This document shows, piece after piece, positions 1 through 64,000 of a DNA stretch of 64,000 nucleotides. Location: IMG/VR virus record IMGVR_UViG_3300027712_000018; one strand, 5' to 3'. The stretch comes from a virus. The notes under the pieces were generated by a model, which worked only from the letters and a program-made list of their open reading frames with translations, was not told the origin of the DNA and made no database searches. A program made the translations under genes and the position numbers. How positions within the stretch are numbered: position 1 is the stretch's first letter; each line of letters starts with the position of its first letter.

Positions 1-133
1 TCAGAGGCACGGTCATCGTTTGGATGGTCGATCCAGAGTTGTCTTTACGGATGATCTGAATGTCATTAAACAACGTACCGAATACGGCCGTGTATCTGCG
101 GGTGGTTTCGTTATAAAAACTTGTGCCGAACAT
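1..133 (-). CDS. gp15: Tail sheath stabilizer/terminator gp15, N-terminal part (runs off window)
   Basis: Manual translation from ATG at 133: MFGTSFYNETTRRYTAVFGTLFNDIQIIRKD...TVPL, resembling the T4 gp15 N-terminus; TAATG overlap with the gp14 stop; gp13-14-15 synteny. Confidence 0.85.
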   Translation of the reverse strand, partial: MFGTSFYNETTRRYTAVFGTLFNDIQIIRKDNSGSTIQTMTVPL

Positions 134-792
134 TAGTAATTATCCTCTCCGAATGGGTTGGTTTCGGTGAAGTCTAGGATACCATCAGCAGCAGTTTCGA
201 TAGTGAAGTTGTCAGCGATAGAGTCGAACGATTCGACATTGGCGATAGCTTCAGATGATGTAAGAACGTATTTGGTAAGAAGAGTATCAATCTCTTCTAC
301 ACCAGTGTTGAAACGTTCTTGCGAGTATTCGAAGAGTTCGCAACGTAGATCGTAGGTCTGTAACTTACCCATTTGATAGAAGATGGCTTCGTGTTCGACA
401 AACTTGACTTCAAAGATCTTGCGATTAAGTGGGAAGTATATTAAGTCACCTTCGTTAGGTCTAACTTCTAAGTCATATAGACCGACATCTTCTGCAAACT
501 TTCTCATAGCGATAGTCAGCGTCATGGTGTCATTGATCTGCAGACCAAACTTAGATAGGAAATCACCATCACCACCAAAGGCATCAACATTCTTGATGTA
601 AGCTTCGATCATATATGCCGACTTGAATGTAGATAGATCGTCTTCGTTTAACAGTTCATCTTTCGATACTATTGTTCTTGGAATATACCACACATCAAAA
701 CCGTATATACGAATTGATTCTATGATAAGATCCTCAATAAGGTTCTGTTCCATAGAGTTTGAAAACGTATTAAAATAGAAATTGGTTGCCAT
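133..792 (-). CDS. gp14: Neck protein gp14
   Basis: EQNLIEDLIIESIRIYG..YIPR, FLSKFGL, PNEGDLIYFP and C-terminal DFTETNPFG motifs; synteny. Confidence 0.9.
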   Translation of the reverse strand: MATNFYFNTFSNSMEQNLIEDLIIESIRIYGFDVWYIPRTIVSKDELLNEDDLSTFKSAYMIEAYIKNVDAFGGDGDFLSKFGLQINDTMTLTIAMRKFAEDVGLYDLEVRPNEGDLIYFPLNRKIFEVKFVEHEAIFYQMGKLQTYDLRCELFEYSQERFNTGVEEIDTLLTKYVLTSSEAIANVESFDSIADNFTIETAADGILDFTETNPFGEDNY

Positions 793-1400
793 TAAACTTT
801 CCTAACCGACCCATCTGGTTGCACGTGATAGGCCTCAAAACTAATATCGGGATATTGCTTTTCTAATGATTTGAACATTGTGATGTTGGATATCGCATCA
901 TCAAAGAATCTCACTCGAGCATACTTACCACCACGAAGATACTTATGGAACAAGAATCTCTTATTTTTTGCACTAGAATTCTTGTCTCCTAGATTGCCAG
1001 CACGTTCGACATATACATTACTAATGTCCATACCGTGATCTTTGAATGTTTTTAAGAATGTTTCTTTGTCGTCAAAATCAGCTCTGGCAGTCATGATGAT
1101 TACCTTAGAACCAGCCTTATTAGCGTTTGCAATGATGGCATTCGCTTTGGCGATCATCTTGGTAATCGGTTTAGAGGTCTTTCTGAAATTCTCTGCATTC
1201 TTAAATTGGCCAAAGTCGAATGTCTCACCGTCTTTAAGTTTGTATGTGTTAAACTCTTGGTTGGTCAATTCGCCGACTTCTTTACCGTCCTTCATGATTT
1301 TAATCATGGCGAACGTATGAAACAGAGTATCATCAATATCAAATACCGTTAATCCGATTCCCTCTTTGGATTCTATGATAAACGATCTAAATGACTTCAC
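792..1400 (-). CDS. HAD-superfamily phosphatase with putative capsid-targeting N-terminus
   Basis: VFDIDDTLF (HAD motif I), IMTAR (motif II), FFDD (motif IV); starts (GTG) MKSFRSFIIE. Confidence 0.75.
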   Translation of the reverse strand: MKSFRSFIIESKEGIGLTVFDIDDTLFHTFAMIKIMKDGKEVGELTNQEFNTYKLKDGETFDFGQFKNAENFRKTSKPITKMIAKANAIIANANKAGSKVIIMTARADFDDKETFLKTFKDHGMDISNVYVERAGNLGDKNSSAKNKRFLFHKYLRGGKYARVRFFDDAISNITMFKSLEKQYPDISFEAYHVQPDGSVRKV

Positions 1401-1404
1401 TGTC

Positions 1405-2148
1405 TTATCCGATCAAGTCAAAGATTGGCAGGCTGAAGCTGGAAATCATCTCTTCTTCCATCTTACGTAATTCGGCTTCCGCATCACTAAGGATCTTCTC
1501 ACCGTTGAATCTGACACCACCAGGAAGTTGCATATCAGAGAACTTCGTTAGGTTAGAACCCCATTGATACTTGATCTTTTGAGTGGCATAATTCTGAAGC
1601 CAACGGTCTTTCCAAACATCTGCATATGTGCTAGGATCAACGACTTGATAGGCCTCTACAATGATGTAGTTGCCTGTTGTGATCTTGTCCCAATTGGTGT
1701 CAATGTAAAGCTTATTGACATTACGGTTGTAACGAATCGGTTGACTTCCGACCAACATCTTTTCCATGAACTGGATGTGTTCCATCGCCTGCCAGAAGTG
1801 GGCAGTTTCAAAGTTAACCAGTTCATAAAGGTTGTTTAGAACGAACTGATACTGAACGTTGAACATACCAGAACCAGTTGCAAGACTTGACGACAAGTCA
1901 AAGATGTTAACCACTCCAATGATATTTTCGGGAATGGTAATATATCCGTTGATTTTGTCTTGGTCTGTGACCGCATACTTGTAGTAAATCTTTTCAGTAC
2001 CATCAAAGTGATAGTCCCAATAATAGGCAAGTGCCTCGTCAATACGATCATCAACTTGGTCTTGGTCTACGTTAATTTCAATGACTGGCTTGCCCAGTTT
2101 ACGAAGGCACCATTCTTTAAATGAATTTCTGTCGGTTGGTTGAGCCAT
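1405..2148 (-). CDS. gp13: Neck protein gp13
   Basis: CLRKLGKPVIEINVDQDQVDDRIDEAL..YHFDG and QWGSNLTKF..QLPGGV motifs. Confidence 0.92.
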   Translation of the reverse strand: MAQPTDRNSFKEWCLRKLGKPVIEINVDQDQVDDRIDEALAYYWDYHFDGTEKIYYKYAVTDQDKINGYITIPENIIGVVNIFDLSSSLATGSGMFNVQYQFVLNNLYELVNFETAHFWQAMEHIQFMEKMLVGSQPIRYNRNVNKLYIDTNWDKITTGNYIIVEAYQVVDPSTYADVWKDRWLQNYATQKIKYQWGSNLTKFSDMQLPGGVRFNGEKILSDAEAELRKMEEEMISSFSLPIFDLIG

Positions 2149-2168
2149 TTGATTCTCCTGCTTTTAGG

Positions 2169-2176
2169 TATTTATA
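2169..2176 (-). promoter_or_regulatory. T4-type late promoter TATAAATA
   Basis: Exact TATAAATA in the intergenic gap 20 nt upstream of gp13. Confidence 0.85.
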
Positions 2177-2187
2177 GATGAAGGATA

Positions 2188-4470
2188 TTAACCCAATCTG
2201 TAGAGGATGTATGTGCTAGCAGCAGTTCTTCTAAGTCTGTATTGAGCAGTTGTGTTAATTGCCACGGTAAGCGAACCAAATCCGTTTGTGATACCCGTGT
2301 TGACCGCCACAGTAACCGCAGCTGCGGATGTACCAGTGTTGATGATGTAAAAGTCGAATCCGATGTTAGTTGTTGGGGCTTGTGCAAAGAAGGTGTCGAG
2401 TGCGGTTGCTAAAGGAAGGGTAAACGTGACTGCAGTAGTAATTCCAGATGCAACAGTAAACAATTGACCCTGAAGTTGGGCAGCAGTAATAGCGTTTGCA
2501 CCAGCTGCTAATGCGGTTGGGGTTGGAGTGTATTGCCAGAAGTTACCAGATTCAATATACATATTACCAGAAACGTCAACACGGGTTTTTTCAGCAAACG
2601 ATATTGCGGCACCGGCAGTACCAGAAGCGGCAGTTAAAGTATTAACAGAACCGTTAATGTTTACTTGGATAAACGAACTAGCTGCGGTTGTTTTGTAGAT
2701 CCAACCACCAGCTCCACTCCAATAGGCATTATTGAGAAAATTGGTATTACCACCAGCCCCAGCAGTATCTTGTGCAATTGCTCCTGTAACACCCAAATCT
2801 ATTGCACCGGCGGTATTAGCCCAAGCATAGACCGTTCCAAGCCCAACCGCAATGTTATTAGCCGTCGAATGGACTCTCAATCGTTCAACACTGTTGGTAT
2901 TAAGTCTAAATGCGTTTGCGCCAGCAACGTCAATTTGCGCTAAACCACTCGTTGGTGCATCAATAGATAATGTGCCACCCGTTACGGCAGTGCTGTTAAT
3001 GATACCAAGTGTTGCAGATGTTCCAGAAATTTCTAGGAATCTGGATGGTGTGGTAAGACCAATACCGACACGGCCGTTAGTCGCATCAATAGCCAACGTG
3101 TTTGTGTTAAAGGTCGTGTTTCCAGTGAATGCAGGAGCCGCAGACAACACCACCGATCCTGTACCAGTTGAAGTGGCCACACCAGTTCCGCCGTTACTTA
3201 CAGGAAGAACGCCAGTGACGTGTGTCGTCAATCCGACTTTACCGTATGATGGAGCCACGCCGACACCACCTGAGATGATCACGTTACCCGTAGCAACATC
3301 AGCCAATGACGACAAAACGCCTGTCGCTGAAGCATACAGAATATCACCAACTGCATACGAACCGATATTTGTCCCACCGTTTGCTACAGGAAGAATGCCC
3401 GAAACGTCTGCGGTTAGGCTGACTGCGCCAAAAGTTGGAGCACCAGCGGCATTGCCGTGTAGAACCGTAGTTGACGTTCCTGCGGCAGTTGTTGCCATAG
3501 CGGTTGTCGTACTACCATAAACTACACCGTATTGCGTCAACGCCGATGCTTGACCAGTACCACCACCAGTGACAGGAAGTGTTCCCCATGCAGGAGAAGC
3601 GGCAGAGCCAGCCGATACGATGGTCTGACCAGACGAACCGTAGTTTGCACCACCGATACCGATTTGACCGGCAGAATCAATGCGAAGACGTTCAGAAGCA
3701 GCTATAGTCGATCCCGCAACACCGTTTGCTGCACCGGTCCAAAATGTAAGCACACCGCTGGAGTTTCTTATAGCCCAACCGCCTTGACTCGCTACACTAT
3801 TTTTCCAAGCAGTATCGTAGTATAGACCACCACCAAAATAACCACCGTTATTAGAGATGACCGGATCCTTTGTGTTAACAAATGTTGTCGTGCCAGTCAA
3901 TGGCAAAACCGTCCCGATACCAACGTTACCAGAGGCGTCAATAAACAGACGATTGGTGGCTGAAGTTTGAAACCCTATAGATCCAGCATCTTGAGCTTGA
4001 AGGTACAAACCACCCGTACCTCTATGTATTATAAGACTATTAGTATTTGCTCCAGTGTTGCTACGGATGATTCGCAGGCCATAGTCTGTGTAAGTGGCGT
4101 CACCAACTAAGTCTAAAAACGAATTACCATTTCCCGTTCTTCCAGTACCAATCTCAATATTCCGAGCTTCCGTAGTTGCTGCTGGAAGATTGATATTACC
4201 ATTTACGGATAAAGTTGCAGTAGGAGAAGTCGTCCCAATGCCAACGTTTGATGGAATGGTGACAACGCCCGTTCCACTTGGCGTCAGTGTGATGTTTTGG
4301 TTAGTACCACCAGCACTTAAACTGATTGCAGCATTGGCATTGAACGTACCTACAACTGGTTCTGTAGCTTTAAAAGAACGCCACTTAACGCCATCGTAGA
4401 TGTATTCAAGACCAGTTGGGCCTGCAAATGTATCATTCGTTGCTGGTGAATTAGGAAAGTTAATTGCCAT
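2188..4470 (-). CDS. Tail fibre-like virion protein
   Basis: Gly/Thr/Ala-rich; repeated GNVGIGT/ERLRI and LPVxxGGTG fibre motifs; N-terminal MAINFPNSP...YIYDGVKW module. Confidence 0.75.
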   Translation of the reverse strand: MAINFPNSPATNDTFAGPTGLEYIYDGVKWRSFKATEPVVGTFNANAAISLSAGGTNQNITLTPSGTGVVTIPSNVGIGTTSPTATLSVNGNINLPAATTEARNIEIGTGRTGNGNSFLDLVGDATYTDYGLRIIRSNTGANTNSLIIHRGTGGLYLQAQDAGSIGFQTSATNRLFIDASGNVGIGTVLPLTGTTTFVNTKDPVISNNGGYFGGGLYYDTAWKNSVASQGGWAIRNSSGVLTFWTGAANGVAGSTIAASERLRIDSAGQIGIGGANYGSSGQTIVSAGSAASPAWGTLPVTGGGTGQASALTQYGVVYGSTTTAMATTAAGTSTTVLHGNAAGAPTFGAVSLTADVSGILPVANGGTNIGSYAVGDILYASATGVLSSLADVATGNVIISGGVGVAPSYGKVGLTTHVTGVLPVSNGGTGVATSTGTGSVVLSAAPAFTGNTTFNTNTLAIDATNGRVGIGLTTPSRFLEISGTSATLGIINSTAVTGGTLSIDAPTSGLAQIDVAGANAFRLNTNSVERLRVHSTANNIAVGLGTVYAWANTAGAIDLGVTGAIAQDTAGAGGNTNFLNNAYWSGAGGWIYKTTAASSFIQVNINGSVNTLTAASGTAGAAISFAEKTRVDVSGNMYIESGNFWQYTPTPTALAAGANAITAAQLQGQLFTVASGITTAVTFTLPLATALDTFFAQAPTTNIGFDFYIINTGTSAAAVTVAVNTGITNGFGSLTVAINTTAQYRLRRTAASTYILYRLG

Positions 4471-4480
4471 GTATTATTCC

Positions 4481-6844
4481 TTATACGAATGTGCCGGTTG
4501 TAGTACTTATCTTCTTTACTTTGTAGTACGAACCCACCAAAGGAGTTACTGTACCACCCCCAGCTGCGCCTGTCCCGCTAGTTATCTGCAGTCTCCAATT
4601 TGTTGCAGCATTTGTTTGTACTAACATAGTCATTTGGACGTTATGGTTGACTGCTGTTGTCAGTGAAGCAGTTGCAGCAAATGCCGCAGTTGTAGCGGCC
4701 TGAGATCCAGACACACCCGATGTGCCTGTTGAAATGGTCGCTTGTCCAATACCAGTTACGGGTGATCCGATAAACCATCCTTGCATACGAGTTGGCGCAG
4801 ATGATGCAGTCATAGTCCAAGTAACCGTATTAGCGGTAGTTTTTAGAAATGCGGCATATGCTACAATTTCATATGTTGAAGACGCTTCCAACGATATTGA
4901 TGAAGTGGCACCAAAGAAGTCAGCAATTGCAGGACCGATTGCGGTGGGGGTGCCTGTTAGTAGGAACGTCTGTTCACCGACGATTGCACCAGCACCAGAT
5001 GTGGCGTTCAATTGAGTTATTGCACCAGCGGAAGATATGCGGAGACGTTCTGACCCGGCAGTGTTAAACGATAACAAGCTATTTCCAAAAACAATCTCTT
5101 CTTGAACCCCCGATGAGGCATCTGTTTGGTCAACACTTCTGCGGATACGATAAGATGAAGTCCCCCAATCCCCCGAGCTAGAACCTGCGGAATCTCTGAC
5201 GTTGACTATTCGTAAGCCATCGTTACTAGCCGAGCGTGTATCGGCAAAATATGCCATATTGACAAAATCACCAGCAGTTAACCCAACCACTGGGGTTTGG
5301 GAAATAAATCCATACGCAGTGCTTGATGTAGTTGTAACATACGCTTTAGATAGCCCCGAACTCGTGCCAATCCCCACATTGCCAGCGGATGTGATACGCA
5401 TAGCTTCAGTACCATAAGGTACGTTTGCGGCATCTATTGCATATCCCGTACTACCAGTGCGGAATGATAGTCCCGTTGCCATTGCGGTTGCGGAAGTAAA
5501 CGACCCTTCCGCAATACCAATAATACTGGCTGGATAAAGCTGTTTTGCTTGTTGATATGTAGTGTCGGTTCCCCACTGACCACCAAAAGCATAGATGCCA
5601 AGATAAGCATTTGATGCAATAGCTGTACCATCTGCACGACGATATGAAGCAGCAAAACGACCACCAAAAGATACGTTGCCATCGTTCCTTGCACCAAAAC
5701 TTTCTATAAAGTTTACGTTTGAAAGTTGTGTGCTAGTATATGAACCAGAAGTTATAGAAGTTGTGGCAAAGGTTGCGGGGTTTTGTACCGTAAAGTTAAG
5801 CGTTGCTAAACCAGCAGGCGAACTCGTCCCAATCCCCACGTTGCCGGAGGCGTCCAGCGTCATCGCTTGAGTGAAAGGGATAGCGCTCCCCGCTGTACCA
5901 CTTGGGGCGTTGAACCAAGCATGATAGCCTGTAGATTGCTCATATCGAGTTGCTGCTGCTGTGCTTTTGTAAATCCAGTTAGTTCCGTCATAGTAAGTGT
6001 TTCCAAAAACACGCATAGCGCCAATTGTAGACGCTACAGAGCCATAAGTGTTTATATCAAGAGCCTTGAATGTGGGCCCCCAAGCACTTGGCGTAACGCC
6101 AATCCCCACGTTGCCAGAGGCGTCAATACGCATCCGTTCTGTAGCAGCGTTAAGGCTACTACCAGTTGTTCCCGCTAAAGATGTACTAAATATAATAGAA
6201 CCACCAGCACCCGTGCCAGTGCCACGACCACCTTGGATGGTCAAACTTGCGCCAGCAATATCAGTGCCAGAACCATTTGTGGTCCGTAAAGTGCTAGAAA
6301 TTGGACTTGCAGCCGTATCACCGTTGCCAATAACCAAGTTACCACCAAGCGTGATACGCATACGCTCAGAACCGCTTACTGCCCAAGACAGATCACCAGA
6401 GGCTCCATTATTTCTGTTTTGCCAAGAATAACTTCCATTTTGTAGAATTAAAAAAGGGATGCCAGCAGCATCAGAAGATATAGCATAAAACGCAGGGTTT
6501 CCCGTTCCAGTTACTGCAATAGACTTAGTGACACCAGAAGCTTCTAACGTATATGCAGGGCCACTAGTACCTATACCAACGTTGCCGTTAGCGACAAAGT
6601 ACGTTCCTGTACCGATAGTCAAAGTGTTTGCGCCTAAAATGTTTGACCACGTTCTATCACCAAGAAGAATGTATGACGAGTTTGCTGTACCAGTACCCAA
6701 TACAGCAGTCGTTACAATCTCAGCCTTTACGTTTGCTAATGTCTTTGGTCGAATGAAACCATCACCAGCGGTCTCCACATAGTAGTGTGAAGCCGCCGTT
6801 CCAGTGTCGGGTGTTGCCAGAAATGTGCTAAGTTTGGTTGCCAT
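4481..6844 (-). CDS. Tail fibre-like virion protein
   Basis: Multiple ERMRI-x-GNVGIGT repeats typical of phage fibres. Confidence 0.75.
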   Translation of the reverse strand: MATKLSTFLATPDTGTAASHYYVETAGDGFIRPKTLANVKAEIVTTAVLGTGTANSSYILLGDRTWSNILGANTLTIGTGTYFVANGNVGIGTSGPAYTLEASGVTKSIAVTGTGNPAFYAISSDAAGIPFLILQNGSYSWQNRNNGASGDLSWAVSGSERMRITLGGNLVIGNGDTAASPISSTLRTTNGSGTDIAGASLTIQGGRGTGTGAGGSIIFSTSLAGTTGSSLNAATERMRIDASGNVGIGVTPSAWGPTFKALDINTYGSVASTIGAMRVFGNTYYDGTNWIYKSTAAATRYEQSTGYHAWFNAPSGTAGSAIPFTQAMTLDASGNVGIGTSSPAGLATLNFTVQNPATFATTSITSGSYTSTQLSNVNFIESFGARNDGNVSFGGRFAASYRRADGTAIASNAYLGIYAFGGQWGTDTTYQQAKQLYPASIIGIAEGSFTSATAMATGLSFRTGSTGYAIDAANVPYGTEAMRITSAGNVGIGTSSGLSKAYVTTTSSTAYGFISQTPVVGLTAGDFVNMAYFADTRSASNDGLRIVNVRDSAGSSSGDWGTSSYRIRRSVDQTDASSGVQEEIVFGNSLLSFNTAGSERLRISSAGAITQLNATSGAGAIVGEQTFLLTGTPTAIGPAIADFFGATSSISLEASSTYEIVAYAAFLKTTANTVTWTMTASSAPTRMQGWFIGSPVTGIGQATISTGTSGVSGSQAATTAAFAATASLTTAVNHNVQMTMLVQTNAATNWRLQITSGTGAAGGGTVTPLVGSYYKVKKISTTTGTFV

Positions 6845-6854
6845 GTTTTATCCC

Positions 6855-9776
6855 TTATGCCTGAGCTTCTGACCAACGAAGAAGGACGTGACCAGCTGCC
6901 GTGCCATTAGTCAAACGAACATTGATTGCTAAGATGTCCGATCCGTCTGGATACTTAAAGTCGCCACCAAGAGGCGCACCCGTAAGTTCTTTCAGCTGAT
7001 CTAGGTCAAGTCTGTCGTTCACAGCACCGTTTTGGGTTGTTGGTGCAGCAAAAGCGAACACCTGTTCTCCAGGAATCGCAAACGTTGTAGCACCTGACCA
7101 AGTTATAGATTGTGCAATCTGAGCGAGACTTGGCTGGCCACCCGCAGATTCGATATTTAGTGGGTTCCAAGTGGCACTAACAAAGTTCTTTGGATTCAAC
7201 ACACCTTCAACGATAACAGCACCGACACCACCGACTGCACCGCCTGAAATAGCAATAGCAACGGCTTGAAGTAGGAGTTGTGATCTGTTAAGAAGATCCT
7301 TTGCACCCAACGCACCGACTTGGCTGTTGGATACCGATGGAGCGAGACGAATTGCGAATGCGGTTTGTGTTGTGGTGTTAGCCGACACACCGACCCTTTG
7401 ATAGTTGAAGATGTAACCACGGTCGTTATCAAATCCACCATCCATAATTAGAGCAGAACCCCAATGGCTTAGTGTAGGCGAACAAGTGTTGCCGATAGAA
7501 ATTACTCCGACACCCAAAGCATGAGTTGCAGCAGCACCGGCAGTAAACGTTTGGGAAGAACCCATCTGCCATTGAGTTAACGATGCCGCCCGTGTGCAAC
7601 CAGTAAAGTTACCAGCGCCATTAGTTGCAGAACGACCGGTATAACTGATCATCTCATTGTCAATATACAATGTGCCTTTATCGGGGAAGTATGAAAGATC
7701 GTCAACACCAATAGTTGTTTGACTGCTCGTAATAGCACTAGTTAGTCGTGTAACAGGAGCATCGTTTTCAATTGAATAACGAACAGGAAGGTTACCTGAA
7801 CGCATGTAGGCTTCATTATTGATGTTGTTATTTTTCATACGATGGACGAATACCCAATTACCATCAGATCCACGAACCATGAAGTCGACGAAACCAGCAC
7901 CATACCAAGAGTACTGAAGACCGACCATCTGCATCTTATTAAGGTTGATGTTATATCCACTGTCACCTGTGCCGTCAATCATATCAATGTTGAATTGTGA
8001 CTGTGGAACTCTCACCTCGTTAACGATAGAGGCTTTAACACCAGAAGACGTGACACCACGATAGTCAGGCGTAACGGTCAACGATGTATCCGATACAACA
8101 CTACTGACCAAGTGAGTCATGCCACGAATAACGATTCTATCACCAGATTTTAACTGTTGGGTAAATCGAGTGTTTGATCCAGTTATAGCACTTGAGTTTA
8201 GGGTAGCGCTGACAGTACCGCTTACTTGTGTTGTAGCATTTCTTCTTACAACAGATAAGATGTTACCGTCAAACTCAAAAAACACGCCGTTTTGGTCATC
8301 AAACATACCAGCACGAACAGCCGATCCATCCCAACTCTTGACATAGATAGTCGCCTGTTGATCTAGAACTGGTGTGGCCGATCCCAATACGCTAGTTGCA
8401 AGAACTGTAAACTGATAGTCGGTCGTGATTGAAGCCACCGTATAGGTGCCGTTGTAACCAGATGTTGTAATACCGGCAAGTTCGATATTGGCACCAATTT
8501 GCAGACCGTGGTCAATGTCGTCCGTAGTGACTGTGATAGTAGAACCGATAGTAGTTCCACTTGCTGACACTGATCTGATGTCATAGTTTGGTTTAAATAA
8601 AGTGCCTGTTGACCAAAGGAATCCTTTACCCGATTGGTATCTAAAATACTTTTTACTTTGACGAACGACCGAAGCGCCGTATGTTGGTGTCTTTGTTGCC
8701 AGAATAACACCACCATCAGTTGGCCTGTGAAGGATCGTAGCGTTAGCCATTGCATACAGAGTTACCGTTGCGGGGCTTGTTACAGCACCACCGGCACGAG
8801 CGGTGTATGTTAAAGAGTTTAGGGATGGAACGCTTTTGACGACAAACGGGCCAGAAGCCAACGCAAAGTTAGTACCTGATGCAACCGCAGAGTAAATCGC
8901 AGTTCCGGGAATTAGTCCATGCGGTGAAGTGAAGTTTAAAGTTATGACTGAGGGAGTTGCACCATCACTTGTCACCGACGATACGGCGATAGAAGCGTTC
9001 GTATAAAGGTCGCCTCTTTTAATGACGGTCACGTCAGTAAACAAACTTTCGCCGTTTGTGCTTCCGACAAGTCCCATCGCAAAATATCTTAGGGTTGTTG
9101 AGGATGGAGCGTCATACACAATGTATGTACCGTCTGCACGGCTGAACCCTAAGACGCCAGAGTTAAGACCCGACAGGTTAACGACTTGTCCAGCCACGAT
9201 ACCATGAACGGCACTCGTCGTTACAGTGATCAAACTGTTAGTGGTGCTAGTCGTGTTATAGTCGGTCGTCATCGCAGTAACGGTAAGGTCAACACCGGGA
9301 AGTTCATATGAAGACGGATACCCACGAACGATGCCGAATCCTGCCCATTTTGTAGGCTGCAGACCGTATTCGAAGTCGGCGTCGATAAGTGATTGCGGAG
9401 TAGCTACACGCATTCTTTCGATAGCGTCAGTGCCGAAGTCCCACGGTTTAATTCGTTGATGCTTTCTAGAATCTTCTACGAAGATCTGAAGTCTGTCACC
9501 AGAACTTTGTGAGGCTGTACTTACGGCCAAAGTGATTGTGGTATAGCCATCTTCACGTTGACTGATTGTTGGGAAATAAGTAGATTCGTTTCCAGTAGTA
9601 AATACTGCAGTGGTTCCAGCATACTGTGCGTCTGCAAAACTATACACTACAATGTTTTTAGAGACGTTGGTGATCAGTAGTATTTTTTCTAGATCGTAAT
9701 ATCCCGGAATCTTAATGGTTCCTGCACCAGCACCAGCGGGTGCAAAAACATAATCTGCTATTAGTTTCTTTGACAT
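6855..9776 (-). CDS. Virion structural protein (fibre/baseplate-associated)
   Basis: 973-aa ORF in the late operon; LIDADFEYGLQPTKW and RQSKKYFRYQSGKG motifs of T4-like virion proteins; beta-rich repeats. Confidence 0.65.
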   Translation of the reverse strand: MSKKLIADYVFAPAGAGAGTIKIPGYYDLEKILLITNVSKNIVVYSFADAQYAGTTAVFTTGNESTYFPTISQREDGYTTITLAVSTASQSSGDRLQIFVEDSRKHQRIKPWDFGTDAIERMRVATPQSLIDADFEYGLQPTKWAGFGIVRGYPSSYELPGVDLTVTAMTTDYNTTSTTNSLITVTTSAVHGIVAGQVVNLSGLNSGVLGFSRADGTYIVYDAPSSTTLRYFAMGLVGSTNGESLFTDVTVIKRGDLYTNASIAVSSVTSDGATPSVITLNFTSPHGLIPGTAIYSAVASGTNFALASGPFVVKSVPSLNSLTYTARAGGAVTSPATVTLYAMANATILHRPTDGGVILATKTPTYGASVVRQSKKYFRYQSGKGFLWSTGTLFKPNYDIRSVSASGTTIGSTITVTTDDIDHGLQIGANIELAGITTSGYNGTYTVASITTDYQFTVLATSVLGSATPVLDQQATIYVKSWDGSAVRAGMFDDQNGVFFEFDGNILSVVRRNATTQVSGTVSATLNSSAITGSNTRFTQQLKSGDRIVIRGMTHLVSSVVSDTSLTVTPDYRGVTSSGVKASIVNEVRVPQSQFNIDMIDGTGDSGYNINLNKMQMVGLQYSWYGAGFVDFMVRGSDGNWVFVHRMKNNNINNEAYMRSGNLPVRYSIENDAPVTRLTSAITSSQTTIGVDDLSYFPDKGTLYIDNEMISYTGRSATNGAGNFTGCTRAASLTQWQMGSSQTFTAGAAATHALGVGVISIGNTCSPTLSHWGSALIMDGGFDNDRGYIFNYQRVGVSANTTTQTAFAIRLAPSVSNSQVGALGAKDLLNRSQLLLQAVAIAISGGAVGGVGAVIVEGVLNPKNFVSATWNPLNIESAGGQPSLAQIAQSITWSGATTFAIPGEQVFAFAAPTTQNGAVNDRLDLDQLKELTGAPLGGDFKYPDGSDILAINVRLTNGTAAGHVLLRWSEAQA

Positions 9777-9787
9777 TGAATCCTCAT

Positions 9788-10582
9788 TTATCCTAGTGCA
9801 ATTGCAAGTGCTGCAGCAGTTCCGGCACTAATACCAGATGCGGCTTGGGCTGATTGGCCAAGTGACGAATAGATCTGCCACGTGCTGCCATTATATATGA
9901 ACTCTAATTTGATAGAAGAAATATCAATCGTAAAAGTTCCACTAATTGTTTCGATTGTTAATAATCCAGGATCAACTGTTAGGTTGTTTGTTCCCCAACT
10001 TGCGTTGTCGTAAAGGACAACGTTATCTCCAATTGCAGGAGATGCTGGAAGAGTGATCGTGAATGAACCACCTGTTGTGTCAGCAAGAATGTGATCACGA
10101 CTTGTGGCGGTATAGTTTGCAGTCTTTACACGATAAGCCGCATCTGTTTGGTTGGAGATGGCGCTAACCCACTGCGAACTGCTACCGTCATTATAATACA
10201 CGTTGAGAGAACCGTCAGTCGAATCGAACCATAGATCACCAGCTAAAGGTGAACTTGGTGCAGTATCCGAAATATTGGCAGTCGAATATGGAGTGGTCTT
10301 CCAATAGACACCAGATCCATTTGATGCCAAGATTTGGCCAGCAGAACCTACAGAACTGTTAGCAGTAATTGTACCAGTAATAACTGGCGATGTCAAAGTT
10401 TTGTTGGTAAGTGTTTGAGTATCCGTAGTAGTTGCTACGGTGACAATAGCTGGAGTACCCGGATCTTTTTTAAAGAATAATCGGCCATCGTATGTGTTGA
10501 GTGCTAACTCACCAAGTTGCAAGTCTGCGACTAATGGAACTTTGGATGCTGTAGCACTTCGCTTTAATTGAACAGTTGACAT
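9788..10582 (-). CDS. Short fibre/connector protein with gp37-like N-terminal KRS...GELALN domain
   Basis: QLKRSATASKVP...LGELALNTYDGRLFFK resembles the T4 long-fibre N-terminus; DTTGGSFTITLPASP module; ends AIALG. Confidence 0.7.
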   Translation of the reverse strand: MSTVQLKRSATASKVPLVADLQLGELALNTYDGRLFFKKDPGTPAIVTVATTTDTQTLTNKTLTSPVITGTITANSSVGSAGQILASNGSGVYWKTTPYSTANISDTAPSSPLAGDLWFDSTDGSLNVYYNDGSSSQWVSAISNQTDAAYRVKTANYTATSRDHILADTTGGSFTITLPASPAIGDNVVLYDNASWGTNNLTVDPGLLTIETISGTFTIDISSIKLEFIYNGSTWQIYSSLGQSAQAASGISAGTAAALAIALG

Positions 10583-10632
10583 ATGTCCTCACGTGTGTAT
10601 AATGGCTATATAGCCTATGAGATTAGTAATGG

Positions 10633-13260
10633 TTAGTATGTACCACCATCTATTGTATTTATGCTCACTGCCCCAGTGCTTACGGTGAAGTTAGTTGCGT
10701 CAAAAGAAGCAACACCAAGAGCAGTACTGTTTGCAGTAACAGCTGTAATTGTAATAGCAGTCGTACCGTTATAACTTGCACCGCCTGCAGTAAGGCCCGT
10801 ACCGAAGGTTAGGGTGTTTAAGTTATTACCAAGTGATATGCCAGAGATAGTAGATGCAGCCAACTTGGTGATAGCAATTGCAGCAGATGCGTTGATGTCT
10901 GCGTTAAGAATCGTACCATCAAGAATCATCGTTGATGTAACAGTTCCAGTATCTGCAGAACCTACTAGAGTTCCCGATGTTGGTAGTGTAACCGAAGTGG
11001 CTGCAGAAGCCGTTAGAGTTAGTGCAAAGTTACCAGCAGTCGTGAAACTGTTCGCAGTTGAAACGTTACCACCGATTGTGATCGTCTTAGCACCGTTGTT
11101 AACACCAGTACCACCGTATGTGCCACCGATAATTGTACCTTGCCAAACACCCGTTCCAATAGTACCAACGGTGGTCAAGCTTGATGTAATTACGCCAGTT
11201 CCTAGTGTGGTAGAACTTAGTACATCAGTAGTGTTGATCTTATAAGTTTTACCTGATGCAAGGTTGAAGTTTTCAGAAGATGTCCAACCATTTGCCGCAG
11301 TCCACGAAATTGTTTTGTCGGTCGTACCCTTAAGAGTGATACCACCACCAGCAGCGGTAACATCAGTTGGAGATGCCACCGAACCCAGCTCAATATTCGC
11401 ATCATCAACGGTGACAGTAACAGAGTTAACAGTTGTGGTCGTACCATTAACCGTTAAGTTACCTGAGACTATAACATCGTTGTTAAATGTTGCAGTACCA
11501 ACACCAGCAGATGATCCAAGGTTGATGTTTGTAGTGGAACCTGATCCACCACCAGTACCGATATTGATCGTTTTGGTAGTCGCAGTAGCAGTGATACCAG
11601 TTGAAAGGTTTGTTGTTGATGTTGCAGTACCAGTATAACCCGCTGTAAGAGCAGTTGCGCTTCCGAATGCAGTGAACGTTGCGCCACTATCAATAGAGGT
11701 CGTGAACGTTGGGGCCGTGGCAAATACAAGAACACCAGATCCAGTTTCGTCAGAGATTACACCAGCAAGTTCAGAAGAAGTTGTAGCAGAAAATACTGAG
11801 AGTTTATTGGATGTATACGTTACAGTACCGCCTGTTCCGAATGCCACTGAAGAAGCATCAGTACCGGTAAAAGTTAGAGTGTTGTTGATAGTGGCAGTTT
11901 TACCGTCAACGATTGTCAAAGTCGAACCAGTAGCTGGAGCAGTGAATGCGACTTTGTTAATAGATGTCGCTGTTGCTACACCAAGAACTGGGGTAGTTAG
12001 TGACGGACTAGTCGCAAACACTAACGACCCTGAACCAGTTTCGTCTGAGATTACGCCAGCAAGTTCGGCCGAAGTCGTGGCAGCAAACGCTGAAAGTTTA
12101 TTTGAGGTAAGAGCAAGTGTACCAGAAGCATCTTGAACCGTCAATGTACGGGTTGTTGCAGTCGTAATACCAGAAAGCTGGAATTGAAGTTTCTTGGTAT
12201 TATCTAAATCGTCTTGAAAGAATGTTGTCGAGTCGGTAAGTGTTTTATTTGTAAATGTTTGCGTACCAGTTAATGTTGCAACAGTCGAATCAATTGCAAT
12301 CGTAACAGCCGCTGAACCATCATACGAAGTGCCCGATAGACCAGTACCGATAGTCAACACATTTGGGTTGACGGCAGTGATAGTGATATTGGCAGAACCA
12401 TTGAATGATACACCATTAATATTTCTTGCCGTCTGAAATGTAGTTGCTGTAGTGGCATTACCAGACAAAGCGGCAGTGATCGTGTTTGCCGCAAAGTTAC
12501 TAGACGCATCACGAAGGACGATCTTAGAAGCCGTTGCAAGTGCAGTAGCGTCTGAGACCTGTGCCGAGGTGATAGAAATGGTAGTCGAAGCCGCAGCAGT
12601 AAGTCTACCCTGTGCGTCAACGGTAAACGTACCAACAGATCCAGCTGCACCATATGAACCAGCAGTTACGGTAGTGTTTTTCAGAGTAATGGTCACGGTA
12701 TTTGCTGTCACAGCAGTTCCGATGCCTGTACCACCAACAAATGACAAAGTCTCTGTTGTCAACGAGATGGCATCAGTACCAGTGTCGCCTGAGATGTTAA
12801 GAACACCAGTATAGGTATTATTCAAATGTCCAAGAGTTACGAGGTCGGTGTTTGCAACAGGAGCCGCAGCATTGGTTACCTTCTTACCCGACACATCAAT
12901 GACGCCAGTTCCGTTTGGATTTAGAATGATGTTAGCGTTGGTTAAGTTTGTGCTAATCGTATTACCAGCAATTGCAAAGTTAGCGACATTGATGGTGTCA
13001 ATCTTAGAACTTGCATCAGTGATAATTGCAGCATTGGCAGTCAAAGTTCCCGGAACATGATTTAGCTTAGCAGTAAAATACTTACCACCAATTGCTTCAA
13101 TGTTTGCAGCAATTCCGCCTGTTTCCGTACCAGTACCGATATAGAGACGATCACCACCGTTTGATTGAGTTCCAGCAAGGAATGAATAACCCATTTCTCC
13201 TTGTGCTAATGCCGCAGGCGAACCGGCTGTACCTGATCTTTTTACACGAATAATTGACAT
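10633..13260 (-). CDS. Tail fibre-like protein
   Basis: N-terminal IRVKRS..GE domain; ARNINGVSFNGSANIT and GNLTVNGTTTTVNS...DDANIELG fibre repeats; ends IDGGTY. Confidence 0.75.
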   Translation of the reverse strand: MSIIRVKRSGTAGSPAALAQGEMGYSFLAGTQSNGGDRLYIGTGTETGGIAANIEAIGGKYFTAKLNHVPGTLTANAAIITDASSKIDTINVANFAIAGNTISTNLTNANIILNPNGTGVIDVSGKKVTNAAAPVANTDLVTLGHLNNTYTGVLNISGDTGTDAISLTTETLSFVGGTGIGTAVTANTVTITLKNTTVTAGSYGAAGSVGTFTVDAQGRLTAAASTTISITSAQVSDATALATASKIVLRDASSNFAANTITAALSGNATTATTFQTARNINGVSFNGSANITITAVNPNVLTIGTGLSGTSYDGSAAVTIAIDSTVATLTGTQTFTNKTLTDSTTFFQDDLDNTKKLQFQLSGITTATTRTLTVQDASGTLALTSNKLSAFAATTSAELAGVISDETGSGSLVFATSPSLTTPVLGVATATSINKVAFTAPATGSTLTIVDGKTATINNTLTFTGTDASSVAFGTGGTVTYTSNKLSVFSATTSSELAGVISDETGSGVLVFATAPTFTTSIDSGATFTAFGSATALTAGYTGTATSTTNLSTGITATATTKTINIGTGGGSGSTTNINLGSSAGVGTATFNNDVIVSGNLTVNGTTTTVNSVTVTVDDANIELGSVASPTDVTAAGGGITLKGTTDKTISWTAANGWTSSENFNLASGKTYKINTTDVLSSTTLGTGVITSSLTTVGTIGTGVWQGTIIGGTYGGTGVNNGAKTITIGGNVSTANSFTTAGNFALTLTASAATSVTLPTSGTLVGSADTGTVTSTMILDGTILNADINASAAIAITKLAASTISGISLGNNLNTLTFGTGLTAGGASYNGTTAITITAVTANSTALGVASFDATNFTVSTGAVSINTIDGGTY

Positions 13261-13505
13261 TAGAAGAAGCCTCCATTAACTTCTGTGTTTGGATTCTCTA
13301 TAACAGTGATAGCTCTCCAAGACTGCGTATTTACGTTATATGATAGAAGAGCGCCGTCTTGAAGATTGCCGACTTCAACATCAACTAGATCGTTCAAAGT
13401 AATGTTACTTGTACTTATTTGATAATTTGTTACAAGTATGTTCTGCTGAGGCGTTACCTTAGCAGTCGTTTTTCCGCTTGGTGTAACAGTTGCTGTTATG
13501 CTCAT
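13260..13505 (-). CDS. Small virion/fibre protein
   Basis: LNDLVDV...DGALLSYN..W fibre motif; ends NGGFF; overlaps both neighbours. Confidence 0.6.
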   Translation of the reverse strand: MSITATVTPSGKTTAKVTPQQNILVTNYQISTSNITLNDLVDVEVGNLQDGALLSYNVNTQSWRAITVIENPNTEVNGGFF

Positions 13506-13834
13506 ATTCTGGTCATCCCTGCAGTAACAGTTACGATACCTTCGACAACACGGGTGACAGTGCCATTGGCTGATGTTATCTCAACGTCATACAAATAACG
13601 ACCGGGTTCTAGTGAAATGGTATTTGTTGCAGATAGTATTAGAGTGATTGCCCCAAAGATCCCGTTGTGTGAAGTGCTAAACGTTACCGCAGTCGAAGAG
13701 TTGTAATTCTTACGCATCTGAGCAGCAGTCGTATATCCAGTTAAATTATATACACCACCGCTTGCATCTGTCACGTCAATAGTGGCACTAAATGAAGTGC
13801 CTTGATCAATAACTAAATTTGCTTTAATCGCCAT
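13502..13834 (-). CDS. Small beta-sandwich virion protein (fibre attachment type)
   Basis: NLVIDQGTSF...QMRK...GRYLYDVEI...RVVEGIVTV pattern common in T4-like tail regions; first gene after a late promoter. Confidence 0.65.
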   Translation of the reverse strand: MAIKANLVIDQGTSFSATIDVTDASGGVYNLTGYTTAAQMRKNYNSSTAVTFSTSHNGIFGAITLILSATNTISLEPGRYLYDVEITSANGTVTRVVEGIVTVTAGMTRI

Positions 13835-13859
13835 AGAAAATCTCCTTAAGTCTTATTGT

Positions 13860-13867
13860 TATTTATA
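13860..13867 (-). promoter_or_regulatory. T4-type late promoter TATAAATA
   Basis: Exact motif, intergenic, followed by an AGGAG RBS and ORF 13834. Confidence 0.85.
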
Positions 13868-13898
13868 AAGAGATGTCGTCTAGATAATTTTGTAACAA

Positions 13899-14534
13899 TT
13901 AGACGTTGACTTTTTCAAGAACGGTGAATCCATCATCAATATCTTTTATTTTTTTATATAACCTGTATGGACATAAGTCAGACTGTTTATCCAATTCTAT
14001 TTTCTTAACTATATATGAATCTAAGTCGGATATGGTTATCGTCGATTCGTCACCGTATTTGCTATAAACTCTAATTTTGGTGTAAGGATTAGTAACGATA
14101 TCCAAATTTACTAATCCAGTGATGTAAGTTCCAGTGTCGTTTGTGATTACCTGAGATATTTGAAAACAGTTACCGATAGTATAATAAGATTTCACTAAAT
14201 CGTTAAAAGTGACAATAGCGCCTTTAAAATCTTCAAACTCTTCTTGAATTTCTGGGCCAAGTATCTTATAACCACCAACTATATATCTGTCACCATATTT
14301 TATGGCCTCAATATTTGACTGTAGAAGTTTGACAGTTTTAACCCAAAGAGGCCTTTCCTCTTCTGGAATATCTGGATGTGTTTTTATTGATTTCAAACCT
14401 TCATAATATGGTAATTCAACATCGCCGTAAACTTTATCAAACCAAGTCAAAGATGGTTCACAAAAATACTGACCCCAATCTTGAGGGCCCAATATTTCAT
14501 TCATGTCAGTCATGAACTTTTTACTGAATATCAT
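13899..14534 (-). CDS. Hypothetical protein
   Basis: Likely start is the ATG at 14534 overlapping the adhesin stop (ATGA); AT-rich; no motif recognised. Confidence 0.55.
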   Translation of the reverse strand: MIFSKKFMTDMNEILGPQDWGQYFCEPSLTWFDKVYGDVELPYYEGLKSIKTHPDIPEEERPLWVKTVKLLQSNIEAIKYGDRYIVGGYKILGPEIQEEFEDFKGAIVTFNDLVKSYYTIGNCFQISQVITNDTGTYITGLVNLDIVTNPYTKIRVYSKYGDESTITISDLDSYIVKKIELDKQSDLCPYRLYKKIKDIDDGFTVLEKVNV

Positions 14535-15544
14535 GATATTGCTCCGTATATACCTGAAAGGGCTCTGGGCCCTGTTGTGCTGCACGAAGCTGAGTTAAGT
14601 TTTATAGCGTTGCCTGCTGCGCCGCCTTGGTTTCCATTTGTAGTCGCAGTACCGCCAGCAGCGCCCCAACCACCACCGCCGCCACCCATGCGACTAGTCC
14701 CGTCTTGACCAGCTACACCAGCGCCACCACCATCTCCACCAGATCCATCGCCGCCTGCACCGTTAGTTGATGTTCCAGGAAATATTCTGCCTCCACCTCC
14801 ACCGGCCCCGCACCAATCAGTTGCTTTTTTGTTAGCTCCATTCCCCGCACTGCCACCACATGAACCACCTCGACCAGCGCTTCCAAAAACTTGTCCACCA
14901 TCGGCACCAGATGCGCCTATAGCGCCGCCGGCTCCACCAACTTGCGTACCGCCGTTGTAATAACTGTTGCCACCCTTGCCGCCTCCAGCACCACCGCCTC
15001 CTCCGCCCCAACTAGATCCACCGCCTCCGCCTCCGCCTCCGCCAATATAACTAGTGGTTCCTGCCATGTTCATGATAAGATATACGCCCGTCGATACAGA
15101 TACAGCATGTCCGCCATTAAATCCAGCAGAAGGTGGGCCACTGTTACCCTCACCACCCGCACCACCTTTACCCATGATATAACCATTATTGATGATTGTT
15201 AGACCCCTAGGAAATGTGCCAGTAGTTAATGCGGCTACAGCAGTGTTATCAGACCAAATGTATACACCAGAGTTTATTGTTATAACAGCAGGAAATATTC
15301 CTGGCCAACCATTGGCCGAAGCCCAAGTCGCAAGATTCAATTCTTTTTGATTAGTGGAAATTGTCCCGTAAAAAATATACGATTTACTATAAAAGTCACT
15401 CATACTGACGGCTGTTTGTGCTGTTGGTTTTGCGCTTAACAATCTACCTTCAGTTCCAGCTATAGATATAAGAGTGTTAGAAGTATGTGTTAATTCGACG
15501 TTAACATCACTAAGTTTTATTAAACCAGAAGTTTGTAAGGCCAT
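14531..15544 (-). CDS. gp38-like receptor-binding adhesin (glycine-rich)
   Basis: Follows the S74 fibre; SMSDFYSKS attachment end, LTIINNGYIMGKGGAGG and many GGGGG polyglycine runs as in T2/S16-type gp38. Confidence 0.75.
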   Translation of the reverse strand: MALQTSGLIKLSDVNVELTHTSNTLISIAGTEGRLLSAKPTAQTAVSMSDFYSKSYIFYGTISTNQKELNLATWASANGWPGIFPAVITINSGVYIWSDNTAVAALTTGTFPRGLTIINNGYIMGKGGAGGEGNSGPPSAGFNGGHAVSVSTGVYLIMNMAGTTSYIGGGGGGGGGSSWGGGGGGAGGGKGGNSYYNGGTQVGGAGGAIGASGADGGQVFGSAGRGGSCGGSAGNGANKKATDWCGAGGGGGRIFPGTSTNGAGGDGSGGDGGGAGVAGQDGTSRMGGGGGGWGAAGGTATTNGNQGGAAGNAIKLNSASCSTTGPRALSGIYGAIS

Positions 15545-15545
15545 G

Positions 15546-18239
15546 TTAAATTCTCTTTTCTAGCTTATCAACTTTTGCTTGAAGTTCTTTAATTGCTTCT
15601 ATTAGAACGCCAACGATGTTACCATATGCGACTGATTTATATTCTCCATCGTGAACGACTTCAGGAAGAACCTTTTCAATCTCTTGTGCAACCACACCCG
15701 TTGAAGATCTTCCATCTTTGTCGAAGTATACACCACGCATCGCAGACACTTTATCAAGGGCATTGTCAATAGTACGAATATTGGTCTTTAGACGTTCGTC
15801 AGAGAAAGCGGTAACATCTCCCAACATTGTAAGAGCGCCGGCAGAAGTGACAGTCATCTTATTGCTGCCGTATGTATCAGTACTTGATTGTAAAACAAAT
15901 ACACCACTATTCACAAGAACTCGCCAATCGCCTGTTGCATCGGTGTCCGACAGTTGTATATAAGGAACAGATGCACTTACATTAATATAAGGAACAGTTA
16001 TTGTACCAGTGGAGGCGATACGCATACGTTCTATGCCACTTGTATTAAAAGTAATTGCACCAGCATCTTCAGCAGTTAAATAAAAGTCTCCAGTTCCACG
16101 ATGACTTATACCGCTTGGTGCATTGGCCCCAGTATTTCCACGTAAAATCCGAAAACCATAGTCTGTATAGGTGGCGTCACCAACCAAATCTATATATGCA
16201 AAGGCGTTGCCAGTTCTCCCATTGCCAATCTGAATAGATCGACTTTCTGTCGTGGCTGCGGGCATATAGATATCACCACCTATGCTGTAGGTAATGTTTG
16301 TAGAACTTGATCCAGCCAAAATGTTACCAGAAGCTTCGATACGCATACGCTCATTGCCATTAGTAACAAAGATAGTCGGAAGTGTTGCCGAATAATTATA
16401 TAAAGAAACCCCAGAAGTAGCATCCGTTTGAAGCCTAGCAATATCAGCGCCAGAACTATTGAATAAAGAATATCCACCGCCAGAAGTACCACCTTTGACA
16501 GTTACAAATCTGTAGTTTGTAGCAGTCAATGGTGTAGTAGTCCCAATCCCCACGTTACCATCAGATTGAATACGCATACGTTCTAAATTGGAGGTGGTGA
16601 AACCAATAGCTGACCAAACGCCACCGCTATTTTGTCCAGCAGAAATTGTTGGAGAAGTTCCATCTGTAGACTGAGTAATGTTAAGTGGTGCAAGTGTTGC
16701 GTTGGCTGAGAATGAAGCAATCGTATAGGCATCACCACGATATGAAGCAAACCCTTGAACATGAAGTTTAGTAGCTGGAGAAACCGTACCAATCCCGACT
16801 CTACCATTTGTAGAATCTATAAACAGTGTATCAGTATTGAATACGGTGTTACCAGACATAACGGCTGCCGTCAAAGTTTTATTAGTAAGTGTTTCCGATC
16901 CCGCTAATGTTGCAAGAGTTCCCGATGTTGGTAGTGTAACCGAAGTTGCTGCAGTGGTCGTCAGTACTGTGGCAAATGCTCCATTGGTAGTTAAGTTGCC
17001 GCCAAGCGTGATCGTCTTACCAGCGTTGTTAGCACCAGTTCCGCCCCATTGGCCAGCAACAAGAGTTCCTTGCCAAACGCCAGTTGCGATTGTACCAACA
17101 GAAGTCAAGCTTGATCCAACAACAGTTGATCCAAGTGAAATTGAGTTTGCAACAAGTATGTTATTGATTTTATAAGATTTGCCTGCAACAAGATCAAAAT
17201 CTTCAGACGAAGTCCATGCACCAGTAGCATTGATCCAATTGATCGTTTTGTCTGTCAATCCTTTAAGAGTAAGACCACCACCATCAGCGGTAGTATTGTT
17301 GGCACTAGCAATTGATCCTAATTCAATATTCTTATCATCAACAGTAATGGTTGTCGAATTCAAAGTTACGGTAGTTCCATTAACTGTCAATAGACCAGTA
17401 ATAACAACGTCATTGTTAAATGTGGCAGTTCCAGTAGCACCAGAAATACCAGAACCAAAGTTGATATTGGTAATAGATCCAGAAGCACCACCCGTACCGA
17501 TGTTAATCGTTTTTGTTGTAGCAGAAGCGACTGAACCCGTAGACAGGTTCATGGTAGATGCCGCAGTTCCAGTATAACCTTCAGTCAAAGTCGTTGCACT
17601 GGCCCAAGCGTTGAATGATGCACCACTATCAACAGATGTAGCGAATGTTGGTGTTGTGTTGAATACCAAATAACCAGCACCAGTTTCGTCGGAAATGACA
17701 CCAGCAAGTTCGAGAGAAGTCGTTGCGGCAAATGCGGATAGTTTGTTACTCGTTAAAGCGAGAGTGCCCGATGCGTCTTGAACCGTCAGTGTACGTGTAT
17801 TGCTAGCGGTGATACTCGACAATTGAAACTGGACTTTTTTAGTGTTGTCAACATCATCTTGGAAGAACGTCAAAGAATCAGTAAAAGTTTTATTGGTTAA
17901 CGTTTCAGTACCAACAAGAGTTGACAAAGTTCCCGTAGTTGGCAGTGTCACCGAAGTTGCTGCAGTGGTCGTCAGTACTGTGGCATATGCACCATTGGTG
18001 GTTAAGTTACCACCAAGAGTGATCGTCTTGCCTGAGTTGTTTACACCTGTTCCACCATACTGACCAGCGATGATAGTCGCCGCCCAAGTTCCAGATGTCA
18101 CACTATTTGTAATAATAATGTTATTGCTGGTAAGGTTTGCTGAGACTGAAGCATCACCAGTGATTGTAGTGTTGCCTGCGGTAAAAACGGACCCAATATT
18201 GAGCCCGTTCTTTACCACAAAATTCTTATCGTTTGCCAT
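15546..18239 (-). CDS. Long tail fibre with C-terminal intramolecular chaperone (peptidase S74)
   Basis: FSDERLKTNIRTIDNALDKV...GVVAQEIEKVLPEVV...VAYGNIVGVLIEAIKEL plus a coiled coil. Confidence 0.88.
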   Translation of the reverse strand: MANDKNFVVKNGLNIGSVFTAGNTTITGDASVSANLTSNNIIITNSVTSGTWAATIIAGQYGGTGVNNSGKTITLGGNLTTNGAYATVLTTTAATSVTLPTTGTLSTLVGTETLTNKTFTDSLTFFQDDVDNTKKVQFQLSSITASNTRTLTVQDASGTLALTSNKLSAFAATTSLELAGVISDETGAGYLVFNTTPTFATSVDSGASFNAWASATTLTEGYTGTAASTMNLSTGSVASATTKTINIGTGGASGSITNINFGSGISGATGTATFNNDVVITGLLTVNGTTVTLNSTTITVDDKNIELGSIASANNTTADGGGLTLKGLTDKTINWINATGAWTSSEDFDLVAGKSYKINNILVANSISLGSTVVGSSLTSVGTIATGVWQGTLVAGQWGGTGANNAGKTITLGGNLTTNGAFATVLTTTAATSVTLPTSGTLATLAGSETLTNKTLTAAVMSGNTVFNTDTLFIDSTNGRVGIGTVSPATKLHVQGFASYRGDAYTIASFSANATLAPLNITQSTDGTSPTISAGQNSGGVWSAIGFTTSNLERMRIQSDGNVGIGTTTPLTATNYRFVTVKGGTSGGGYSLFNSSGADIARLQTDATSGVSLYNYSATLPTIFVTNGNERMRIEASGNILAGSSSTNITYSIGGDIYMPAATTESRSIQIGNGRTGNAFAYIDLVGDATYTDYGFRILRGNTGANAPSGISHRGTGDFYLTAEDAGAITFNTSGIERMRIASTGTITVPYINVSASVPYIQLSDTDATGDWRVLVNSGVFVLQSSTDTYGSNKMTVTSAGALTMLGDVTAFSDERLKTNIRTIDNALDKVSAMRGVYFDKDGRSSTGVVAQEIEKVLPEVVHDGEYKSVAYGNIVGVLIEAIKELQAKVDKLEKRI

Positions 18240-18259
18240 GGTTCACTTTCCCCTATAGC

Positions 18260-20641
18260 TTAAATTTTGATTAGCGTTAGTGCCGTATTAAATGTCGTTG
18301 ATGTTGCAGAGGCCAATGTCGCAAGGAATCTAACGTTACCCCCACTGACATCAACGTCATATGTAACAAGACTTGATCCTGTTAAAATGGTTCCGTATTC
18401 TGTCGCATATGCGGTAGTACCGTTATGGGTCAGAAGAATTTTAGAGATATGTCTAGCACTTCCCTGAGTCGCACAGATGAGTAGTTCGGCCGCACTGAAT
18501 GATGCAATTGGGAATGATGCAATTAGTGATGGAACGGCGGTTGTTAGTGTAACTTGTTGTGATTGTTCCGCATGATACAGATAAGACACAGCAGTATTTG
18601 CATACACGGTATTGGCGTTAACAGTGTTTCCGTTTACCGTAGTACCTGTAGTCGTAATCGAAGTTACGTTATTAGAGTATACGTTACTCCAATAGTTTGT
18701 CGTCGATCCTAATGGGTAGGTGTTGTTTGCAGCAGGGATGAAGCTACTGTTAGCATATGCGTTAAACTGAACTAAATTGCTAGCACTATTCCCTATAATT
18801 GTAGTACCATTACTCGTAAATAATGATGTAACAGTTGAAGTGGTGACAGTTGAGGTATTAACCGCCAGTGTCACGTTAGAAGACAAAGTGGTACTACCCG
18901 TAACAGTCAAATCGCCAGTGATTATGGTATTTCCAGATCCCAAAATTCCAGTAACACTAACACCAGCTGAAGTTGTAGCAATTCTTGCAGTATTAGCAAA
19001 ATACAAAGTTGACGCACCACTACGAACAAACGTAGCCATAGTTTCAGTCACAGTAGAGTTGGATGTCACAATGTTTAGCTGATTGGTGTCAATGTTTAAT
19101 GTGCCAGTACCACCTTCACTGATATAAGAGTTGGTTCCGTTACTGTATAATTGTAGTTCTGGGCCTGTACCGATGTTGAGATACTTGTTGACCGCAATTC
19201 CCAAGTTTGCAGACAATGTAGTGTTACCGACAACACTCAATGTGCCACCTACGTTAGCATTTGATGTGACGTTGGCCGTTGACATTGTAGTCAAACCAGT
19301 TACACTTAAAGTGTTGGATGCGGTAATTGCACCCACGACACCCAATGTTCCACCTACGTTAGCGGTTGTGGTTACACCTAAGACGTTAATGTTTGCAGTC
19401 GCCGAAGCAGTAACGTTGGCCGAGAAAGTCGCCACCCCTGCCACACCCAATGTTCCGCCTACGTTAGCATTCACACTAACGTTAGCTGATCCGATGACGT
19501 TTAACACTGTCCCCGTGAATGCCAAGTTTGCGCTGTCAACGACTAAGCCGCCAGTACTTACTAATGGAACACGACCAGAAGTCAAGTTACTTACGGTTAG
19601 GTTGGCTGTTACGGTGTTGCTTACGACTGTCAGATCTTTTACAAACAAAGATTTCCAAGATACGGCCGCTGAACCAAGATCGTATGTTATGTTCGCACTG
19701 GCGAAGATACCTGTAGTGTTAGCGACCAAAGCAGTAGTCGATACGGTGTTGTTAGCGACGACAAGGTTGAATGTTCCTGGCAATGCAGAGGCGGTTGGGT
19801 CAAGAGTTTTGAGTGTACGAGTTCCCGCCCCATTTAGAACAAATTGGTTCGAAGTCTGAATGTTGTTGGCGGCATAGACATACGTTGTAAAAACGTTACC
19901 GTAATTGTTCGCCGTCGATCCAAGATTTATAGCGTTAGTCGTGGGAATCAAGTCTGCTGCAAGTGCGGCGGTGACAGTCAGTCTGTCTACCGAAGCCGAG
20001 TCACCTATGACAGTGTTACCCGTGATATTAATCAGAGCGCCTGAGAATGTGGCGTTTGCAGTAGCGGTAAGTACACCATCAATATTGACATTCGCATTAA
20101 AGTCTGATATAGCATTCACATTAAGAACGTCAGTACTTGCATCGCCAATTGTAGTGTTCACACTAGTGATATATACAAATGGCCCTGCAAATGTTGTGTT
20201 TGAACTAATGGTGACTGCGCCGGTGTTGACTGTGACAGTGTTAGCATCAATCTTAATAAACTTTGACGTAGCATTGAATGTCAAGTTGCTTGTCACGATA
20301 GTATTGTTTGAGTTGATGTTTACTGTGTTGGCGCCAGTAATGTCAACGTTACCAGTGGTATTGAATAGAGTGTTAGATGTGATGGTCAAGTCGGCGGGGA
20401 CAGTTACCGTCCCGCCTCTTAGCGCAGTGGCCACCGCTATGGTATTGGCTGTAACAACGCCCACAATTGCAAGGTTACCCGTAGTCAAACCAGAGTTTAC
20501 GGTATTTGGTTCACCAGATACCTGAGTTACTGTGACTACGATATTGCCCATATCGTCTCTGACGGCATTAGTTTTATCAATCCAACCAGAGAAAGAATCT
20601 GTTGCCCCAATATTTGCGCCTAGATAAGAAGTCTTTGCCAT
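18260..20641 (-). CDS. Fibre-like virion protein
   Basis: TDSFSGWIDKTN N-terminus, ANVGGTLGV repeats, C-terminal SAAELLI..ISKILLTHNGTTAYATEYG domain. Confidence 0.65.
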   Translation of the reverse strand: MAKTSYLGANIGATDSFSGWIDKTNAVRDDMGNIVVTVTQVSGEPNTVNSGLTTGNLAIVGVVTANTIAVATALRGGTVTVPADLTITSNTLFNTTGNVDITGANTVNINSNNTIVTSNLTFNATSKFIKIDANTVTVNTGAVTISSNTTFAGPFVYITSVNTTIGDASTDVLNVNAISDFNANVNIDGVLTATANATFSGALINITGNTVIGDSASVDRLTVTAALAADLIPTTNAINLGSTANNYGNVFTTYVYAANNIQTSNQFVLNGAGTRTLKTLDPTASALPGTFNLVVANNTVSTTALVANTTGIFASANITYDLGSAAVSWKSLFVKDLTVVSNTVTANLTVSNLTSGRVPLVSTGGLVVDSANLAFTGTVLNVIGSANVSVNANVGGTLGVAGVATFSANVTASATANINVLGVTTTANVGGTLGVVGAITASNTLSVTGLTTMSTANVTSNANVGGTLSVVGNTTLSANLGIAVNKYLNIGTGPELQLYSNGTNSYISEGGTGTLNIDTNQLNIVTSNSTVTETMATFVRSGASTLYFANTARIATTSAGVSVTGILGSGNTIITGDLTVTGSTTLSSNVTLAVNTSTVTTSTVTSLFTSNGTTIIGNSASNLVQFNAYANSSFIPAANNTYPLGSTTNYWSNVYSNNVTSITTTGTTVNGNTVNANTVYANTAVSYLYHAEQSQQVTLTTAVPSLIASFPIASFSAAELLICATQGSARHISKILLTHNGTTAYATEYGTILTGSSLVTYDVDVSGGNVRFLATLASATSTTFNTALTLIKI

Positions 20642-20644
20642 CTA

Positions 20645-20848
20645 TTAATTACCCACTAGTTTGGTTAGAAGATTGAGGACGTTTTTGAGTTTGTCATTCA
20701 AACTTTTTACTTCCTCTTCTAAAGTATTTATTCTATTTTGTAGAGACCTTTTTAATTTGTATTCTTCAAAGGCTTGGTGATCTTTATTCACTATAGCCTT
20801 TGAAGATGGATCTCTATTATAACTTGGATCGTCAGTCGTAATTTTCAT
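20645..20848 (-). CDS. Small conserved coiled-coil protein
   Basis: RDPSSKAIVN..YK...coiled-coil pattern seen after the giant virion protein in T4-like phages. Confidence 0.6.
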   Translation of the reverse strand: MKITTDDPSYNRDPSSKAIVNKDHQAFEEYKLKRSLQNRINTLEEEVKSLNDKLKNVLNLLTKLVGN

Positions 20849-20849
20849 A

Positions 20850-23800
20850 TTATGTTAATGCTATTGCTCTTAGGTTTTTAACTTTTGGAACAACGTTATG
20901 TGCTTCCCCCAATAGAACAATCTTAATCGCAAAGTACTTATAACCGATGTAGATAGCACCACCAGCGTCTTTGTAAGTGATTTTGTTACCATTTGAAGAG
21001 TCCAATATAGCACCAGCATTTGCACCCAAGACGGCGCCCACTGGCATATAGTATTCAAATTCACGGTAGTCGTACAGATCAGATACGGATGATGTTAGGT
21101 TGGTCGAGTCTTTGAGAGTCAGTTTAGTCCATTCGACTTCGCCAAGTGGTCTTTGGTCACTCTTATGTTTAAATCTTGCATAGACTTCAATTTTGGCTCC
21201 AGTAGGTCTATATGCAGTCAAATACACCTTGAGGTCTTCAGCATCTAAGTTCTCTTCCAATGTTACAGGTTTAGTGATAAACTTGGTTAGAGCGTTACCA
21301 CCAATTGGAAGGATTTCATTATTAGAATCATTATTAATGATGTGTTCGAACACATTTATAATACCAGACTTGTAGTTCACGATTGGAGTCGAGTCTTTAA
21401 CACCAGAGAAGTTATTGTTTAGTGTTGCAGAGATTCTAAATCCTTGTTGGGTTTGCAAAGAAGCACTGGGAATTGTCCCCAAATACTTGTGATAAGGAAT
21501 TTCCTGTGTCACAGATATTGGTTGATTGGTGTCATTTCTAATAAATGATGGAGAAGGCCCAGCAATGAAATCGAGTTGATACTTGGTACTTGTGTTAGTG
21601 TAGTTGTATTGATCAACTTTGGCTCTCATTGTACTGACGTTAAGAGCGTCGATTGAAGAGATGGTCGCACTACAATTTGATTTTATGCCACGAATCGTGT
21701 CGCCCACTACAAATTTTTGTGTACTAGCCACACTAGCGCCAATCGGATTTGATGATCCTCTCAAGTGAAGTAGGTTAGAAGAAGCGTTGTAATATGAAAC
21801 CGTACCTGTAACAGCTTTGAACACATTAGCTGATGTGTTTGAATAAAAAGGAGCTCTATCTAAAGTGATTACCGTTGAATTTGCTGCTGTGATTTTAACA
21901 GCATCAACGACGATGTTATTATTAGCTCCAACAGCCCAATAACCTAGCCAATTACCGCTCGAAAATGTACCCGTTAAATCGGTATTAGTACTAATTGTCT
22001 TAAGTGAACTATTTGTGGTAATACTTGCTAATGAAATATTAGCGTTGAGTTTAACTACAATTTCATCTGCAGTGAAATTGGAACCATATGTATGGCCTTT
22101 ATTGTCAATATAAGTAGTTCCTGTCGGAGTAATTGTGAAGAATTCGTGGTCATCGTTTGTCAAATACGAAACACCCGTTCCACTATATTCATTGTTGTAG
22201 AACGTAAATTTCAAATTGTCAGTGTTATTTGGCGTCCAAGCAAGACCGTTTGTTGATGTGAATAGAGTGCCAGTAAACGTATCCTTTGTCACGGAAATTT
22301 GTTTAATAACATCTTTGTCGCCAGATCTAGCAATCCACATTCTAAAACTAGGATCGTGAGCATCGGGAATGATCACGATTGCATAAGTTGTATCAGTTTT
22401 TAATATTATAAGATCATCAAACGATATAGTGGTTGCCGCTTCAGAGGTGGTATTTGCATTGATTGATTCGTTAGGAACATATTTTGATGCAAGTATTTCA
22501 CTAGGGTTAGGACGATCATTTTTTGTGCCGACAATTTGAATTGTAACGCCATGACCCGTAGAGGCAGCTGGTTTGGCTTGGAAATAAAGGTCAATAGTGT
22601 CAGTAACAATAACGCTATCATTCCCCATCGTGCGTTTGATGGTGAATGTTTGTGAAAGATAGTCAAACACTAACGTATCGTTGACGTTGATTACAGACGT
22701 TTCAGTGTAAGTTCCACCCGTTTTAAAGGTGATAGGTGGCATAGGATATTCACGACCTTTGGCAAATCCGTGTGCGTCACCATCGTTATAAGCACTATAA
22801 ATCGCAGTAGCTACAGTGGTCGTGCCTAATTTAGCACTCTCATATACTTGTATCTTATGTTCGCCAACCTTTAGATTGTTAGGTGGAATATTTAATACAG
22901 CTAACATTTCACCTTTTGAGTCGGATAGAACTGACATTTCACCAGACTCACTCCACAATGCACTGGTGTCGTGAATCCAATCACCATGAATTGCTTCAGA
23001 CGTATCACGTGTTCCATATCCAGACGAAATGGATGTGATATCGGTGCCACTAGTGTAGTGTCCTGGCAATACGTTTGTGGCTTGACCGTCAACAAACACC
23101 CAATATCTAGTCTTAGGTTTTAGACCAGTAACTTTAATTCTAATATCTTGTGGTCTAGCAAAAGCAGAGTTGAATGTTGACGTAGAAACGGTAGATGATA
23201 CCCACTGCCACTTACCACTATGATATCCCCAATTGTACCATCCGCCATTTTTATAAGTTAGAGTTGAGGTTTTTACACTCAGTCCATCAGCAGAATATTC
23301 ATAGATTGGATCACCAAGTCCTGACGGCTCAGGGGTGATGATGGTATCTTTACCAAGATCATAGTATGGATAGATTTGGATCGTACCAGTGTTGTCGTAT
23401 GTATTCACTACCGTCTCTTTATGGTAGGTCGCATAAGGTTGTCTGATAAGAATACGATTATTCGTGTCTTTTATTGTAAAAGAATTATTGTAGTAACGGA
23501 TATTGTTATCGTTAATACCAATATCTTTCTTAATATGTAGTGGATATTCTCTGAATCTTGGAATAACTTCTTCAGTATCCGCATCGTATCCAGCGGAAAA
23601 ATCTGGATCAAATAAATCTGCACCCATCAAATTGCTAAAATTGTCAACCAAAATACCATTTTTGAAACGATTTAGGCCGTTTGCGTCAGTGATCATCAAG
23701 TTTTTGGTGTCTGTTTCGAGTAGACTTAATGCACTGTAATATTCTAGTCTATTCACACGACTATCAATGCCGCCAACGTCATCCATGGTGTATCTACGGT

Positions 23801-26800
23801 GGCTTCTTGGTGTTACGGTAACCCCGTATCTCTTTTTATTAAGCGATGCGGCCGCACTAGAAGACAGTGATGGATATTCTGGAACAGTAATATCGGCCAA
23901 AATCATACCAGACGAAGGTTCGTTTGGTGGTATTGGACTGTCAGATGGCGTTCCTTGCTTAAGAACTAGGTTACCACTAGCATCAATCATCAAATAGTCT
24001 TTTCTAGCCAGATAGTAACTGTAATCTGTCACCAATGGTTCATTTGCAGTTGGCAGATACAGTTCCGAATTGGTATTAAAGCTGATAGTAGAAACAGGAT
24101 TTACAGTTGCACTTGCGGAAGTTGTCGAGTTTGCGGCAGTGTTGACCGAATACATTCTGAAGTCGATAACATCTCTTAGATCATACACCATATTGTTTGT
24201 GGCAGTATATGATGGAATGTTATAGGTTTGAATTGCGGAAGTATTTGCAGTATTAACATCGTCAATTGGGTATGATGATACTGTAAAGAATCCGTAATCA
24301 GTATCTATAGTCGATTTTTTGAAACGAGTTAGTTTAACTAACAAAGTCGAGTATTGAGTAAGAGTTAATCCAGACTTTTTGGAAATAGTTGACAGGCCAT
24401 AGTAATCATCTTTTTGGTTTGTATTCAAAGAGAAATACGATTTCTTGTCGTTTGCAGAAGATTCTGCGGCGTATGAATTCGCACTACCCACGTAGATATT
24501 TTCAATCTTGTACACATCAGGAAAACCTAAAGTCCAAGGCCCTGTGTTGTTGGCACTGTTGTTAGCGCACAGAATCTTTACGTATACAGTCTCAAGAACC
24601 TTTTTGGTTGGTGCAGTGATGGCAGTTCTCTTAGCGTTGTAATACAACACAGAGTTGGCTATAGGGGTGCTATTAGCAAAAGCGGGAATAGTGATATTGA
24701 GTTGGTTACTCGTGACAACCATTGTAGCAGTAGACAAATCAATCGGTTTGTCCTTTACATATGGCCCAGTAGTAGTACCAGAAATAAGCATGAAGTCTTT
24801 TCTTTGTGTACTGTCTAGTGTTCCACTCACATTGAATGTGCCTGTTGGAACGGTGAAGGTAGAAGCGACACCCGTGTTAACAATAGAAGAAATGACATTC
24901 GAAGATCTGTAAATGTAGTTTGCAGATGTAGTGGCAGCAGGCAAAGCTTTTAGTGCATCACGACCTACTGTGAACAGACGAAGTTTGAATGCTTGGTCGT
25001 AGATGGTTGTGTCAACCAAGTCTGCAGTTCCGGCAATTCCGTTTACGATTGATTTAACATCATCCCATATACCTATAACAGTTGCAATCCCGTTGTTTAC
25101 ATAAGATCCGCCAGTAGAAGTGTTCGCAATCGTGAAGTGTGTCGCATTAGCAGTAGTGACGGTTTGGTTTGATAAATTGTATGTAGTTGGATTGACGCCC
25201 GTGATGGATACTTTTGTGTTTGCGGTATAATTATTATTGCTAGCAACGTAAATAAAAGAAGTGCCGTTTGAACTTGCACCAGTAATAGTAGTATTACTGA
25301 TATTCATTTTAATATCAGACAAATACATCTTGTAGTAAGCGTTCGCCGAACTCATAGTACCACTGTCATATTCAACTGATATTACTTTTGCAGTACCAAT
25401 TGATACGCCACTGTTTGCGCCGATAGATCCATCAGTAGAATTTGTTTGAGTCGCATTGAATAGGTTGACAGTGGCCGCTTTGTTAAAATCGAAAGCGCCC
25501 ATATATTCTTTTACAAGAACATAATTTCCGTAGTTACTGGATACGCTCTGTGTCAATTCGGTATTAGAACTAGTTGACTTTGGCAAATCGACGGTAGTTC
25601 TATTAAGAAGTTCTACACGCTTTCCTTCGACATAAGCAATACCAGAACCAATATCAAGGTTCAACGCCTGTTCTCTGACTTCGCCATCACCAACTCCCAA
25701 TGCAGTTGCAGTGAAAATAGTTCCAACCGTTGCACCTGACGGCGCACCTATAGCAACAAAGCCACTAGTTCCAGTAGAACCTAAGTTTGTAATAGCATAA
25801 CTCTTGCCAACTTTTATACCAGTAACTTCAGTAGTAACAATATTATTTGACGTTTTAATAGGAAAGTCTTTTACAATGTAGTTGCCTGACTCTTCTTTCG
25901 TGCGTTGTTCAATGACATTCATGATGCCGTTGTATTGAGTGCCAAGATTTCTACGAACAACTTTACCGTACATGTATTCTTGAATAGCGAAGAAGGTCTG
26001 ATCGTTTTCAGCAGTGGTTTTATCCATAACTGTTAGAATAGGAGTTAACTTTAGACGATCTGCGCCTGGAGCTTGATAGTTGTTGTATCCCGAAGCATTA
26101 TCCAATAAGGAAATGTCATTGTCACTAGTGATGAGTGATTCTGCGGTTTGGAATCCGACGACCGCATTGTTCGGCACGTTTGTGTAACGATTGGCAGTTG
26201 TTACACCAGATGCCGTAGTGTAACTTGGGACAATGACGAGCTGTGGATCGACACGGGTGAAGAATCCCTTTTGATAAATGATACCTTCTCCTACACGTAC
26301 ACCGTATGAGTCGCCAACAGCGTTAGCAGGAATTGACAAAACGCTACCCGCCACCGTCACAGTGTCGATTAGTCCGTTGTTGCTCAGATATCTAAGTTCT
26401 AGGTTTTCACTTACGTTGAAAGTTTTGATGGAGGGGTCTGTATTTCCACTTCCCGTATATTTAATATACAGAGTGTTTAGATCAGGGTCTTGCGATTCCA
26501 ATCCAATATCATAATCTTGTACGATAGCGGTAACGCCAGTTGACAAACCGTTGATCTTGGCCCCAGCATAGTTACTCATTGGAACTGGTTGGCCGTTTGT
26601 ATTCAAATCAAGAATTTTAACATACTTGAGGTTAGCGATCTCAGTAAAGTTACAACCTTCAATGATTGTGCCTTCTTGCAAGATGTTGTTACCAAAACGT
26701 TCAACCTGATTTTGAAGAATAGATTGAAGTTGCGTCATCTCTCTAGCTTGTATTGCTACACCGGGCTTAAAAAGAATTCTATGAAAGTTTTTCGCTGTAT

Positions 26801-26849
26801 CAAAATCATCATAGTACGGTGCGCCCGTTAAATTTGTATTTAAACTCAT
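20850..26849 (-). CDS. Giant virion structural protein (DUF4815-type, baseplate-associated)
   Basis: PYYDDFD..NFHRILFKPG..IQAREMTQLQSILQNQVERFG, APGADRL, NRFKNGILVDNF and C-terminal FAIKIVL...LRAIAL motifs. Confidence 0.8.
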   Translation of the reverse strand: MSLNTNLTGAPYYDDFDTAKNFHRILFKPGVAIQAREMTQLQSILQNQVERFGNNILQEGTIIEGCNFTEIANLKYVKILDLNTNGQPVPMSNYAGAKINGLSTGVTAIVQDYDIGLESQDPDLNTLYIKYTGSGNTDPSIKTFNVSENLELRYLSNNGLIDTVTVAGSVLSIPANAVGDSYGVRVGEGIIYQKGFFTRVDPQLVIVPSYTTASGVTTANRYTNVPNNAVVGFQTAESLITSDNDISLLDNASGYNNYQAPGADRLKLTPILTVMDKTTAENDQTFFAIQEYMYGKVVRRNLGTQYNGIMNVIEQRTKEESGNYIVKDFPIKTSNNIVTTEVTGIKVGKSYAITNLGSTGTSGFVAIGAPSGATVGTIFTATALGVGDGEVREQALNLDIGSGIAYVEGKRVELLNRTTVDLPKSTSSNTELTQSVSSNYGNYVLVKEYMGAFDFNKAATVNLFNATQTNSTDGSIGANSGVSIGTAKVISVEYDSGTMSSANAYYKMYLSDIKMNISNTTITGASSNGTSFIYVASNNNYTANTKVSITGVNPTTYNLSNQTVTTANATHFTIANTSTGGSYVNNGIATVIGIWDDVKSIVNGIAGTADLVDTTIYDQAFKLRLFTVGRDALKALPAATTSANYIYRSSNVISSIVNTGVASTFTVPTGTFNVSGTLDSTQRKDFMLISGTTTGPYVKDKPIDLSTATMVVTSNQLNITIPAFANSTPIANSVLYYNAKRTAITAPTKKVLETVYVKILCANNSANNTGPWTLGFPDVYKIENIYVGSANSYAAESSANDKKSYFSLNTNQKDDYYGLSTISKKSGLTLTQYSTLLVKLTRFKKSTIDTDYGFFTVSSYPIDDVNTANTSAIQTYNIPSYTATNNMVYDLRDVIDFRMYSVNTAANSTTSASATVNPVSTISFNTNSELYLPTANEPLVTDYSYYLARKDYLMIDASGNLVLKQGTPSDSPIPPNEPSSGMILADITVPEYPSLSSSAAASLNKKRYGVTVTPRSHRRYTMDDVGGIDSRVNRLEYYSALSLLETDTKNLMITDANGLNRFKNGILVDNFSNLMGADLFDPDFSAGYDADTEEVIPRFREYPLHIKKDIGINDNNIRYYNNSFTIKDTNNRILIRQPYATYHKETVVNTYDNTGTIQIYPYYDLGKDTIITPEPSGLGDPIYEYSADGLSVKTSTLTYKNGGWYNWGYHSGKWQWVSSTVSTSTFNSAFARPQDIRIKVTGLKPKTRYWVFVDGQATNVLPGHYTSGTDITSISSGYGTRDTSEAIHGDWIHDTSALWSESGEMSVLSDSKGEMLAVLNIPPNNLKVGEHKIQVYESAKLGTTTVATAIYSAYNDGDAHGFAKGREYPMPPITFKTGGTYTETSVINVNDTLVFDYLSQTFTIKRTMGNDSVIVTDTIDLYFQAKPAASTGHGVTIQIVGTKNDRPNPSEILASKYVPNESINANTTSEAATTISFDDLIILKTDTTYAIVIIPDAHDPSFRMWIARSGDKDVIKQISVTKDTFTGTLFTSTNGLAWTPNNTDNLKFTFYNNEYSGTGVSYLTNDDHEFFTITPTGTTYIDNKGHTYGSNFTADEIVVKLNANISLASITTNSSLKTISTNTDLTGTFSSGNWLGYWAVGANNNIVVDAVKITAANSTVITLDRAPFYSNTSANVFKAVTGTVSYYNASSNLLHLRGSSNPIGASVASTQKFVVGDTIRGIKSNCSATISSIDALNVSTMRAKVDQYNYTNTSTKYQLDFIAGPSPSFIRNDTNQPISVTQEIPYHKYLGTIPSASLQTQQGFRISATLNNNFSGVKDSTPIVNYKSGIINVFEHIINNDSNNEILPIGGNALTKFITKPVTLEENLDAEDLKVYLTAYRPTGAKIEVYARFKHKSDQRPLGEVEWTKLTLKDSTNLTSSVSDLYDYREFEYYMPVGAVLGANAGAILDSSNGNKITYKDAGGAIYIGYKYFAIKIVLLGEAHNVVPKVKNLRAIALT

Positions 26850-26863
26850 GTGTTTTAAGCCTC

Positions 26864-29413
26864 TTAAAATTCAATAATTAGTTTTATTTTTTCGGTTTGG
26901 TTTGGGTCACGTGTAATCGGTGAGAAGTTCTCTACATAAAGAATTTCACCAGAACCGTCAATAACGGAATTGCGTGAATAGTCTCTTCCCGTGAGTTTCG
27001 CTGTCGCACCGTTAGTTTGTCCTATGAATGTATTTATTGTCGCTGAAGCATCATCAGATAGATTAAACGTTCCCTGTACGCCATTTAGACTTATGACACT
27101 GACTAAATCGACAGTCGAGACTGCCACGTTAGCACCACTTGTTTGACCCACTAGATAGTTGAGTGTAGTTGTACCAGTTTGAAATGTTCCTGTGATGTTC
27201 TTCAAAGTTAGTTTGGTGTTATTTCTAATGGCGACCTGACCTGTTGCACCAGTATTTGCTTGAACGACAACTTCATTCGTGATAAAGTTGGCCGCAGAGT
27301 TTGTAGATAAGACGAGTTGAGAGACTGTCTCGTTTGTGTGGACATAACCCAATCCGTTTGCTTGGAATGTATTATCAACCGAAGACACCGTAGAAATTAT
27401 GCCAGTCACATAACCAGTGATAGTATTAACAGTCGTATTACCACCGATAAATGATCCATAGTTAGGATTTACGACGATGGTATTATTGTAACGGTCAATG
27501 ATAGTTCCGTTTGCAGTAACCGTCGATCCATTATACTGAGTAATCAATTCGCCATCATTATACAGATATGCGGGATTAAGCAATCCAGTGTTTGCAAGAT
27601 TATTTATGGTCAATTTAATAATGTTAGAACTAATCAGATTTAGTCCTGTTTGAATAACCAATTCATCGTTTGCAAAACCGACACTGCTTGGGCCGAGATT
27701 TGTTATGTCTGCTTGGAATATCTGGCGTTGATCAAATGTATTGAATCCACGGTCAAGTGATAGAACCGATGTGTTTGCAAGACTTGTTTGACCCACAATA
27801 TAGTTAGCGGTAGTGTTACCTGTTGAAAAGAATCCACTGATTGACCCAAGTCTCAATGTAGTCCCAGAACGATTGATGACCTGACCTTTGGCGCCTGTGT
27901 TGGCTTGGAGTACATATTCGCCAGCACTGAACGCTGTTGCAGAAGATCCAAGAGTGATTTCCACGTTGGCGAAAGATGGGTCTTTAATAATAGAAACACG
28001 ACGATAGTCATTAGTCGTTGGGATGGTACTAGATTCACTATTGGCGAATGCGACACCAATACCAATTCTTGATGCATACAATTCGTTAACTGGATCAGAA
28101 CCATGACCTTTAGGAGGAGAAATGATTGCACGAGCTTTAGCACTAGTAGTGTTAACGTAAGTCGAAGTGTTTGAGATGTTCCCCGTGTTCGCAATCAAAG
28201 TGATGTTGGCATAAGTATAACCCGAACCAGAATTGATGATTTCGATATCACCAATAGAGTTAGCGGTTGGATTTACAATAGCTACTGCACCAGCATTCAC
28301 GCCGTCACCCGTAATGATAACTCTTGGGCCAATTTCATAGATTGACGAAGTATCGGGAACGATATCTAATGAAGCATTCAAAATAACTGAACGAGCATCA
28401 CCAGCACTGATGTACGATGTAATTGTTCTTAATTGTCCCGCCCCTTTGCCGGATCTTATATAGAACGAGTTGTTATCGTAGAAGTGACTGGTAGGATTTA
28501 GCGAAGCGTTTAGAGGCGTCACAGAATTGATCACCGATGTAGTACCACTGCTTTGACCTACTAAATTTGCAGTAGCAACAAAAGCTCTATCAACGTTAAC
28601 CACACGAACCGTATTGTTACCCGTGAACACAGCCACGACAACGCCATTAGAAGTTTTAGATTGATAAAGAGAAGATACTTTTTCTTCTTTGAACCCTGTT
28701 ACGTTGGCAACAGTAACATCATATTCCAAATATTTATCGCTTGACAAAGCATACACTAATGTGTTACCGTTTACCGTAGATTCTTTAATTGTGCCAGTAG
28801 CGTAACTATTATATTGAGACCCTGGATTAGTAATAATGATTGTGTTGATAGCACCAGAAATTGCATTACCACTCACATTAGCGTTTGGAATAATTGGAAC
28901 AAATTCTGCAGTAGCGAATTTGCTGTATGTAGTTTGGTCAATCGTGTACATATACTTCCACTGATAACCATCGGCCGTTGTATACAGTTGATCGTCTGCA
29001 GAAGTCTCTGAGAACAATGGTTGGCTTGTGGAGGCAATACCGCCGTAGTTGTTCAGACATTTGAATACGTGATAACTACCCGATTCAGTTGACACGACGA
29101 AGAAGTTTTTTGTTTCCAAATCAAAAGAGATGTCATCATACATGGCATATTTAGTACCTGATGTCCACACATAGTTTTTAATCATATGTTTCACATCATC
29201 GGGCGATAAGTGTTTACCAAAAATCAGATCATCGTATATGTTATAATACTTACCTTGCATTGTATTGTCAATGGAAGGCGGATTGATGTCGTCAGTAAAT
29301 GGAATGCTTCTGTGAGCTCCCACATAATAGATGGTGTTAGAAGATTCACTAAAAGACTCTAGAAACTGAGCCGCAGAGTGTGTTCTGAAATTGGTAGTTA
29401 ATAACTTAGGCAT
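26864..29413 (-). CDS. gp8: Baseplate wedge protein gp8 (expanded)
   Basis: W.SGT.Y..YDD, VFKCLNN, TADGYQWKYMYTI, ISPPKGHG.D...EL and GEILYVENFSPITR...TEKIKLIIEF. Confidence 0.85.
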   Translation of the reverse strand: MPKLLTTNFRTHSAAQFLESFSESSNTIYYVGAHRSIPFTDDINPPSIDNTMQGKYYNIYDDLIFGKHLSPDDVKHMIKNYVWTSGTKYAMYDDISFDLETKNFFVVSTESGSYHVFKCLNNYGGIASTSQPLFSETSADDQLYTTADGYQWKYMYTIDQTTYSKFATAEFVPIIPNANVSGNAISGAINTIIITNPGSQYNSYATGTIKESTVNGNTLVYALSSDKYLEYDVTVANVTGFKEEKVSSLYQSKTSNGVVVAVFTGNNTVRVVNVDRAFVATANLVGQSSGTTSVINSVTPLNASLNPTSHFYDNNSFYIRSGKGAGQLRTITSYISAGDARSVILNASLDIVPDTSSIYEIGPRVIITGDGVNAGAVAIVNPTANSIGDIEIINSGSGYTYANITLIANTGNISNTSTYVNTTSAKARAIISPPKGHGSDPVNELYASRIGIGVAFANSESSTIPTTNDYRRVSIIKDPSFANVEITLGSSATAFSAGEYVLQANTGAKGQVINRSGTTLRLGSISGFFSTGNTTANYIVGQTSLANTSVLSLDRGFNTFDQRQIFQADITNLGPSSVGFANDELVIQTGLNLISSNIIKLTINNLANTGLLNPAYLYNDGELITQYNGSTVTANGTIIDRYNNTIVVNPNYGSFIGGNTTVNTITGYVTGIISTVSSVDNTFQANGLGYVHTNETVSQLVLSTNSAANFITNEVVVQANTGATGQVAIRNNTKLTLKNITGTFQTGTTTLNYLVGQTSGANVAVSTVDLVSVISLNGVQGTFNLSDDASATINTFIGQTNGATAKLTGRDYSRNSVIDGSGEILYVENFSPITRDPNQTEKIKLIIEF

Positions 29414-29423
29414 CTATTGTTCC

Positions 29424-30686
29424 TTACATCGCAGTCGTTCTGCCGGTCTCAATCATGGTAGTGCCGTCTGACACAAAGTCTATAACAAAAGTCTTGGCGG
29501 TTACAGTACCAGTGGCAAGAGTTCCAGTAGTCAAGAAACCACTACCAAATGTGATAGTGTATGAAGTAACACCACTTGTGACGATAATTACTGAAGCTCT
29601 AGATCCAGCAGGAGATACCGTAGTCGTGAATGTTGCAGTAGCGTTAGGCGTGACCTTAACTACGGTGTTGGTCGCCAAGGCCATGGCAACAGTTCCAGCA
29701 GTCAATGCGGTGTATCCACCAGCAACTTGTTGTGTTGCTTTGATGTTACCCGTGACCGTAAGTTTTTCGGTCTGAGTAGTAGCGCCGATAGCAACGTTAC
29801 CATTGAAGTAGTTTGGAGCTGTTCCGTTTGCATAAAAGTTATAAGATGTTCCACCGCCAGAAGCAATAGGGTGAGCAGATCCGAAACCTACTACGAGTTT
29901 GCCGGTAGTAACACTAGATGCGGGAATCCCTATGGCATAAAATCCATAATTGTTTGTAGCGCCAAACAGATTGGATTCCGTAGCAAATCCGATTTGGTTT
30001 GTTACAGTAGAAGACGCCCCAAATGTTCCTTGAGTGGCATAATAATGTCTAAGGGTTGGAAGAGTAAACGTTGAATTTGCCGTGCTAGCCACACTAATAA
30101 AATAATTAGCAGTTGTTGTCACATCACTTTGAATGGTGCCACTTAAGTACACTCCATACGACACAGCTTGACCTGTGATATTCTTAGACACCCCAAGGTT
30201 AGTATTATTCGAACCAATAGTACCAATGCCAATGTTACCAAATTCGTTGATTCTCATGCGCTCGGTTAAAGTTCCAGCCTGCATTGTATTGAGTATCATG
30301 AACGAAGATTCTGAAGTACTGGTTGCGTTTATTATTCCAGCGAAAATGGCACCGTACTCTTTACTAGCCCCAACAGAATTTTTACCTCTAAATCTGATAG
30401 TACCTATAAGATCGTTTGGTGCAGGCGATGCACTATTTCTATAAAGAACAAGGTCGGGACTATCGGCTGCACCAAAATCTGTACTCGTAACAACAAGAGC
30501 ATCACCTACACCAGATGAGTTAACCGTAAACGATCCCGACTGTACGTTACCGACAGCGATTCTAAGTTCCGACATTAGAATCTTGTATTCAGTGTTGGCA
30601 CTAAAACCATGCACAAGGAATAGATCAGTGTCAACAATCGCCGATCCCGCAATAGCAGATAAGGCTTTTAGGGTAGTGTTTGCCAT
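29424..30686 (-). CDS. Fibre-like virion protein between gp7-like and gp8
   Basis: SPDLVLYRNSASPA, ERMRI..GNIGIGT and EKLTVTGNI fibre motifs. Confidence 0.6.
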   Translation of the reverse strand: MANTTLKALSAIAGSAIVDTDLFLVHGFSANTEYKILMSELRIAVGNVQSGSFTVNSSGVGDALVVTSTDFGAADSPDLVLYRNSASPAPNDLIGTIRFRGKNSVGASKEYGAIFAGIINATSTSESSFMILNTMQAGTLTERMRINEFGNIGIGTIGSNNTNLGVSKNITGQAVSYGVYLSGTIQSDVTTTANYFISVASTANSTFTLPTLRHYYATQGTFGASSTVTNQIGFATESNLFGATNNYGFYAIGIPASSVTTGKLVVGFGSAHPIASGGGTSYNFYANGTAPNYFNGNVAIGATTQTEKLTVTGNIKATQQVAGGYTALTAGTVAMALATNTVVKVTPNATATFTTTVSPAGSRASVIIVTSGVTSYTITFGSGFLTTGTLATGTVTAKTFVIDFVSDGTTMIETGRTTAM

Positions 30687-33600
30687 TATAGTATATTCTC
30701 CGTGCTTACAATCATCGTGCTTCCGTTAATTATCAAATTTGAACCATTCAATAACAAGTAATCATCAGACCTCTTCAGTGATTTGATACTGCTATTAGAA
30801 GATGAAATGTTTAAATTGGCGGTCGATCTTCTCTCAACACTTCCAAATAATTCATTACCCGCTACGTGTAGGATCTTTTTAACAACATCCTTATATCTAT
30901 TTAGGGACAATCCAGAAATGATATCGTAGGAATATTCTTGATAGTATTTATTGTCGTGAATTTTCTTATCTGAACTCAAATGCGATGTTGTCGTTTTCCA
31001 ATAACCAGAACCGATACCTTGTTTTAACAGTTTACTTGTGCCAGTCATGACATATGGGTTTGTGGTACTTTCTAGATTAACGGAACCATCATTAACATAT
31101 CCAAATCCCGAATCAACAACCGACACAGCAGTGGCCACACCGTTAGCGACAACAACACTACCTGAGATGCTAGCGTTATCGCCAACTACAGTCGCATTAC
31201 TATCGGTCGTAACAGAAAACACAGACCCCGTTGCTTTTGACGTTGCCCCCGTAATATCGGTGCCAGATAAAAATGATACGTTAAAACTAGTACGGCGAAC
31301 GTGTAGTAGTTTATTATCTAGATCGTAACTAATAACAGTACCCTTAGCGGTAGTAGAATCTAATAGGTTTTGTTGAATAATTTCACCGACTTTGAATGAA
31401 CCAAACACACTAGTTAATTTTATATAGAAATCTGAACGGCCATAACTAGCAATATATGGGTTAACAACGTGAATAAACGGATCGGCATTGTAATTGGATC
31501 CTGGGTTAATCTTAGTTAGAGTTCCGATACTACCAATCAAGAAGTTGTCGAATGTCAATAGGTCGCCGATTAGATTAGTAAATCCACCAGCCGGATTTTT
31601 AGGAAATCCATATCCGAAGGTCATATTAATACATAAAGTTGCGACAGTACCGCCTGTTAGAGGTAATGTTAATGTCGGCGTAGTATAATAACCATCACCT
31701 ATGCCAGACATCGTGATTCCAGTAATTCCGCCAGTAGCATCGGTAACAATAGTGCCACTCACTTGCGTATACGGATCGCCGCCTGCTTTACCACCTCCCG
31801 TAAAAGTAACTAAACTACCGTTAGCATATCCAGAACCACTACTAGAAACAGACGCAAACCCCCCACTCACATATGTAGATAAAGAATTTGTATATGCAAT
31901 TGTGAAAGTAGTAGCGTTAGCCGCAGTAATTGTTTGAGCAGATAAATTATAACCAAGTGGATTGATATTAGCGATAGTTACTGTATTACCGACTCCATAC
32001 GTATTAGTAGCACTATAAACAATTGTAGATCCGTTCGCAGTGGCCCCCGTAACAACAATTGCTGGAAAAACGTTAGCGACGAATCCGAAACCCGAGCCTT
32101 GACCACTCACCAAAATATCTTTGTATGGTGTATTGGCCGAATTGTTTGCACCTACGATGTCGGTGTTGAGAGGAACTGTTTCAGTGTTCTCTAAGAAACC
32201 AAGTTTGAACGATGCACCTGTTCCTGTTCGAATGCCAGTAAGAGGTTCACTAACTTCAAGAATCGCACCATTAGAATATTTTGGCGGAGATACTAATTGC
32301 GCTCTGTCAGTCTCTATATAATAGGATCCAGTTGCAGAGTAATAGAAACTGTTTGCTAAACTACCATAAAGGCCAACAGCGGTTGTATTCTGGCCAACAA
32401 CAATACCGTTGGCGTAGAGTTTAGTGACGTTGTCTTTTCCGGCAGGAGCTCCGATACTGCCATTTGATGCGTTAACGTTATTCAAATAAACATAGGCAGC
32501 ACCCGTCACAGTATTCGAAGAAATTGTACCTTGAAGTTTGGTTGTGTTGCCATAAATTAAACCGCTAAAAGTTGCATTCGCATCAAGAAACGCACCATAA
32601 ACAATTCTAACATCCACGTTTGACCCGACTCTGTTGGTAACCAAACCTCTGGCACCAAGAGTCGTTGTCGAAGTCGAAGTGATCGTACTGTTGATTGAAG
32701 GTGTTGCTGTTACAACTAGAGAAGCGTTGGCGACAAATGGACCAAACGCTTTATTGACGACGAGTGATGTTGAGTTGGCCACCGATTGAACTTGACCAAA
32801 CGCTTTATATGCGGTAAAGGTATTACCATTCGCCGTAAAAGTTATTGTTTGACTTACGTTGGCGGACGTAGTAAAGCCTGTTGTACTAGCAACCGAAAGA
32901 GTGTATATTGATTCTTCATCAATATATTCACCGTTTGAAAATGCGACAGGGGAACTCAGGGTTAATTTTCTTTGGTCGCCAAATGTCGATCCACCGATAA
33001 CTTGTATAGTTACAAGTGAGTAAGCAGAGGCCGTAGAAATCACGTCACCGTTACTATTAGTATTGGCGACAGCGATAACATAACTGTTGGCAACTATAGT
33101 ATTTGATCCATCTCTACCAGTTAGATATGTTCCAACGATATTGCTGCTATTGATGTTTGTCGCACTATACAGATAAATCTTTTCAATACGTTGTAATACT
33201 GGTTCGTAAAGAATGAATGAATTGGCCGAATTATTCACATTCAACATGGCAGTCGAAACATAGACTTTAGTGGTGTTGGCCACAAAGTCTGATGTTCCTG
33301 CCATATATGCACTGGTGTATCCGTATCCACCGTCCAAGATTTTAAGGTCAACCTTACCAGTGAAGTCGGCGGTAGCTGTAACACGAACCTTGCCGTGTTG
33401 CGCTTGAGGAGACACAACGTTAAGAACGTCACCGACTTTGTTGTCACGCCCACCAAGTGTCAGTTCGACATTAGTAAGAGATCCAATAATAGTAGGCGAT
33501 CCACTCAGATAACCATCGTCCGTAATCTGTTCACCATAAGAAAAATCACCTTGCACACTACTCAGATACAGCACGTCAATGAGTTTGCCGTTGATTCTTT

Positions 33601-34117
33601 TGGTAACAAGACTTTCAACAAATCCTGTAGCACCTGAAGCCGAACCCGTAATTTGATGGTCTAAAAAAGTTTTGTTTCTAGGCGATTTAGTGATTTCTAA
33701 ATACTGTGGTTTAAACCATAAAGAATCCGATGCTTTAATAACATCATCACCAGGATAATATACATCCACTTCTTGATTGTAAAGTAATTTAAGTAGAAGT
33801 TGAAGAGAGTTTTTAGACCCCTTTGACGAATACAAATCAAGAATGTGTTTAACAGCAAACCTTTTATCGGTAGTGATAATAGAAGGAAAGTCGGACAAAA
33901 AGTTATTCTGAAAATGTGATATGAATGACGATAACGATTCGTCAATGTCCGTCAATTCAAACATCTGTTTAGACATCTTGACAGAATACTTATCAGTCGT
34001 TTCTAGAAACTCGTAATAGGCCTTTATGAAGGCCACCAATTCTGCGCCGTTCTCACGGTAATGTGCCGGAAATTGTGACTCAATTAGATGTGATATTGTT
34101 TTAGTAATATCGGTCAT
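30686..34117 (-). CDS. Baseplate wedge protein (gp7-like)
   Basis: IESQFPAHYRE..FIKAYYEFLE, KHILDLYSSKGS and C-terminal IHDNKYYQEYSYDI...LHVAG motifs; lies between gp6 and gp8. Confidence 0.75.
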   Translation of the reverse strand: MTDITKTISHLIESQFPAHYRENGAELVAFIKAYYEFLETTDKYSVKMSKQMFELTDIDESLSSFISHFQNNFLSDFPSIITTDKRFAVKHILDLYSSKGSKNSLQLLLKLLYNQEVDVYYPGDDVIKASDSLWFKPQYLEITKSPRNKTFLDHQITGSASGATGFVESLVTKRINGKLIDVLYLSSVQGDFSYGEQITDDGYLSGSPTIIGSLTNVELTLGGRDNKVGDVLNVVSPQAQHGKVRVTATADFTGKVDLKILDGGYGYTSAYMAGTSDFVANTTKVYVSTAMLNVNNSANSFILYEPVLQRIEKIYLYSATNINSSNIVGTYLTGRDGSNTIVANSYVIAVANTNSNGDVISTASAYSLVTIQVIGGSTFGDQRKLTLSSPVAFSNGEYIDEESIYTLSVASTTGFTTSANVSQTITFTANGNTFTAYKAFGQVQSVANSTSLVVNKAFGPFVANASLVVTATPSINSTITSTSTTTLGARGLVTNRVGSNVDVRIVYGAFLDANATFSGLIYGNTTKLQGTISSNTVTGAAYVYLNNVNASNGSIGAPAGKDNVTKLYANGIVVGQNTTAVGLYGSLANSFYYSATGSYYIETDRAQLVSPPKYSNGAILEVSEPLTGIRTGTGASFKLGFLENTETVPLNTDIVGANNSANTPYKDILVSGQGSGFGFVANVFPAIVVTGATANGSTIVYSATNTYGVGNTVTIANINPLGYNLSAQTITAANATTFTIAYTNSLSTYVSGGFASVSSSGSGYANGSLVTFTGGGKAGGDPYTQVSGTIVTDATGGITGITMSGIGDGYYTTPTLTLPLTGGTVATLCINMTFGYGFPKNPAGGFTNLIGDLLTFDNFLIGSIGTLTKINPGSNYNADPFIHVVNPYIASYGRSDFYIKLTSVFGSFKVGEIIQQNLLDSTTAKGTVISYDLDNKLLHVRRTSFNVSFLSGTDITGATSKATGSVFSVTTDSNATVVGDNASISGSVVVANGVATAVSVVDSGFGYVNDGSVNLESTTNPYVMTGTSKLLKQGIGSGYWKTTTSHLSSDKKIHDNKYYQEYSYDIISGLSLNRYKDVVKKILHVAGNELFGSVERRSTANLNISSSNSSIKSLKRSDDYLLLNGSNLIINGSTMIVSTENIL

Positions 34118-34118
34118 G

Positions 34119-35912
34119 TTATTCCGCTACTCCATAAACGTTAACGATCACATCACTTGATCTGATATTAAGAATTCTATCAATTGATGAAGAAATATCT
34201 TTTGATGCCGTTCTAGCATAGAGTCTAATATCAGAACCTTCATAAGCAGAGATATTCAAATCTTTAATGTTGACAACACTAGTCGTATAATTAATTGTCC
34301 CCGCAGCCTTGTTTAAATAGACGAATCCACCAGAACTTGTTGTTGACAAAATCTGAACAACCCCTTGACCATTGTCTTGTAAGAATGCAGAAGAGTTTCC
34401 CCCGTATGTGAACGGAGATGATTTAAACGCTGGCTTGTGTGAAGCGACTTGTTCTCCCGCCGTCATTGGGTGGTCACTGATGAGTGGGTTATCAAAATTC
34501 AAAGAATAGGTCACGTTGGTGTTTAGTGTAGGATTGATTGCCAACACTTCAAGGACAGTCGTGTCATTTGATATGATACTAGAATCGGCGTTGTCAATAG
34601 TCGAAATGAAGTTAGAATATCTAAATGTCTTTTTAAAGTCTGACAGGTTGTTTGTACTGTATGAAACAATCGCACTTGTGACCAAATCTTTGATGGCGAC
34701 AGGTGATTGAGTGGTCTTGTTGATGTTATAATAAACATTACTTGACACATATAGATACATGAATTTAGCAGATTCGACTACTGGTTCGATACCTAATGCG
34801 GCACGATCTTTTAAGTAGTTGTAATACTTTCTCTTGTTATTATCGGATAGTCCGTAAGCGTTATTAACATCAACTGCAATAATAACTTTGCCATACAGAG
34901 GTGGATCTTCCTCTTCGCCACCGTATGCAGACACAGCCTGAATCTCAGGAAACTTCGCCTTCAACAAAACTTCATAATCGGATTTGGTGATGGCTCTATC
35001 TTGAACCTGAATTGATTTGGGTGCAAAGTATCTGATAGAATCAATTGATTCGATATCAGTCCCATCTGCGGAAGTTGTGTTTAAACTTACGGTTGCAACA
35101 TATCCTGAGATTGTTCCGACAGGAGCGATACTTGTAATGCCATTCGCATCAGCACCAGCAGTGATACGGTATTCAACCAAAATAACATTACCAGCAGTTG
35201 GGGATGTCCCGAATATGTTTTGGCCGAATGTTATTTCATATAAGTCGTTAAAATATGGTTGGATATAGAATATTTTATCTGTAGAAGTCACACCATAGAT
35301 GTCGGTCTTTGGAGAGTATGATACCCCAATTATATCAGAAGCATTTTGCTTTACTGTAACACGAATACTATTGGTGTCAATCTTTTTATTGGATACGATG
35401 AATCGTTGTGAAGCCTGACCTGTTACTGTAAAGGCTTCAGTGACATACGTCCCTTCGTATACATCCAAGTTGTTGTATGTGAAGGTATTGTTGATGTTGG
35501 TGATAGATACCGCATCAGGATTGTAGAACGTATAGGTAGTATTACCGCACTTGGCATTAAACTTCGTCTTAGCAGGAATTGTGATAGATGCAGGATATGG
35601 GTAGTTGACTGCCAATTTGATGGCGATGTTTGCCTTAGACGATGTGTATGATCTTGGCATATAGTTTAGACTTTTGGCGTGAGAGACGACTGAGTCACGT
35701 AGTTGTGCCGTGTCCATGAACATCTCAGAGATGGCCATGTTCGTATAGAAGTTGTTCTGATACGTGTTATAAGCCAGAACGTCCAACAAGACCGACATGT
35801 TAGCGCCTTCAAAGTTGTAGTCTTTGAATTGCGATTGTGATTGCAGATAAGTTTTAAGATCAGACTTGATTTCGTCAAAGTCTAATTTGGTGATGCCGCT
35901 AACTGTTGCCAT
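34119..35912 (-). CDS. gp6: Baseplate wedge protein gp6
   Basis: LDFDEIKSDLKTYL..F.DYNFEGANMSVLLDVLAYNT, QDRAITKSDY and YGGEE..PPLYGKV. Confidence 0.93.
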   Translation of the reverse strand: MATVSGITKLDFDEIKSDLKTYLQSQSQFKDYNFEGANMSVLLDVLAYNTYQNNFYTNMAISEMFMDTAQLRDSVVSHAKSLNYMPRSYTSSKANIAIKLAVNYPYPASITIPAKTKFNAKCGNTTYTFYNPDAVSITNINNTFTYNNLDVYEGTYVTEAFTVTGQASQRFIVSNKKIDTNSIRVTVKQNASDIIGVSYSPKTDIYGVTSTDKIFYIQPYFNDLYEITFGQNIFGTSPTAGNVILVEYRITAGADANGITSIAPVGTISGYVATVSLNTTSADGTDIESIDSIRYFAPKSIQVQDRAITKSDYEVLLKAKFPEIQAVSAYGGEEEDPPLYGKVIIAVDVNNAYGLSDNNKRKYYNYLKDRAALGIEPVVESAKFMYLYVSSNVYYNINKTTQSPVAIKDLVTSAIVSYSTNNLSDFKKTFRYSNFISTIDNADSSIISNDTTVLEVLAINPTLNTNVTYSLNFDNPLISDHPMTAGEQVASHKPAFKSSPFTYGGNSSAFLQDNGQGVVQILSTTSSGGFVYLNKAAGTINYTTSVVNIKDLNISAYEGSDIRLYARTASKDISSSIDRILNIRSSDVIVNVYGVAE

Positions 35913-36328
35913 TATCTTACCCTGCTAAGTACTACGTTTAATGTGATTGGTGTCTGTATATTTATTACACTGAAAGTAATTGATACAGTGACACTGTTTG
36001 TGTCGTCTGCCATGTTTGAGATGTTGACCGATAGAAGGTTGCATCTTGGCTCAAAGTTTTTGATCGTGGTTCCGATTGTTTCATTAAGAATGTATTTGGT
36101 TTCAGGATACATAATGTTTTCAAACAACATCTTTCGAATGTTTGATCCAAGTGTTGGGTTGAATAGTCGTTCCCCTTGGTCAGTCAATAACAGATTCTTG
36201 ATTGATTCTTTGATTGCATCTTCATCAGTATACCTTGACACATCATTATTAATTGGATTGAGAAACATATCTTTTCTCAAGTCTGAATACAAAACTTGTT
36301 GTTTTCTCGTTGTCGGCGTAATGATCAT
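35912..36328 (-). CDS. gp25: Baseplate wedge protein gp25
   Basis: AIKESIKNLLLTDQGERLFNPTLGSNI..LFE...FEPR. Confidence 0.92.
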   Translation of the reverse strand: MIITPTTRKQQVLYSDLRKDMFLNPINNDVSRYTDEDAIKESIKNLLLTDQGERLFNPTLGSNIRKMLFENIMYPETKYILNETIGTTIKNFEPRCNLLSVNISNMADDTNSVTVSITFSVINIQTPITLNVVLSRVR

Positions 36329-36347
36329 CTTGGCATTCCTTTAGTGT

Positions 36348-36355
36348 TATTTATC
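36348..36355 (-). promoter_or_regulatory. Late-promoter variant GATAAATA
   Basis: One mismatch to TATAAATA, 19 nt upstream of gp25. Confidence 0.5.
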
Positions 36356-37989
36356 TACTGCGGAGTGTTTAAATTTGGTGATGGTGGAGTGCCATGTATG
36401 AAATTTCCTGCAACATGATTTATTAGAGTTGGCCAATGAGACATTTGAGAATGATCGTCAATTGCAGTCCATTTTCTAACTGAAGCCACATCAATGTGAA
36501 TAAAGGTCTTGTACGTACCAATACCACCAGCAAGGTGTTGACTGGCAGTTTTGATGAACGCTTCACCCGAAGCAAAATCAGTTCCGAAAGATGATCGAAT
36601 AACATCCATAGCCAATCCTGTTTTATGGGCGCTGTCTTTTGCAGGCCACTGACTTTTAGGCAGTCCCTCATCTATAGCTTTTTGTCTAATGTATTGGTTA
36701 TATTCGGGCGATCTAAATCCGCTTTTTATTTCTAATCTTTTACCAATCACCTTAGAAACTCTAATTCCCAAAATAAGAACATTTGGGTTGAGGTTTTTGA
36801 CACCAATGCCTGGACTTTTTAATTCTGGGTGGCCCGGAATAATATTGTCCATACTGTCTCCAATGGTGCTGAAGTCGAACCATGTAGCACCAGCATGACT
36901 ACTACCAGACATTTGATCAGCGGGAGTAGCAATGATTGATGCCGCAATAGATTTCTCTTCATCTGTAGGTGGTTCTGAAAAGAAAGAGGACGGAGTAGCT
37001 TGACCAGCACCATTTACAGAAGGCGCAGCAATTGAACTATTAGAACCAGAAGTGGAAAAATTAAGAGATTGAGCCAAGTTTTTCTTAATTTCGTCAGCAT
37101 TGATGTCACTTATTCTAAATGCACCAGACGTTATAGCATCTAAAGTAAATTGTTGTGAATTATTAAATATGACGTTCTTGATGTTTTCAGCATTCTTCAA
37201 ATCATCCTGAAGACTCTTCAATGGGGCTTTCATGAACTGTTCAACAGCATTTGACAGTTGACAAAATCTATAAGTTAGGTATAATATGTTATCAGCAGTG
37301 ATTGATTTAAACTTGTTTGCTGCTGAAGATATGGCATTGCTTACGATATCCTTTAGAGTAGACACATTAAGATCACTAAAGAAGTCTGTAGCCTTTTTGA
37401 CTTTATCTGCAAGTGCTTTGATAGATCCTATGCCTGCTGTAATTTTACTAGTCAATTGGTTAATAGTCTTAGTGAGTTTTGATTTGATCTTATCAATTAG
37501 ACCATGTAATAGATTTTTAATACTCAACACACTAGATATGATGTTATTAATTTTGTCAAGAATTTTAAAAACACTTTTTAGTAGGCCATTGAAGGTGGTG
37601 CAAAGACTATCGGTACTTGATGCAAAGTTGGTTGTGTAATGTGCGTCAATGTTTGTTAGATAATCTATTGCGGAGATTGATAATGGATATGTTGCAACCA
37701 AAGGAACCGTAGTTACGAGTGTGGCAGTCGCATCTAAGAAATCCGCATATTCTGTTGGAGTAATAGGGCCAGATCTTATACGATCAACCAGCATAGGAAA
37801 ATCGTATTCGGGATGATTCAAAATGATATCAACAAAATCACTTAGTCCGGCAATTGCACTATTTAAAAATCCTGAATTATATTTCAACGCAGAATCGTTC
37901 TGTTGATTAAACAGAACGCTTATTGAGAGCACGCTAGCTTCCAAATCTTTTGATGTACTATCTAAATTAAAATATGGATTACAAGACAT
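36355..37989 (-). CDS. Baseplate-region protein with C-terminal M15 zinc peptidase domain
   Basis: IKSGFRSPEYN, SAHKTGLAMD (H-x6-D) and GIGTYKTFIHIDV (H-x-D) motifs; helical N-terminal region. Confidence 0.75.
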   Translation of the reverse strand: MSCNPYFNLDSTSKDLEASVLSISVLFNQQNDSALKYNSGFLNSAIAGLSDFVDIILNHPEYDFPMLVDRIRSGPITPTEYADFLDATATLVTTVPLVATYPLSISAIDYLTNIDAHYTTNFASSTDSLCTTFNGLLKSVFKILDKINNIISSVLSIKNLLHGLIDKIKSKLTKTINQLTSKITAGIGSIKALADKVKKATDFFSDLNVSTLKDIVSNAISSAANKFKSITADNILYLTYRFCQLSNAVEQFMKAPLKSLQDDLKNAENIKNVIFNNSQQFTLDAITSGAFRISDINADEIKKNLAQSLNFSTSGSNSSIAAPSVNGAGQATPSSFFSEPPTDEEKSIAASIIATPADQMSGSSHAGATWFDFSTIGDSMDNIIPGHPELKSPGIGVKNLNPNVLILGIRVSKVIGKRLEIKSGFRSPEYNQYIRQKAIDEGLPKSQWPAKDSAHKTGLAMDVIRSSFGTDFASGEAFIKTASQHLAGGIGTYKTFIHIDVASVRKWTAIDDHSQMSHWPTLINHVAGNFIHGTPPSPNLNTPQ

Positions 37990-37998
37990 TTCTATTCC

Positions 37999-39783
37999 TT
38001 ATACTGCAGTGCTTTCGTCAATATGACTAGCACCCATAGTTCCTGGTGTTGGCGAAGGTTTCACGTCTACAGATCTACCGACTTCATGTGCGGGTGGTGT
38101 AGGTAAATTGATGGCACCTGTGGTATCATCTAAGTCTGCTACATCTACTACTGGCGCACCTTGTTGTAACTTTACATCTGCACCGTCTAATTTTATATCC
38201 CCCGTTGCGAGAAGATGAGTTTCGCCTGATGCTTTTAATCCTATAGTAGCGGAGTTGACGAGGTACACGCCAGTCTTTTGTTGGATGCTGTTCTGACCAT
38301 TAAAGAATATCGAATCCGCTTTTATAGAGGTTAATCCGACAGATTGCATTTCAAGTTTCTCGGCGGCCAACATACTAAGGTCGCCTACCTTAGACGAGAT
38401 ACCGATACGTGATGCGCCGATGTCCAATGAACCACCTGAGTTCATGATGATATTGCCTGCAGCTTGCATATTGATATTCGAACCAGAAGTGATGTTCATA
38501 TCGCCTGTTGAGTGTAGACTTAGAACGCCACCATCAACCAAAACCGCATAACCACCTTTTGACACATTGGTAGTGAACCCCTCGACTACTTCTTCCAGAT
38601 CATTTGAAGAATTGATATGTACACGACCAACACTATTTATCGTCACATTGCCATTTTGATCTAAGATAATATGCGAGCCAGATCTGTGCATCACTTTGAT
38701 GTGTTCACTGTCTCTGTTTGAACCAGCGTGCATTTCAATATACGACCCATCGTATCGTGCATTCCACACACCCGTTTTATAAGATCCGCCAGAAGGAACT
38801 CCCGGATGAGTTAAGATATATCCTTTGTCATTGTAAGATTTACCGTCAAGTATCGCACCACCATCAGGCGTCTTGTGTTGATGTTCGCCTGTGGCCTGAG
38901 GGGGTAGTGCTAAATGACTAAACTTCTCAATAACTTCGGCACTTAGCTTTAACCATGGGTTGGTTGGTGGAACTGTAGTTGGAGTGTTGTTTGCCGTACC
39001 TGTTATTTGATTGTATTTTTTTAGAAAATCTGCTGAATATGTGGTTGATGTTAAACCAGGATTTGCAGCTATCTGTTCCGCAGTCATGGCACCAGAAGCC
39101 TTTCCAGTATACCACACGTTAGCGAGAGCGGTCAAATCGTTATTGTTATGAGATAGGATATCGTTGACGTTATATGCAGCAACGGCGTCTTGTATGTCTG
39201 GTGGAGCATCTACAGCTCTAGCGTATTGAGTACCAATTCCAGATAATTTGGTATACGATTGCCACGTAGCATCAATATAGCCATAAGCGCCAGATGCAGA
39301 AGATTTTGAAGTTGGGTTACTGATTTTTGCATCGGCGGTATAACTACCACTCGATTCTTTGGATTTAAGCGTTTCGAGAATTGCTTTAGTGCTACCAGCT
39401 GGAGCATTAACTCCCATCGTGGCTGCGGCAGATGATCCTACTTGCCCAGATTGTCCAGCACCACCACTAGACGAACTAGAGGTAACAGGGACACCAAACT
39501 TCGCTGTTGGAATGATACCAAAGACGAGGGGTTGTTGTGCATCACGACCATCTAGGAATGCGCCAAAGACGAGTTCGCCACGGTCATGTGGTGTGTGCAT
39601 GTGTGGACTTGCCGCAAGGACGGGAGCCCAAGGCAGATCGTCAGTATCGACGGTGTTCTCTTCAATGGTCGGATGAAACCCGAATGCACGAATTTTTACT
39701 CGGCCAGCATTGATAGGATCATTGACATCTTCAATCAGACCCATAAACCATGTAAGATTAGTTAATCCATCATATACTATCAT
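37999..39783 (-). CDS. gp5: Baseplate hub/spike gp5 with inserted lytic transglycosylase-like domain
   Basis: gp5 OB fold WFMGLIEDVNDP..GRVKIRAFGFH..LPWA..VFGAFLDG..QQPLVFG; internal ESSGSY...ASGAYGYIDATW...PDIQD domain; C-terminal beta-helix repeats. Confidence 0.85.
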   Translation of the reverse strand: MIVYDGLTNLTWFMGLIEDVNDPINAGRVKIRAFGFHPTIEENTVDTDDLPWAPVLAASPHMHTPHDRGELVFGAFLDGRDAQQPLVFGIIPTAKFGVPVTSSSSSGGAGQSGQVGSSAAATMGVNAPAGSTKAILETLKSKESSGSYTADAKISNPTSKSSASGAYGYIDATWQSYTKLSGIGTQYARAVDAPPDIQDAVAAYNVNDILSHNNNDLTALANVWYTGKASGAMTAEQIAANPGLTSTTYSADFLKKYNQITGTANNTPTTVPPTNPWLKLSAEVIEKFSHLALPPQATGEHQHKTPDGGAILDGKSYNDKGYILTHPGVPSGGSYKTGVWNARYDGSYIEMHAGSNRDSEHIKVMHRSGSHIILDQNGNVTINSVGRVHINSSNDLEEVVEGFTTNVSKGGYAVLVDGGVLSLHSTGDMNITSGSNINMQAAGNIIMNSGGSLDIGASRIGISSKVGDLSMLAAEKLEMQSVGLTSIKADSIFFNGQNSIQQKTGVYLVNSATIGLKASGETHLLATGDIKLDGADVKLQQGAPVVDVADLDDTTGAINLPTPPAHEVGRSVDVKPSPTPGTMGASHIDESTAV

Positions 39784-41132
39784 TTAGTTCCAATTCCATA
39801 TCTTGAGATTTTAAGATTCTGAGTGTATGTTTTGTTTTGAAAAACGTTTTTAATTTCGTTGACGATATAATATCCCGAACGTTCAAGATCAATCTCAGCA
39901 CCAGCGGATCTTGTACTATCGACCCTCTTACGTAAAGGAATTTGCAAGTTAATAACAGATCCAGCTACAATTGCATTCTTACCGTAAATAGTCGCTTCAA
40001 ACGTGTTTTGGTTATAATGATAAAAGTACGAAGTCTTTCTTGTATACAATTCCATGTAGTTCATATCGTTTCTCACTGCAGGGCCCGAAGGATCGCCAGC
40101 CCCACTGTAATCTTTGATCACGAATCGTAGATGTTTGTCGGTCATCGTATCGTTAATGAAGTTATTGGAATGTGCCAACTTGACATTCTTTTCTTTATAA
40201 TCATCTTGAATACTATAGACAGGAATTGTTTGTGCAGTTCCATTCAATATGTTAATTTCACTGATACGTTTCTTATAAGCGCCATACTTGATATCGTTAA
40301 TACTATTGACCTTTTCGCCAAAGTCAAAGGAGATGACGTTAGACATAATGGCAGTTTGATTCTCAGGTCCAAGGTTTGGTAGGTAGTTGTAACTATAGAT
40401 ATGGGCGTTAGGTAGTGTCAGACCTTGCGATTGATCATAGTATCCTGTTGTGGATGATACGCCGTCAATGCCATACCAATCTCGAACGTATTCATTAGTT
40501 CCAAAGAAGTATGCGTCACGATTTTCGAAGAACCTAAACGTCTGAGTTTTTGATTCTGACTTGAAAGCGTGTCGTGCAAAGAACAAAAACGTTTCGGTGG
40601 GAGTATAATTTGGTATCACAAGATTGATGATATTAGTTGTGGTGTCGCAATGCAAGACTTTAGTCTTGAGCTGTTTATCTTTTAACGGTTTCATATAGAC
40701 ATCATCAAATACTGACTTGACATATGTTGAAATAACATCATCTTTATAGGATTTCATGATACGATTGCTATCACTCAACACTCTAGGAATAGAAACAAAG
40801 TTGAGTGTGTATTGAATCAGAGTTGGGTTTGATTCGTCGGGGTATTTAACGTCAGATACAGAATACACCAAAAACATATCAGTACGAGTTTGGCCAAAGA
40901 AGTCTGTATATTTAAACTCAATAAACTCTTCACCAATCACAGGCAGTCTTGACAGAATGTCTTGGCCATCAAACACGGTTGTACTACCACTCATGAATGG
41001 CGTTGACATGGATTCGTTGATTGAGAATCCCGATATTAATTGAGAGATTTCAATTTTACTACTACGGTCATAATTACTAAGATACACACTCACTAATTGA
41101 TACTGACCAGCTTGGAATTGTGTATTAGACAC
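39780..41132 (-). CDS. Baseplate hub protein (gp27-like position)
   Basis: INESMSTPFMSG..LPVIGEE, FFFENRD.YFF-type and SGYYIV..IKN motifs; between gp53 and gp5. Confidence 0.65.
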   Translation of the reverse strand: MSNTQFQAGQYQLVSVYLSNYDRSSKIEISQLISGFSINESMSTPFMSGSTTVFDGQDILSRLPVIGEEFIEFKYTDFFGQTRTDMFLVYSVSDVKYPDESNPTLIQYTLNFVSIPRVLSDSNRIMKSYKDDVISTYVKSVFDDVYMKPLKDKQLKTKVLHCDTTTNIINLVIPNYTPTETFLFFARHAFKSESKTQTFRFFENRDAYFFGTNEYVRDWYGIDGVSSTTGYYDQSQGLTLPNAHIYSYNYLPNLGPENQTAIMSNVISFDFGEKVNSINDIKYGAYKKRISEINILNGTAQTIPVYSIQDDYKEKNVKLAHSNNFINDTMTDKHLRFVIKDYSGAGDPSGPAVRNDMNYMELYTRKTSYFYHYNQNTFEATIYGKNAIVAGSVINLQIPLRKRVDSTRSAGAEIDLERSGYYIVNEIKNVFQNKTYTQNLKISRYGIGTK

Positions 41133-41715
41133 TCAATAGTTCCTTCAATTCAGATTCGGCCTGTGCCGCATAAGTTCTATTAAACAAGAAGATGTTTCTC
41201 TTGTTTTCATTTACTTCGTATTCATATTCGTAGATTCTAACGGGTGACCAATTTGCAGCACTAATCAATTGCAGAGTGTTATTTAACGTGTAGGTATCGA
41301 CACTGATTCTCGTATCATTGGCGTCTTTATAATACAAAACATTTTCCGTTATATTGGCATCCATTGTCCAATTGATAATGTCATTACCTTTGTAATTTGC
41401 ATTATAGGCCTGCGCTTGCGCCGCATACTTCTTTATAAGCATGTTATTAAAATTAATGGAATCCAAAGGCCATTGATTAGACGGATCAATGATGTTATTG
41501 GCCATATAGATTAACCAAACTTTACCTTGGTCATTGTAATAATGATATGCGATTTCTTCGGCTCTTTCGCCTTCACTGACTGTGTATGAAAGGAAGTTGA
41601 TGGGTTGACTGTAGAGTTGTTCGACAATCTTCGAACGTCTTGTTATATCAACAACCGACTTGTTGTTGTATTGCACGACAGGAAAATATTTGAAATAGTT
41701 GATTGAGTTTGACAT
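41125..41715 (-). CDS. gp53: Baseplate wedge protein gp53
   Basis: YFKYFP, Y.VSEGERAEEIAYHYY...WLI..ANNIIDP..QWPL and YEYE..NENKRNI. Confidence 0.88.
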   Translation of the reverse strand: MSNSINYFKYFPVVQYNNKSVVDITRRSKIVEQLYSQPINFLSYTVSEGERAEEIAYHYYNDQGKVWLIYMANNIIDPSNQWPLDSINFNNMLIKKYAAQAQAYNANYKGNDIINWTMDANITENVLYYKDANDTRISVDTYTLNNTLQLISAANWSPVRIYEYEYEVNENKRNIFLFNRTYAAQAESELKELLSV

Positions 41716-42692
41716 TAGTGTATCCCCGTAACATTTTTAACCCAATCGAGACTTTGGTTAGCAAAATCTCCGATATAAGAAGATTTGAGATTTTGAGTAA
41801 CACCATAATCATTAGCGGTATGAATGTTAACTTCCGTCAATTCCATTGCTAATTCTACAACAACTGGCTTACCACCTTTAAACACGTTAAGTTGATCGCC
41901 ACCATTATATCTAACATTGAATGATGTAATGAAAGCGGGTTTTAATTTATAGTAATACTCTTGGTCAATACCTAAAAAAGATATGTTTGCTAAATGGGGA
42001 TACTTCAATAGATTGTGAGCAGATCCATATCCGGAAACCGCAATATATTCTGGTAATATGTTTTTTTTAATCGTTGCGACAATATCTTTTATGGCATCTG
42101 AGTCGTCTCTATTTGAGGCCGACAAACGCCAACTGAATGAGTGGGTTTTTAACTTGACGCCTTTGAATTCCATTGTTTCATATGGGTTGATGGCTGCACC
42201 GTTTAAAAGACTTCCTGTGGTTCCCGTATCAACACCAGCAATAATTCCAGCGCCTGCCAGAATTGCACCCGCCCCTGCCAAAAAGCCGTTGTTAGAACTG
42301 GATAAAGCATTACCAGCAGCCAATGCAGTCTTTTGAATGATATCTGCATAGTATCGTACATCGGCGGATGCGGAGTCGCCATTGACCCAAGAATCTTTAC
42401 CACCACGCATACCCATCACGAATGATGCCAAACCAGCATCTGCGGAAGATATTTCAAGACCAGTGGTATCGTTTAGTTGCAATGGTAACGGAAGAACAAT
42501 AGTTTCTTTGTTTATCTCATTTTTCCCACCAGCACCAGCATTGACATCGCCGTATGAGTATTCTTTGAAACCCAAGATCATCAGATAAGGAATGGCTTCA
42601 GATTTTGGAAACTTATGAATCACCGTTCCAACTTGACTGTTTCTTCTGCTTTTTGATATAACATCTCTTGGATTTTCAATGAATCCCGACAT
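41715..42692 (-). CDS. gp48: Baseplate tail-tube cap gp48
   Basis: IVLPLP, INPY..MEFKGV.LKTHSFSW.L and LLKYP...PVVVELAMELTEV. Confidence 0.8.
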   Translation of the reverse strand: MSGFIENPRDVISKSRRNSQVGTVIHKFPKSEAIPYLMILGFKEYSYGDVNAGAGGKNEINKETIVLPLPLQLNDTTGLEISSADAGLASFVMGMRGGKDSWVNGDSASADVRYYADIIQKTALAAGNALSSSNNGFLAGAGAILAGAGIIAGVDTGTTGSLLNGAAINPYETMEFKGVKLKTHSFSWRLSASNRDDSDAIKDIVATIKKNILPEYIAVSGYGSAHNLLKYPHLANISFLGIDQEYYYKLKPAFITSFNVRYNGGDQLNVFKGGKPVVVELAMELTEVNIHTANDYGVTQNLKSSYIGDFANQSLDWVKNVTGIH

Positions 42693-42704
42693 TTCCTAAT
42701 CCTT

Positions 42705-42712
42705 TATAAATA
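42705..42712 (+). promoter_or_regulatory. T4-type late promoter TATAAATA (gp4 operon)
   Basis: Exact motif upstream of gp4. Confidence 0.85.
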
Positions 42713-42728
42713 CGTATAGGCTTTTAGT

Positions 42729-42736
42729 TATTTATA
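42729..42736 (-). promoter_or_regulatory. T4-type late promoter TATAAATA (gp48 baseplate operon)
   Basis: Exact motif on the - strand upstream of gp48. Confidence 0.85.
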
Positions 42737-42745
42737 TAGGTATCC

Positions 42746-43204
42746 ATGGCAACTCTTAAAGGTAGATTTAAACCAAACAACCCGTCTAAATACAGCGGCG
42801 ATCCTACTAACATTATTTATAGATCATCGTGGGAACTTAAGGTTATGATGTTTTTAGATTCACATCCAAATGTTTTGAAATGGAATTCGGAAGAAATTGT
42901 TATACCATATGAAAGCCCAGTTGACGGAAGAATTCACCGATACTTTCCCGACTTCTTTGTAGAACAAATAAATAAGGATGGTAAGAGAGAAAAGGTTTTG
43001 ATTGAAGTCAAGCCTAAACATCAGACTATCGCACCTAGTGTCGGCAATAAAATGACACCAAAAGGTATGATCAGTAAGAAGTATCTGAATGAAGTTATGA
43101 CATATGGCATCAATCAAGCCAAGTGGACATCAGCTCGAAAAATATGCAAAGATCGTGGTTGGAAGTTCCAAATCATGACAGAAGATCATTTAGGGATTAA
43201 GTAA
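42746..43204 (+). CDS. gp4: Head completion nuclease gp4
   Basis: GRFKPNNPSKYSGDPTNIIYRSSWE, WNSEEIVIPY, HRYFPDF, IEVKP and NQAKW. Confidence 0.92.
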   Translation: MATLKGRFKPNNPSKYSGDPTNIIYRSSWELKVMMFLDSHPNVLKWNSEEIVIPYESPVDGRIHRYFPDFFVEQINKDGKREKVLIEVKPKHQTIAPSVGNKMTPKGMISKKYLNEVMTYGINQAKWTSARKICKDRGWKFQIMTEDHLGIK

Positions 43205-43800
43205 TGGCATTAGTATTTGATACAATTCTGAATCAGGGCGTTCGTGGGGGTCAGATCCCTGCACGAACCCAAGAAGCACGTGATTGGTATCGTAACACTG
43301 CTAAAACGTATAGCAATGTGACTGAGAACCAATTCCTCAAGGGAGCCGAGGCAACAAGGTTCAGTAACACCCCCATGGTCGGTCAGATGTATATGTTTCG
43401 ATACAACGCCAAATGGAAGGACGAACTGCCATATTGGGATAAGTTCCCGTTGGTGTTTCCCTTTAAAAAGATCAAGGGTGGATTTCTTGGCCTGAACATG
43501 CACTACCTACCCCTGAACTACAGAGCTCAGTTGATGGATGCATTGTATACGGTGACGAACAACCAACTGTATAACGAGACCACCAAACTCAAATTGAATT
43601 ACGACATTCTGAATGGTGTTTCCAAGTTCAGATATTTCAAACCAACAATCAAGCACTATCTGTCAGATCATTTGACGAGTAGATTCTTATATGTATATCC
43701 TGCTGAATGGGATATGGCTCTGTTTCTACCACTTGAGAAATTCCAAAAAGCAAACAAACAGGAAGTCTGGAAAGACTCAAGAAAGATTATAGGTCGTTAA
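43204..43800 (+). CDS. gp2: DNA end protector gp2
   Basis: GQMYMFRY.AK.KD.LPYWDKFPLV, GLNMHYLP and W..ALFLP.EKF. Confidence 0.92.
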   Translation: MALVFDTILNQGVRGGQIPARTQEARDWYRNTAKTYSNVTENQFLKGAEATRFSNTPMVGQMYMFRYNAKWKDELPYWDKFPLVFPFKKIKGGFLGLNMHYLPLNYRAQLMDALYTVTNNQLYNETTKLKLNYDILNGVSKFRYFKPTIKHYLSDHLTSRFLYVYPAEWDMALFLPLEKFQKANKQEVWKDSRKIIGR

Positions 43801-44451
43801 ATGCCATTCAATTTATCCCAATTTAGAAGTTCTATAAACAATAACGGTATTGCTAAGACCAACACTTATGAGGTAATCATTGGAGTTACTTCATCATTAC
43901 AAAATATCGCCAACGTCACGATGCCAATTACCAGTGAGTTGACTCTGAGATGTCAGTCTATTCAATTACCCGAAATCGACTTGATGACGTTGCCATACTA
44001 CCCAAAAGTAATCGGGGGTGGTGAACGCCGAGTTGTTGGTATCAATCAATTCAAAGTCATTCCAATGGAGTTTATCGTTGACACCGATATGCGGATTGTT
44101 CAGTTCTTTCAGAATTGGTTACAAGGTATTGTCAACTACTATTCGCCTCCTGGTTATAACTTTAATGCCATCAACGATATCCAATTACCATATGAGCTAT
44201 CATACAGAGACGAATATGCTGTTCAGGTAACCATCAACGTCTATCCTCAAGGTATGATTAACGGTGACGAGACACCGCAGACCTATCAACTATTCAGAGC
44301 CTTTCCGATAAACATGGGTAACATCACACTGAGTTATGCGGATGAGAACAAACACATGATTCTTCCAATCGGTTTCACATACGATTCGATTGAAGCATCA
44401 GGTTTGAAAAGAGGCCTTAATCTATCAGACATCACAACTGGATCATTATAA
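43801..44451 (+). CDS. Tail tube initiator / tube-like protein (gp54/gp19 family)
   Basis: GIAKTNTYEV, LRCQSIQLP, FFQNW and YQLFRAFPINMGNITLSY tube-fold pattern. Confidence 0.7.
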   Translation: MPFNLSQFRSSINNNGIAKTNTYEVIIGVTSSLQNIANVTMPITSELTLRCQSIQLPEIDLMTLPYYPKVIGGGERRVVGINQFKVIPMEFIVDTDMRIVQFFQNWLQGIVNYYSPPGYNFNAINDIQLPYELSYRDEYAVQVTINVYPQGMINGDETPQTYQLFRAFPINMGNITLSYADENKHMILPIGFTYDSIEASGLKRGLNLSDITTGSL

Positions 44452-44469
44452 CAAAGAGAGAACTAAATT

Positions 44470-45165
44470 ATGAGTTTGCCTAAAATTGATTTGCCACTAT
44501 TCGAACTAACACTTCCGTCTACTGGCAAGAAGTTAAAGTATAGACCTTTTAATGTTCGTGAAGAAAAGATTCTTCTGTTAGCACAAGAATCCAATGACTT
44601 GGATCAGATCGTCTTAGCAATTAAACAGATCATTACCAACTGTGTTGTCGATATTGATGTTGACACTTTGCCTATGTTTGACTTAGAGTATATCCTTATA
44701 CACATCAGATCAAAGTCTGTCAACAACGAAATTGAATTCAGCATAATAGACGCCGAGACCGAAGAGAGCATCAAACTCAAACTCGACTTGAATACCGTCG
44801 AATTAAAGATCAATGAGAAACACACTAAGAAGATTGCCATCAACGACGACTACACCCTTATCATGAAATACCCAACGATTGATCAGATCAAAGAACTGCG
44901 TGAATCAGAAGACTCCGACTACGAACTGATGGTTGGCTCGATTGATATGTTGATCAGTAATGATGGTGACAAGATCTATAAGTTCTCTGAGTTCTCTAAG
45001 GCCGAAGTGACGACCTTTATTGAAGACCTCAATGCCAAAACGGTCGGTGATATCAAGTTCTTCTTTGAGACACTCCCCGTGTTACGTGTCGAATTTCAAT
45101 ATAAGAACAATCTAGGCAACGACAGAACCTTTGTATTGGAGGGACTGAACAGTTTTTTTATCTAA
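44470..45165 (+). CDS. gp26: Baseplate hub assembly chaperone gp26
   Basis: MSLPKIDLPLFELTLPSTGK..KYRPFNVREEKILL, FDLEYILIHIRSKSV, MKYPT; ends EGLNSFF. Confidence 0.9.
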   Translation: MSLPKIDLPLFELTLPSTGKKLKYRPFNVREEKILLLAQESNDLDQIVLAIKQIITNCVVDIDVDTLPMFDLEYILIHIRSKSVNNEIEFSIIDAETEESIKLKLDLNTVELKINEKHTKKIAINDDYTLIMKYPTIDQIKELRESEDSDYELMVGSIDMLISNDGDKIYKFSEFSKAEVTTFIEDLNAKTVGDIKFFFETLPVLRVEFQYKNNLGNDRTFVLEGLNSFFI

Positions 45166-45196
45166 TGGTGAGTCACAGTGATCTGGCTCACTATTA
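45138..45196 (+). other. Putative programmed -1 ribosomal frameshift signal (SD + T_TTT_TTT + hairpin)
   Basis: GGAGG 45138-45142; heptamer T TTT TTT 45153-45159 in the gp26 frame; 13-bp stem-loop 45163-45196; -1 frame open into gp51. Confidence 0.7.
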
Positions 45197-45329
45197 TAAA
45201 AACAACTTTTCTTTGATGCAATACCATAAATATTCACTGAACGATATAGAGAATATGATACCCTACGAACGTGATCTGTACATTACCATGCTGATAGAAT
45301 CACTAGAAAGAGATAAAGTAAATGGCTGA
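45165..45329 (+). CDS. gp51: gp51-like baseplate hub assembly domain (54 aa; missing from ORF track)
   Basis: Manual translation MVSHSDLAHYYKNNFSLMQYHKYSLNDIENMIPYERDLYITMLIESLERDKVNG, the conserved small gp51 of T4-like phages. Confidence 0.85.
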   Translation: MVSHSDLAHYYKNNFSLMQYHKYSLNDIENMIPYERDLYITMLIESLERDKVNG

Positions 45330-46872
45330 AGAACCGTCAAAGATTAAAGATCTACTCGCAGCAGTCAATGCTAGCAGTGGTGTCAATAAACTTGGCATCA
45401 AAGTTGATTACGCTGCTGGTTCAATGCTCGAAGGCAGTTTAAACGAGTTAAAACACTCTGCGAAGTTGCAAGTCGAATACTTAAGTCAATTGGTTGGGTT
45501 TCAAGAACAATCTCTCAAAGATGCCAGATTGAAAAGTGTTCAGGGTGACAGTACTGAGAAACTTCAAGACAAAAAGGGAATCGGGTCTGATCTGGCGAAC
45601 GCTGGTAAGGCGGGTCTAGATGCTGCATTTGCTGCTGGTGGACCATTCGGCGCTTTGGTTGGTTTGATGATAAACGGTCTTATTGGTGCAACATTGGCAT
45701 ACAAAGCCGTTAAACCGTCAAATGCCAGAGAAAATGCCGAACTAACGACAGAAAAGAAAGTTAAAGAAACTAGGGCGCAGGCAGAGGAAAGAGCAAGAGC
45801 TAAAGCCGAAGCTGATGCAAAAAGAGCTAAATTAGAAGAGATAAGAGAATCTCAAGCGGCCGAATTAGAAGACGCTAGAGCTCGATCAAGAGCAGCTCGT
45901 GCGGCCGCCGAAGGTCCAAGAGTTTCAGAAAGAGGTGATCCATTACGAGGTAACGCAAAAAAGCTCCAACAAGCTAGATACGACAGAGAATTGGATGTGG
46001 CAGATAGATTAGAGTCTGAAAAACTCCGCAATCTTTCAAGTACCGATATGGCTCTTGATGCAACAAAGGGTGCTGGCGCTGTTGGCGATGTTGTCGCTAC
46101 AGAAAAAGGTGCGGGGGCTTTAGGTCTTGCAAAAGGCGCCAAAGGGCTTTTGAATCTGGCCGATAAGGTAGCATTACCTCTGCAAGCACTAATAACACTT
46201 TTGGATGTCACATCAGAAGAGAATAAAGATAGAAACAAATTAGGAGCAACTGTCAAAAGTTTAGCAGGGAGCTTTACTGGACTTTTGGATTTGCTAGCAT
46301 ATGTTCCGGGTGTAAATAAAATTCCGGGTGTTGGTGGGGCTACTGAGGCTTTAAACAGTGGATATGATTATGTAGCTAATTCTGCCATTGGAACCGCCTA
46401 CGGTGATGTTATGAACGAAGTCGGGGAGAAAACGGGGCTTACATCAGTTTATCATGGCACCGTAGTGCCATTAGGAACTGGTGTACGAGCACTTGGTTCT
46501 GCCTATATGAATCATCTGGAAGCGGGCGATATGTCTCGAACGAACCCATATGGACCAGAAAATCCTTCAATGTTGGTGGCAAAAATGATTAAAGATTATA
46601 CGACAGATCCAGAAACTGGCGCTTTATTATCCCCTCAACAACTTGAAATGAAGCGTGAAATGTCTCGTCTTTCAGCACCACAATCTTCATCCACACCACC
46701 AATTGTCGTAGTCCCACCGCAATCACGACCAGACGGAGGCGGTTCTAATATTGTCAACTCACACAACACTCAGAACACTACGGTCATTCAGAAAAATGAC
46801 GCATCAACGAGTTTGGCTATGGGGTGGACCATGCTTGGCTATGGATTTGGTTCAATACCTATGGGGCAATAA
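45322..46872 (+). CDS. Probable tape-measure/hub protein (gp29-like)
   Basis: Follows gp26/gp51; Ala/Gly-rich helical sequence with charged stretch and hydrophobic segments; C-terminal NIVNSHNTQNTTV typical of T4-like TMPs. Confidence 0.6.
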   Translation: MAEEPSKIKDLLAAVNASSGVNKLGIKVDYAAGSMLEGSLNELKHSAKLQVEYLSQLVGFQEQSLKDARLKSVQGDSTEKLQDKKGIGSDLANAGKAGLDAAFAAGGPFGALVGLMINGLIGATLAYKAVKPSNARENAELTTEKKVKETRAQAEERARAKAEADAKRAKLEEIRESQAAELEDARARSRAARAAAEGPRVSERGDPLRGNAKKLQQARYDRELDVADRLESEKLRNLSSTDMALDATKGAGAVGDVVATEKGAGALGLAKGAKGLLNLADKVALPLQALITLLDVTSEENKDRNKLGATVKSLAGSFTGLLDLLAYVPGVNKIPGVGGATEALNSGYDYVANSAIGTAYGDVMNEVGEKTGLTSVYHGTVVPLGTGVRALGSAYMNHLEAGDMSRTNPYGPENPSMLVAKMIKDYTTDPETGALLSPQQLEMKREMSRLSAPQSSSTPPIVVVPPQSRPDGGGSNIVNSHNTQNTTVIQKNDASTSLAMGWTMLGYGFGSIPMGQ

Positions 46873-46875
46873 TGT

Positions 46876-46900
46876 AAAAAGGGAAGCTTTCGCTTCCCCC
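46876..46900 (-). terminator. Rho-independent terminator after gp32
   Basis: GGGAAGC-GAAA-GCTTCCC-TTTTT on the - strand between convergent genes. Confidence 0.8.
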
Positions 46901-46906
46901 TCTTGA

Positions 46907-47821
46907 TTAATCTTCTGCGAGTGTCTTGAAGAAACTCATATCTGGATCATCATCGTCAATGTCTGGAGATGGAGTCTCTGCCAGTTTAGGAGCTTGACGC
47001 TCTTTGAACTTAGGAGTATAATCCATCTCCTCGTCGTCCTCAGCAGCATTGCCTGTGGGTGCGTGGTTGCTGCCGTCAAGACCAAGAACCTTGTAGAACT
47101 TAGCCTTGAGTTCCTCATAAGACTTGAAGTTTTTAGGATCGACGATCTCTTTGAGGGAGTGTTCCTGCTTGTAGACCGATTCAAGGGCATCATCATCAGT
47201 CAGCAATGGACCCTTGGCCATAAAGTCTGACTTGTCGTAGTTCTGATAACCTTCATACTTGCGGATCTTAAGCTGGAAGTTTGCTCCTTCCCACAGATCA
47301 AATGGGTTAATCTTTTCTTCACCGTATTGTGGTGCCATCAAATCCTTGAGCTTCTCAAAGATCTTCTTACCATACTTATACAAGAATACCTTGCCTTCGT
47401 TCGAAGGATCGGCGGGGTCTTTTACGATGTAGATGTTTGAGTAGTAGTTCTCACGGCGCTTCTGCTTACGTACTTGTTTACGTGCAGGCGAATCGTCATC
47501 CTTGGTGGAGTTCCAAAGCTCGGAGTTGAACTCAGAAACAGGGTCAGGAAGACCTAGAGTGGTGAGTGAGTTCTCAATGTAGTAGATGCCGTTTGGTCCT
47601 TGAAAGCCGTGATCCCAACGGCGAACCCAAGGCATATCTTCGCCTTCTGGTGGGGGAAGGAAACGAATGACTGCATAACCGTTGCCAGCCTTATCGACTG
47701 CTGGTTTCCAATACTTTTCGGAGTCGTCGTTGTAACTTGACTTGCCCATCTTGGACAGTTGATCGTTCAGGTTCGACATAGCCGAAGAACGATTCTTTTT
47801 GAGGTCTGCGAAATTAACCAT
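46907..47821 (-). CDS. gp32: Single-stranded DNA-binding protein gp32
   Basis: WKP.VDKAGNGYAVIRFLP, HGFQGP..YIENSLTT, YKYGKKIF, NPFDLWEGANF.LKIR and acidic tail. Confidence 0.95.
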   Translation of the reverse strand: MVNFADLKKNRSSAMSNLNDQLSKMGKSSYNDDSEKYWKPAVDKAGNGYAVIRFLPPPEGEDMPWVRRWDHGFQGPNGIYYIENSLTTLGLPDPVSEFNSELWNSTKDDDSPARKQVRKQKRRENYYSNIYIVKDPADPSNEGKVFLYKYGKKIFEKLKDLMAPQYGEEKINPFDLWEGANFQLKIRKYEGYQNYDKSDFMAKGPLLTDDDALESVYKQEHSLKEIVDPKNFKSYEELKAKFYKVLGLDGSNHAPTGNAAEDDEEMDYTPKFKERQAPKLAETPSPDIDDDDPDMSFFKTLAED

Positions 47822-47831
47822 AGTGTTATCC

Positions 47832-48443
47832 TTATGTTGCGGAATATTGCGATGTATTACGGAATGTGTTTACGATTGTAGTCTTTACTTTGTCTGCGTC
47901 AAATGTCAGAAACGGTCTGTACTTAACGCATTGTCTCTTTATATCAGGCCAGATGATTTTGTCAACTAGTTTTTTGTCCCAATATCGAAAAACATTTGTC
48001 ACTTCGTTTATCATAATCAAGGTCTCAGGGTGAATCTGTTTTGATTGATACGCTCTGAGGATCTTTGGATGTTGACCGTCTTTTGATAACAGATTGGTAT
48101 CGAAGTTTTCATCCAAATTATTTATATCCTGTTGTAAGACATACATCAATGATTGCTGAACTTTCTTCCAATCACTGTATATCTTTTCAGTCTTTTCATC
48201 GCCTAGATCACCAATCCATAGAGAAGGATTACGTACCATGTTGGCTAGGATATAGTCTTTTGCATCTGATCGCTTTGCAAGCTTGTAGAAGAAGAACTTG
48301 TCCTTCCTGTTCTCGAATGCGAGAGATGATACGTTTACCTTACCGTTATACTTGAAGAAGTCATAATCGGTGTTGAAGTGCCGTTTTAGGGCAAGGTAGT
48401 ATACGTACAGTTCGAAGGCGTCTTTTGTTGAGTAGATGCTCAT
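47832..48443 (-). CDS. gp59: Helicase loader gp59
   Basis: YLALKRHF..YDFFKYNGKV...F..RKDKFFFYKLAK; adjacent to gp32. Confidence 0.9.
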   Translation of the reverse strand: MSIYSTKDAFELYVYYLALKRHFNTDYDFFKYNGKVNVSSLAFENRKDKFFFYKLAKRSDAKDYILANMVRNPSLWIGDLGDEKTEKIYSDWKKVQQSLMYVLQQDINNLDENFDTNLLSKDGQHPKILRAYQSKQIHPETLIMINEVTNVFRYWDKKLVDKIIWPDIKRQCVKYRPFLTFDADKVKTTIVNTFRNTSQYSAT

Positions 48444-48670
48444 ACTGGTAATTTTGATGTCTTTTCTGCCATAAGGTTTAAAGTCTCGGCTTGTTCTCGA
48501 ACCTTCGACTTAAGAACGACTGAACGTCTAATGATTTCTCCAATCAATTCAATTTCGACATTATGTATTTCAGAATAATGAACCAAGGCATCAATAAGTG
48601 TAACATCCTTATTGACATAATTCTCAACTTCTTTTAGAATGACTTCTGCTGTTAATTGCATATTACTCAT
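48440..48670 (-). CDS. gp33: Late promoter co-activator gp33
   Basis: IDALVHYSE..NVEIE...LKSKVREQAETLNL...SKLPV; gp33-gp59-gp32 synteny. Confidence 0.85.
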   Translation of the reverse strand: MSNMQLTAEVILKEVENYVNKDVTLIDALVHYSEIHNVEIELIGEIIRRSVVLKSKVREQAETLNLMAEKTSKLPV

Positions 48671-48866
48671 TCAGAGTTTTAATGCCGAGTGCCCAGTTTT
48701 CAGCAGCGTCTTCTACATAATGAAGTGATTTACCCTCGAAGCTTTCGGTCTTGAACAGATCACCATTTGCATTGTGGAAATGAATTGAGTATCCACTATC
48801 TTCTTTGACTACTTCGGCTCTTGCTCTAGAGTTGTTGTTCTCATAGAATGTTGATATTAGTTGCAT
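48663..48866 (-). CDS. Conserved hypothetical protein
   Basis: SLHYVEDAAENWALG motif common in T4-like phages; AGGGG RBS. Confidence 0.6.
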   Translation of the reverse strand: MQLISTFYENNNSRARAEVVKEDSGYSIHFHNANGDLFKTESFEGKSLHYVEDAAENWALGIKTLNE

Positions 48867-48891
48867 GGTTTCCCCTTATAATGTACAGTTT

Positions 48892-48913
48892 GGGGAGTGC
48901 CGAAACACTCCCC
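48892..48913 (-). terminator. UUCG stem-loop (terminator or stabiliser) after the OMP gene
   Basis: GGGGAGTGT-TTCG-GCACTCCCC; no U-tract follows on the - strand. Confidence 0.55.
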
Positions 48914-48920
48914 TTATTGA

Positions 48921-49286
48921 TTAGAACTTAAGTTCAGCGCCGATAATAGCACCATCAAAGTTAAAGTCAGCATCTGAAGTAGACTTGACGTATGTCACAA
49001 GATCCAACTTTCCTGTTGGGTAGTATTCGACGCCTACAGTGGCTCCAGCGAAGACGATATCCTGTAGATCAACATCAGTGTTAACATACACTGAGAGACC
49101 TTCTGCGGGGACGTAACGCAGTTCGGGAGTGGCTGTGGTAGTCCATAGTTCGACGCTGGTGTCGTACTCCACGACGATATCGTTATTAAACTGAACACCA
49201 GTTTTACCTAGATCAACTGCGAATGCAGAGCCAGCGGCAAGTACAAGTGCGGTTACGGTCATAAGAAAAGTTTTCATCATTGTCAT
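48921..49286 (-). CDS. Small exported beta-barrel outer-membrane-like protein
   Basis: Signal peptide MKTFLMTVTALVLAAGSAFA; alternating beta-strand pattern; C-terminal GAELKF. Confidence 0.65.
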   Translation of the reverse strand: MTMMKTFLMTVTALVLAAGSAFAVDLGKTGVQFNNDIVVEYDTSVELWTTTATPELRYVPAEGLSVYVNTDVDLQDIVFAGATVGVEYYPTGKLDLVTYVKSTSDADFNFDGAIIGAELKF

Positions 49287-49302
49287 CCTATATTGTTTGT
49301 GT

Positions 49303-49605
49303 TGGTGATGGGATTCTGTTTCAAGGTTCCCATCGGACCCATGTAGATTAGGCCGCTAGGGCGTAAGCTACAGGTGCGAAATTTTCATTTGCATTTGTAA
49401 TTTTCTTCGCATTAACCCAGCTTAGATCGGGGTAGCTCCATCCTGCCTAGTTCGCCTGTCGATCCTGTTTTACCCCCAGCAAAGATACACCACATGCGAC
49501 TTCCATATTGGCTGCAACCCTGTTAACAAGGCCGAGTGTATCCGTGGTGGAGGTAACGGGTACTGCCCCCGTGTCCAGAACGTGTTCAGTGAATATCATC
49601 ACTAC
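49303..49605 (-). ncRNA. ssrA: Circularly permuted (two-piece) tmRNA
   Basis: Acceptor piece ACGGG-GGCAGTA-CCCGT-TACCTCCACCA ends at 49545; coding piece starts GGGGGTA at 49477 (7-bp acceptor stem with G3:U70); tag ANENFAPVAYALAA* at 49392-49348; outer ends approximate. Confidence 0.93.
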
Positions 49606-49610
49606 AAGGT

Positions 49611-49618
49611 TATTTATA
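49611..49618 (-). promoter_or_regulatory. T4-type late promoter driving tmRNA
   Basis: Exact TATAAATA immediately upstream of the tmRNA acceptor piece. Confidence 0.85.
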
Positions 49619-49644
49619 ACATAGGAAATAACATCTGTCAAGCG

Positions 49645-49830
49645 TTATCCACGATCATATCGTCTAATCTTCTCTTCATGTGTCATATGTCGTTTAACAT
49701 ACTCTTCAGGAACCTTACCGATACCTACGACACGATCCCATTCACGTTGGGTGTACGTAGCTTGATCCCAAGGTAATTGGGTATAAGTAGATTCGACGGT
49801 AATAGTGTCATTTTCGTCTTTTTTATCCAT
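49645..49830 (-). CDS. Hypothetical protein
   Basis: 61-aa ORF coupled to the upstream gene; YTQREWDRVVG motif. Confidence 0.5.
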   Translation of the reverse strand: MDKKDENDTITVESTYTQLPWDQATYTQREWDRVVGIGKVPEEYVKRHMTHEEKIRRYDRG

Positions 49831-50428
49831 TCGGTTCGTCCTTATAGAAGATGTGGTTGTCTATACGTGAAGTACGAGAGTAATCAACATTCCACTTAGG
49901 ATCTACCTTTGTTGAGTGAAACATGATAGACCCATCAGTCGGATCCTCATATTTATTATAATTCAACATCACAGATTCGGCAATATGTAAAGCTTCGAAC
50001 CAAGCTTTGGTGTCTTTAGGTTTATCCGACTTACCGTCATTAGTCCAAGAGAACTGATCTTTCTCCCAAACCACATCACAGATCGTCTTTGGATAGTGAG
50101 TCGAATGTGTTCGATTTAGCGTGACCCAAGCCACAGCTGTTTGTCCTAGTTTGGATTCCCCTCTAGACTCAAAGTAAATATTGAGAGCTAAACATTTCTT
50201 CTGTTTAATATCTACAGCAGGAGGCGGTGGTATTGTTATAGTAGGTGTGACTACTAGTGGGAATTTTAATGACATATTAGTCATAGCAGTCGTATCGACA
50301 ATAGTATATTTAATCTCATCTGTAATGGGTTGATCATATGGTGCCTGTTTGGCACTTACACTTATCATTACCATACTAGTTATTATGGCAGTGGAAAGTA
50401 TAGTACCTAATGAGGTTATGATTCTCAT
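49823..50428 (-). CDS. SleB/Hydrolase_2-family cell wall hydrolase with N-terminal membrane/signal segment
   Basis: CLALNIYFESRGES..GQ.AVAWVTLNR..YP.TICDVV..QFSW...DPTDGS..FH...IDNHIFY. Confidence 0.9.
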   Translation of the reverse strand: MRIITSLGTILSTAIITSMVMISVSAKQAPYDQPITDEIKYTIVDTTAMTNMSLKFPLVVTPTITIPPPPAVDIKQKKCLALNIYFESRGESKLGQTAVAWVTLNRTHSTHYPKTICDVVWEKDQFSWTNDGKSDKPKDTKAWFEALHIAESVMLNYNKYEDPTDGSIMFHSTKVDPKWNVDYSRTSRIDNHIFYKDEPNG

Positions 50429-50460
50429 TAGATCTAATCCTTATATTGTTGCTATAGCTC

Positions 50461-50488
50461 ATTATACACACTCCTGAAGAGTTGTCAA
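50461..50488 (-). promoter_or_regulatory. Sigma70-type promoter TTGACA-N16-TATAAT
   Basis: Perfect hexamers upstream of the cell wall hydrolase. Confidence 0.8.
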
Positions 50489-50528
50489 CGAATAAATACT
50501 TATATGCAAAAAAGGTAGGATTGCTCAA

Positions 50529-50825
50529 ATGTCAGAAAAAAGCAGCCTTGATTATGATGGAGATGGCAAGATTTCAGAAGATGATATTAAAACAAAACAA
50601 GATCTGATAGAGATCGACAATCAAGACAAAAAAGAAGACCAGCAACGCCGTATGGCATGGCTGGCTATGGGGTCTATGGTTATCTTCACTGCCATGCTAT
50701 TCGTACCCTTGGTTAGTGTCGAACGACTACAGGCGATAGACAATATCTTGGGCATGTTTTACATTGCCCAAGCTGGTGTTGTTGCTACCTTCTTTGGAAG
50801 TCAGGCCTACCTGAGTAAGTCTTAG
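50529..50825 (+). CDS. Small two-TM membrane protein with EF-hand-like loop (holin candidate)
   Basis: DYDGDGKISEDD loop and two hydrophobic segments; late-promoter-like AATAAATA at 50491-50498. Confidence 0.55.
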   Translation: MSEKSSLDYDGDGKISEDDIKTKQDLIEIDNQDKKEDQQRRMAWLAMGSMVIFTAMLFVPLVSVERLQAIDNILGMFYIAQAGVVATFFGSQAYLSKS

Positions 50826-51772
50826 GCGGCTTCGGCCATTTCCAAAGCCAGTTCCAGAGCGTCAGTCTTCAACTTGCGGTTCAGACCGTACCAAGACGAC
50901 TGCAAGCGAGTGTCAGACGAGCGGCCAAGTTCGTGGTCAGTCATGAAGGTCACAGCGTTGAACGCCGACCACCAAGAACCTTCGGCGAATTCTGCACCGG
51001 GTTGTTCAACCAGTACTTCCATCGCACGATTGGCGGTGCGAGACAGCTCGCCTTTGTTCTTGTTCGACATACCCAACAGAGAACCAAAGTACTCTTTCAG
51101 AGTGTCTTCAGTGGTGCGCTTCGAACCAAGGAAGGAAGCCATCTCTTTGTACTCAGCCATCTTGAAGTGGGCCACGCCCATCATCTCCTTGACCGCATCC
51201 GCATCAAACTGACGGCGGTGGTTCAACTTCACGGCGTTGGTCGCCGTTTGGTTCAACGACAGGGTCAGAGTGTTGTTGCAGACCACACGAATCGGCGTGA
51301 AGCGGATGTCAATGGTCTTACCGTACTGGTGGGGGTTGGAGAACAACATGTAGCTGTCAACCTTGTCACCGTTGAAGAGTTCGAACGAGTCATCAACCTT
51401 GGCCAGAGCCCAGATGATTTCGCCGTTCTTCAACGAACCAGCGGTGTGCATCTTCATCTTACCCACGTCAGTGAAGTCTTTGAAGAACTCGAAGGCTTCC
51501 TCGTTCTGGACAGGGTGCCAGCCTTTGCCGACCTGAGTCAGAACACGACCGTCAGTTTCACGGATCAGAGCCTTCATGCCAGTCGGAACCTTACGACCGT
51601 TGAACTCTGCGAAGGTATCGACCTCTTGCACCTTCCAATCAACACCCGCAGCCTTCATCATCTCAGCGGGGGCCAGATCATCGGCGACTTGAACGCCGAG
51701 ACCGTGCCAAGGGGTTTCACCGACGAACGCCATCTGAGCAACGCCGTTTACGAATTCAAGTTCATGAGCCAT
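50822..51772 (-). CDS. DUF932 (DUF945/TIGR03299-type) protein
   Basis: MAFVGETPWHGLG, PVQNEEAFEFF, TAGSLKNG..WALA, TPIRVVCNNTL and GSWWSAFNAVT. Confidence 0.88.
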   Translation of the reverse strand: MAHELEFVNGVAQMAFVGETPWHGLGVQVADDLAPAEMMKAAGVDWKVQEVDTFAEFNGRKVPTGMKALIRETDGRVLTQVGKGWHPVQNEEAFEFFKDFTDVGKMKMHTAGSLKNGEIIWALAKVDDSFELFNGDKVDSYMLFSNPHQYGKTIDIRFTPIRVVCNNTLTLSLNQTATNAVKLNHRRQFDADAVKEMMGVAHFKMAEYKEMASFLGSKRTTEDTLKEYFGSLLGMSNKNKGELSRTANRAMEVLVEQPGAEFAEGSWWSAFNAVTFMTDHELGRSSDTRLQSSWYGLNRKLKTDALELALEMAEAA

Positions 51773-51815
51773 TTTGTAGTCCTCTTTCTGTGTGTGTTTT
51801 GTTCGTTACTATTAC

Positions 51816-51843
51816 AATATAGTCGATTCTGACGGAATGTCAA
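51816..51843 (-). promoter_or_regulatory. Early promoter cassette copy (TTGACA-N16-TATATT)
   Basis: TTGACATTCCGTCAGAATCGACTATATT upstream of DUF932. Confidence 0.75.
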
Positions 51844-52022
51844 CACTTATTTTGAAAAAATTTCACAATCTTGAAGTCCAGATCGGTCAACTTTTTCACA
51901 TAGGGAAGGCCTTGGTGACACAACAGGTCACCGACACGAGCGAACTCGTTAGCGATCTTGTCGTTGGGATAGGTCTGTGCGACAGTCATCATACGGTCGC
52001 CGAGGGTCTGAAGTTTGTTCAC
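51840..52022 (-). CDS. Hypothetical early protein
   Basis: AGGAG RBS; stop TGA lies inside the next promoter's -35 box. Confidence 0.55.
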   Translation of the reverse strand: MNKLQTLGDRMMTVAQTYPNDKIANEFARVGDLLCHQGLPYVKKLTDLDFKIVKFFQNKC

Positions 52023-52051
52023 GATAGCTCCTTTTCGCTTCCTACATACTC

Positions 52052-52079
52052 AATATAGTCATTTTCAAAAGAATGTCAA
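52052..52079 (-). promoter_or_regulatory. Early promoter cassette copy
   Basis: TTGACATTCTTTTGAAAATGACTATATT. Confidence 0.8.
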
Positions 52080-52089
52080 GCCATTCGAC

Positions 52090-52114
52090 AAAAAAAGATC
52101 GCCCGAAGGCGATT
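52090..52114 (-). terminator. Rho-independent terminator
   Basis: ATCGCC-TTCG-GGCGAT-CTTTTTTT directly upstream of a promoter cassette. Confidence 0.8.
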
Positions 52115-52116
52115 AT

Positions 52117-52353
52117 TTAGTAGATATATTTGTCTCGAAAGGTCGCTTTCGGAAAGATCCGCTTCAGCGCCGTGACGATGTGTGCATCAGTCACCGTTCG
52201 ATCACCGTAGGCGTTTTCAAGGCATCCCGCTCGCCGTGCAGCTGCCCACGCATCTGCTCCTAGTCGAATGTCCTCGACGGTCAGAGATTTCTCTTTGAGA
52301 TAAGCTTCGACCATACCAGACCAACGCTTCACAGTCTCAGAATTGAACTTCAT
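52117..52353 (-). CDS. Hypothetical early protein
   Basis: 78-aa ORF, ATGA-coupled; DAHIVTALKRIFP motif. Confidence 0.55.
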   Translation of the reverse strand: MKFNSETVKRWSGMVEAYLKEKSLTVEDIRLGADAWAAARRAGCLENAYGDRTVTDAHIVTALKRIFPKATFRDKYIY

Positions 52354-52532
52354 TTGAAGCCTCCAATGGGAGAGTAAGTTGCAACGATCTTACCCGTGTT
52401 TATTTCGACGATGTTACACTCGAAGCCGCAGGCCACAGCCTTCGCTTTCGCAGCCGCAAGGTCAGTGAACTTCTTGCCGAGAGAGTAGCCGAAGTTGTAG
52501 AAGTGAATGTCGAGCATCTTATAACCCCTCAA
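52350..52532 (-). CDS. Hypothetical early protein
   Basis: Short ORF in a coupled operon; true start may be the internal MLDIHF. Confidence 0.5.
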   Translation of the reverse strand: MRGYKMLDIHFYNFGYSLGKKFTDLAAAKAKAVACGFECNIVEINTGKIVATYSPIGGFK

Positions 52533-52737
52533 AGTAACGGATGTCAGCTTCGGTAGTGTGCGGATCTTCCGCCTGAATTCGACGAACGAGTTCGTCCCAC
52601 AACGAGTCAGCTTTACGCAGGATCATGTCGGCGAGACTGTAGGCTTCGTTGGCGAACGCCGTCTCGCTGTTCTTGCGGAGCAACGGAATGGCGGTGCGGA
52701 TCTGGTCAAGTGTCAGGTCTTCGTAGGACATCATCAT
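52519..52737 (-). CDS. Hypothetical early protein
   Basis: GAGGAG RBS + ATGATGATG directly behind a promoter cassette. Confidence 0.6.
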   Translation of the reverse strand: MMMSYEDLTLDQIRTAIPLLRKNSETAFANEAYSLADMILRKADSLWDELVRRIQAEDPHTTEADIRYFEGL

Positions 52738-52756
52738 CTCCTCTGTCTACACTACT

Positions 52757-52784
52757 AATATAGTCATTTTGAAAAGAATGTCAA
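52757..52784 (-). promoter_or_regulatory. Early promoter cassette copy
   Basis: TTGACATTCTTTTCAAAATGACTATATT followed by AGTAGTGTAGACAGAGGAG. Confidence 0.8.
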
Positions 52785-52807
52785 GCCCCTTCGCCAACTT
52801 TTTTCGA

Positions 52808-53158
52808 TTATTCTGCCATGGCGTAGGCGATGGAGATTTTCATCTCCATCAGATCCTCGATTTGTTTGAACCCGAAACTGTCCACGATGAACGTGCCTTC
52901 GGGGCTGACGAAGATGTCGCCGACAGAGGCACTATAACCATTATCCATCTTGCGAAGTGTTACGCCGAGATACCCGTTACCCATGTTGGCAACATCAAAT
53001 GCAATCTCAAGATTGTCGGTATCGACCTCGAACTGTGGTGTGTAGAAGTTTACGAACTCAGTCTGCCACTTGTCGGCGCCGAGCATCATCGCATACTTCG
53101 CCTCTTTCTGTTCTTCAGAAGCGAAGTACGTCCAGCGGTTTTGATAGATCGTGATCAT
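52808..53158 (-). CDS. Hypothetical early protein with YodL-like motif
   Basis: SASVGDIFV...FIVDSFGF..I resembles the YodL-like S.SVGD/VDxxGF signature. Confidence 0.5.
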   Translation of the reverse strand: MITIYQNRWTYFASEEQKEAKYAMMLGADKWQTEFVNFYTPQFEVDTDNLEIAFDVANMGNGYLGVTLRKMDNGYSASVGDIFVSPEGTFIVDSFGFKQIEDLMEMKISIAYAMAE

Positions 53159-53169
53159 GTTATATCTCC

Positions 53170-53322
53170 TTACAGATCAACCATAGTCCAAACACGGTCA
53201 GCCAGTTGTGCATCTTCTTTTAACATGATCCACAACGCTTTCGGGATCACTTGGAGCCCTTTCGAAGCATTTGTTTTCGCATAGTCGTTATAGGTCGGGT
53301 GTTCCCAAGCAGCCATCATCAT
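53170..53322 (-). CDS. Hypothetical early protein (50 aa, not in ORF track)
   Basis: GAGGAG + ATGATGATG behind a promoter cassette; MMMAAWEHPTYNDYAK...WTMVDL. Confidence 0.55.
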   Translation of the reverse strand: MMMAAWEHPTYNDYAKTNASKGLQVIPKALWIMLKEDAQLADRVWTMVDL

Positions 53323-53341
53323 CTCCTCTGTCTACACTACT

Positions 53342-53369
53342 AATATAGTCATTCTGGCGAGAATGTCAA
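53342..53369 (-). promoter_or_regulatory. Early promoter cassette copy
   Basis: TTGACATTCTCGCCAGAATGACTATATT. Confidence 0.8.
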
Positions 53370-53602
53370 GCCTCTACTTCATTTTTATTTTGAACTTTTT
53401 CGATTCGAACCAACTTGTGTTCTGTCTCGCAGATGTTGTCAAAATCCTCTTCGTCGATGACGTACTGGCTGTGTTCGACTACGTAACTGATACGGCGATC
53501 AATCTCTTCTGAAGCCCAACCCCAAGCCTCCCATTCCGTATCGAAGTATTTGATGGTCGGATTCGAATCAGTGTAGTAGGTTGGGTAAGTCACTTTGTAC
53601 AT
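53366..53602 (-). CDS. Hypothetical early protein
   Basis: Likely start MYKVTYP at 53602 with AGGAG RBS; stop lies in the promoter -35 box. Confidence 0.55.
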   Translation of the reverse strand: MYKVTYPTYYTDSNPTIKYFDTEWEAWGWASEEIDRRISYVVEHSQYVIDEEDFDNICETEHKLVRIEKVQNKNEVEA

Positions 53603-53739
53603 TCTGTACTCCTTTTGTATCCATCCCAGATGGCTCGACGATAACCGGGGCTCAGTTGATACCACTGCTCTTGTGTCATATCGCAATCAGGCGGTGGTTC
53701 AGTTGGTGTTGGCGGGGCTTTGTAGGTCCAAAAACTCAT
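53590..53739 (-). CDS. Hypothetical protein (49 aa, not in ORF track)
   Basis: MSFWTYKAPPTPTEPPPDCDMTQEQWYQLSPGYRRAIWDGY...; ATGA-coupled to the upstream stop. Confidence 0.45.
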   Translation of the reverse strand: MSFWTYKAPPTPTEPPPDCDMTQEQWYQLSPGYRRAIWDGYKRSTECTK

Positions 53740-54107
53740 AGACCCAACAACTTCTTTTCTTCTTCCGACAACTTCGACAAGGCTGCGGAACGAACGTCTC
53801 GCTTTCGTTGTTCTTCAAGTTTGTGCGCTTCAAGAAGGTCTAGAGTCCAACCCATTTCATCTAAGACATTGTCGTCTTCAAGAGAGAAGTTGTAAGCGAC
53901 ACGGAAACCGTCTTCGCCGTCTGGACGCAAGAGATTGAAACCCATCCAAGTCGCCGTTGCAACAGGAACAACTTCGTAGCCGAAGTGGTGCGCCCGACTC
54001 AAAGCCCGCATGAGTTTACGTGGATATTCCTTGGTGAGTTGTACCACCATCTCTTCTTGCTCTGCGGCTTCACGAAGCAGACGCTCTGTTTTAGTTTCAC
54101 GTGCCAT
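53736..54107 (-). CDS. Hypothetical early protein
   Basis: MARETK...; C-terminal ALSKLSEEEKKLLGL motif common in phage early proteins. Confidence 0.6.
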   Translation of the reverse strand: MARETKTERLLREAAEQEEMVVQLTKEYPRKLMRALSRAHHFGYEVVPVATATWMGFNLLRPDGEDGFRVAYNFSLEDDNVLDEMGWTLDLLEAHKLEEQRKRDVRSAALSKLSEEEKKLLGL

Positions 54108-54108
54108 A

Positions 54109-54291
54109 TCACATTCCATTTTCTTTGAGAAGTTTGCGATAAGTGGGATGCCACTTGATCACCTTTAGTTTGCGGTAGGGTAATGAAACATAGGCATCAG
54201 TCTTGCCTTCACGAGCAAGTGCGATGCGAATCGCTTGCTTCATCAAGTCCTGACGAAATCCAATATCAATCATATGACAGATGTCGCTCAT
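54109..54291 (-). CDS. Hypothetical early protein
   Basis: First ORF behind the promoter cassette at 54320. Confidence 0.55.
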   Translation of the reverse strand: MSDICHMIDIGFRQDLMKQAIRIALAREGKTDAYVSLPYRKLKVIKWHPTYRKLLKENGM

Positions 54292-54319
54292 TTGGTTCCC
54301 TTTCGTCCCCTACAGTCTC

Positions 54320-54347
54320 AATATAGTCATTTTCAAAAGAATGTCAA
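54320..54347 (-). promoter_or_regulatory. Early promoter cassette copy
   Basis: TTGACATTCTTTTGAAAATGACTATATT. Confidence 0.8.
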
Positions 54348-54360
54348 GCCGTATTTTCGA

Positions 54361-55764
54361 TTATTCGATAAATTTTTCTAGACCAACCAATTCCTTCTCT
54401 ACGGGATCTTCTTCGTAGTCGGTTGGATCGGCCGATTCAATTCTGGCTTCTGCAATCTTCATGTAGTTTGGATCAAGCTCGATACCGACAAACCTAAAGT
54501 TTTCTAAAACAGCGGCCTTGCCAGTCGATCCAGAACCCATGAATGGGTCTAAGACGATTCCGTTAGGAGGCGTCACCAATCGGCATAGGTATCGCATAAG
54601 GTCAGTAGGCTTGACGGTAGGGTGGAAATTCGTCGCCGTATTCCAACGACCATATGGGTTTCCAGTTTCCCCAGCATCAGCCTTGGACGTATGGTTAGGG
54701 CGAAACTCGGCGCCTGCCTTACGGTGTTCAGCCATGCCTTCCATTCCTTCATTACGATCTTTCTTGGAAGTCTTGGCGCAATAGAAGAAACGAGCGGCTG
54801 AACCACCATCATTGTAACCTTCCCACGGAACTCGACCATATTCACCGTAACAGTTGGCATTTTCGTCGCCAGTTTTGCTCTGTTCTTTGCCTGATACATT
54901 ACCACCAGATTTTGCGTTTGGGAAAAGGGAAACGACTTCTTCGCTACCATCATGGATGAAGTTGGCAGGGAAACGCCCCAATGTTTCAGAACGAGCCGTT
55001 GATGCTAGGCTACGTTCTGCGGAAATAGCGACAGAATCTGTGTCTTGCATCCACGGGCGTTGCCATCCTTCATGCTTTCCAGACCTATCAACTTCGGCAC
55101 TATTGTTTCCACCGCCAAGCTTCTCCCCCATATGAGGCACACGGCAATCATCAATATTGATACCACCAGTTCCATACTTCAATACATTAGCGGCAACAGT
55201 CTTTTCTTCTAACGGCTTTCTTGCAACAGTGATTGGTTCTAATGCGGGCTTTAGCGCAGTCCCCCAACCTTCCCATTGTTTTGCTTCATCTGTGGCTGGA
55301 ACGCTCACGCTTGGTTGATATTCTCGACCATTGTCTTTGATCCAAGAACCAGTGGCGTTTTGATCTGCACCGGGAATCATACGTTTTACTGCGTTACCAA
55401 CTGGTGTGAGATTTCGTTCTGCACCAGCAGATTTATCAATCGCTTTGCTAACGTCCATCGACTTAGGAAACCCCGAACCATACACCCATGCAATCATATC
55501 ACGAATTTCAAAACCCGCATCTTCGATACGAACCGCCATACGATGTTGAGTACGTGTTCCAGCAAATGCTAACAGATACCCACCCGGTTTCAGAACCCGC
55601 AAGGCTTCCTCCCAAATCTCTTGAGAAGGAACATCATAGTCCCATTTCTTTCCCATGAAGGAAAGTCCATAAGGTGGATCAGTAACAATGCTATCAACAC
55701 TGTTACTTTCCATGGTTTTCATAACGTCTAGGCAGTTGCCGTTGTGTAGGGTAAATGTTTTCAT
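54361..55764 (-). CDS. DNA methyltransferase, N6-adenine/N4-cytosine, beta class
   Basis: Catalytic TDPPY near the N-terminus; HPTVKP and VLDPFMGSGSTG SAM-binding motif near the C-terminus. Confidence 0.92.
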   Translation of the reverse strand: MKTFTLHNGNCLDVMKTMESNSVDSIVTDPPYGLSFMGKKWDYDVPSQEIWEEALRVLKPGGYLLAFAGTRTQHRMAVRIEDAGFEIRDMIAWVYGSGFPKSMDVSKAIDKSAGAERNLTPVGNAVKRMIPGADQNATGSWIKDNGREYQPSVSVPATDEAKQWEGWGTALKPALEPITVARKPLEEKTVAANVLKYGTGGINIDDCRVPHMGEKLGGGNNSAEVDRSGKHEGWQRPWMQDTDSVAISAERSLASTARSETLGRFPANFIHDGSEEVVSLFPNAKSGGNVSGKEQSKTGDENANCYGEYGRVPWEGYNDGGSAARFFYCAKTSKKDRNEGMEGMAEHRKAGAEFRPNHTSKADAGETGNPYGRWNTATNFHPTVKPTDLMRYLCRLVTPPNGIVLDPFMGSGSTGKAAVLENFRFVGIELDPNYMKIAEARIESADPTDYEEDPVEKELVGLEKFIE

Positions 55765-55774
55765 GTCTTGGCCT

Positions 55775-56893
55775 TTATCTGATAATGTCGATTTTGTTCA
55801 TGGTTTCTTCGGTCCAGATCTCTTGCTCGTGTCGAACCTTGCCTTCGGCGGTAAGAGTCTGATACCGACTAGACGCCTTCCTTTGCCACCAAGCGATCAT
55901 GCTCGCCAGATGATGCTTGTCATAGTTCTCTTTACTCTTGACGAGCTTCGAAGTTTGACCCAACAACACCTCACGGGTGTTCTCAAACCCATAGGTGGAC
56001 ATGTAGAAGCGCTTCTGTGTGGTGATGTCGGTGCTGACCTTGACCGCTGCCACAAACTGATCGTAGAGGGTCTTATCGTGTCTCTTGAGTTCCTGCTTGA
56101 CGATGCTGACCATCTTCGTTTGCATCTTCAACTTTCTCGACGATTCGGTTCTTGCCACCAAAGGCTCGTCATCGTTTCTCTTCGTGAACCATAGATTCAT
56201 TTCATTATAAAACTCATCTGACAGTGTCAACATGAACTTGCTCTCAGTGTCGCCTGTGTGACGAATGAATGGCTTTAGTCCATCGTATTGACTAGTCCCC
56301 TTGATGCTACCGTACAGTGACGTAGTCTCGAACAGGCACGTATCCATCTCAGGATACTTCTTGTTGACCATCTCACGAACTTCGTGTGAACTACAGACCA
56401 AGGATAACAGTTTGCCGCCTAGGTAGTTAAACCCAAACGGTTGAGTCGGCACAATGATGTAACCCATAATAGCATGACGGTTAAACACCTTCAGATCTGG
56501 CACGCCGCCAAGCCAGTCGTTTCTAGGTTTGGAATTGATCAGAGGCGATGCTAGTTTGATGAACCCAACATAGGTGTTGGTGTTCTTCTCTTTGACGCCG
56601 AGCTTCAATTGCTTACCGGGACTGCTCTCGTAAGTGAACGAGGCAGTCATCTCAAGCATGGTGTCGAACTGAGAATTGGCGACTTCGACGACCTCGAAGT
56701 CCATATCATTCGGAAGCATGTTGAAGTTGGAGAACATATCACCTTCGAACCCAAACCCAGCCAGAGTTGTGGGTAAGGATCTGATACGGTCTATCTTCTT
56801 CATACGAAAGTATTCTTCTATAGTTGAATACTTCTGCATGTAGTCAATGAACCTTGACGCTACGTATGTAGTATCATCTTTACTGAGCTCCAT
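55775..56893 (-). CDS. DUF4338 / Druantia DruA-like protein
   Basis: IVPTQPFGFNYLGGKLLSLVCSSHEVR, FETTSLYG...SQYDGL and GDTES pattern. Confidence 0.7.
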   Translation of the reverse strand: MELSKDDTTYVASRFIDYMQKYSTIEEYFRMKKIDRIRSLPTTLAGFGFEGDMFSNFNMLPNDMDFEVVEVANSQFDTMLEMTASFTYESSPGKQLKLGVKEKNTNTYVGFIKLASPLINSKPRNDWLGGVPDLKVFNRHAIMGYIIVPTQPFGFNYLGGKLLSLVCSSHEVREMVNKKYPEMDTCLFETTSLYGSIKGTSQYDGLKPFIRHTGDTESKFMLTLSDEFYNEMNLWFTKRNDDEPLVARTESSRKLKMQTKMVSIVKQELKRHDKTLYDQFVAAVKVSTDITTQKRFYMSTYGFENTREVLLGQTSKLVKSKENYDKHHLASMIAWWQRKASSRYQTLTAEGKVRHEQEIWTEETMNKIDIIR

Positions 56894-57488
56894 CCAATAT
56901 CTCCTGTTTTTCTTTTACTTTTGTTCCCAACTCGACAAGCCAATTTTCAATCGCATTTTTAATCGCATCTGCAAGTGACGACATTTGGACGTTTACAGTA
57001 TCCACATTCTTAAAAATGAAAATCAACTTAGCATGTGGAATGATGGCGTCAATACCGTCTCCCGCAGCCTCCAAACATGGCTTAAGATCTTCCCAACTAA
57101 TGATGGCCATCGCATCTTCTTGGCCGATCAAGTAGAAATCGGCAGGATTTTCGATATTGATACCTTTGTTGGACCCACGACTGTTTTTGATTCGAATGCG
57201 AGTAGTTTTGACTGGATTCCCACGTTCTGAAATCATGGAATAACTAGCAAACTTGAATTCTACTTTAAACCCACGCTTTTTATCAATGTGATCGTAACCG
57301 ACTTGATCGACTGCCTCTAGACGATAGTTTGAAGCTATTTCGACCACTTTTTCCATCACATTACCCTTGATGGGCAAATAGATTCGTCCATTAAGCTCTT
57401 TCGCAACAGACTTAGCGCCTGCGCTATATATTTGCTCGTTAATCACATCATTCAAGATGTCTGCATATGTAGCGGTATCCATTACCAT
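56880..57488 (-). CDS. Putative PD-(D/E)XK endonuclease
   Basis: Start reassigned to 57488 (AGGAG RBS, own promoter); E...GYDHID.....VEFK catalytic-like motif. Confidence 0.5.
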   Translation of the reverse strand: MVMDTATYADILNDVINEQIYSAGAKSVAKELNGRIYLPIKGNVMEKVVEIASNYRLEAVDQVGYDHIDKKRGFKVEFKFASYSMISERGNPVKTTRIRIKNSRGSNKGINIENPADFYLIGQEDAMAIISWEDLKPCLEAAGDGIDAIIPHAKLIFIFKNVDTVNVQMSSLADAIKNAIENWLVELGTKVKEKQEILDGAQ

Positions 57489-57506
57489 TCTCCTTTGTTC
57501 ATAACA

Positions 57507-57535
57507 ATAATAGCATGTCAATTGACCGTTGTCAA
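57507..57535 (-). promoter_or_regulatory. Sigma70-type promoter TTGACA-N17-TATTAT
   Basis: Directly upstream of the nuclease/DruA-like/MTase operon; -35 box overlaps the DenV-like stop codon. Confidence 0.7.
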
Positions 57536-58035
57536 GCGGCTTTTTGAAACCAAGACGGAATTTCCCGCTTGGTCCAAACCATCTTGAAACGGTCTTGCTT
57601 GGTCTGATAGAACTCACGGTAGGATCGTACAGGATCTTCGGGGTGAATACACTCAGGATTACTACCCATGGCCAGAGCGAAGGCGGTACGGTAGTTGGTG
57701 GGGATGTTTGTGGGGTAGTTTGACACTACGTTGCGTAGTAGGGAGTCTGACTTGTGAACCTTACCGTAACGGTGCGTATACTCGTCACACAACGCTACAA
57801 AGTGTTGGTAGAGCCACCAGTAGTTGCCGGTGGTCTTACGTGCCCACACGGTACAGGGATGGTTGGCATGACAGGTTCGATACAGGATGTCGGGTTGGCG
57901 AACCTTGTCACCGTCTAACAGACGATGGACAGCGCAAAGCATCTGAGCCGACTCGACGATCATCTTGACGACATGCTTGTCACATTGCATCTTGGCCGCA
58001 AGAACGGGGTCTTCTGATAACACAAAAATGTTCAT
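57532..58035 (-). CDS. Pyrimidine-dimer DNA glycosylase (DenV/endonuclease V-like)
   Basis: MNIFVL..DP..AA..QCDKHVVKMIVESAQML, HANHPCTVW and EYTHRYGKVH. Confidence 0.8.
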   Translation of the reverse strand: MNIFVLSEDPVLAAKMQCDKHVVKMIVESAQMLCAVHRLLDGDKVRQPDILYRTCHANHPCTVWARKTTGNYWWLYQHFVALCDEYTHRYGKVHKSDSLLRNVVSNYPTNIPTNYRTAFALAMGSNPECIHPEDPVRSYREFYQTKQDRFKMVWTKREIPSWFQKAA

Positions 58036-58059
58036 GATGTATCCTTTGTCTACACTATC

Positions 58060-58087
58060 AATATAAACATTTTTGAAAGAATGTCAA
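58060..58087 (-). promoter_or_regulatory. Early promoter cassette copy
   Basis: TTGACATTCTTTCAAAAATGTTTATATT. Confidence 0.75.
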
Positions 58088-58758
58088 GCCTTATCTGCAA
58101 ATAATTCCCATTTTCCTTCGATTGTTTCGACCAAAACCGTACAGTGTTCGACCCAATCGCCTGTGTTCATGTAGTAGTCGGTCATCTTGGGAATGTGAGT
58201 GTGACCGCATATGACGGCATCGTAACCGTTTAACTTACCATATTTTGATAACATTTTTTCAGTTCCCGTCACTCGAAGGTATCGGTAAGGGGTTTGGTTT
58301 AGTGCCTCGGCACGTTCGATCCACTTGATAGGAATGAGGTCGCCTATTCGTGCCAGAGAGTTGATTAGCTTCTTGGGGAACCTCATCCACATATCGAACT
58401 GATCCCCATGCGTGACGAGGATCCTACGACCGTCTACAGCATGATAAACGTGCTTGTTAGCTATGGTGCAGTTACCGAAGCTGAAGTTGTATTTGAAGAA
58501 AGGTCTTACGAAATCGTCATGATTTCCTGGAGCGTAGTAGACTTTAGATGACATACTCATCTCTAAGATTTTTCGAATCACTTGCGTCTGTTTGTCGGTC
58601 CAGTATTGTTTGCGTTGCAGAGCCCATCCGTCAATGATATCCCCAACCAAAAACAGATTGTCACAAGTGTTAGAGTCAAGGAAACTCAGAAGCTTCTTAC
58701 TCTTTGCATGTCTTGTGCCTAGATGTAGATCTGAAATGAAGATGCTTTTGTAATGCAT
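58084..58758 (-). CDS. Calcineurin-like metallophosphoesterase, LpxH2/PlcP-type
   Basis: FISDLHLG, LVGDIIDGW, PGNHD, HGDQFD, ICGHTH and YMNTGDWVE. Confidence 0.82.
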   Translation of the reverse strand: MHYKSIFISDLHLGTRHAKSKKLLSFLDSNTCDNLFLVGDIIDGWALQRKQYWTDKQTQVIRKILEMSMSSKVYYAPGNHDDFVRPFFKYNFSFGNCTIANKHVYHAVDGRRILVTHGDQFDMWMRFPKKLINSLARIGDLIPIKWIERAEALNQTPYRYLRVTGTEKMLSKYGKLNGYDAVICGHTHIPKMTDYYMNTGDWVEHCTVLVETIEGKWELFADKA

Positions 58759-59427
58759 TTAGAACCCATGAATTTCAGTATATTTCTTTCGCAAAGCAAT
58801 AAAGTCGTGGATGTGGTCGTCTCGCTTCTCGACAAACTCTTGTGGTATACCGTCATCCGTCATCACCAAAGTCACTAGTTGACTGATAGGTTTACCTACC
58901 CGCTCCTCGAAGGCCACAGCGTAGAATGACTCTTGCATGAAGTAACTCTTGATCCACTCAGGCTTCTTGGCACGGCGAGAGGTCTTGAAGTCAATGATGG
59001 ACAACTTACCCCGCCACTCCGCAACCAAGTCTACACGACCCGCCACTTGCATGAAGTGAGAATATAAAGGCGCTTCTTGATACCAGATGTTGTTTAGGTG
59101 TTTGTCGAGCAGAGGCTTGATCTGGTTGAACATCTCAACGTTGATCGGCATCTTCTTTCGAATGTAGTCGGGCTTGTTGTCGATATATTCCTCGGCAATC
59201 AAGTGTACCTCAGTGCCACGGTCTGTGGCCTGCGTGCTTATGCGCTGGGCTTCAGCTTCCCCTACCCGTGCCTTCCACACGTCTAGGCCAGTCTTATCCT
59301 GAATGGCCAAGACGGTGGTGACAGATGGATACTTGCCACCACCAGTTGGGTAATAGAATCGTCCTGTTGGTGTAGTCTCACAGTATAAATCGGGAAGTTG
59401 AATCCCGTGGCTCACATGGTTAAACAT
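58759..59427 (-). CDS. PD-(D/E)XK exonuclease (T4-like phage exonuclease next to phoH)
   Basis: YPSVTTVL, W..RVG..EA, RGT.VH, AGRVDL..IIDFKTS and YFMQ..Y. Confidence 0.85.
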   Translation of the reverse strand: MFNHVSHGIQLPDLYCETTPTGRFYYPTGGGKYPSVTTVLAIQDKTGLDVWKARVGEAEAQRISTQATDRGTEVHLIAEEYIDNKPDYIRKKMPINVEMFNQIKPLLDKHLNNIWYQEAPLYSHFMQVAGRVDLVAEWRGKLSIIDFKTSRRAKKPEWIKSYFMQESFYAVAFEERVGKPISQLVTLVMTDDGIPQEFVEKRDDHIHDFIALRKKYTEIHGF

Positions 59428-60188
59428 TACAATCCTAATTTGTCTCTAGCTATGATGTATGACTTCACAAGGTCAGATCTTACTATATCATCAACAAAGA
59501 ATTCTGTAAACTCAAATTCTTCCATTCCACGAATGATTCGAATGAAATCGGCGATACCCGATTGTTCGTTGAACCTTTTGTTGGTCAAGTCGTCTTGTTT
59601 GATGTCACCCGCAAAGATGATCTTGCAGTTCTGGCCAACACGTGTCATGACGGTATGGAGCTCACCATCATTCATGTTCTGCATTTCATCAACAACAATG
59701 ATACAGTTATCAAAAGTAACGCCACGAAGGAACGAGGTGGATCTGAACTCTATCATATTCTTTTGTTTTAGAATCGAATACGCATCGCCTCGACCAAACA
59801 ACTTTTCACAGATAGGTGGATAAGGCTCTTCGTATACTGCCTCTTTCTGTCCACGAGTTCCTGGCATGAATCCTTGGTCACGTGTCGATACCGTAGATCT
59901 GATGAGCCAAACTTTCTCATGATCGTTTCTTTTATCAAAAACGTCTTTGAGAGCGAAGTACAGAGCCATGAAGGTCTTACCTGTACCAGCGATACCATGT
60001 AACATCACGTTATTGCCTGCGGCCCAAGACTCGAAAGCCTTGCGTTGGTTTTCTGTCATAGGCTGAATATCGGCGGTGATGCCAAATCCTGCTGACAGTT
60101 TGTTACCATCTTCAAGTACACCGTCTTGTTTTAATACTCTCTTCTGTCTTTTTGAAATTCTGGACGATCTTTGTTGTTGAAAAGCCAT
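59427..60188 (-). CDS. phoH: PhoH-family ATPase
   Basis: GIAGTGKT, GFMPG, SFLRGVTF, DEMQN, TRVG, GDIKQ and DIVRS. Confidence 0.93.
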   Translation of the reverse strand: MAFQQQRSSRISKRQKRVLKQDGVLEDGNKLSAGFGITADIQPMTENQRKAFESWAAGNNVMLHGIAGTGKTFMALYFALKDVFDKRNDHEKVWLIRSTVSTRDQGFMPGTRGQKEAVYEEPYPPICEKLFGRGDAYSILKQKNMIEFRSTSFLRGVTFDNCIIVVDEMQNMNDGELHTVMTRVGQNCKIIFAGDIKQDDLTNKRFNEQSGIADFIRIIRGMEEFEFTEFFVDDIVRSDLVKSYIIARDKLGL

Positions 60189-60198
60189 ATTGTGCTCC

Positions 60199-60435
60199 TT
60201 AGTTGCGAGTCTCGATTGTACCGTGTGGGTGGGCGCTCTTGGCCTTCTTTAGGACATCATTGAATCCGTTATCTATTCGGCGGACTCCTAGACGTACTGA
60301 GTCGCCAAAGGCAACAACTGGTGGGACTTGCATGTATTTGGGATTTTGTTCTAGAAACGATTCTCTTTCTGCTAGTGATAAGACCTGAGTAGTTTCTTCT
60401 AATGTTTCTTTGTTTCGAAACGTATATGTTGGCAC
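60199..60435 (-). CDS. FmdB-like small protein
   Basis: GTG start at 60435 with AAGGAG RBS: (M)PTYTFRNKET...DNGFNDVLKK; usual phoH neighbour. Confidence 0.6.
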   Translation of the reverse strand: MPTYTFRNKETLEETTQVLSLAERESFLEQNPKYMQVPPVVAFGDSVRLGVRRIDNGFNDVLKKAKSAHPHGTIETRN

Positions 60436-60449
60436 ATCATGCTCCTTAT

Positions 60450-60480
60450 AAAAAAAGGGCAGCTGATGAAGCTGCCCTTT
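60450..60480 (-). terminator. Rho-independent terminator
   Basis: AAAGGGCAGC-TTCATCA-GCTGCCCTTT-TTTT. Confidence 0.8.
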
Positions 60481-60497
60481 CACTTCTACCATCAAGG

Positions 60498-60505
60498 TAT
60501 TTATA
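60498..60505 (-). promoter_or_regulatory. TATAAATA late-promoter motif overlapping a stop codon
   Basis: Exact motif; includes the TAA of the upstream gene. Confidence 0.5.
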
Positions 60506-61082
60506 CAATCGTCTCGTAAATCTCTTTCCAACTTTTGACCTTGATGATGCCGTCATGATCGTAATCTTTGTTGTGTCCATGTTCGATCAAGACAGCGCAC
60601 AAACCAAGTTTCAGACCAACCTCAGCGTTTTCGGGTTTATCTTCAACCCAAAAACAACCGCTACCAGCGTAGGGAAGAAGAGCTTCGTCCTTGTCAGCAC
60701 CCGTATCCAAACAGATGATCTTTTCAAAGACAGTCTCACCAAACACGGCGTGAAGGTTTTTCTCCCGTAATTTTCCAGCGTAGGGGTCAAGACTCAAAGA
60801 AGTGATACAGTGGAAGACGAACCCGTGCTCCTCATGCAACATCCGAACGTATTTGATGGCGTCCCGAAACGGGGTTAACCAACCAATCGCAGCAGAATCG
60901 TTGAACTCGGCGATCAGTTCCCGAGCCCGAGCCTTCGTGATCCCCCAAGCTTTCCCTTGGTCATAGACCGTGGGGTCAACCAGAGTGTGACCGTGACTAA
61001 TCATCCATTCCCGAAAGGAGTATTCCCAATCAAGAAGAACACCGTCACAGTCAACAAGGATCACTTTTTCATGCAAATTCAT
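60501..61082 (-). CDS. HAD-family 5'(3')-deoxyribonucleotidase-like protein (T4 30.2 type)
   Basis: ILVDCDGVLLDW, ITSLS, KD.AL and WVEDKPENA. Confidence 0.8.
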   Translation of the reverse strand: MNLHEKVILVDCDGVLLDWEYSFREWMISHGHTLVDPTVYDQGKAWGITKARARELIAEFNDSAAIGWLTPFRDAIKYVRMLHEEHGFVFHCITSLSLDPYAGKLREKNLHAVFGETVFEKIICLDTGADKDEALLPYAGSGCFWVEDKPENAEVGLKLGLCAVLIEHGHNKDYDHDGIIKVKSWKEIYETIV

Positions 61083-61469
61083 TTAGGCAGCTTTCAAGGT
61101 AAGTTCAACTTCTTCGAACAAGGGTTTCGTGTTGCTGGCGACGAACCAACCTTCGCCGTCCCACAAGTAGAGGTAGGGGACATGGGACACTTGGCCCTCT
61201 TCAGTCAGCTCAATCAAGTATTCCTCAACCGAGCCGAAGGTCATCGGTTTGTCTTTGTGAACCGCTTCCGCCAAGCTCTTAGTGTAGTCGATGTAGAGAG
61301 CGGAGAGGTAACCACCGTAGGCGACCGTATCGGCAGCGGTGGTGGTGTTGTAGCTTTCGGTCAAGGTCTGACCGTTGCCACCGACGATATAACCGTCATA
61401 GTGGCAGTAAGAGGCGACGACTTCGCCAGTGGTTTCGTTCCAAACGCCGATCAAAGATGCAGTACCCAT
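61083..61469 (-). CDS. Conserved hypothetical early protein
   Basis: YCHYDGY and YLYLWDG..W motifs; behind a promoter cassette. Confidence 0.6.
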   Translation of the reverse strand: MGTASLIGVWNETTGEVVASYCHYDGYIVGGNGQTLTESYNTTTAADTVAYGGYLSALYIDYTKSLAEAVHKDKPMTFGSVEEYLIELTEEGQVSHVPYLYLWDGEGWFVASNTKPLFEEVELTLKAA

Positions 61470-61495
61470 GAGGATCTCCTTTTCCCTACACTACT

Positions 61496-61524
61496 AATAT
61501 AGTCACTACGCCTAGGAATGTCAA
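61496..61524 (-). promoter_or_regulatory. Early promoter cassette copy (N17)
   Basis: TTGACATTCCTAGGCGTAGTGACTATATT. Confidence 0.75.
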
Positions 61525-61527
61525 GCC

Positions 61528-61722
61528 CTAATCGAAGAAATTTCCTTCGACCCAGCGAAATTGTGTCTCTTTATCGAGCACGTGAATGCTCATCCAAGCA
61601 CCGGGTGGACCTTCCTCAGGCCAGACCAGCAACTTGTTTGCCTCGACCATCGCCTCGCCGACTGTATCGGTCTCAGTGGTCAGAGTTTTACCGTAGGCGG
61701 TAAATTCATATATGGGCATCAC
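61528..61722 (-). CDS. Hypothetical early protein
   Basis: AAGGAG RBS; 64 aa. Confidence 0.5.
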   Translation of the reverse strand: MMPIYEFTAYGKTLTTETDTVGEAMVEANKLLVWPEEGPPGAWMSIHVLDKETQFRWVEGNFFD

Positions 61723-61729
61723 GTTCTCC

Positions 61730-62086
61730 TTAAGAACCAGTTACTAACGCCAAGGATCCATCCGACGACTGTGTGAACCCTTCAATGTAAATGTGCCAGT
61801 CGCCTTCGACCGCCACCGCTTCTTTGATCACTTGTTCAGCTGCACGATAGAGTTCTGCAACCGAACCGTTTTTCGCAACCGCCCGATAGGTCACTTCAGG
61901 TGCCGTCTGCGACAAGAGTTGTTCGATAGTCGAACCTTTCGCATAGACAGTGTATTTGACAACCCATTCGTAGTCATCAAGTACTTTGTCTTCCATGTGA
62001 AGGTCATCACCGATAGACCAACGGGAGACGTAACCTAGCTCGGACTGTTTCTCAATCCAATACGTAATGTTCTGCATATCCATCAC
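61730..62086 (-). CDS. Hypothetical early protein
   Basis: Ends GDWHIYIEGF...LVTGS. Confidence 0.55.
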   Translation of the reverse strand: MMDMQNITYWIEKQSELGYVSRWSIGDDLHMEDKVLDDYEWVVKYTVYAKGSTIEQLLSQTAPEVTYRAVAKNGSVAELYRAAEQVIKEAVAVEGDWHIYIEGFTQSSDGSLALVTGS

Positions 62087-62235
62087 ACTAACTCCTTCAA
62101 CAGTTTTTCGAACTCGGCTTTCATACCGTAGGCGGCTTTGAGCGACCGCTCACGCTCAACGACATCTTCAATCAACATATAAGCGGCGATGTTCTTTTCA
62201 CACGCAGCGATGTAACTCAGAAGTGCTTCTTTCAT
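62083..62235 (-). CDS. Hypothetical early protein (50 aa, not in ORF track)
   Basis: MKEALLSYIAACEKN...LLKELV; first ORF after the promoter at 62264. Confidence 0.5.
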   Translation of the reverse strand: MKEALLSYIAACEKNIAAYMLIEDVVERERSLKAAYGMKAEFEKLLKELV

Positions 62236-62263
62236 GACGAACCCTTTCGTTCCCTACACTACT

Positions 62264-62291
62264 AATATAGTCATTTTGAAAAGAATGTCAA
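62264..62291 (-). promoter_or_regulatory. Early promoter cassette copy
   Basis: TTGACATTCTTTTCAAAATGACTATATT, same core as the 52757 copy. Confidence 0.8.
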
Positions 62292-62295
62292 GCCC

Positions 62296-62520
62296 CTATT
62301 TGAAGTAAACGTGAAGATATTTGTAGAGGCCAGCGTCACCCGCCAGAATTTCAGTGCCGTCGATCAGGAAGGTTTTGTTTCCTTCGACAACGGTCACCTG
62401 AATGTCTTTGCCATATTTGGTACGGGTTTCGGTGATGGTCCCAAGGAAGGGAACCCCATCATAGAAACCTGTCACTTCGCAACCGACAGCGTTATAGAGA
62501 GCGTTCATAAACTCGTTCAT
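62296..62520 (-). CDS. Hypothetical early protein
   Basis: Likely start MNEFMNAL at 62520. Confidence 0.5.
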   Translation of the reverse strand: MNEFMNALYNAVGCEVTGFYDGVPFLGTITETRTKYGKDIQVTVVEGNKTFLIDGTEILAGDAGLYKYLHVYFK

Positions 62521-62521
62521 C

Positions 62522-62653
62522 TCAGGCCTCACAAACCATAAAGGACACCAGACGGGTCATGATGTAATCATCTTCCGTCATCTCATCCACAGCGGCGAAC
62601 AACGAAACTACAGCTTCGTTCATCCAGCCCATCATCATCTCAGCAGTAACCAT
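62522..62653 (-). CDS. Hypothetical early protein (43 aa, not in ORF track)
   Basis: MVTAEMMMGWMNEAVV...VCEA behind GAGGAG and the promoter at 62681. Confidence 0.4.
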   Translation of the reverse strand: MVTAEMMMGWMNEAVVSLFAAVDEMTEDDYIMTRLVSFMVCEA

Positions 62654-62680
62654 CTCGACATCTCCTCTGTCTACACTATC

Positions 62681-62708
62681 AATATATACATTTTCAAAAG
62701 AATGTCAA
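62681..62708 (-). promoter_or_regulatory. Early promoter cassette copy
   Basis: TTGACATTCTTTTGAAAATGTATATATT. Confidence 0.78.
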
Positions 62709-62720
62709 GCCAGCAAATGC

Positions 62721-62746
62721 AAAAAAGTGAGCCGAAGCCCACTTTT
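62721..62746 (-). terminator. Rho-independent terminator
   Basis: AAAAGTGGGC-TTCG-GCTCACTTTTTT directly upstream of a promoter cassette. Confidence 0.8.
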
Positions 62747-62747
62747 C

Positions 62748-62948
62748 TTAGAATAAAGGAGTGAACATAGTAGCCATGACGTTCGAAGTACTATCGGACT
62801 GATCGTCAAAGAAGTCATCTCGCTTCTTGATCTTGTTTCGACGTTCTTCTCGAATCTGCGAGCGCTTGCGGTCAGAAGTGTCATCGTCACGATCACCCCA
62901 ATCGTTGTCATACCATTGCTCTTCGTATGACTTATTCTTCTTCGCCAT
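62748..62948 (-). CDS. Small highly charged hypothetical protein
   Basis: Likely start MAKKNKSYEEQW at 62948 (GAGG RBS). Confidence 0.5.
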   Translation of the reverse strand: MAKKNKSYEEQWYDNDWGDRDDDTSDRKRSQIREERRNKIKKRDDFFDDQSDSTSNVMATMFTPLF

Positions 62949-63375
62949 TCTTTTCCTCGTTAGTGATGATATTGCCAAAGGCTTCGTTGATCAACTTAAT
63001 CGTAAGACCCTTGTATCCTTTTTGTGCAATCATGTCAACCAAAAGTTTGGCATCTTCACGGTGGACTGTCTCAAGAATTTGAATGAAAATCTGCTCCCGT
63101 TTTGTTTTGGTAAGATTTTCTCCGCCGAATCCATCGGCCAGATACTTGAGTTTGCGAGCTTCTTTGTAGAGAGCTCCATGGTTCTCTACCGCAGTTGAGG
63201 CGTTGAAGATTGGCGGGGTGCTGGGAACCAAGAACTTGACTTTCTTCTTGTCATACATAGCTACTAGAACCTCTCGTAGCGCTGTAGAGTCGTTATTCTT
63301 TAGGTATGTCACCTTTTCGTCACGTGTCTTCAACTCACACGTCTTGTTAATAATCTCTGAAATCATTTGTACCAT
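62932..63375 (-). CDS. Conserved T4-like hypothetical protein downstream of rnh
   Basis: LYKEARKLKY...KREQIFIQILETVH..DAKLL motif. Confidence 0.7.
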   Translation of the reverse strand: MVQMISEIINKTCELKTRDEKVTYLKNNDSTALREVLVAMYDKKKVKFLVPSTPPIFNASTAVENHGALYKEARKLKYLADGFGGENLTKTKREQIFIQILETVHREDAKLLVDMIAQKGYKGLTIKLINEAFGNIITNEEKNGEEE

Positions 63376-63376
63376 G

Positions 63377-64000
63377 TTAAAATTCCGATAGGCTTTCCAT
63401 TAGGTTTCTAAGTTTGTTGTTCATGAAATAGTTGACCAACTGTGATTTGTCTTTAGTATTCTTCTCTTCGAACTTCTCAATCACTTGAGCCTTGATAGAC
63501 TCAGGTACATAGTTTAGATCAATGAGCATTTGATTACGCTTGAAGTTACGTAAGATCTGTTCATTGGTGATAGTGCCACTCAGTTCAGTTAAACGTTTCT
63601 GAGTGATAGGCTTTTGACGTTCGCCGATAACCAAGCAGTTGTCGGGTGATAGAACGTTTGGCACGCCGTCTCCAGCGTCACCCTTGATAATATGTTCAAG
63701 GAGATACTGCTCAGGGTCAGAGTGTTTGATCCAACGTTTGCGAATCGGATCAAACTGGTCAATGTTGGCATATTTATGCAACTGGATATAGTCCTTGTCC
63801 GACGACAGAATCAGGATCTTTTCACCAGAGTTCAGGATAGTTCCTTTGAGGTGGCCGATAGTACCAATGATATCGTCTGCTTCGGCAGTCTCAATCTGAA
63901 TCACTTTGTAGGGAAAGAATGTCTTGATTTCTTCTCGAACCCTATTCAAGGATACGAAGATAGCATTCCAATCAAGTTCAGACTCTTCACGATTCTTCTT
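63377..64000 (-). CDS. rnh: T4-type RNase H (5'-3' exonuclease), C-terminal part
   Basis: EADDIIG, ILSSDKDYIQL, HIIKGDAGDGVPNVLS and RNQMLIDL; frame open to the window edge. Confidence 0.93.
   Translation of the reverse strand, partial: KKNREESELDWNAIFVSLNRVREEIKTFFPYKVIQIETAEADDIIGTIGHLKGTILNSGEKILILSSDKDYIQLHKYANIDQFDPIRKRWIKHSDPEQYLLEHIIKGDAGDGVPNVLSPDNCLVIGERQKPITQKRLTELSGTITNEQILRNFKRNQMLIDLNYVPESIKAQVIEKFEEKNTKDKSQLVNYFMNNKLRNLMESLSEF

Follow-up and report, generated by a model that had tools for sequence, protein, structure and literature searches.

A gp26-like gene of a marine T4-like phage is likely to be decoded in two ways by a predicted -1 frameshift into the small 'gp51' reading frame

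Is the small 'gp51' open reading frame (ORF) behind the gp26-like gene of a T4-like phage a gene of its own, or the second part of a protein produced by ribosomal frameshifting? The question was raised by the IMG/VR record IMGVR_UViG_3300027712_000018, and the whole stretch of DNA analysed, 64,000 nt in length, is called the window here. The window comes from a marine T4-like phage, and its nearest database relatives are cyanophages, with low DNA identity. A -1 frameshift that is conserved in the genes of tail assembly chaperones was reportedly described by Xu, Hendrix and Duda in 2004. In long-tailed phages this frameshift is regarded as nearly universal, 'except T4' (Atkins et al. 2016, PMC5009743). 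A sequence-only reading of the window had proposed that a -1 frameshift fuses gp26 to gp51 and that the two correspond to the G/GT chaperone system. The features of the locus are collected in Table 1.

Table 1. Features at and around the gp26-like locus of the window
Feature	Coordinates	Strand	Remarks
gp54-like tube-fold protein	43801..44451	+	phrog_45 tail tube, 5e-24; PF23849 Phage_TTP_2, 7e-9
gp26-like gene, zero-frame product of 231 aa (short, 'G-like')	44470..45165	+	PF12322, phrog_150
Predicted frameshift fusion of 286 aa (long, 'GT-like')	44470..45329	+	conceptual translation; equivalent to T4 gp51
SD-like GGAGGG	45138..45143	+	possible stimulator; GGAGG at 45138-45142, 10 nt before the heptamer
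Slippery heptamer T_TTT_TTT	45153..45159	+	X_XXY_YYZ phase; proposed tandem -1 slip of two tRNA-Phe
-1-frame extension ('T-like' module), 56 codons and stop	45159..45329	+	contains the annotated 'gp51' ORF
Downstream hairpin, 13-bp stem, 8-nt loop, two G:U pairs	45163..45196	+	45163-45175 pairs with 45184-45196
Small 'gp51' ORF, 54 aa	45165-45329	+	-1 frame relative to the gp26-like gene
Putative tape measure protein, 516 aa	45322..46872	+	overlaps the end of the small ORF
gp32-like ORF	46907-47821	-	just downstream; tentatively assigned from visual inspection and from synteny with the gp32 homologue annotated in P10VF
gp4 (head completion), gp2 (DNA end protector), gp54-like, gp26-like, small 'gp51' ORF, 516-aa ORF		+	genes around the locus
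gp48, gp53, one more tail protein		-	upstream of the locus

The gp26-like product belongs to the Pfam family PF12322 (T4_baseplate), membership being defined as a full-length match above the Pfam gathering score: its residues 11-230 matched profile positions 4-218 of 219 at 2.2e-53, with 181.6 bits against a cut-off of 24.5. Within the 282 positions of phrog_150, the gp26-like product covers positions 5-232 and the small ORF positions 236-277; the latter also matched phrog_634 at 4.3e-21. The gp26-like ORF ends with AAC AGT TTT TTT ATC TAA. An in-phase T_TTT_TTT, lying three codons ahead of the stop (TAA 45163), was present exactly as the sequence-only reading had claimed, and rereading of the sequence bore out the lengths, coordinates and relative phase of both ORFs. 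After the heptamer, the -1 frame reads TAT CTA ATG GTG... and runs continuously into the small ORF. Conceptual translation of the fusion gives 230 residues followed by 56 more, with ...EGLNSFF before the junction and YLMVSHSDLAHYYK behind it. The tryptic peptide predicted across this junction is TFVLEGLNSFFYLMVSHSDLAHYYK.

On the strength of the sequence comparisons presented below, we consider it likely that the gp26-like gene is decoded in two ways, yielding proteins of 231 aa and, through a -1 slip on U_UUU_UUU, of 286 aa. Most ribosomes would stop at TAA 45163 and release the short protein. A fraction would slip back by one base with two tRNA-Phe on the heptamer. A hairpin with its strong core 7 nt past the heptamer would probably aid this slip, and the GGAGG 10 nt ahead of the heptamer may do so too. 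The slipped ribosomes would then read 56 further codons in the -1 frame and produce the long protein, whose C-terminal module would be what is annotated as 'gp51'. The short and long products would be the counterparts of T4 gp26 and gp51, and the pair may act as a G/GT-type chaperone for the tape measure and the baseplate hub, with the shared part holding the tape measure and the extra module recruiting a tube or hub partner. The slip and its efficiency, the roles of the stimulators and the chaperone function are inferred.

Runs of seven T are depleted in the window (7 observed, 26 expected). Among its 48 ORFs of at least 150 aa, none but the gp26-like gene carries an in-phase slippery heptamer within the last 15 codons and, after it, at least 40 open codons in the -1 frame. 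Given this depletion and the uniqueness among 48 ORFs, the cassette goes beyond chance expectation. It speaks against the slip that U_UUU_UUY heptamers are not known to rank with the most efficient ones in bacteria.

We compared the junction with those of 80 IMG/VR loci (34-91% gp26 identity) and of 12 annotated phages from very different lineages, namely S-PM2, Cr30, HTVC008M, Ochrobactrum OC, Pseudomonas Astolliot, Citrobacter Ci1, Aeromonas AsSzw2, Rhizobium P10VF, Stenotrophomonas BUCT608, Vibrio Kuja, Acinetobacter nACB2 and Vibrio nt-1. The small ORF was in the -1 frame in each of 77 related loci. Conservation of phase is weak evidence on its own, as a TAATG or ATGA overlap also puts the second ORF in the -1 frame, and we therefore used the absence of start codons, the synonymous sites and the variable stop positions as evidence. 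Of 64 distinct homologous junctions with identities of 25-91%, 63 have an in-phase T_TTT_TTN at a place that would allow a functional shift. The groups carrying it include Kyanoviridae, non-Teven Straboviridae, Pootjesviridae, Otagovirus and Menderavirus as well as Caulobacter, Pelagibacter and Acinetobacter phages. A variable phase or a missing slippery run, which the sequence-only reading had named as signs against a frameshift, is thus not what the homologues display, since 63/64 keep both. The peptide encoded in the -1 frame, FF-x-[LIV]-x-[LV]-[SCA]-H-x-x-L-x-x-[YF]-[YF]..., can be aligned gap-free starting at the heptamer, and this register holds for zero-frame stops that are 7, 10 or 31 nt away from the heptamer's first base.

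The synonymous sites within the heptamer were also informative. The X position is T in all 63 heptamer-bearing junctions, compared with a background of 0.36 for T at third positions, while the encoded residue differs between junctions (D 23, S 21, N 14, T 5). The first Phe codon is TTT in 63/63, compared with a frequency of 0.75 in the rest of the gene. At Z the base changes freely (C 33, T 27, A 2, G 1), and even a change from Phe to Leu is tolerated. Such a pattern would be expected from a constraint on a slippery heptamer in the RNA and not from a requirement for Phe-Phe in the protein.

These sites bear on the reading of the locus as two independent genes, in which a free 54-aa gp51 would be translated by termination-reinitiation at TAATG and the T7 run would merely encode Phe-Phe. 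In the window, ATG 45165 does overlap the TAA stop as TAATG, unlike in most relatives. We scanned the -1 frame of each junction from the upstream stop to four codons beyond the heptamer: a start codon of some kind was near this position in 20/63 junctions (ATG in 15/63), and a start preceded by an SD-like motif in two, but in 43 of the 63 the small ORF lacked any ATG, GTG or TTG. The ATG of the window, in addition, sits within the 5' arm of the 13-bp stem, and no SD precedes it by 5-13 nt, which confirms the earlier claim that it is buried and lacks an SD at normal spacing. Together with the fixed synonymous sites, X and first Phe codon, and with two features of T4 described below, these findings make two independent genes an improbable explanation. 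Reinitiation at ATG 45165 is a possible side route in the window, but it cannot be the mechanism of the whole family.

Databases do list two genes, as the sequence-only reading had said is usual for this region. A fusion was annotated in none of the 13 phage records inspected, in which the small ORF is shortened, given an arbitrary start or left out. Its deposited start varies (in HTVC008M it lies 51 nt downstream) and the ORF is omitted in S-WAM2 and nACB2, an inconsistency that follows from the lack of a start codon at most junctions.

We also weighed whether a sequencing or assembly error in the homopolymer had split what is in fact a single in-frame gene for 286 aa. Homopolymers are error-prone and an in-frame equivalent is known in T4 gp51, but the same phase recurs in 63 independent distinct junctions, taken from isolates as well as metagenomes and comprising both T6N and T7 runs. 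Moreover, the best 150 representatives of 3,651 clusters all share one end point, with lengths of about 230-250 aa, and no in-frame fusion of about 285 aa was seen among the best 120 and the best 150 relatives of gp26. A search for longer proteins containing the small module also returned none, an observation of little weight in itself. Because 63 independent junctions agree, we regard a homopolymer error as excluded for practical purposes.

Slippage of the RNA polymerase was considered as another route to the same protein. If the polymerase added an extra U on the T7 run, some mRNAs would encode the identical 286-aa fusion, and a T7 homopolymer is indeed present in a window in which such runs are otherwise scarce. 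However, 36 of the 63 junctions have only T6 (TTTTTTC, TTTTTTA or TTTTTTG). Characterised transcriptional slippage in bacteria takes place on runs of about 8-9 or more, and T6 is too short for efficiency. The run is, furthermore, strictly phase-locked as X_XXY_YYZ, and a stem about 7 nt downstream in several unrelated lineages suits a stimulator of ribosomal slippage. Transcriptional slippage is hence improbable as the source of the fusion, and a -1 slip of the ribosome is the reading that we prefer.

The sequence-only reading had described a hairpin just downstream of the heptamer. The stem, its pairs and its loop were found as claimed, but while the stem begins 3 nt past the heptamer, its G+C-rich core begins only 7 nt past it. 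The hairpin has a folding energy of -17.3 kcal/mol (z = -3.3 compared with shuffles), and the 50 nt after the heptamer fold with -16.3 kcal/mol (z = -6.0). Within the clade of the window (loci L001-L004) the hairpin is maintained by changes from G:U to G:C pairs while the encoded residues change, and stems made of unrelated sequences occur at the same place in L010, Cr30, L048, S-PM2 and nACB2. When the stem of the window was applied to the family alignment, 55.6% of cells could pair, whereas slid controls gave 36-44%. For covariation the score was 0.178, a level that 4 of 500 shuffles reached, compared with 0.11-0.15. The expected covariation thus found modest support, as pairing lies above the slid controls, but not as a universal feature: the junction folds with z < -2 in 21 of 64 cases, and roughly two thirds of junctions have a weak hairpin or none, for which reason we rejected a universally conserved downstream hairpin. 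In the window itself the hairpin is a probable stimulator of frameshifting.

The GGAGG motif noted earlier upstream of the heptamer was present at the distance claimed. In the relatives, GGAG or GAGG occurs 5-18 nt upstream of the heptamer in 29/63 junctions, where it coincides with conserved Glu-Gly codons. A conserved SD-like stimulator is unsupported by this count, which is confounded with coding, and for the same reasons GGAGG is no more than possibly a stimulator of the slip in the window.

T4 itself offers a view of the same module in a different arrangement. T4 genes 26 and 51 are divergently transcribed, and T4 is consequently unable to make a fusion of the two. Residues 1-206 of T4 gp26 and residues 1-201 of T4 gp51 each cover the PF12322 profile from end to end (8.8e-64 and 3.9e-52), and since both match the family at full length, the two proteins are paralogues by sequence. 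In phrog_150, T4 gp51 covers positions 13-280 and T4 gp26 positions 14-235. The small ORF of the window aligns to residues 203-248 of the 249 residues of T4 gp51, its last 46, with an E-value of 9e-7. When 62 conceptual fusions were combined into a profile, its positions 23-281 aligned with residues 15-245 of T4 gp51 in one colinear domain that runs across the junction (6.6e-12), whereas its match to T4 gp26 stops at the C-terminus of that protein, ...GLKEFFEL. This colinearity and the spans on PF12322 and phrog_150 identify T4 gp26 as the counterpart of the short product and T4 gp51 as that of the long product.

In T4 gene 26 the Phe-Phe is encoded as GAG TTC TTT, and the slippery run has decayed; TTC is the first Phe codon in 0/63 junctions of the frameshift type. 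Each of nine complete genomes of the frameshift type has one PF12322 gene, and T4 has two. Both the decay of the heptamer in T4 and the count of one gene as opposed to two are predictions of the model, and both were borne out. No second PF12322-like gene was found within the window; one match at 62299-62556 on the minus strand, with 11.9 bits, was taken as noise. T4 also speaks against two independent genes, because T4 gp26 keeps Phe-Phe as TTC TTT and because the small module is fused in frame in T4 gp51. Taken together, the conserved heptamer and phase, the scarcity of start codons and the colinearity with T4 gp51 support the 286-aa gp26-gp51 fusion proposed by the sequence-only reading.

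The hub of T4 includes the tape measure gp29. That genes 27 and 28 separate gene 51 of T4 from the tape measure gene, gene 29, counts against the G/GT reading. Leiman et al. (2010, PMC3004832) count T4 gp26 and gp51 among the hub assembly chaperones, and gp51 is required for assembly yet absent from particles (PMC3004832).

We then asked what the fold of the gp26-like protein suggests about its function. An AlphaFold2 model of the protein was confident, with a pLDDT of 89.8. In an exhaustive search of 48,161 chains with this model, 2ob9 (Z 7.7, 83 of 104 residues), 3fgx (Z 7.6) and 3klu (Z 6.7) took ranks 1-3, all aligned to residues 1-89, and the next rows scored 5.0 and 4.2. A separate model of residues 1-95 placed the same three chains at ranks 1-3 (2ob9 7.2, 3fgx 7.9, 3klu 6.5). 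These chains are the tail assembly chaperones HK97 gp13 (2OB9), Rbstp2171 (3FGX) and YqbN (3KLU) (PMC9603447). With the model of residues 1-95, Foldseek (350,542 chains) also listed 2ob9 and 3fgx first, with probabilities of 0.85 and 0.91, a TM score of 0.60 for 3fgx and E-values of 0.12-0.34. Foldseek returned nothing significant with the full-length gp26 model, and a profile of the gp26 alignment gave spurious weak matches only when compared with PDB sequences.

Each of these scores is middling alone, and the chaperone-fold call is made because two methods and two models agree in their ranking. The N-domain of gp26 (residues 1-89) is accordingly taken to have the gpG/HK97 gp13-type chaperone fold, these structures ranking first with middling Z-scores. 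With identities of 9-12%, Z-scores of 6.5-7.9 and Foldseek E-values above 0.1, this is a likeness at the level of the fold and not demonstrated homology. The earlier equation of gp26 and gp51 with a G/GT system gains from the paralogy in T4, from the count of one gene versus two and from the first ranks of the chaperone structures, and that the gp26/fusion pair is a G/GT-type tail assembly chaperone is a well-supported inference.

The gene order was also part of the G/GT argument. The gene at 43801 had been read as tube-like, and a tube fold is supported by its matches to phrog_45 and PF23849, but identity with the major tube protein is not: in nt-1, Ci1 and P10VF the syntenic gene bears the name gp54 or tube initiator, which points to a gp54-type protein. 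The order of gp54-like gene, gp26, small ORF and large ORF is conserved. ORFs syntenic with the 516-aa ORF are labelled tape measure in Cr30 and HTVC008M. The 516-aa ORF itself matched no Pfam or PHROG family, and a BLAST comparison with the tape measures of Cr30, HTVC008M and T4 found no similarity; a T4_Tape_measure cluster appeared at rank 20 in the atlas with a score of 0.90, as a lead only. For the claimed order of tube, G, T and tape measure, the tube-fold gene upstream and the syntenic labels speak in favour, but the 516-aa ORF gives no match to a tape measure family and is a putative tape measure gene.

How might T4 and its relatives have come to differ? We lean slightly towards an ancestral state of one gene with a -1 frameshift on U_UUU_UUY, in which Tevenvirinae later replaced the frameshift by gene duplication. 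If this is true, the frameshift has been retained in essentially all non-Teven T4-like phages, including cyanophages, pelagiphages and many others, and T4 would be on record as the lone exception because the proposed duplication took the place of the frameshift. No earlier report of a gp26/gp51 frameshift or of an equivalence with G/GT was found in the literature searched, which was mostly outside subscription journals.

Our data support placing the locus in the known class of tail-chaperone frameshifts, within a superfamily that was thought to lack such a frameshift. They indicate that the T4 superfamily uses the tail-chaperone frameshift and that T4 proper, with two paralogous genes, would be derived. 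T4 gp26 and gp51 would gain a concrete and testable function. The annotation of hundreds of T4-like genomes, among them ecologically dominant marine cyanophages and pelagiphages, is predicted to miss a protein. Frameshift and duplication would also form a natural pair in which to examine what determines the ratio of the two forms of the chaperone.

Compared with lambda gpG/gpGT, the locus likewise has two overlapping ORFs directly upstream of a (putative) tape measure gene, an in-phase heptamer near the end of the first ORF and a second ORF in the -1 frame that lacks start signals of its own, and it is predicted to make a short product and a C-terminally extended one. It differs in its heptamer, which is U_UUU_UUY instead of G_GGA_AAG, in its upstream neighbour, which is a gp54-type tube-fold protein, and in that the T4 homologues are described as chaperones of the baseplate hub and not of the tube or tape measure. 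The 'G' part, at about 230 aa and with a second domain, is about twice the size usual for classical G proteins. The solved chaperones, with chains of about 100 residues, align with residues 1-89 of gp26 over 79-84 residues, at 9-12% identity, and gp26 has an extra C-terminal domain of about 140 residues.

With the -1 frameshift signal of E. coli dnaX, which is made up of an SD-like element, a heptamer and a hairpin in that order, the window shares a comparable spacing of GGAGG (10 nt upstream), heptamer and stem core (7 nt downstream), and a stable stem-loop 5-9 nt downstream of the heptamer, as in dnaX-type signals, is present. In contrast to dnaX, the heptamer is U-rich (A_AAA_AAG in dnaX), the shift would lengthen the protein rather than truncate it, and the SD-like element (29/63) and the hairpin (z < -2 in 21/64) are inconsistently kept in relatives. 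A further parallel is T4 itself. Its gp26 (208 aa) and gp51 (249 aa) share PF12322 with the window, gp26 ends at ...GL..FF.. like the zero-frame product, and gp51 is colinear with the predicted fusion, the C-terminal module included. In T4, however, the two are separate, divergent paralogous genes without a slippery run, whereas here a single gene with a predicted frameshift would supply both forms.

Runs of T7/A7 such as the slippery T_TTT_TTT at the end of the gp26-like gene are strongly depleted across the whole window: seven were observed against a mean of 26 in 100 dinucleotide-preserving shuffles of the window, and the count was at least seven in all 100 shuffles.

Among the 64 distinct homologous junctions, only that of Vibrio phage Kuja (NC_048827.1) lacks a canonical heptamer, reading AAC CTT TTT CAA TAA, i.e. 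C_CTT_TTT. The -1 frame at this junction is open and homologous (…SDHSLEEFF…) and contains no start codon, and the Kuja genome carries a single gene of the T4 gp26/gp51 family (PF12322). Kuja would use either a weaker, A-site-only slip or another mechanism. At loci L026, L030, L031, L033, L043, L048, L050 and L061, two in-phase slippery heptamers overlap about 13 nt upstream of the gp26 stop, A_AAT_TTT being directly followed by T_TTT_TTC (…CAAATTTTTTC…). With this arrangement, these lineages might shift at two sites in tandem or at an alternative one.

The gp51-like module wholly lacks annotation in the deposited genomes of Acinetobacter phage nACB2 and Synechococcus phage S-WAM2. In other records its annotated start lies 33–51 nt 3′ of the gp26 stop, so that the conserved peptide is truncated. 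In Cr30, HTVC008M and P10VF, the gp51-like module is separated from the tape measure gene by an additional small ORF. The window has no such ORF; there, the gp51-like small ORF directly overlaps the 516-aa gene, the putative tape measure. The Pfam match of the gp4-like protein is a nuclease fold.

Features of the gp26–gp51 region in the window and in related phages
Feature	Location	Strand	Match
gp4-like head completion protein	window 42746-43204	+	Tn7_TnsA-like_N (PF08722), 6e-24
gp26 C-terminal domain (residues 85-227)	window 44722-45150		
Additional small ORF, Cr30	L082:3872-4120		
Additional small ORF, HTVC008M	L083:3903-4235		
Additional small ORF, P10VF	L089:3872-4300		
Junction, Kuja	L091:3715-3789		
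Unannotated gp51-like module, nACB2	L092:3715-3890		
Unannotated gp51-like module, S-WAM2	database hit H20		

In structural comparison, the gp26 C-terminal domain repeatedly gave weak matches to Hsp40/DnaJ C-terminal peptide-binding domains (seven among the best 50 rows; Z 2.9–3.7, 46–49 residues aligned), a modelled likeness that we take as a lead only. In searches with the gp26 models, PDB 5ir0 ranked directly under the three tail assembly chaperones HK97 gp13 (2ob9), 3fgx and YqbN (3klu), with Z 4.7–5.0 and a Foldseek TM of 0.51. This entry, a phage-satellite protein of unknown function encoded by ORF19 in a PICI-like element from Vibrio cholerae, may share the tail assembly chaperone fold.

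Follow-up and report, generated by a model that had tools for sequence, protein, structure and literature searches.

The stretch of viral DNA analysed here (IMG/VR virus record IMGVR_UViG_3300027712_000018, 64,000 nt, hereafter the window) belongs to an uncultured T4-like myophage and carries a complete phage-encoded two-piece tmRNA of the alphaproteobacterial type. We consider it likely that this is a functional tmRNA that has been inherited within a lineage of T4-like myophages and is not freshly derived from a host. The gene lies a short distance upstream of the late-transcription coactivator gene gp33, under a promoter in which a phage late box is joined to host-type elements.

Structure of the tmRNA gene

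A permuted tmRNA (tmRNA*) with the tag ANENFAPVAYALAA* is the sole RNA gene that ARAGORN reports in the 64-kb window. Two Rfam models match the locus over their full lengths: alpha_tmRNA (RF01849) with 96.7 bits against a gathering score of 50 (E = 4e-25, 49645-49304, model positions 1-355), and tmRNA_permuted (RF04321) with 102 bits against a gathering score of 47 (49606-49348, model positions 1-213). Within its Rfam clan, alpha_tmRNA is the best model. In an unconstrained minimum free energy (MFE) fold (z = -2.8) the T-arm and the acceptor stem form, and so do both hairpins, that of the spacer and that at the 3' end. An earlier reading made from the sequence only had proposed a permuted two-piece tmRNA of this type on the minus strand, with a G3:U70 pair, a hairpin-closed 67-nt segment, a tag, and a closing hairpin, and had suggested a covariance-model search as a check. 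All of these elements are found where that reading had placed them, and ARAGORN and both covariance models agree on the assignment (Table 1).

Table 1 Features of the tmRNA locus and its neighbours in the window
Feature	Position	Strand	Basis
-35 hexamer TTGACA, perfect	49636-49641	-	Read from sequence
TATAAATA, T4-type late promoter motif and sigma-70 -10 (TATAAA), preceded by TGT (extended -10)	49611-49618	-	
Acceptor piece (~61 nt): 5' helix strand GUAGU, T-arm, TACCTCC, encoded ACCA	49545-49605	-	Rfam alignment start 49606
T-arm: ACGGG 49572-49568, loop GGCAGTA 49567-49561, CCCGT 49560-49556	49556-49572	-	Sequence, Rfam, fold
3' acceptor strand TACCTCC, followed by ACCA	49555-49549; 49548-49545	-	Read from sequence
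Intervening segment, 67 nt; hairpin closed by GATACAC 49542-49536 / GTGTATC 49490-49484	49478-49544	-	
5' acceptor strand GGGGGUA; G1 at 49477, presumed RNase P cleavage site	49471-49477	-	
Coding piece (~174 nt): helices to acceptor piece, tag frame, 3' hairpin	49304-49477	-	End-to-end alpha_tmRNA match 49645-49304
Tag frame GCA...TAA, ANENFAPVAYALAA*	49348-49392	-	ARAGORN, Rfam
3' terminal hairpin GAUGGGA...UCCCAUC, no T-run after	49307-49334	-	Sequence, Rfam, fold
Upstream cell-wall hydrolase (Hydrolase_2 / endolysin-like)	49823-50428	-	Pfam PF07486, 2.2e-24
Downstream ORF, 121 aa: signal peptide, beta-rich, ends ...LKF	48921-49286	-	
gp33, late-transcription coactivator	48440-48670	-	Pfam Trans_coact, 2.3e-9; PHROG late promoter transcriptional regulator, 6e-13
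gp59, helicase loader	47832-48443	-	phrog_269, 5.9e-55
gp32, ssDNA-binding protein	46907-47821	-	phrog_224, 7.8e-107; 54% identity to Sinorhizobium phage phiM12 group

The gene reads in permuted order: the T-arm, the 3' acceptor strand, and the CCA come first, and the 5' acceptor strand follows together with the tag frame. The T-loop GGCAGUA fits the alpha_tmRNA consensus GGCgGUA. GGGGGUA and UACCUCC pair at all seven positions of the acceptor stem, including the G3:U70 pair of alanine identity. The tag frame runs GCA AAT GAA ... GCG GCC TAA, with the alanine resume codon GCA, 14 residues, an ALAA end, and a stop. The 3' hairpin aligns with the 3' end of the alpha_tmRNA model, and both of its strands carry changes. 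The 67-nt intervening segment holds no credible ORF; its sole ATG frame has no ribosome-binding site and enters the coding piece. A listed 64-aa ORF (49447-49641) was rejected as spurious because its start coincides with the -35 hexamer and part of it covers the tRNA-like domain.

Conservation of the RNA

The strain-level relative L242, an IMG/VR contig of 6 kb, is 97.8% identical to window positions 46675-50547 (3.9 kb). Over the ~350 nt that extend from the -35 hexamer as far as the 3' hairpin, the two differ at only 2 positions: one change affects the promoter spacer, and the other is a synonymous GCG>GCA in the tag frame. The upstream ORF, in contrast, has five changes within its last 18 nt in L242. 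By this comparison the tmRNA is more conserved than its flanks in the sister strain, and it is under selection. Across the family the acceptor stem covaries, as CGCCTCC/GGGGGCG, CACCTCC/GGGGGTG, and, in the window, TACCTCC/GGGGGTA. Pairs 6:67 and 7:66 are U-A and A-U in the window, whereas the other 240 sampled loci have C-G/G-C or U-A/G-C. The window alone has TACCTCC/GGGGGTA, and two base pairs have therefore changed on both sides, in a compensated manner.

These features bear on the idea that the gene is a non-functional relic, either an attP-type fragment or a captured gene in decay. tmRNA fragments are frequent at temperate-phage attachment sites (PMC9004378), but the window gene has its two pieces as well as the tag frame and the 3' hairpin, the covariance-model match is full length, and the backbone is T4-like and lytic. 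We rejected an attP remnant and a pseudogene on the completeness of the gene, the lack of an integrase nearby, the compensated stem changes, and a conservation above that of the flanks, and a relic of either kind is barely credible. On the features of its sequence, the two-piece tmRNA is real and very probably functional.

The tags of the relatives are intact and mostly of the form ANDN...(A/R)LAA, and ALAA is the commonest ending in the viral and bacterial samples alike. ANDN is present in 59 of the 72 viral tags, and ANEN, the form in the window, in 4 of 72 viral versus 0 of 109 bacterial tags sampled. An interfering or re-targeting tmRNA, which competes for SmpB and whose ANEN in place of ANDN alters or evades adaptor-mediated degradation, would fit this viral occurrence of ANEN, and the CDS-less tmRNA of mycobacteriophage DS6A is stated to inhibit host tmRNA in E. 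coli (PMC11915505). This role is nevertheless very unlikely for the window gene, which keeps the full frame and the canonical C-terminal ALAA; the predominance of ANDN among phage tags and the conservative nature of a D to E change also speak against it. Between the CCA and G1, the discarded spacer has a median length of 82 nt in the phage loci (L002-L121) and 34 nt in the bacterial loci (L122-L241).

A late box fused to sigma-70 elements

The tmRNA promoter reads TTGACA-N17-TGnTATAAA and agrees with 11 of the 12 sigma-70 consensus positions in addition to the TGn. TTGACA and TATAAA are separated by exactly 17 nt, the spacer ends in TGT, and TATAAATA ends 5 nt ahead of the start of the covariance-model match (49606). 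A consensus promoter scan missed this promoter because the scan requires T at position 6 of the -10 element. The TTGACA hexamer had also escaped the sequence-only reading, in which the gene was placed under T4 late control.

TATAAATA occurs eight times in the window, versus 3.5 expected. Four copies without a -35 stand directly before structural genes (2169, 13860, 42705, and 42729); the first precedes a head-tail adaptor gene, and the last two are flanked by the head-closure and tail-tube-cap genes. Nowhere in the window except in the tmRNA promoter is a perfect -35 joined to the box. Another copy, within gp59 (48119-48126, minus strand), lies ~300 nt ahead of the gp32 start and might give gp32 a late promoter of its own. 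On the same strand, in the region 60440-60505, a copy overlaps the stop codon of a phrog_420 ORF; ~20 nt past it lies a strong intrinsic terminator (GGGCAGC...GCTGCCC followed by T7), and this box is either a coincidence or the source of a very short late transcript.

In more than half of the IMG/VR tmRNA loci (65/117) the late box is found at a fixed distance, 38-56 nt upstream of the T-arm, versus 0/117 bacterial loci; given how often the motif occurs in these viral loci overall, it should by chance stand there in 0.23 loci. On these viral-versus-bacterial position data the late box is therefore taken as a phage-specific adaptation. TATAAA occupies this position in 63 unique viral loci. All eight positions of TATAAATA are kept, because 60 of these 63 loci go on with TA, a conservation beyond the needs of a sigma-70 -10 element alone. 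Sixty unique phage loci with TATAAATA could be compared with TTGACA upstream: 23 match at 6/6 positions, with a spacing of 16-18 nt, 10 at 5/6, and 19 at 3/6 or fewer. The commonest phage design thus compared, which is also that of the window, is a host-type -35 added to the late box.

A gene expressed only late, from TATAAATA by the gp55/gp33 polymerase and for the burst of structural proteins, would be consistent with the fixed position of the box, with its eight-position conservation, and with the 19/60 unique loci that have no recognisable -35. We nevertheless regard late-only expression as quite unlikely. The -35 of the window is perfect, its spacing optimal, and its -10 extended by TG, and host polymerase should use such a promoter before any phage factor is made. 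A -35 with at least 5/6 matches is present in 33/60 unique relatives, the Melnitz promoter has been called early (PMC9004378), and the gene is situated within an early/replication block, with a further early-type promoter upstream at 50488 and no terminator between this and the tmRNA. Expression both early and late is the better reading because the box is at the same time a sigma-70 -10 element and the gene lies in the early/replication block. The tmRNA is thus probably expressed early and late, not late only, a timing that we infer from motif logic and comparative conservation. Of the T4 late promoter claimed earlier, the box itself is real and phage-specific, but exclusive late control does not hold, as the box forms the -10 of a TTGACA-N17 promoter.

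Early use of the tmRNA promoter is not guaranteed, because the stereotyped early promoters of the window differ from it. These belong to the family TTGACATTCTTTTGAAAATGACTATATT (TTGACA-N16-TATATT with a conserved spacer), with nine copies on the minus strand at 51.8-62.7 kb. The nine copies form near-identical cassettes (51816-62708), TTGACATTCTTTTGAAAATGACTATATT followed by AGTAGTGTAG, with the spacer kept as well; they start at 62708, 62291, 61524, 58087, 54347, 53369, 52784, 52079, and 51843, and each precedes a small early gene. Mobile promoter cassettes have been described for T4-type phages. The TTGACATTCTTTTGAAAATGACTATATT/AGTAGTGTAG cassettes could be akin to these, or could mark an operator site.

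Genomic context and host

The tmRNA gene lies ~0.6 kb upstream of gp33-gp59-gp32. Two ORFs intervene: the 121-aa ORF, which has no Pfam or PHROG family match and is possibly co-transcribed with the tmRNA, and a 67-aa ORF between it and gp33 on the tmRNA strand. The C-terminal ...LKF of the 121-aa ORF resembles that of outer-membrane proteins, and past this ORF lies a GC-rich hairpin (48892-48913) that lacks a T-run. Upstream, a 61-aa ORF is found besides the Hydrolase_2 gene, and in many relatives a cell-wall hydrolase of this family is likewise located beside the tmRNA. The tmRNA of several relatives has tRNA genes (Arg-tct, Ile-tat, Gln, Cys) directly next to it. Baseplate, tail, and neck genes occupy the left part of the window.

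In another part of the window, a 372-aa ORF (55775-56893, minus strand) carries the Pfam domain DruA of a Druantia defence protein (E = 1.2e-10) and matches the unknown-function family phrog_19197 over its full length. It is adjoined by a 467-aa DNA methyltransferase (54361-55764). The proximity of these candidate (counter-)defence genes would suit a tmRNA that serves mainly in counter-defence, rescuing ribosomes after the action of host mRNA-cleaving toxins or abortive-infection nucleases, and not in housekeeping; tmRNA is known to rescue ribosomes once mRNA has been cleaved by RelE-type toxins (cited in PMC9697503). On the other hand, no toxin or antitoxin is linked to the tmRNA gene, and its conserved neighbours serve replication and late transcription, or are tRNA genes in the case of relatives, a setting that fits general support of translation. 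We consider a mainly counter-defensive role unlikely.

No close isolate of the window phage was found by protein comparison of gp32 and gp6. The best isolate matches of these proteins are to phages of Sinorhizobium, Caulobacter, and Pelagibacter; for gp6 the identity is 43% with phiM12-type phages, 38% with Caulobacter phage Cr30, and 36% with Pelagibacter phage HTVC008M, and cyanophages rank behind. Mainly on these protein affinities to phages of Alphaproteobacteria, we favour, with moderate confidence, an alphaproteobacterial host. Such a host had been deduced earlier from the tmRNA type. The host remains plausible from gp32 and gp6, but the deduction fails: the tmRNA type does not name the host, because phage Melnitz has an alpha-type ssrA and infects OM43, which is not an alphaproteobacterium (PMC9004378). 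In the tmRNA tree described below, the nearest bacterial rows lie at a path length of 1.7, compared with 0.64 for viral rows, and the host is not resolved by the tree.

The window encodes no recognisable smpB, in agreement with the earlier reading; with four alphaproteobacterial SmpB proteins as tblastn queries the best E value is 0.44. The SmpB Pfam model likewise had no hit in five large relatives that carry a tmRNA, of which four are 90% complete or more, and matched the control genomes. As the phage supplies no SmpB in the 64-kb window, the RNA must, by our analysis, use that of the host, and presumably also host AlaRS, EF-Tu, RNase P, and proteases. This dependence is drawn from the established trans-translation pathway and assumes compatibility with the host factors.

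Phage copies and bacterial copies

blastn of the window tmRNA against 50,697 phage records gave no match, and the HTVC008M tmRNA matched only itself in the same records. These tmRNAs are too divergent for BLAST, and patterns and covariance models were therefore used. An alpha-type acceptor-piece pattern matched both IMG/VR contigs and bacterial genomes, in each case more than 120, the bacterial ones nearly all from Alphaproteobacteria; the bacterial comparison sample comprised 120 arbitrary species.

Among the sampled copies, the best 40 BLAST neighbours of the window tmRNA are all viral, and its best identity to any other copy is 73% over aligned positions. In an 81-row IQ-TREE phylogeny a single branch (SH-aLRT 97) separates the viral tmRNAs, that of the window among them, from the bacterial ones, and the viral/bacterial label needs one change; in a 232-row FastTree phylogeny this label needs two. 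The GC content of viral tmRNAs is 45.5% versus 55% in bacterial ones, and base composition could inflate this split. The exact 27-nt acceptor piece of the window was absent from 185,579 species genomes and matched one viral contig, the 6-kb strain-level relative. In dozens of IMG/VR loci the tmRNA is located beside Hydrolase_2, gp33, gp59, and gp32, and DUF932 is found in the vicinity. No permuted tmRNA is present in phiM12 or Caulobacter phage Cr30, whose proteins are the most similar among isolates.

The sequence-only reading had spoken of a captured ssrA, which suggests a recent capture. A recent capture is not supported, given the exclusively phage nearest relatives, the absence of the 27-nt piece from all species genomes searched, and a gp33 locus common to distant phages. 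The capture appears to be old, and the gene an old resident of this phage lineage. We propose, tentatively and with some doubt, that phage tmRNAs of this kind form one old phage-adapted lineage with its own design rules. Such rules may include TTGACA-N17-TATAAATA at a fixed distance, longer discarded spacers, use of host SmpB, and phage-only tags such as ANEN.

Relation to known tmRNAs

Among the closest known systems is that of the Methylophilales phage Melnitz, a marine OM43 myophage in which a two-piece ssrA of the alpha type, complete in all its parts, immediately precedes gp33 (Buchholz et al. 2022, PMC9004378). The same study counts 402 isolate phages with tmRNA, of which 53 have the two-piece form, and two-piece tmRNAs in 17/47 Melnitz-like contigs; it proposes that the Melnitz ssrA serves the upkeep of the hijacked translation machinery or tags proteins for amino-acid recycling (PMC9004378). 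Melnitz, related pelagimyophage contigs, and the window have in common a T4-like myophage genome with an alphaproteobacterial-type two-piece tmRNA just upstream of gp33. In both Melnitz and the window a sigma-70-type promoter precedes the tmRNA and no phage SmpB is reported; unlike Melnitz, the window has a full late box TATAAATA in this promoter as well. Its tmRNA sequence also appears very divergent. The glutamine riboswitch of Melnitz is absent from the window, as judged by Rfam.

A permuted tmRNA was also found in Pelagibacter phage HTVC008M (NC_020484.1, 145161-145370), with 90.6 bits to RF04321 and the tag ANFNEYALAA*. It sits in an unannotated gap of the RefSeq record. The gene is ~0.8 kb upstream of gp33, and, as in the window, two small ORFs separate it from gp33; these show no homology to the two ORFs of the window, and only their position is shared. 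The T-loop and the tag (ANFNEYALAA) differ from those of the window, the gp6 proteins are only 36% identical, and neither TATAAATA nor a TTGACA promoter is seen upstream of the HTVC008M tmRNA.

The two-piece ssrA of Caulobacter crescentus was reportedly described by Keiler et al. in 2000. The window gene resembles the alphaproteobacterial two-piece tmRNA (Caulobacter, RF01849) in gene order, the T-loop GGCnGUA, G3:U70, the encoded CCA, a tag of the AN(D/E)N...LAA type, and the 3' hairpin. It differs in its location in a phage genome, in being shorter than the RF01849 model, of which two outer helix segments have no counterpart in the alignment, in its spacer (67 nt compared with a bacterial median of 34 nt), and in its phage-type promoter, which is seen in 0/117 bacterial loci. 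The tmRNA database holds 79 phage sequences (PMC11915505). The one-piece tmRNAs of mycobacteriophages and other isolate phages are, like that of the window, phage-borne and without a phage SmpB, but they are standard non-permuted genes of other phage lineages.

Proposed mode of action

We suggest the following scheme. The RNA would be made as a single precursor that starts near 49605, ~6-7 nt past the -10 box, at what we infer to be the 5' end of the acceptor piece. The TTGACA-N17-TGnTATAAA promoter could be read early by unmodified host sigma-70 polymerase, and the embedded TATAAATA late by the phage gp55/gp33 polymerase, of which gp33 is encoded in the window and gp55 is presumed. A change of the late box from TATAAATA to TATAATGC would then abolish only the gp55/gp33 activity, and mutation of TTGACA only the sigma-70 activity. 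The RNA would probably be made throughout infection. Host RNase P would cleave ahead of G1 (49477), 3' trimming would expose the CCA at 49545, and the 67-nt spacer would be discarded on maturation. The acceptor stem and flanking helices would hold the two pieces together, host AlaRS would charge them with alanine, and they would act with host SmpB, the expected partner since the phage supplies none.

Ribosomes stalled on broken mRNAs would be freed in this way, and the peptides tagged for host proteases. The likely benefit is that ribosomes would be kept available and amino acids recycled after the shut-off of host transcription and the degradation of host mRNA. When T4 infects E. coli, most host transcripts are degraded and four stay stable, SsrA among them, and the authors of that study suggest that SsrA keeps ribosomes available (PMC9697503).

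Significance

Two-piece tmRNAs of phages have already been published, and the gene in the window is a divergent addition to the marine T4-like myophage class: it matches any sampled copy at no more than 73%, and its acceptor stem is unique among the samples. The comparative data add a phage-specific, position-fixed late box, usually fused to a sigma-70 -35, phage copies that cluster apart from bacterial ones, and near-complete relatives without SmpB. The conserved dual promoter is the one modest addition. The gene also serves as a warning that host prediction from the tmRNA type alone is unsafe. If expression from the dual promoter is indeed continuous, T4-like infection of these hosts would have a standing need for ribosome rescue, which would not be a late add-on.
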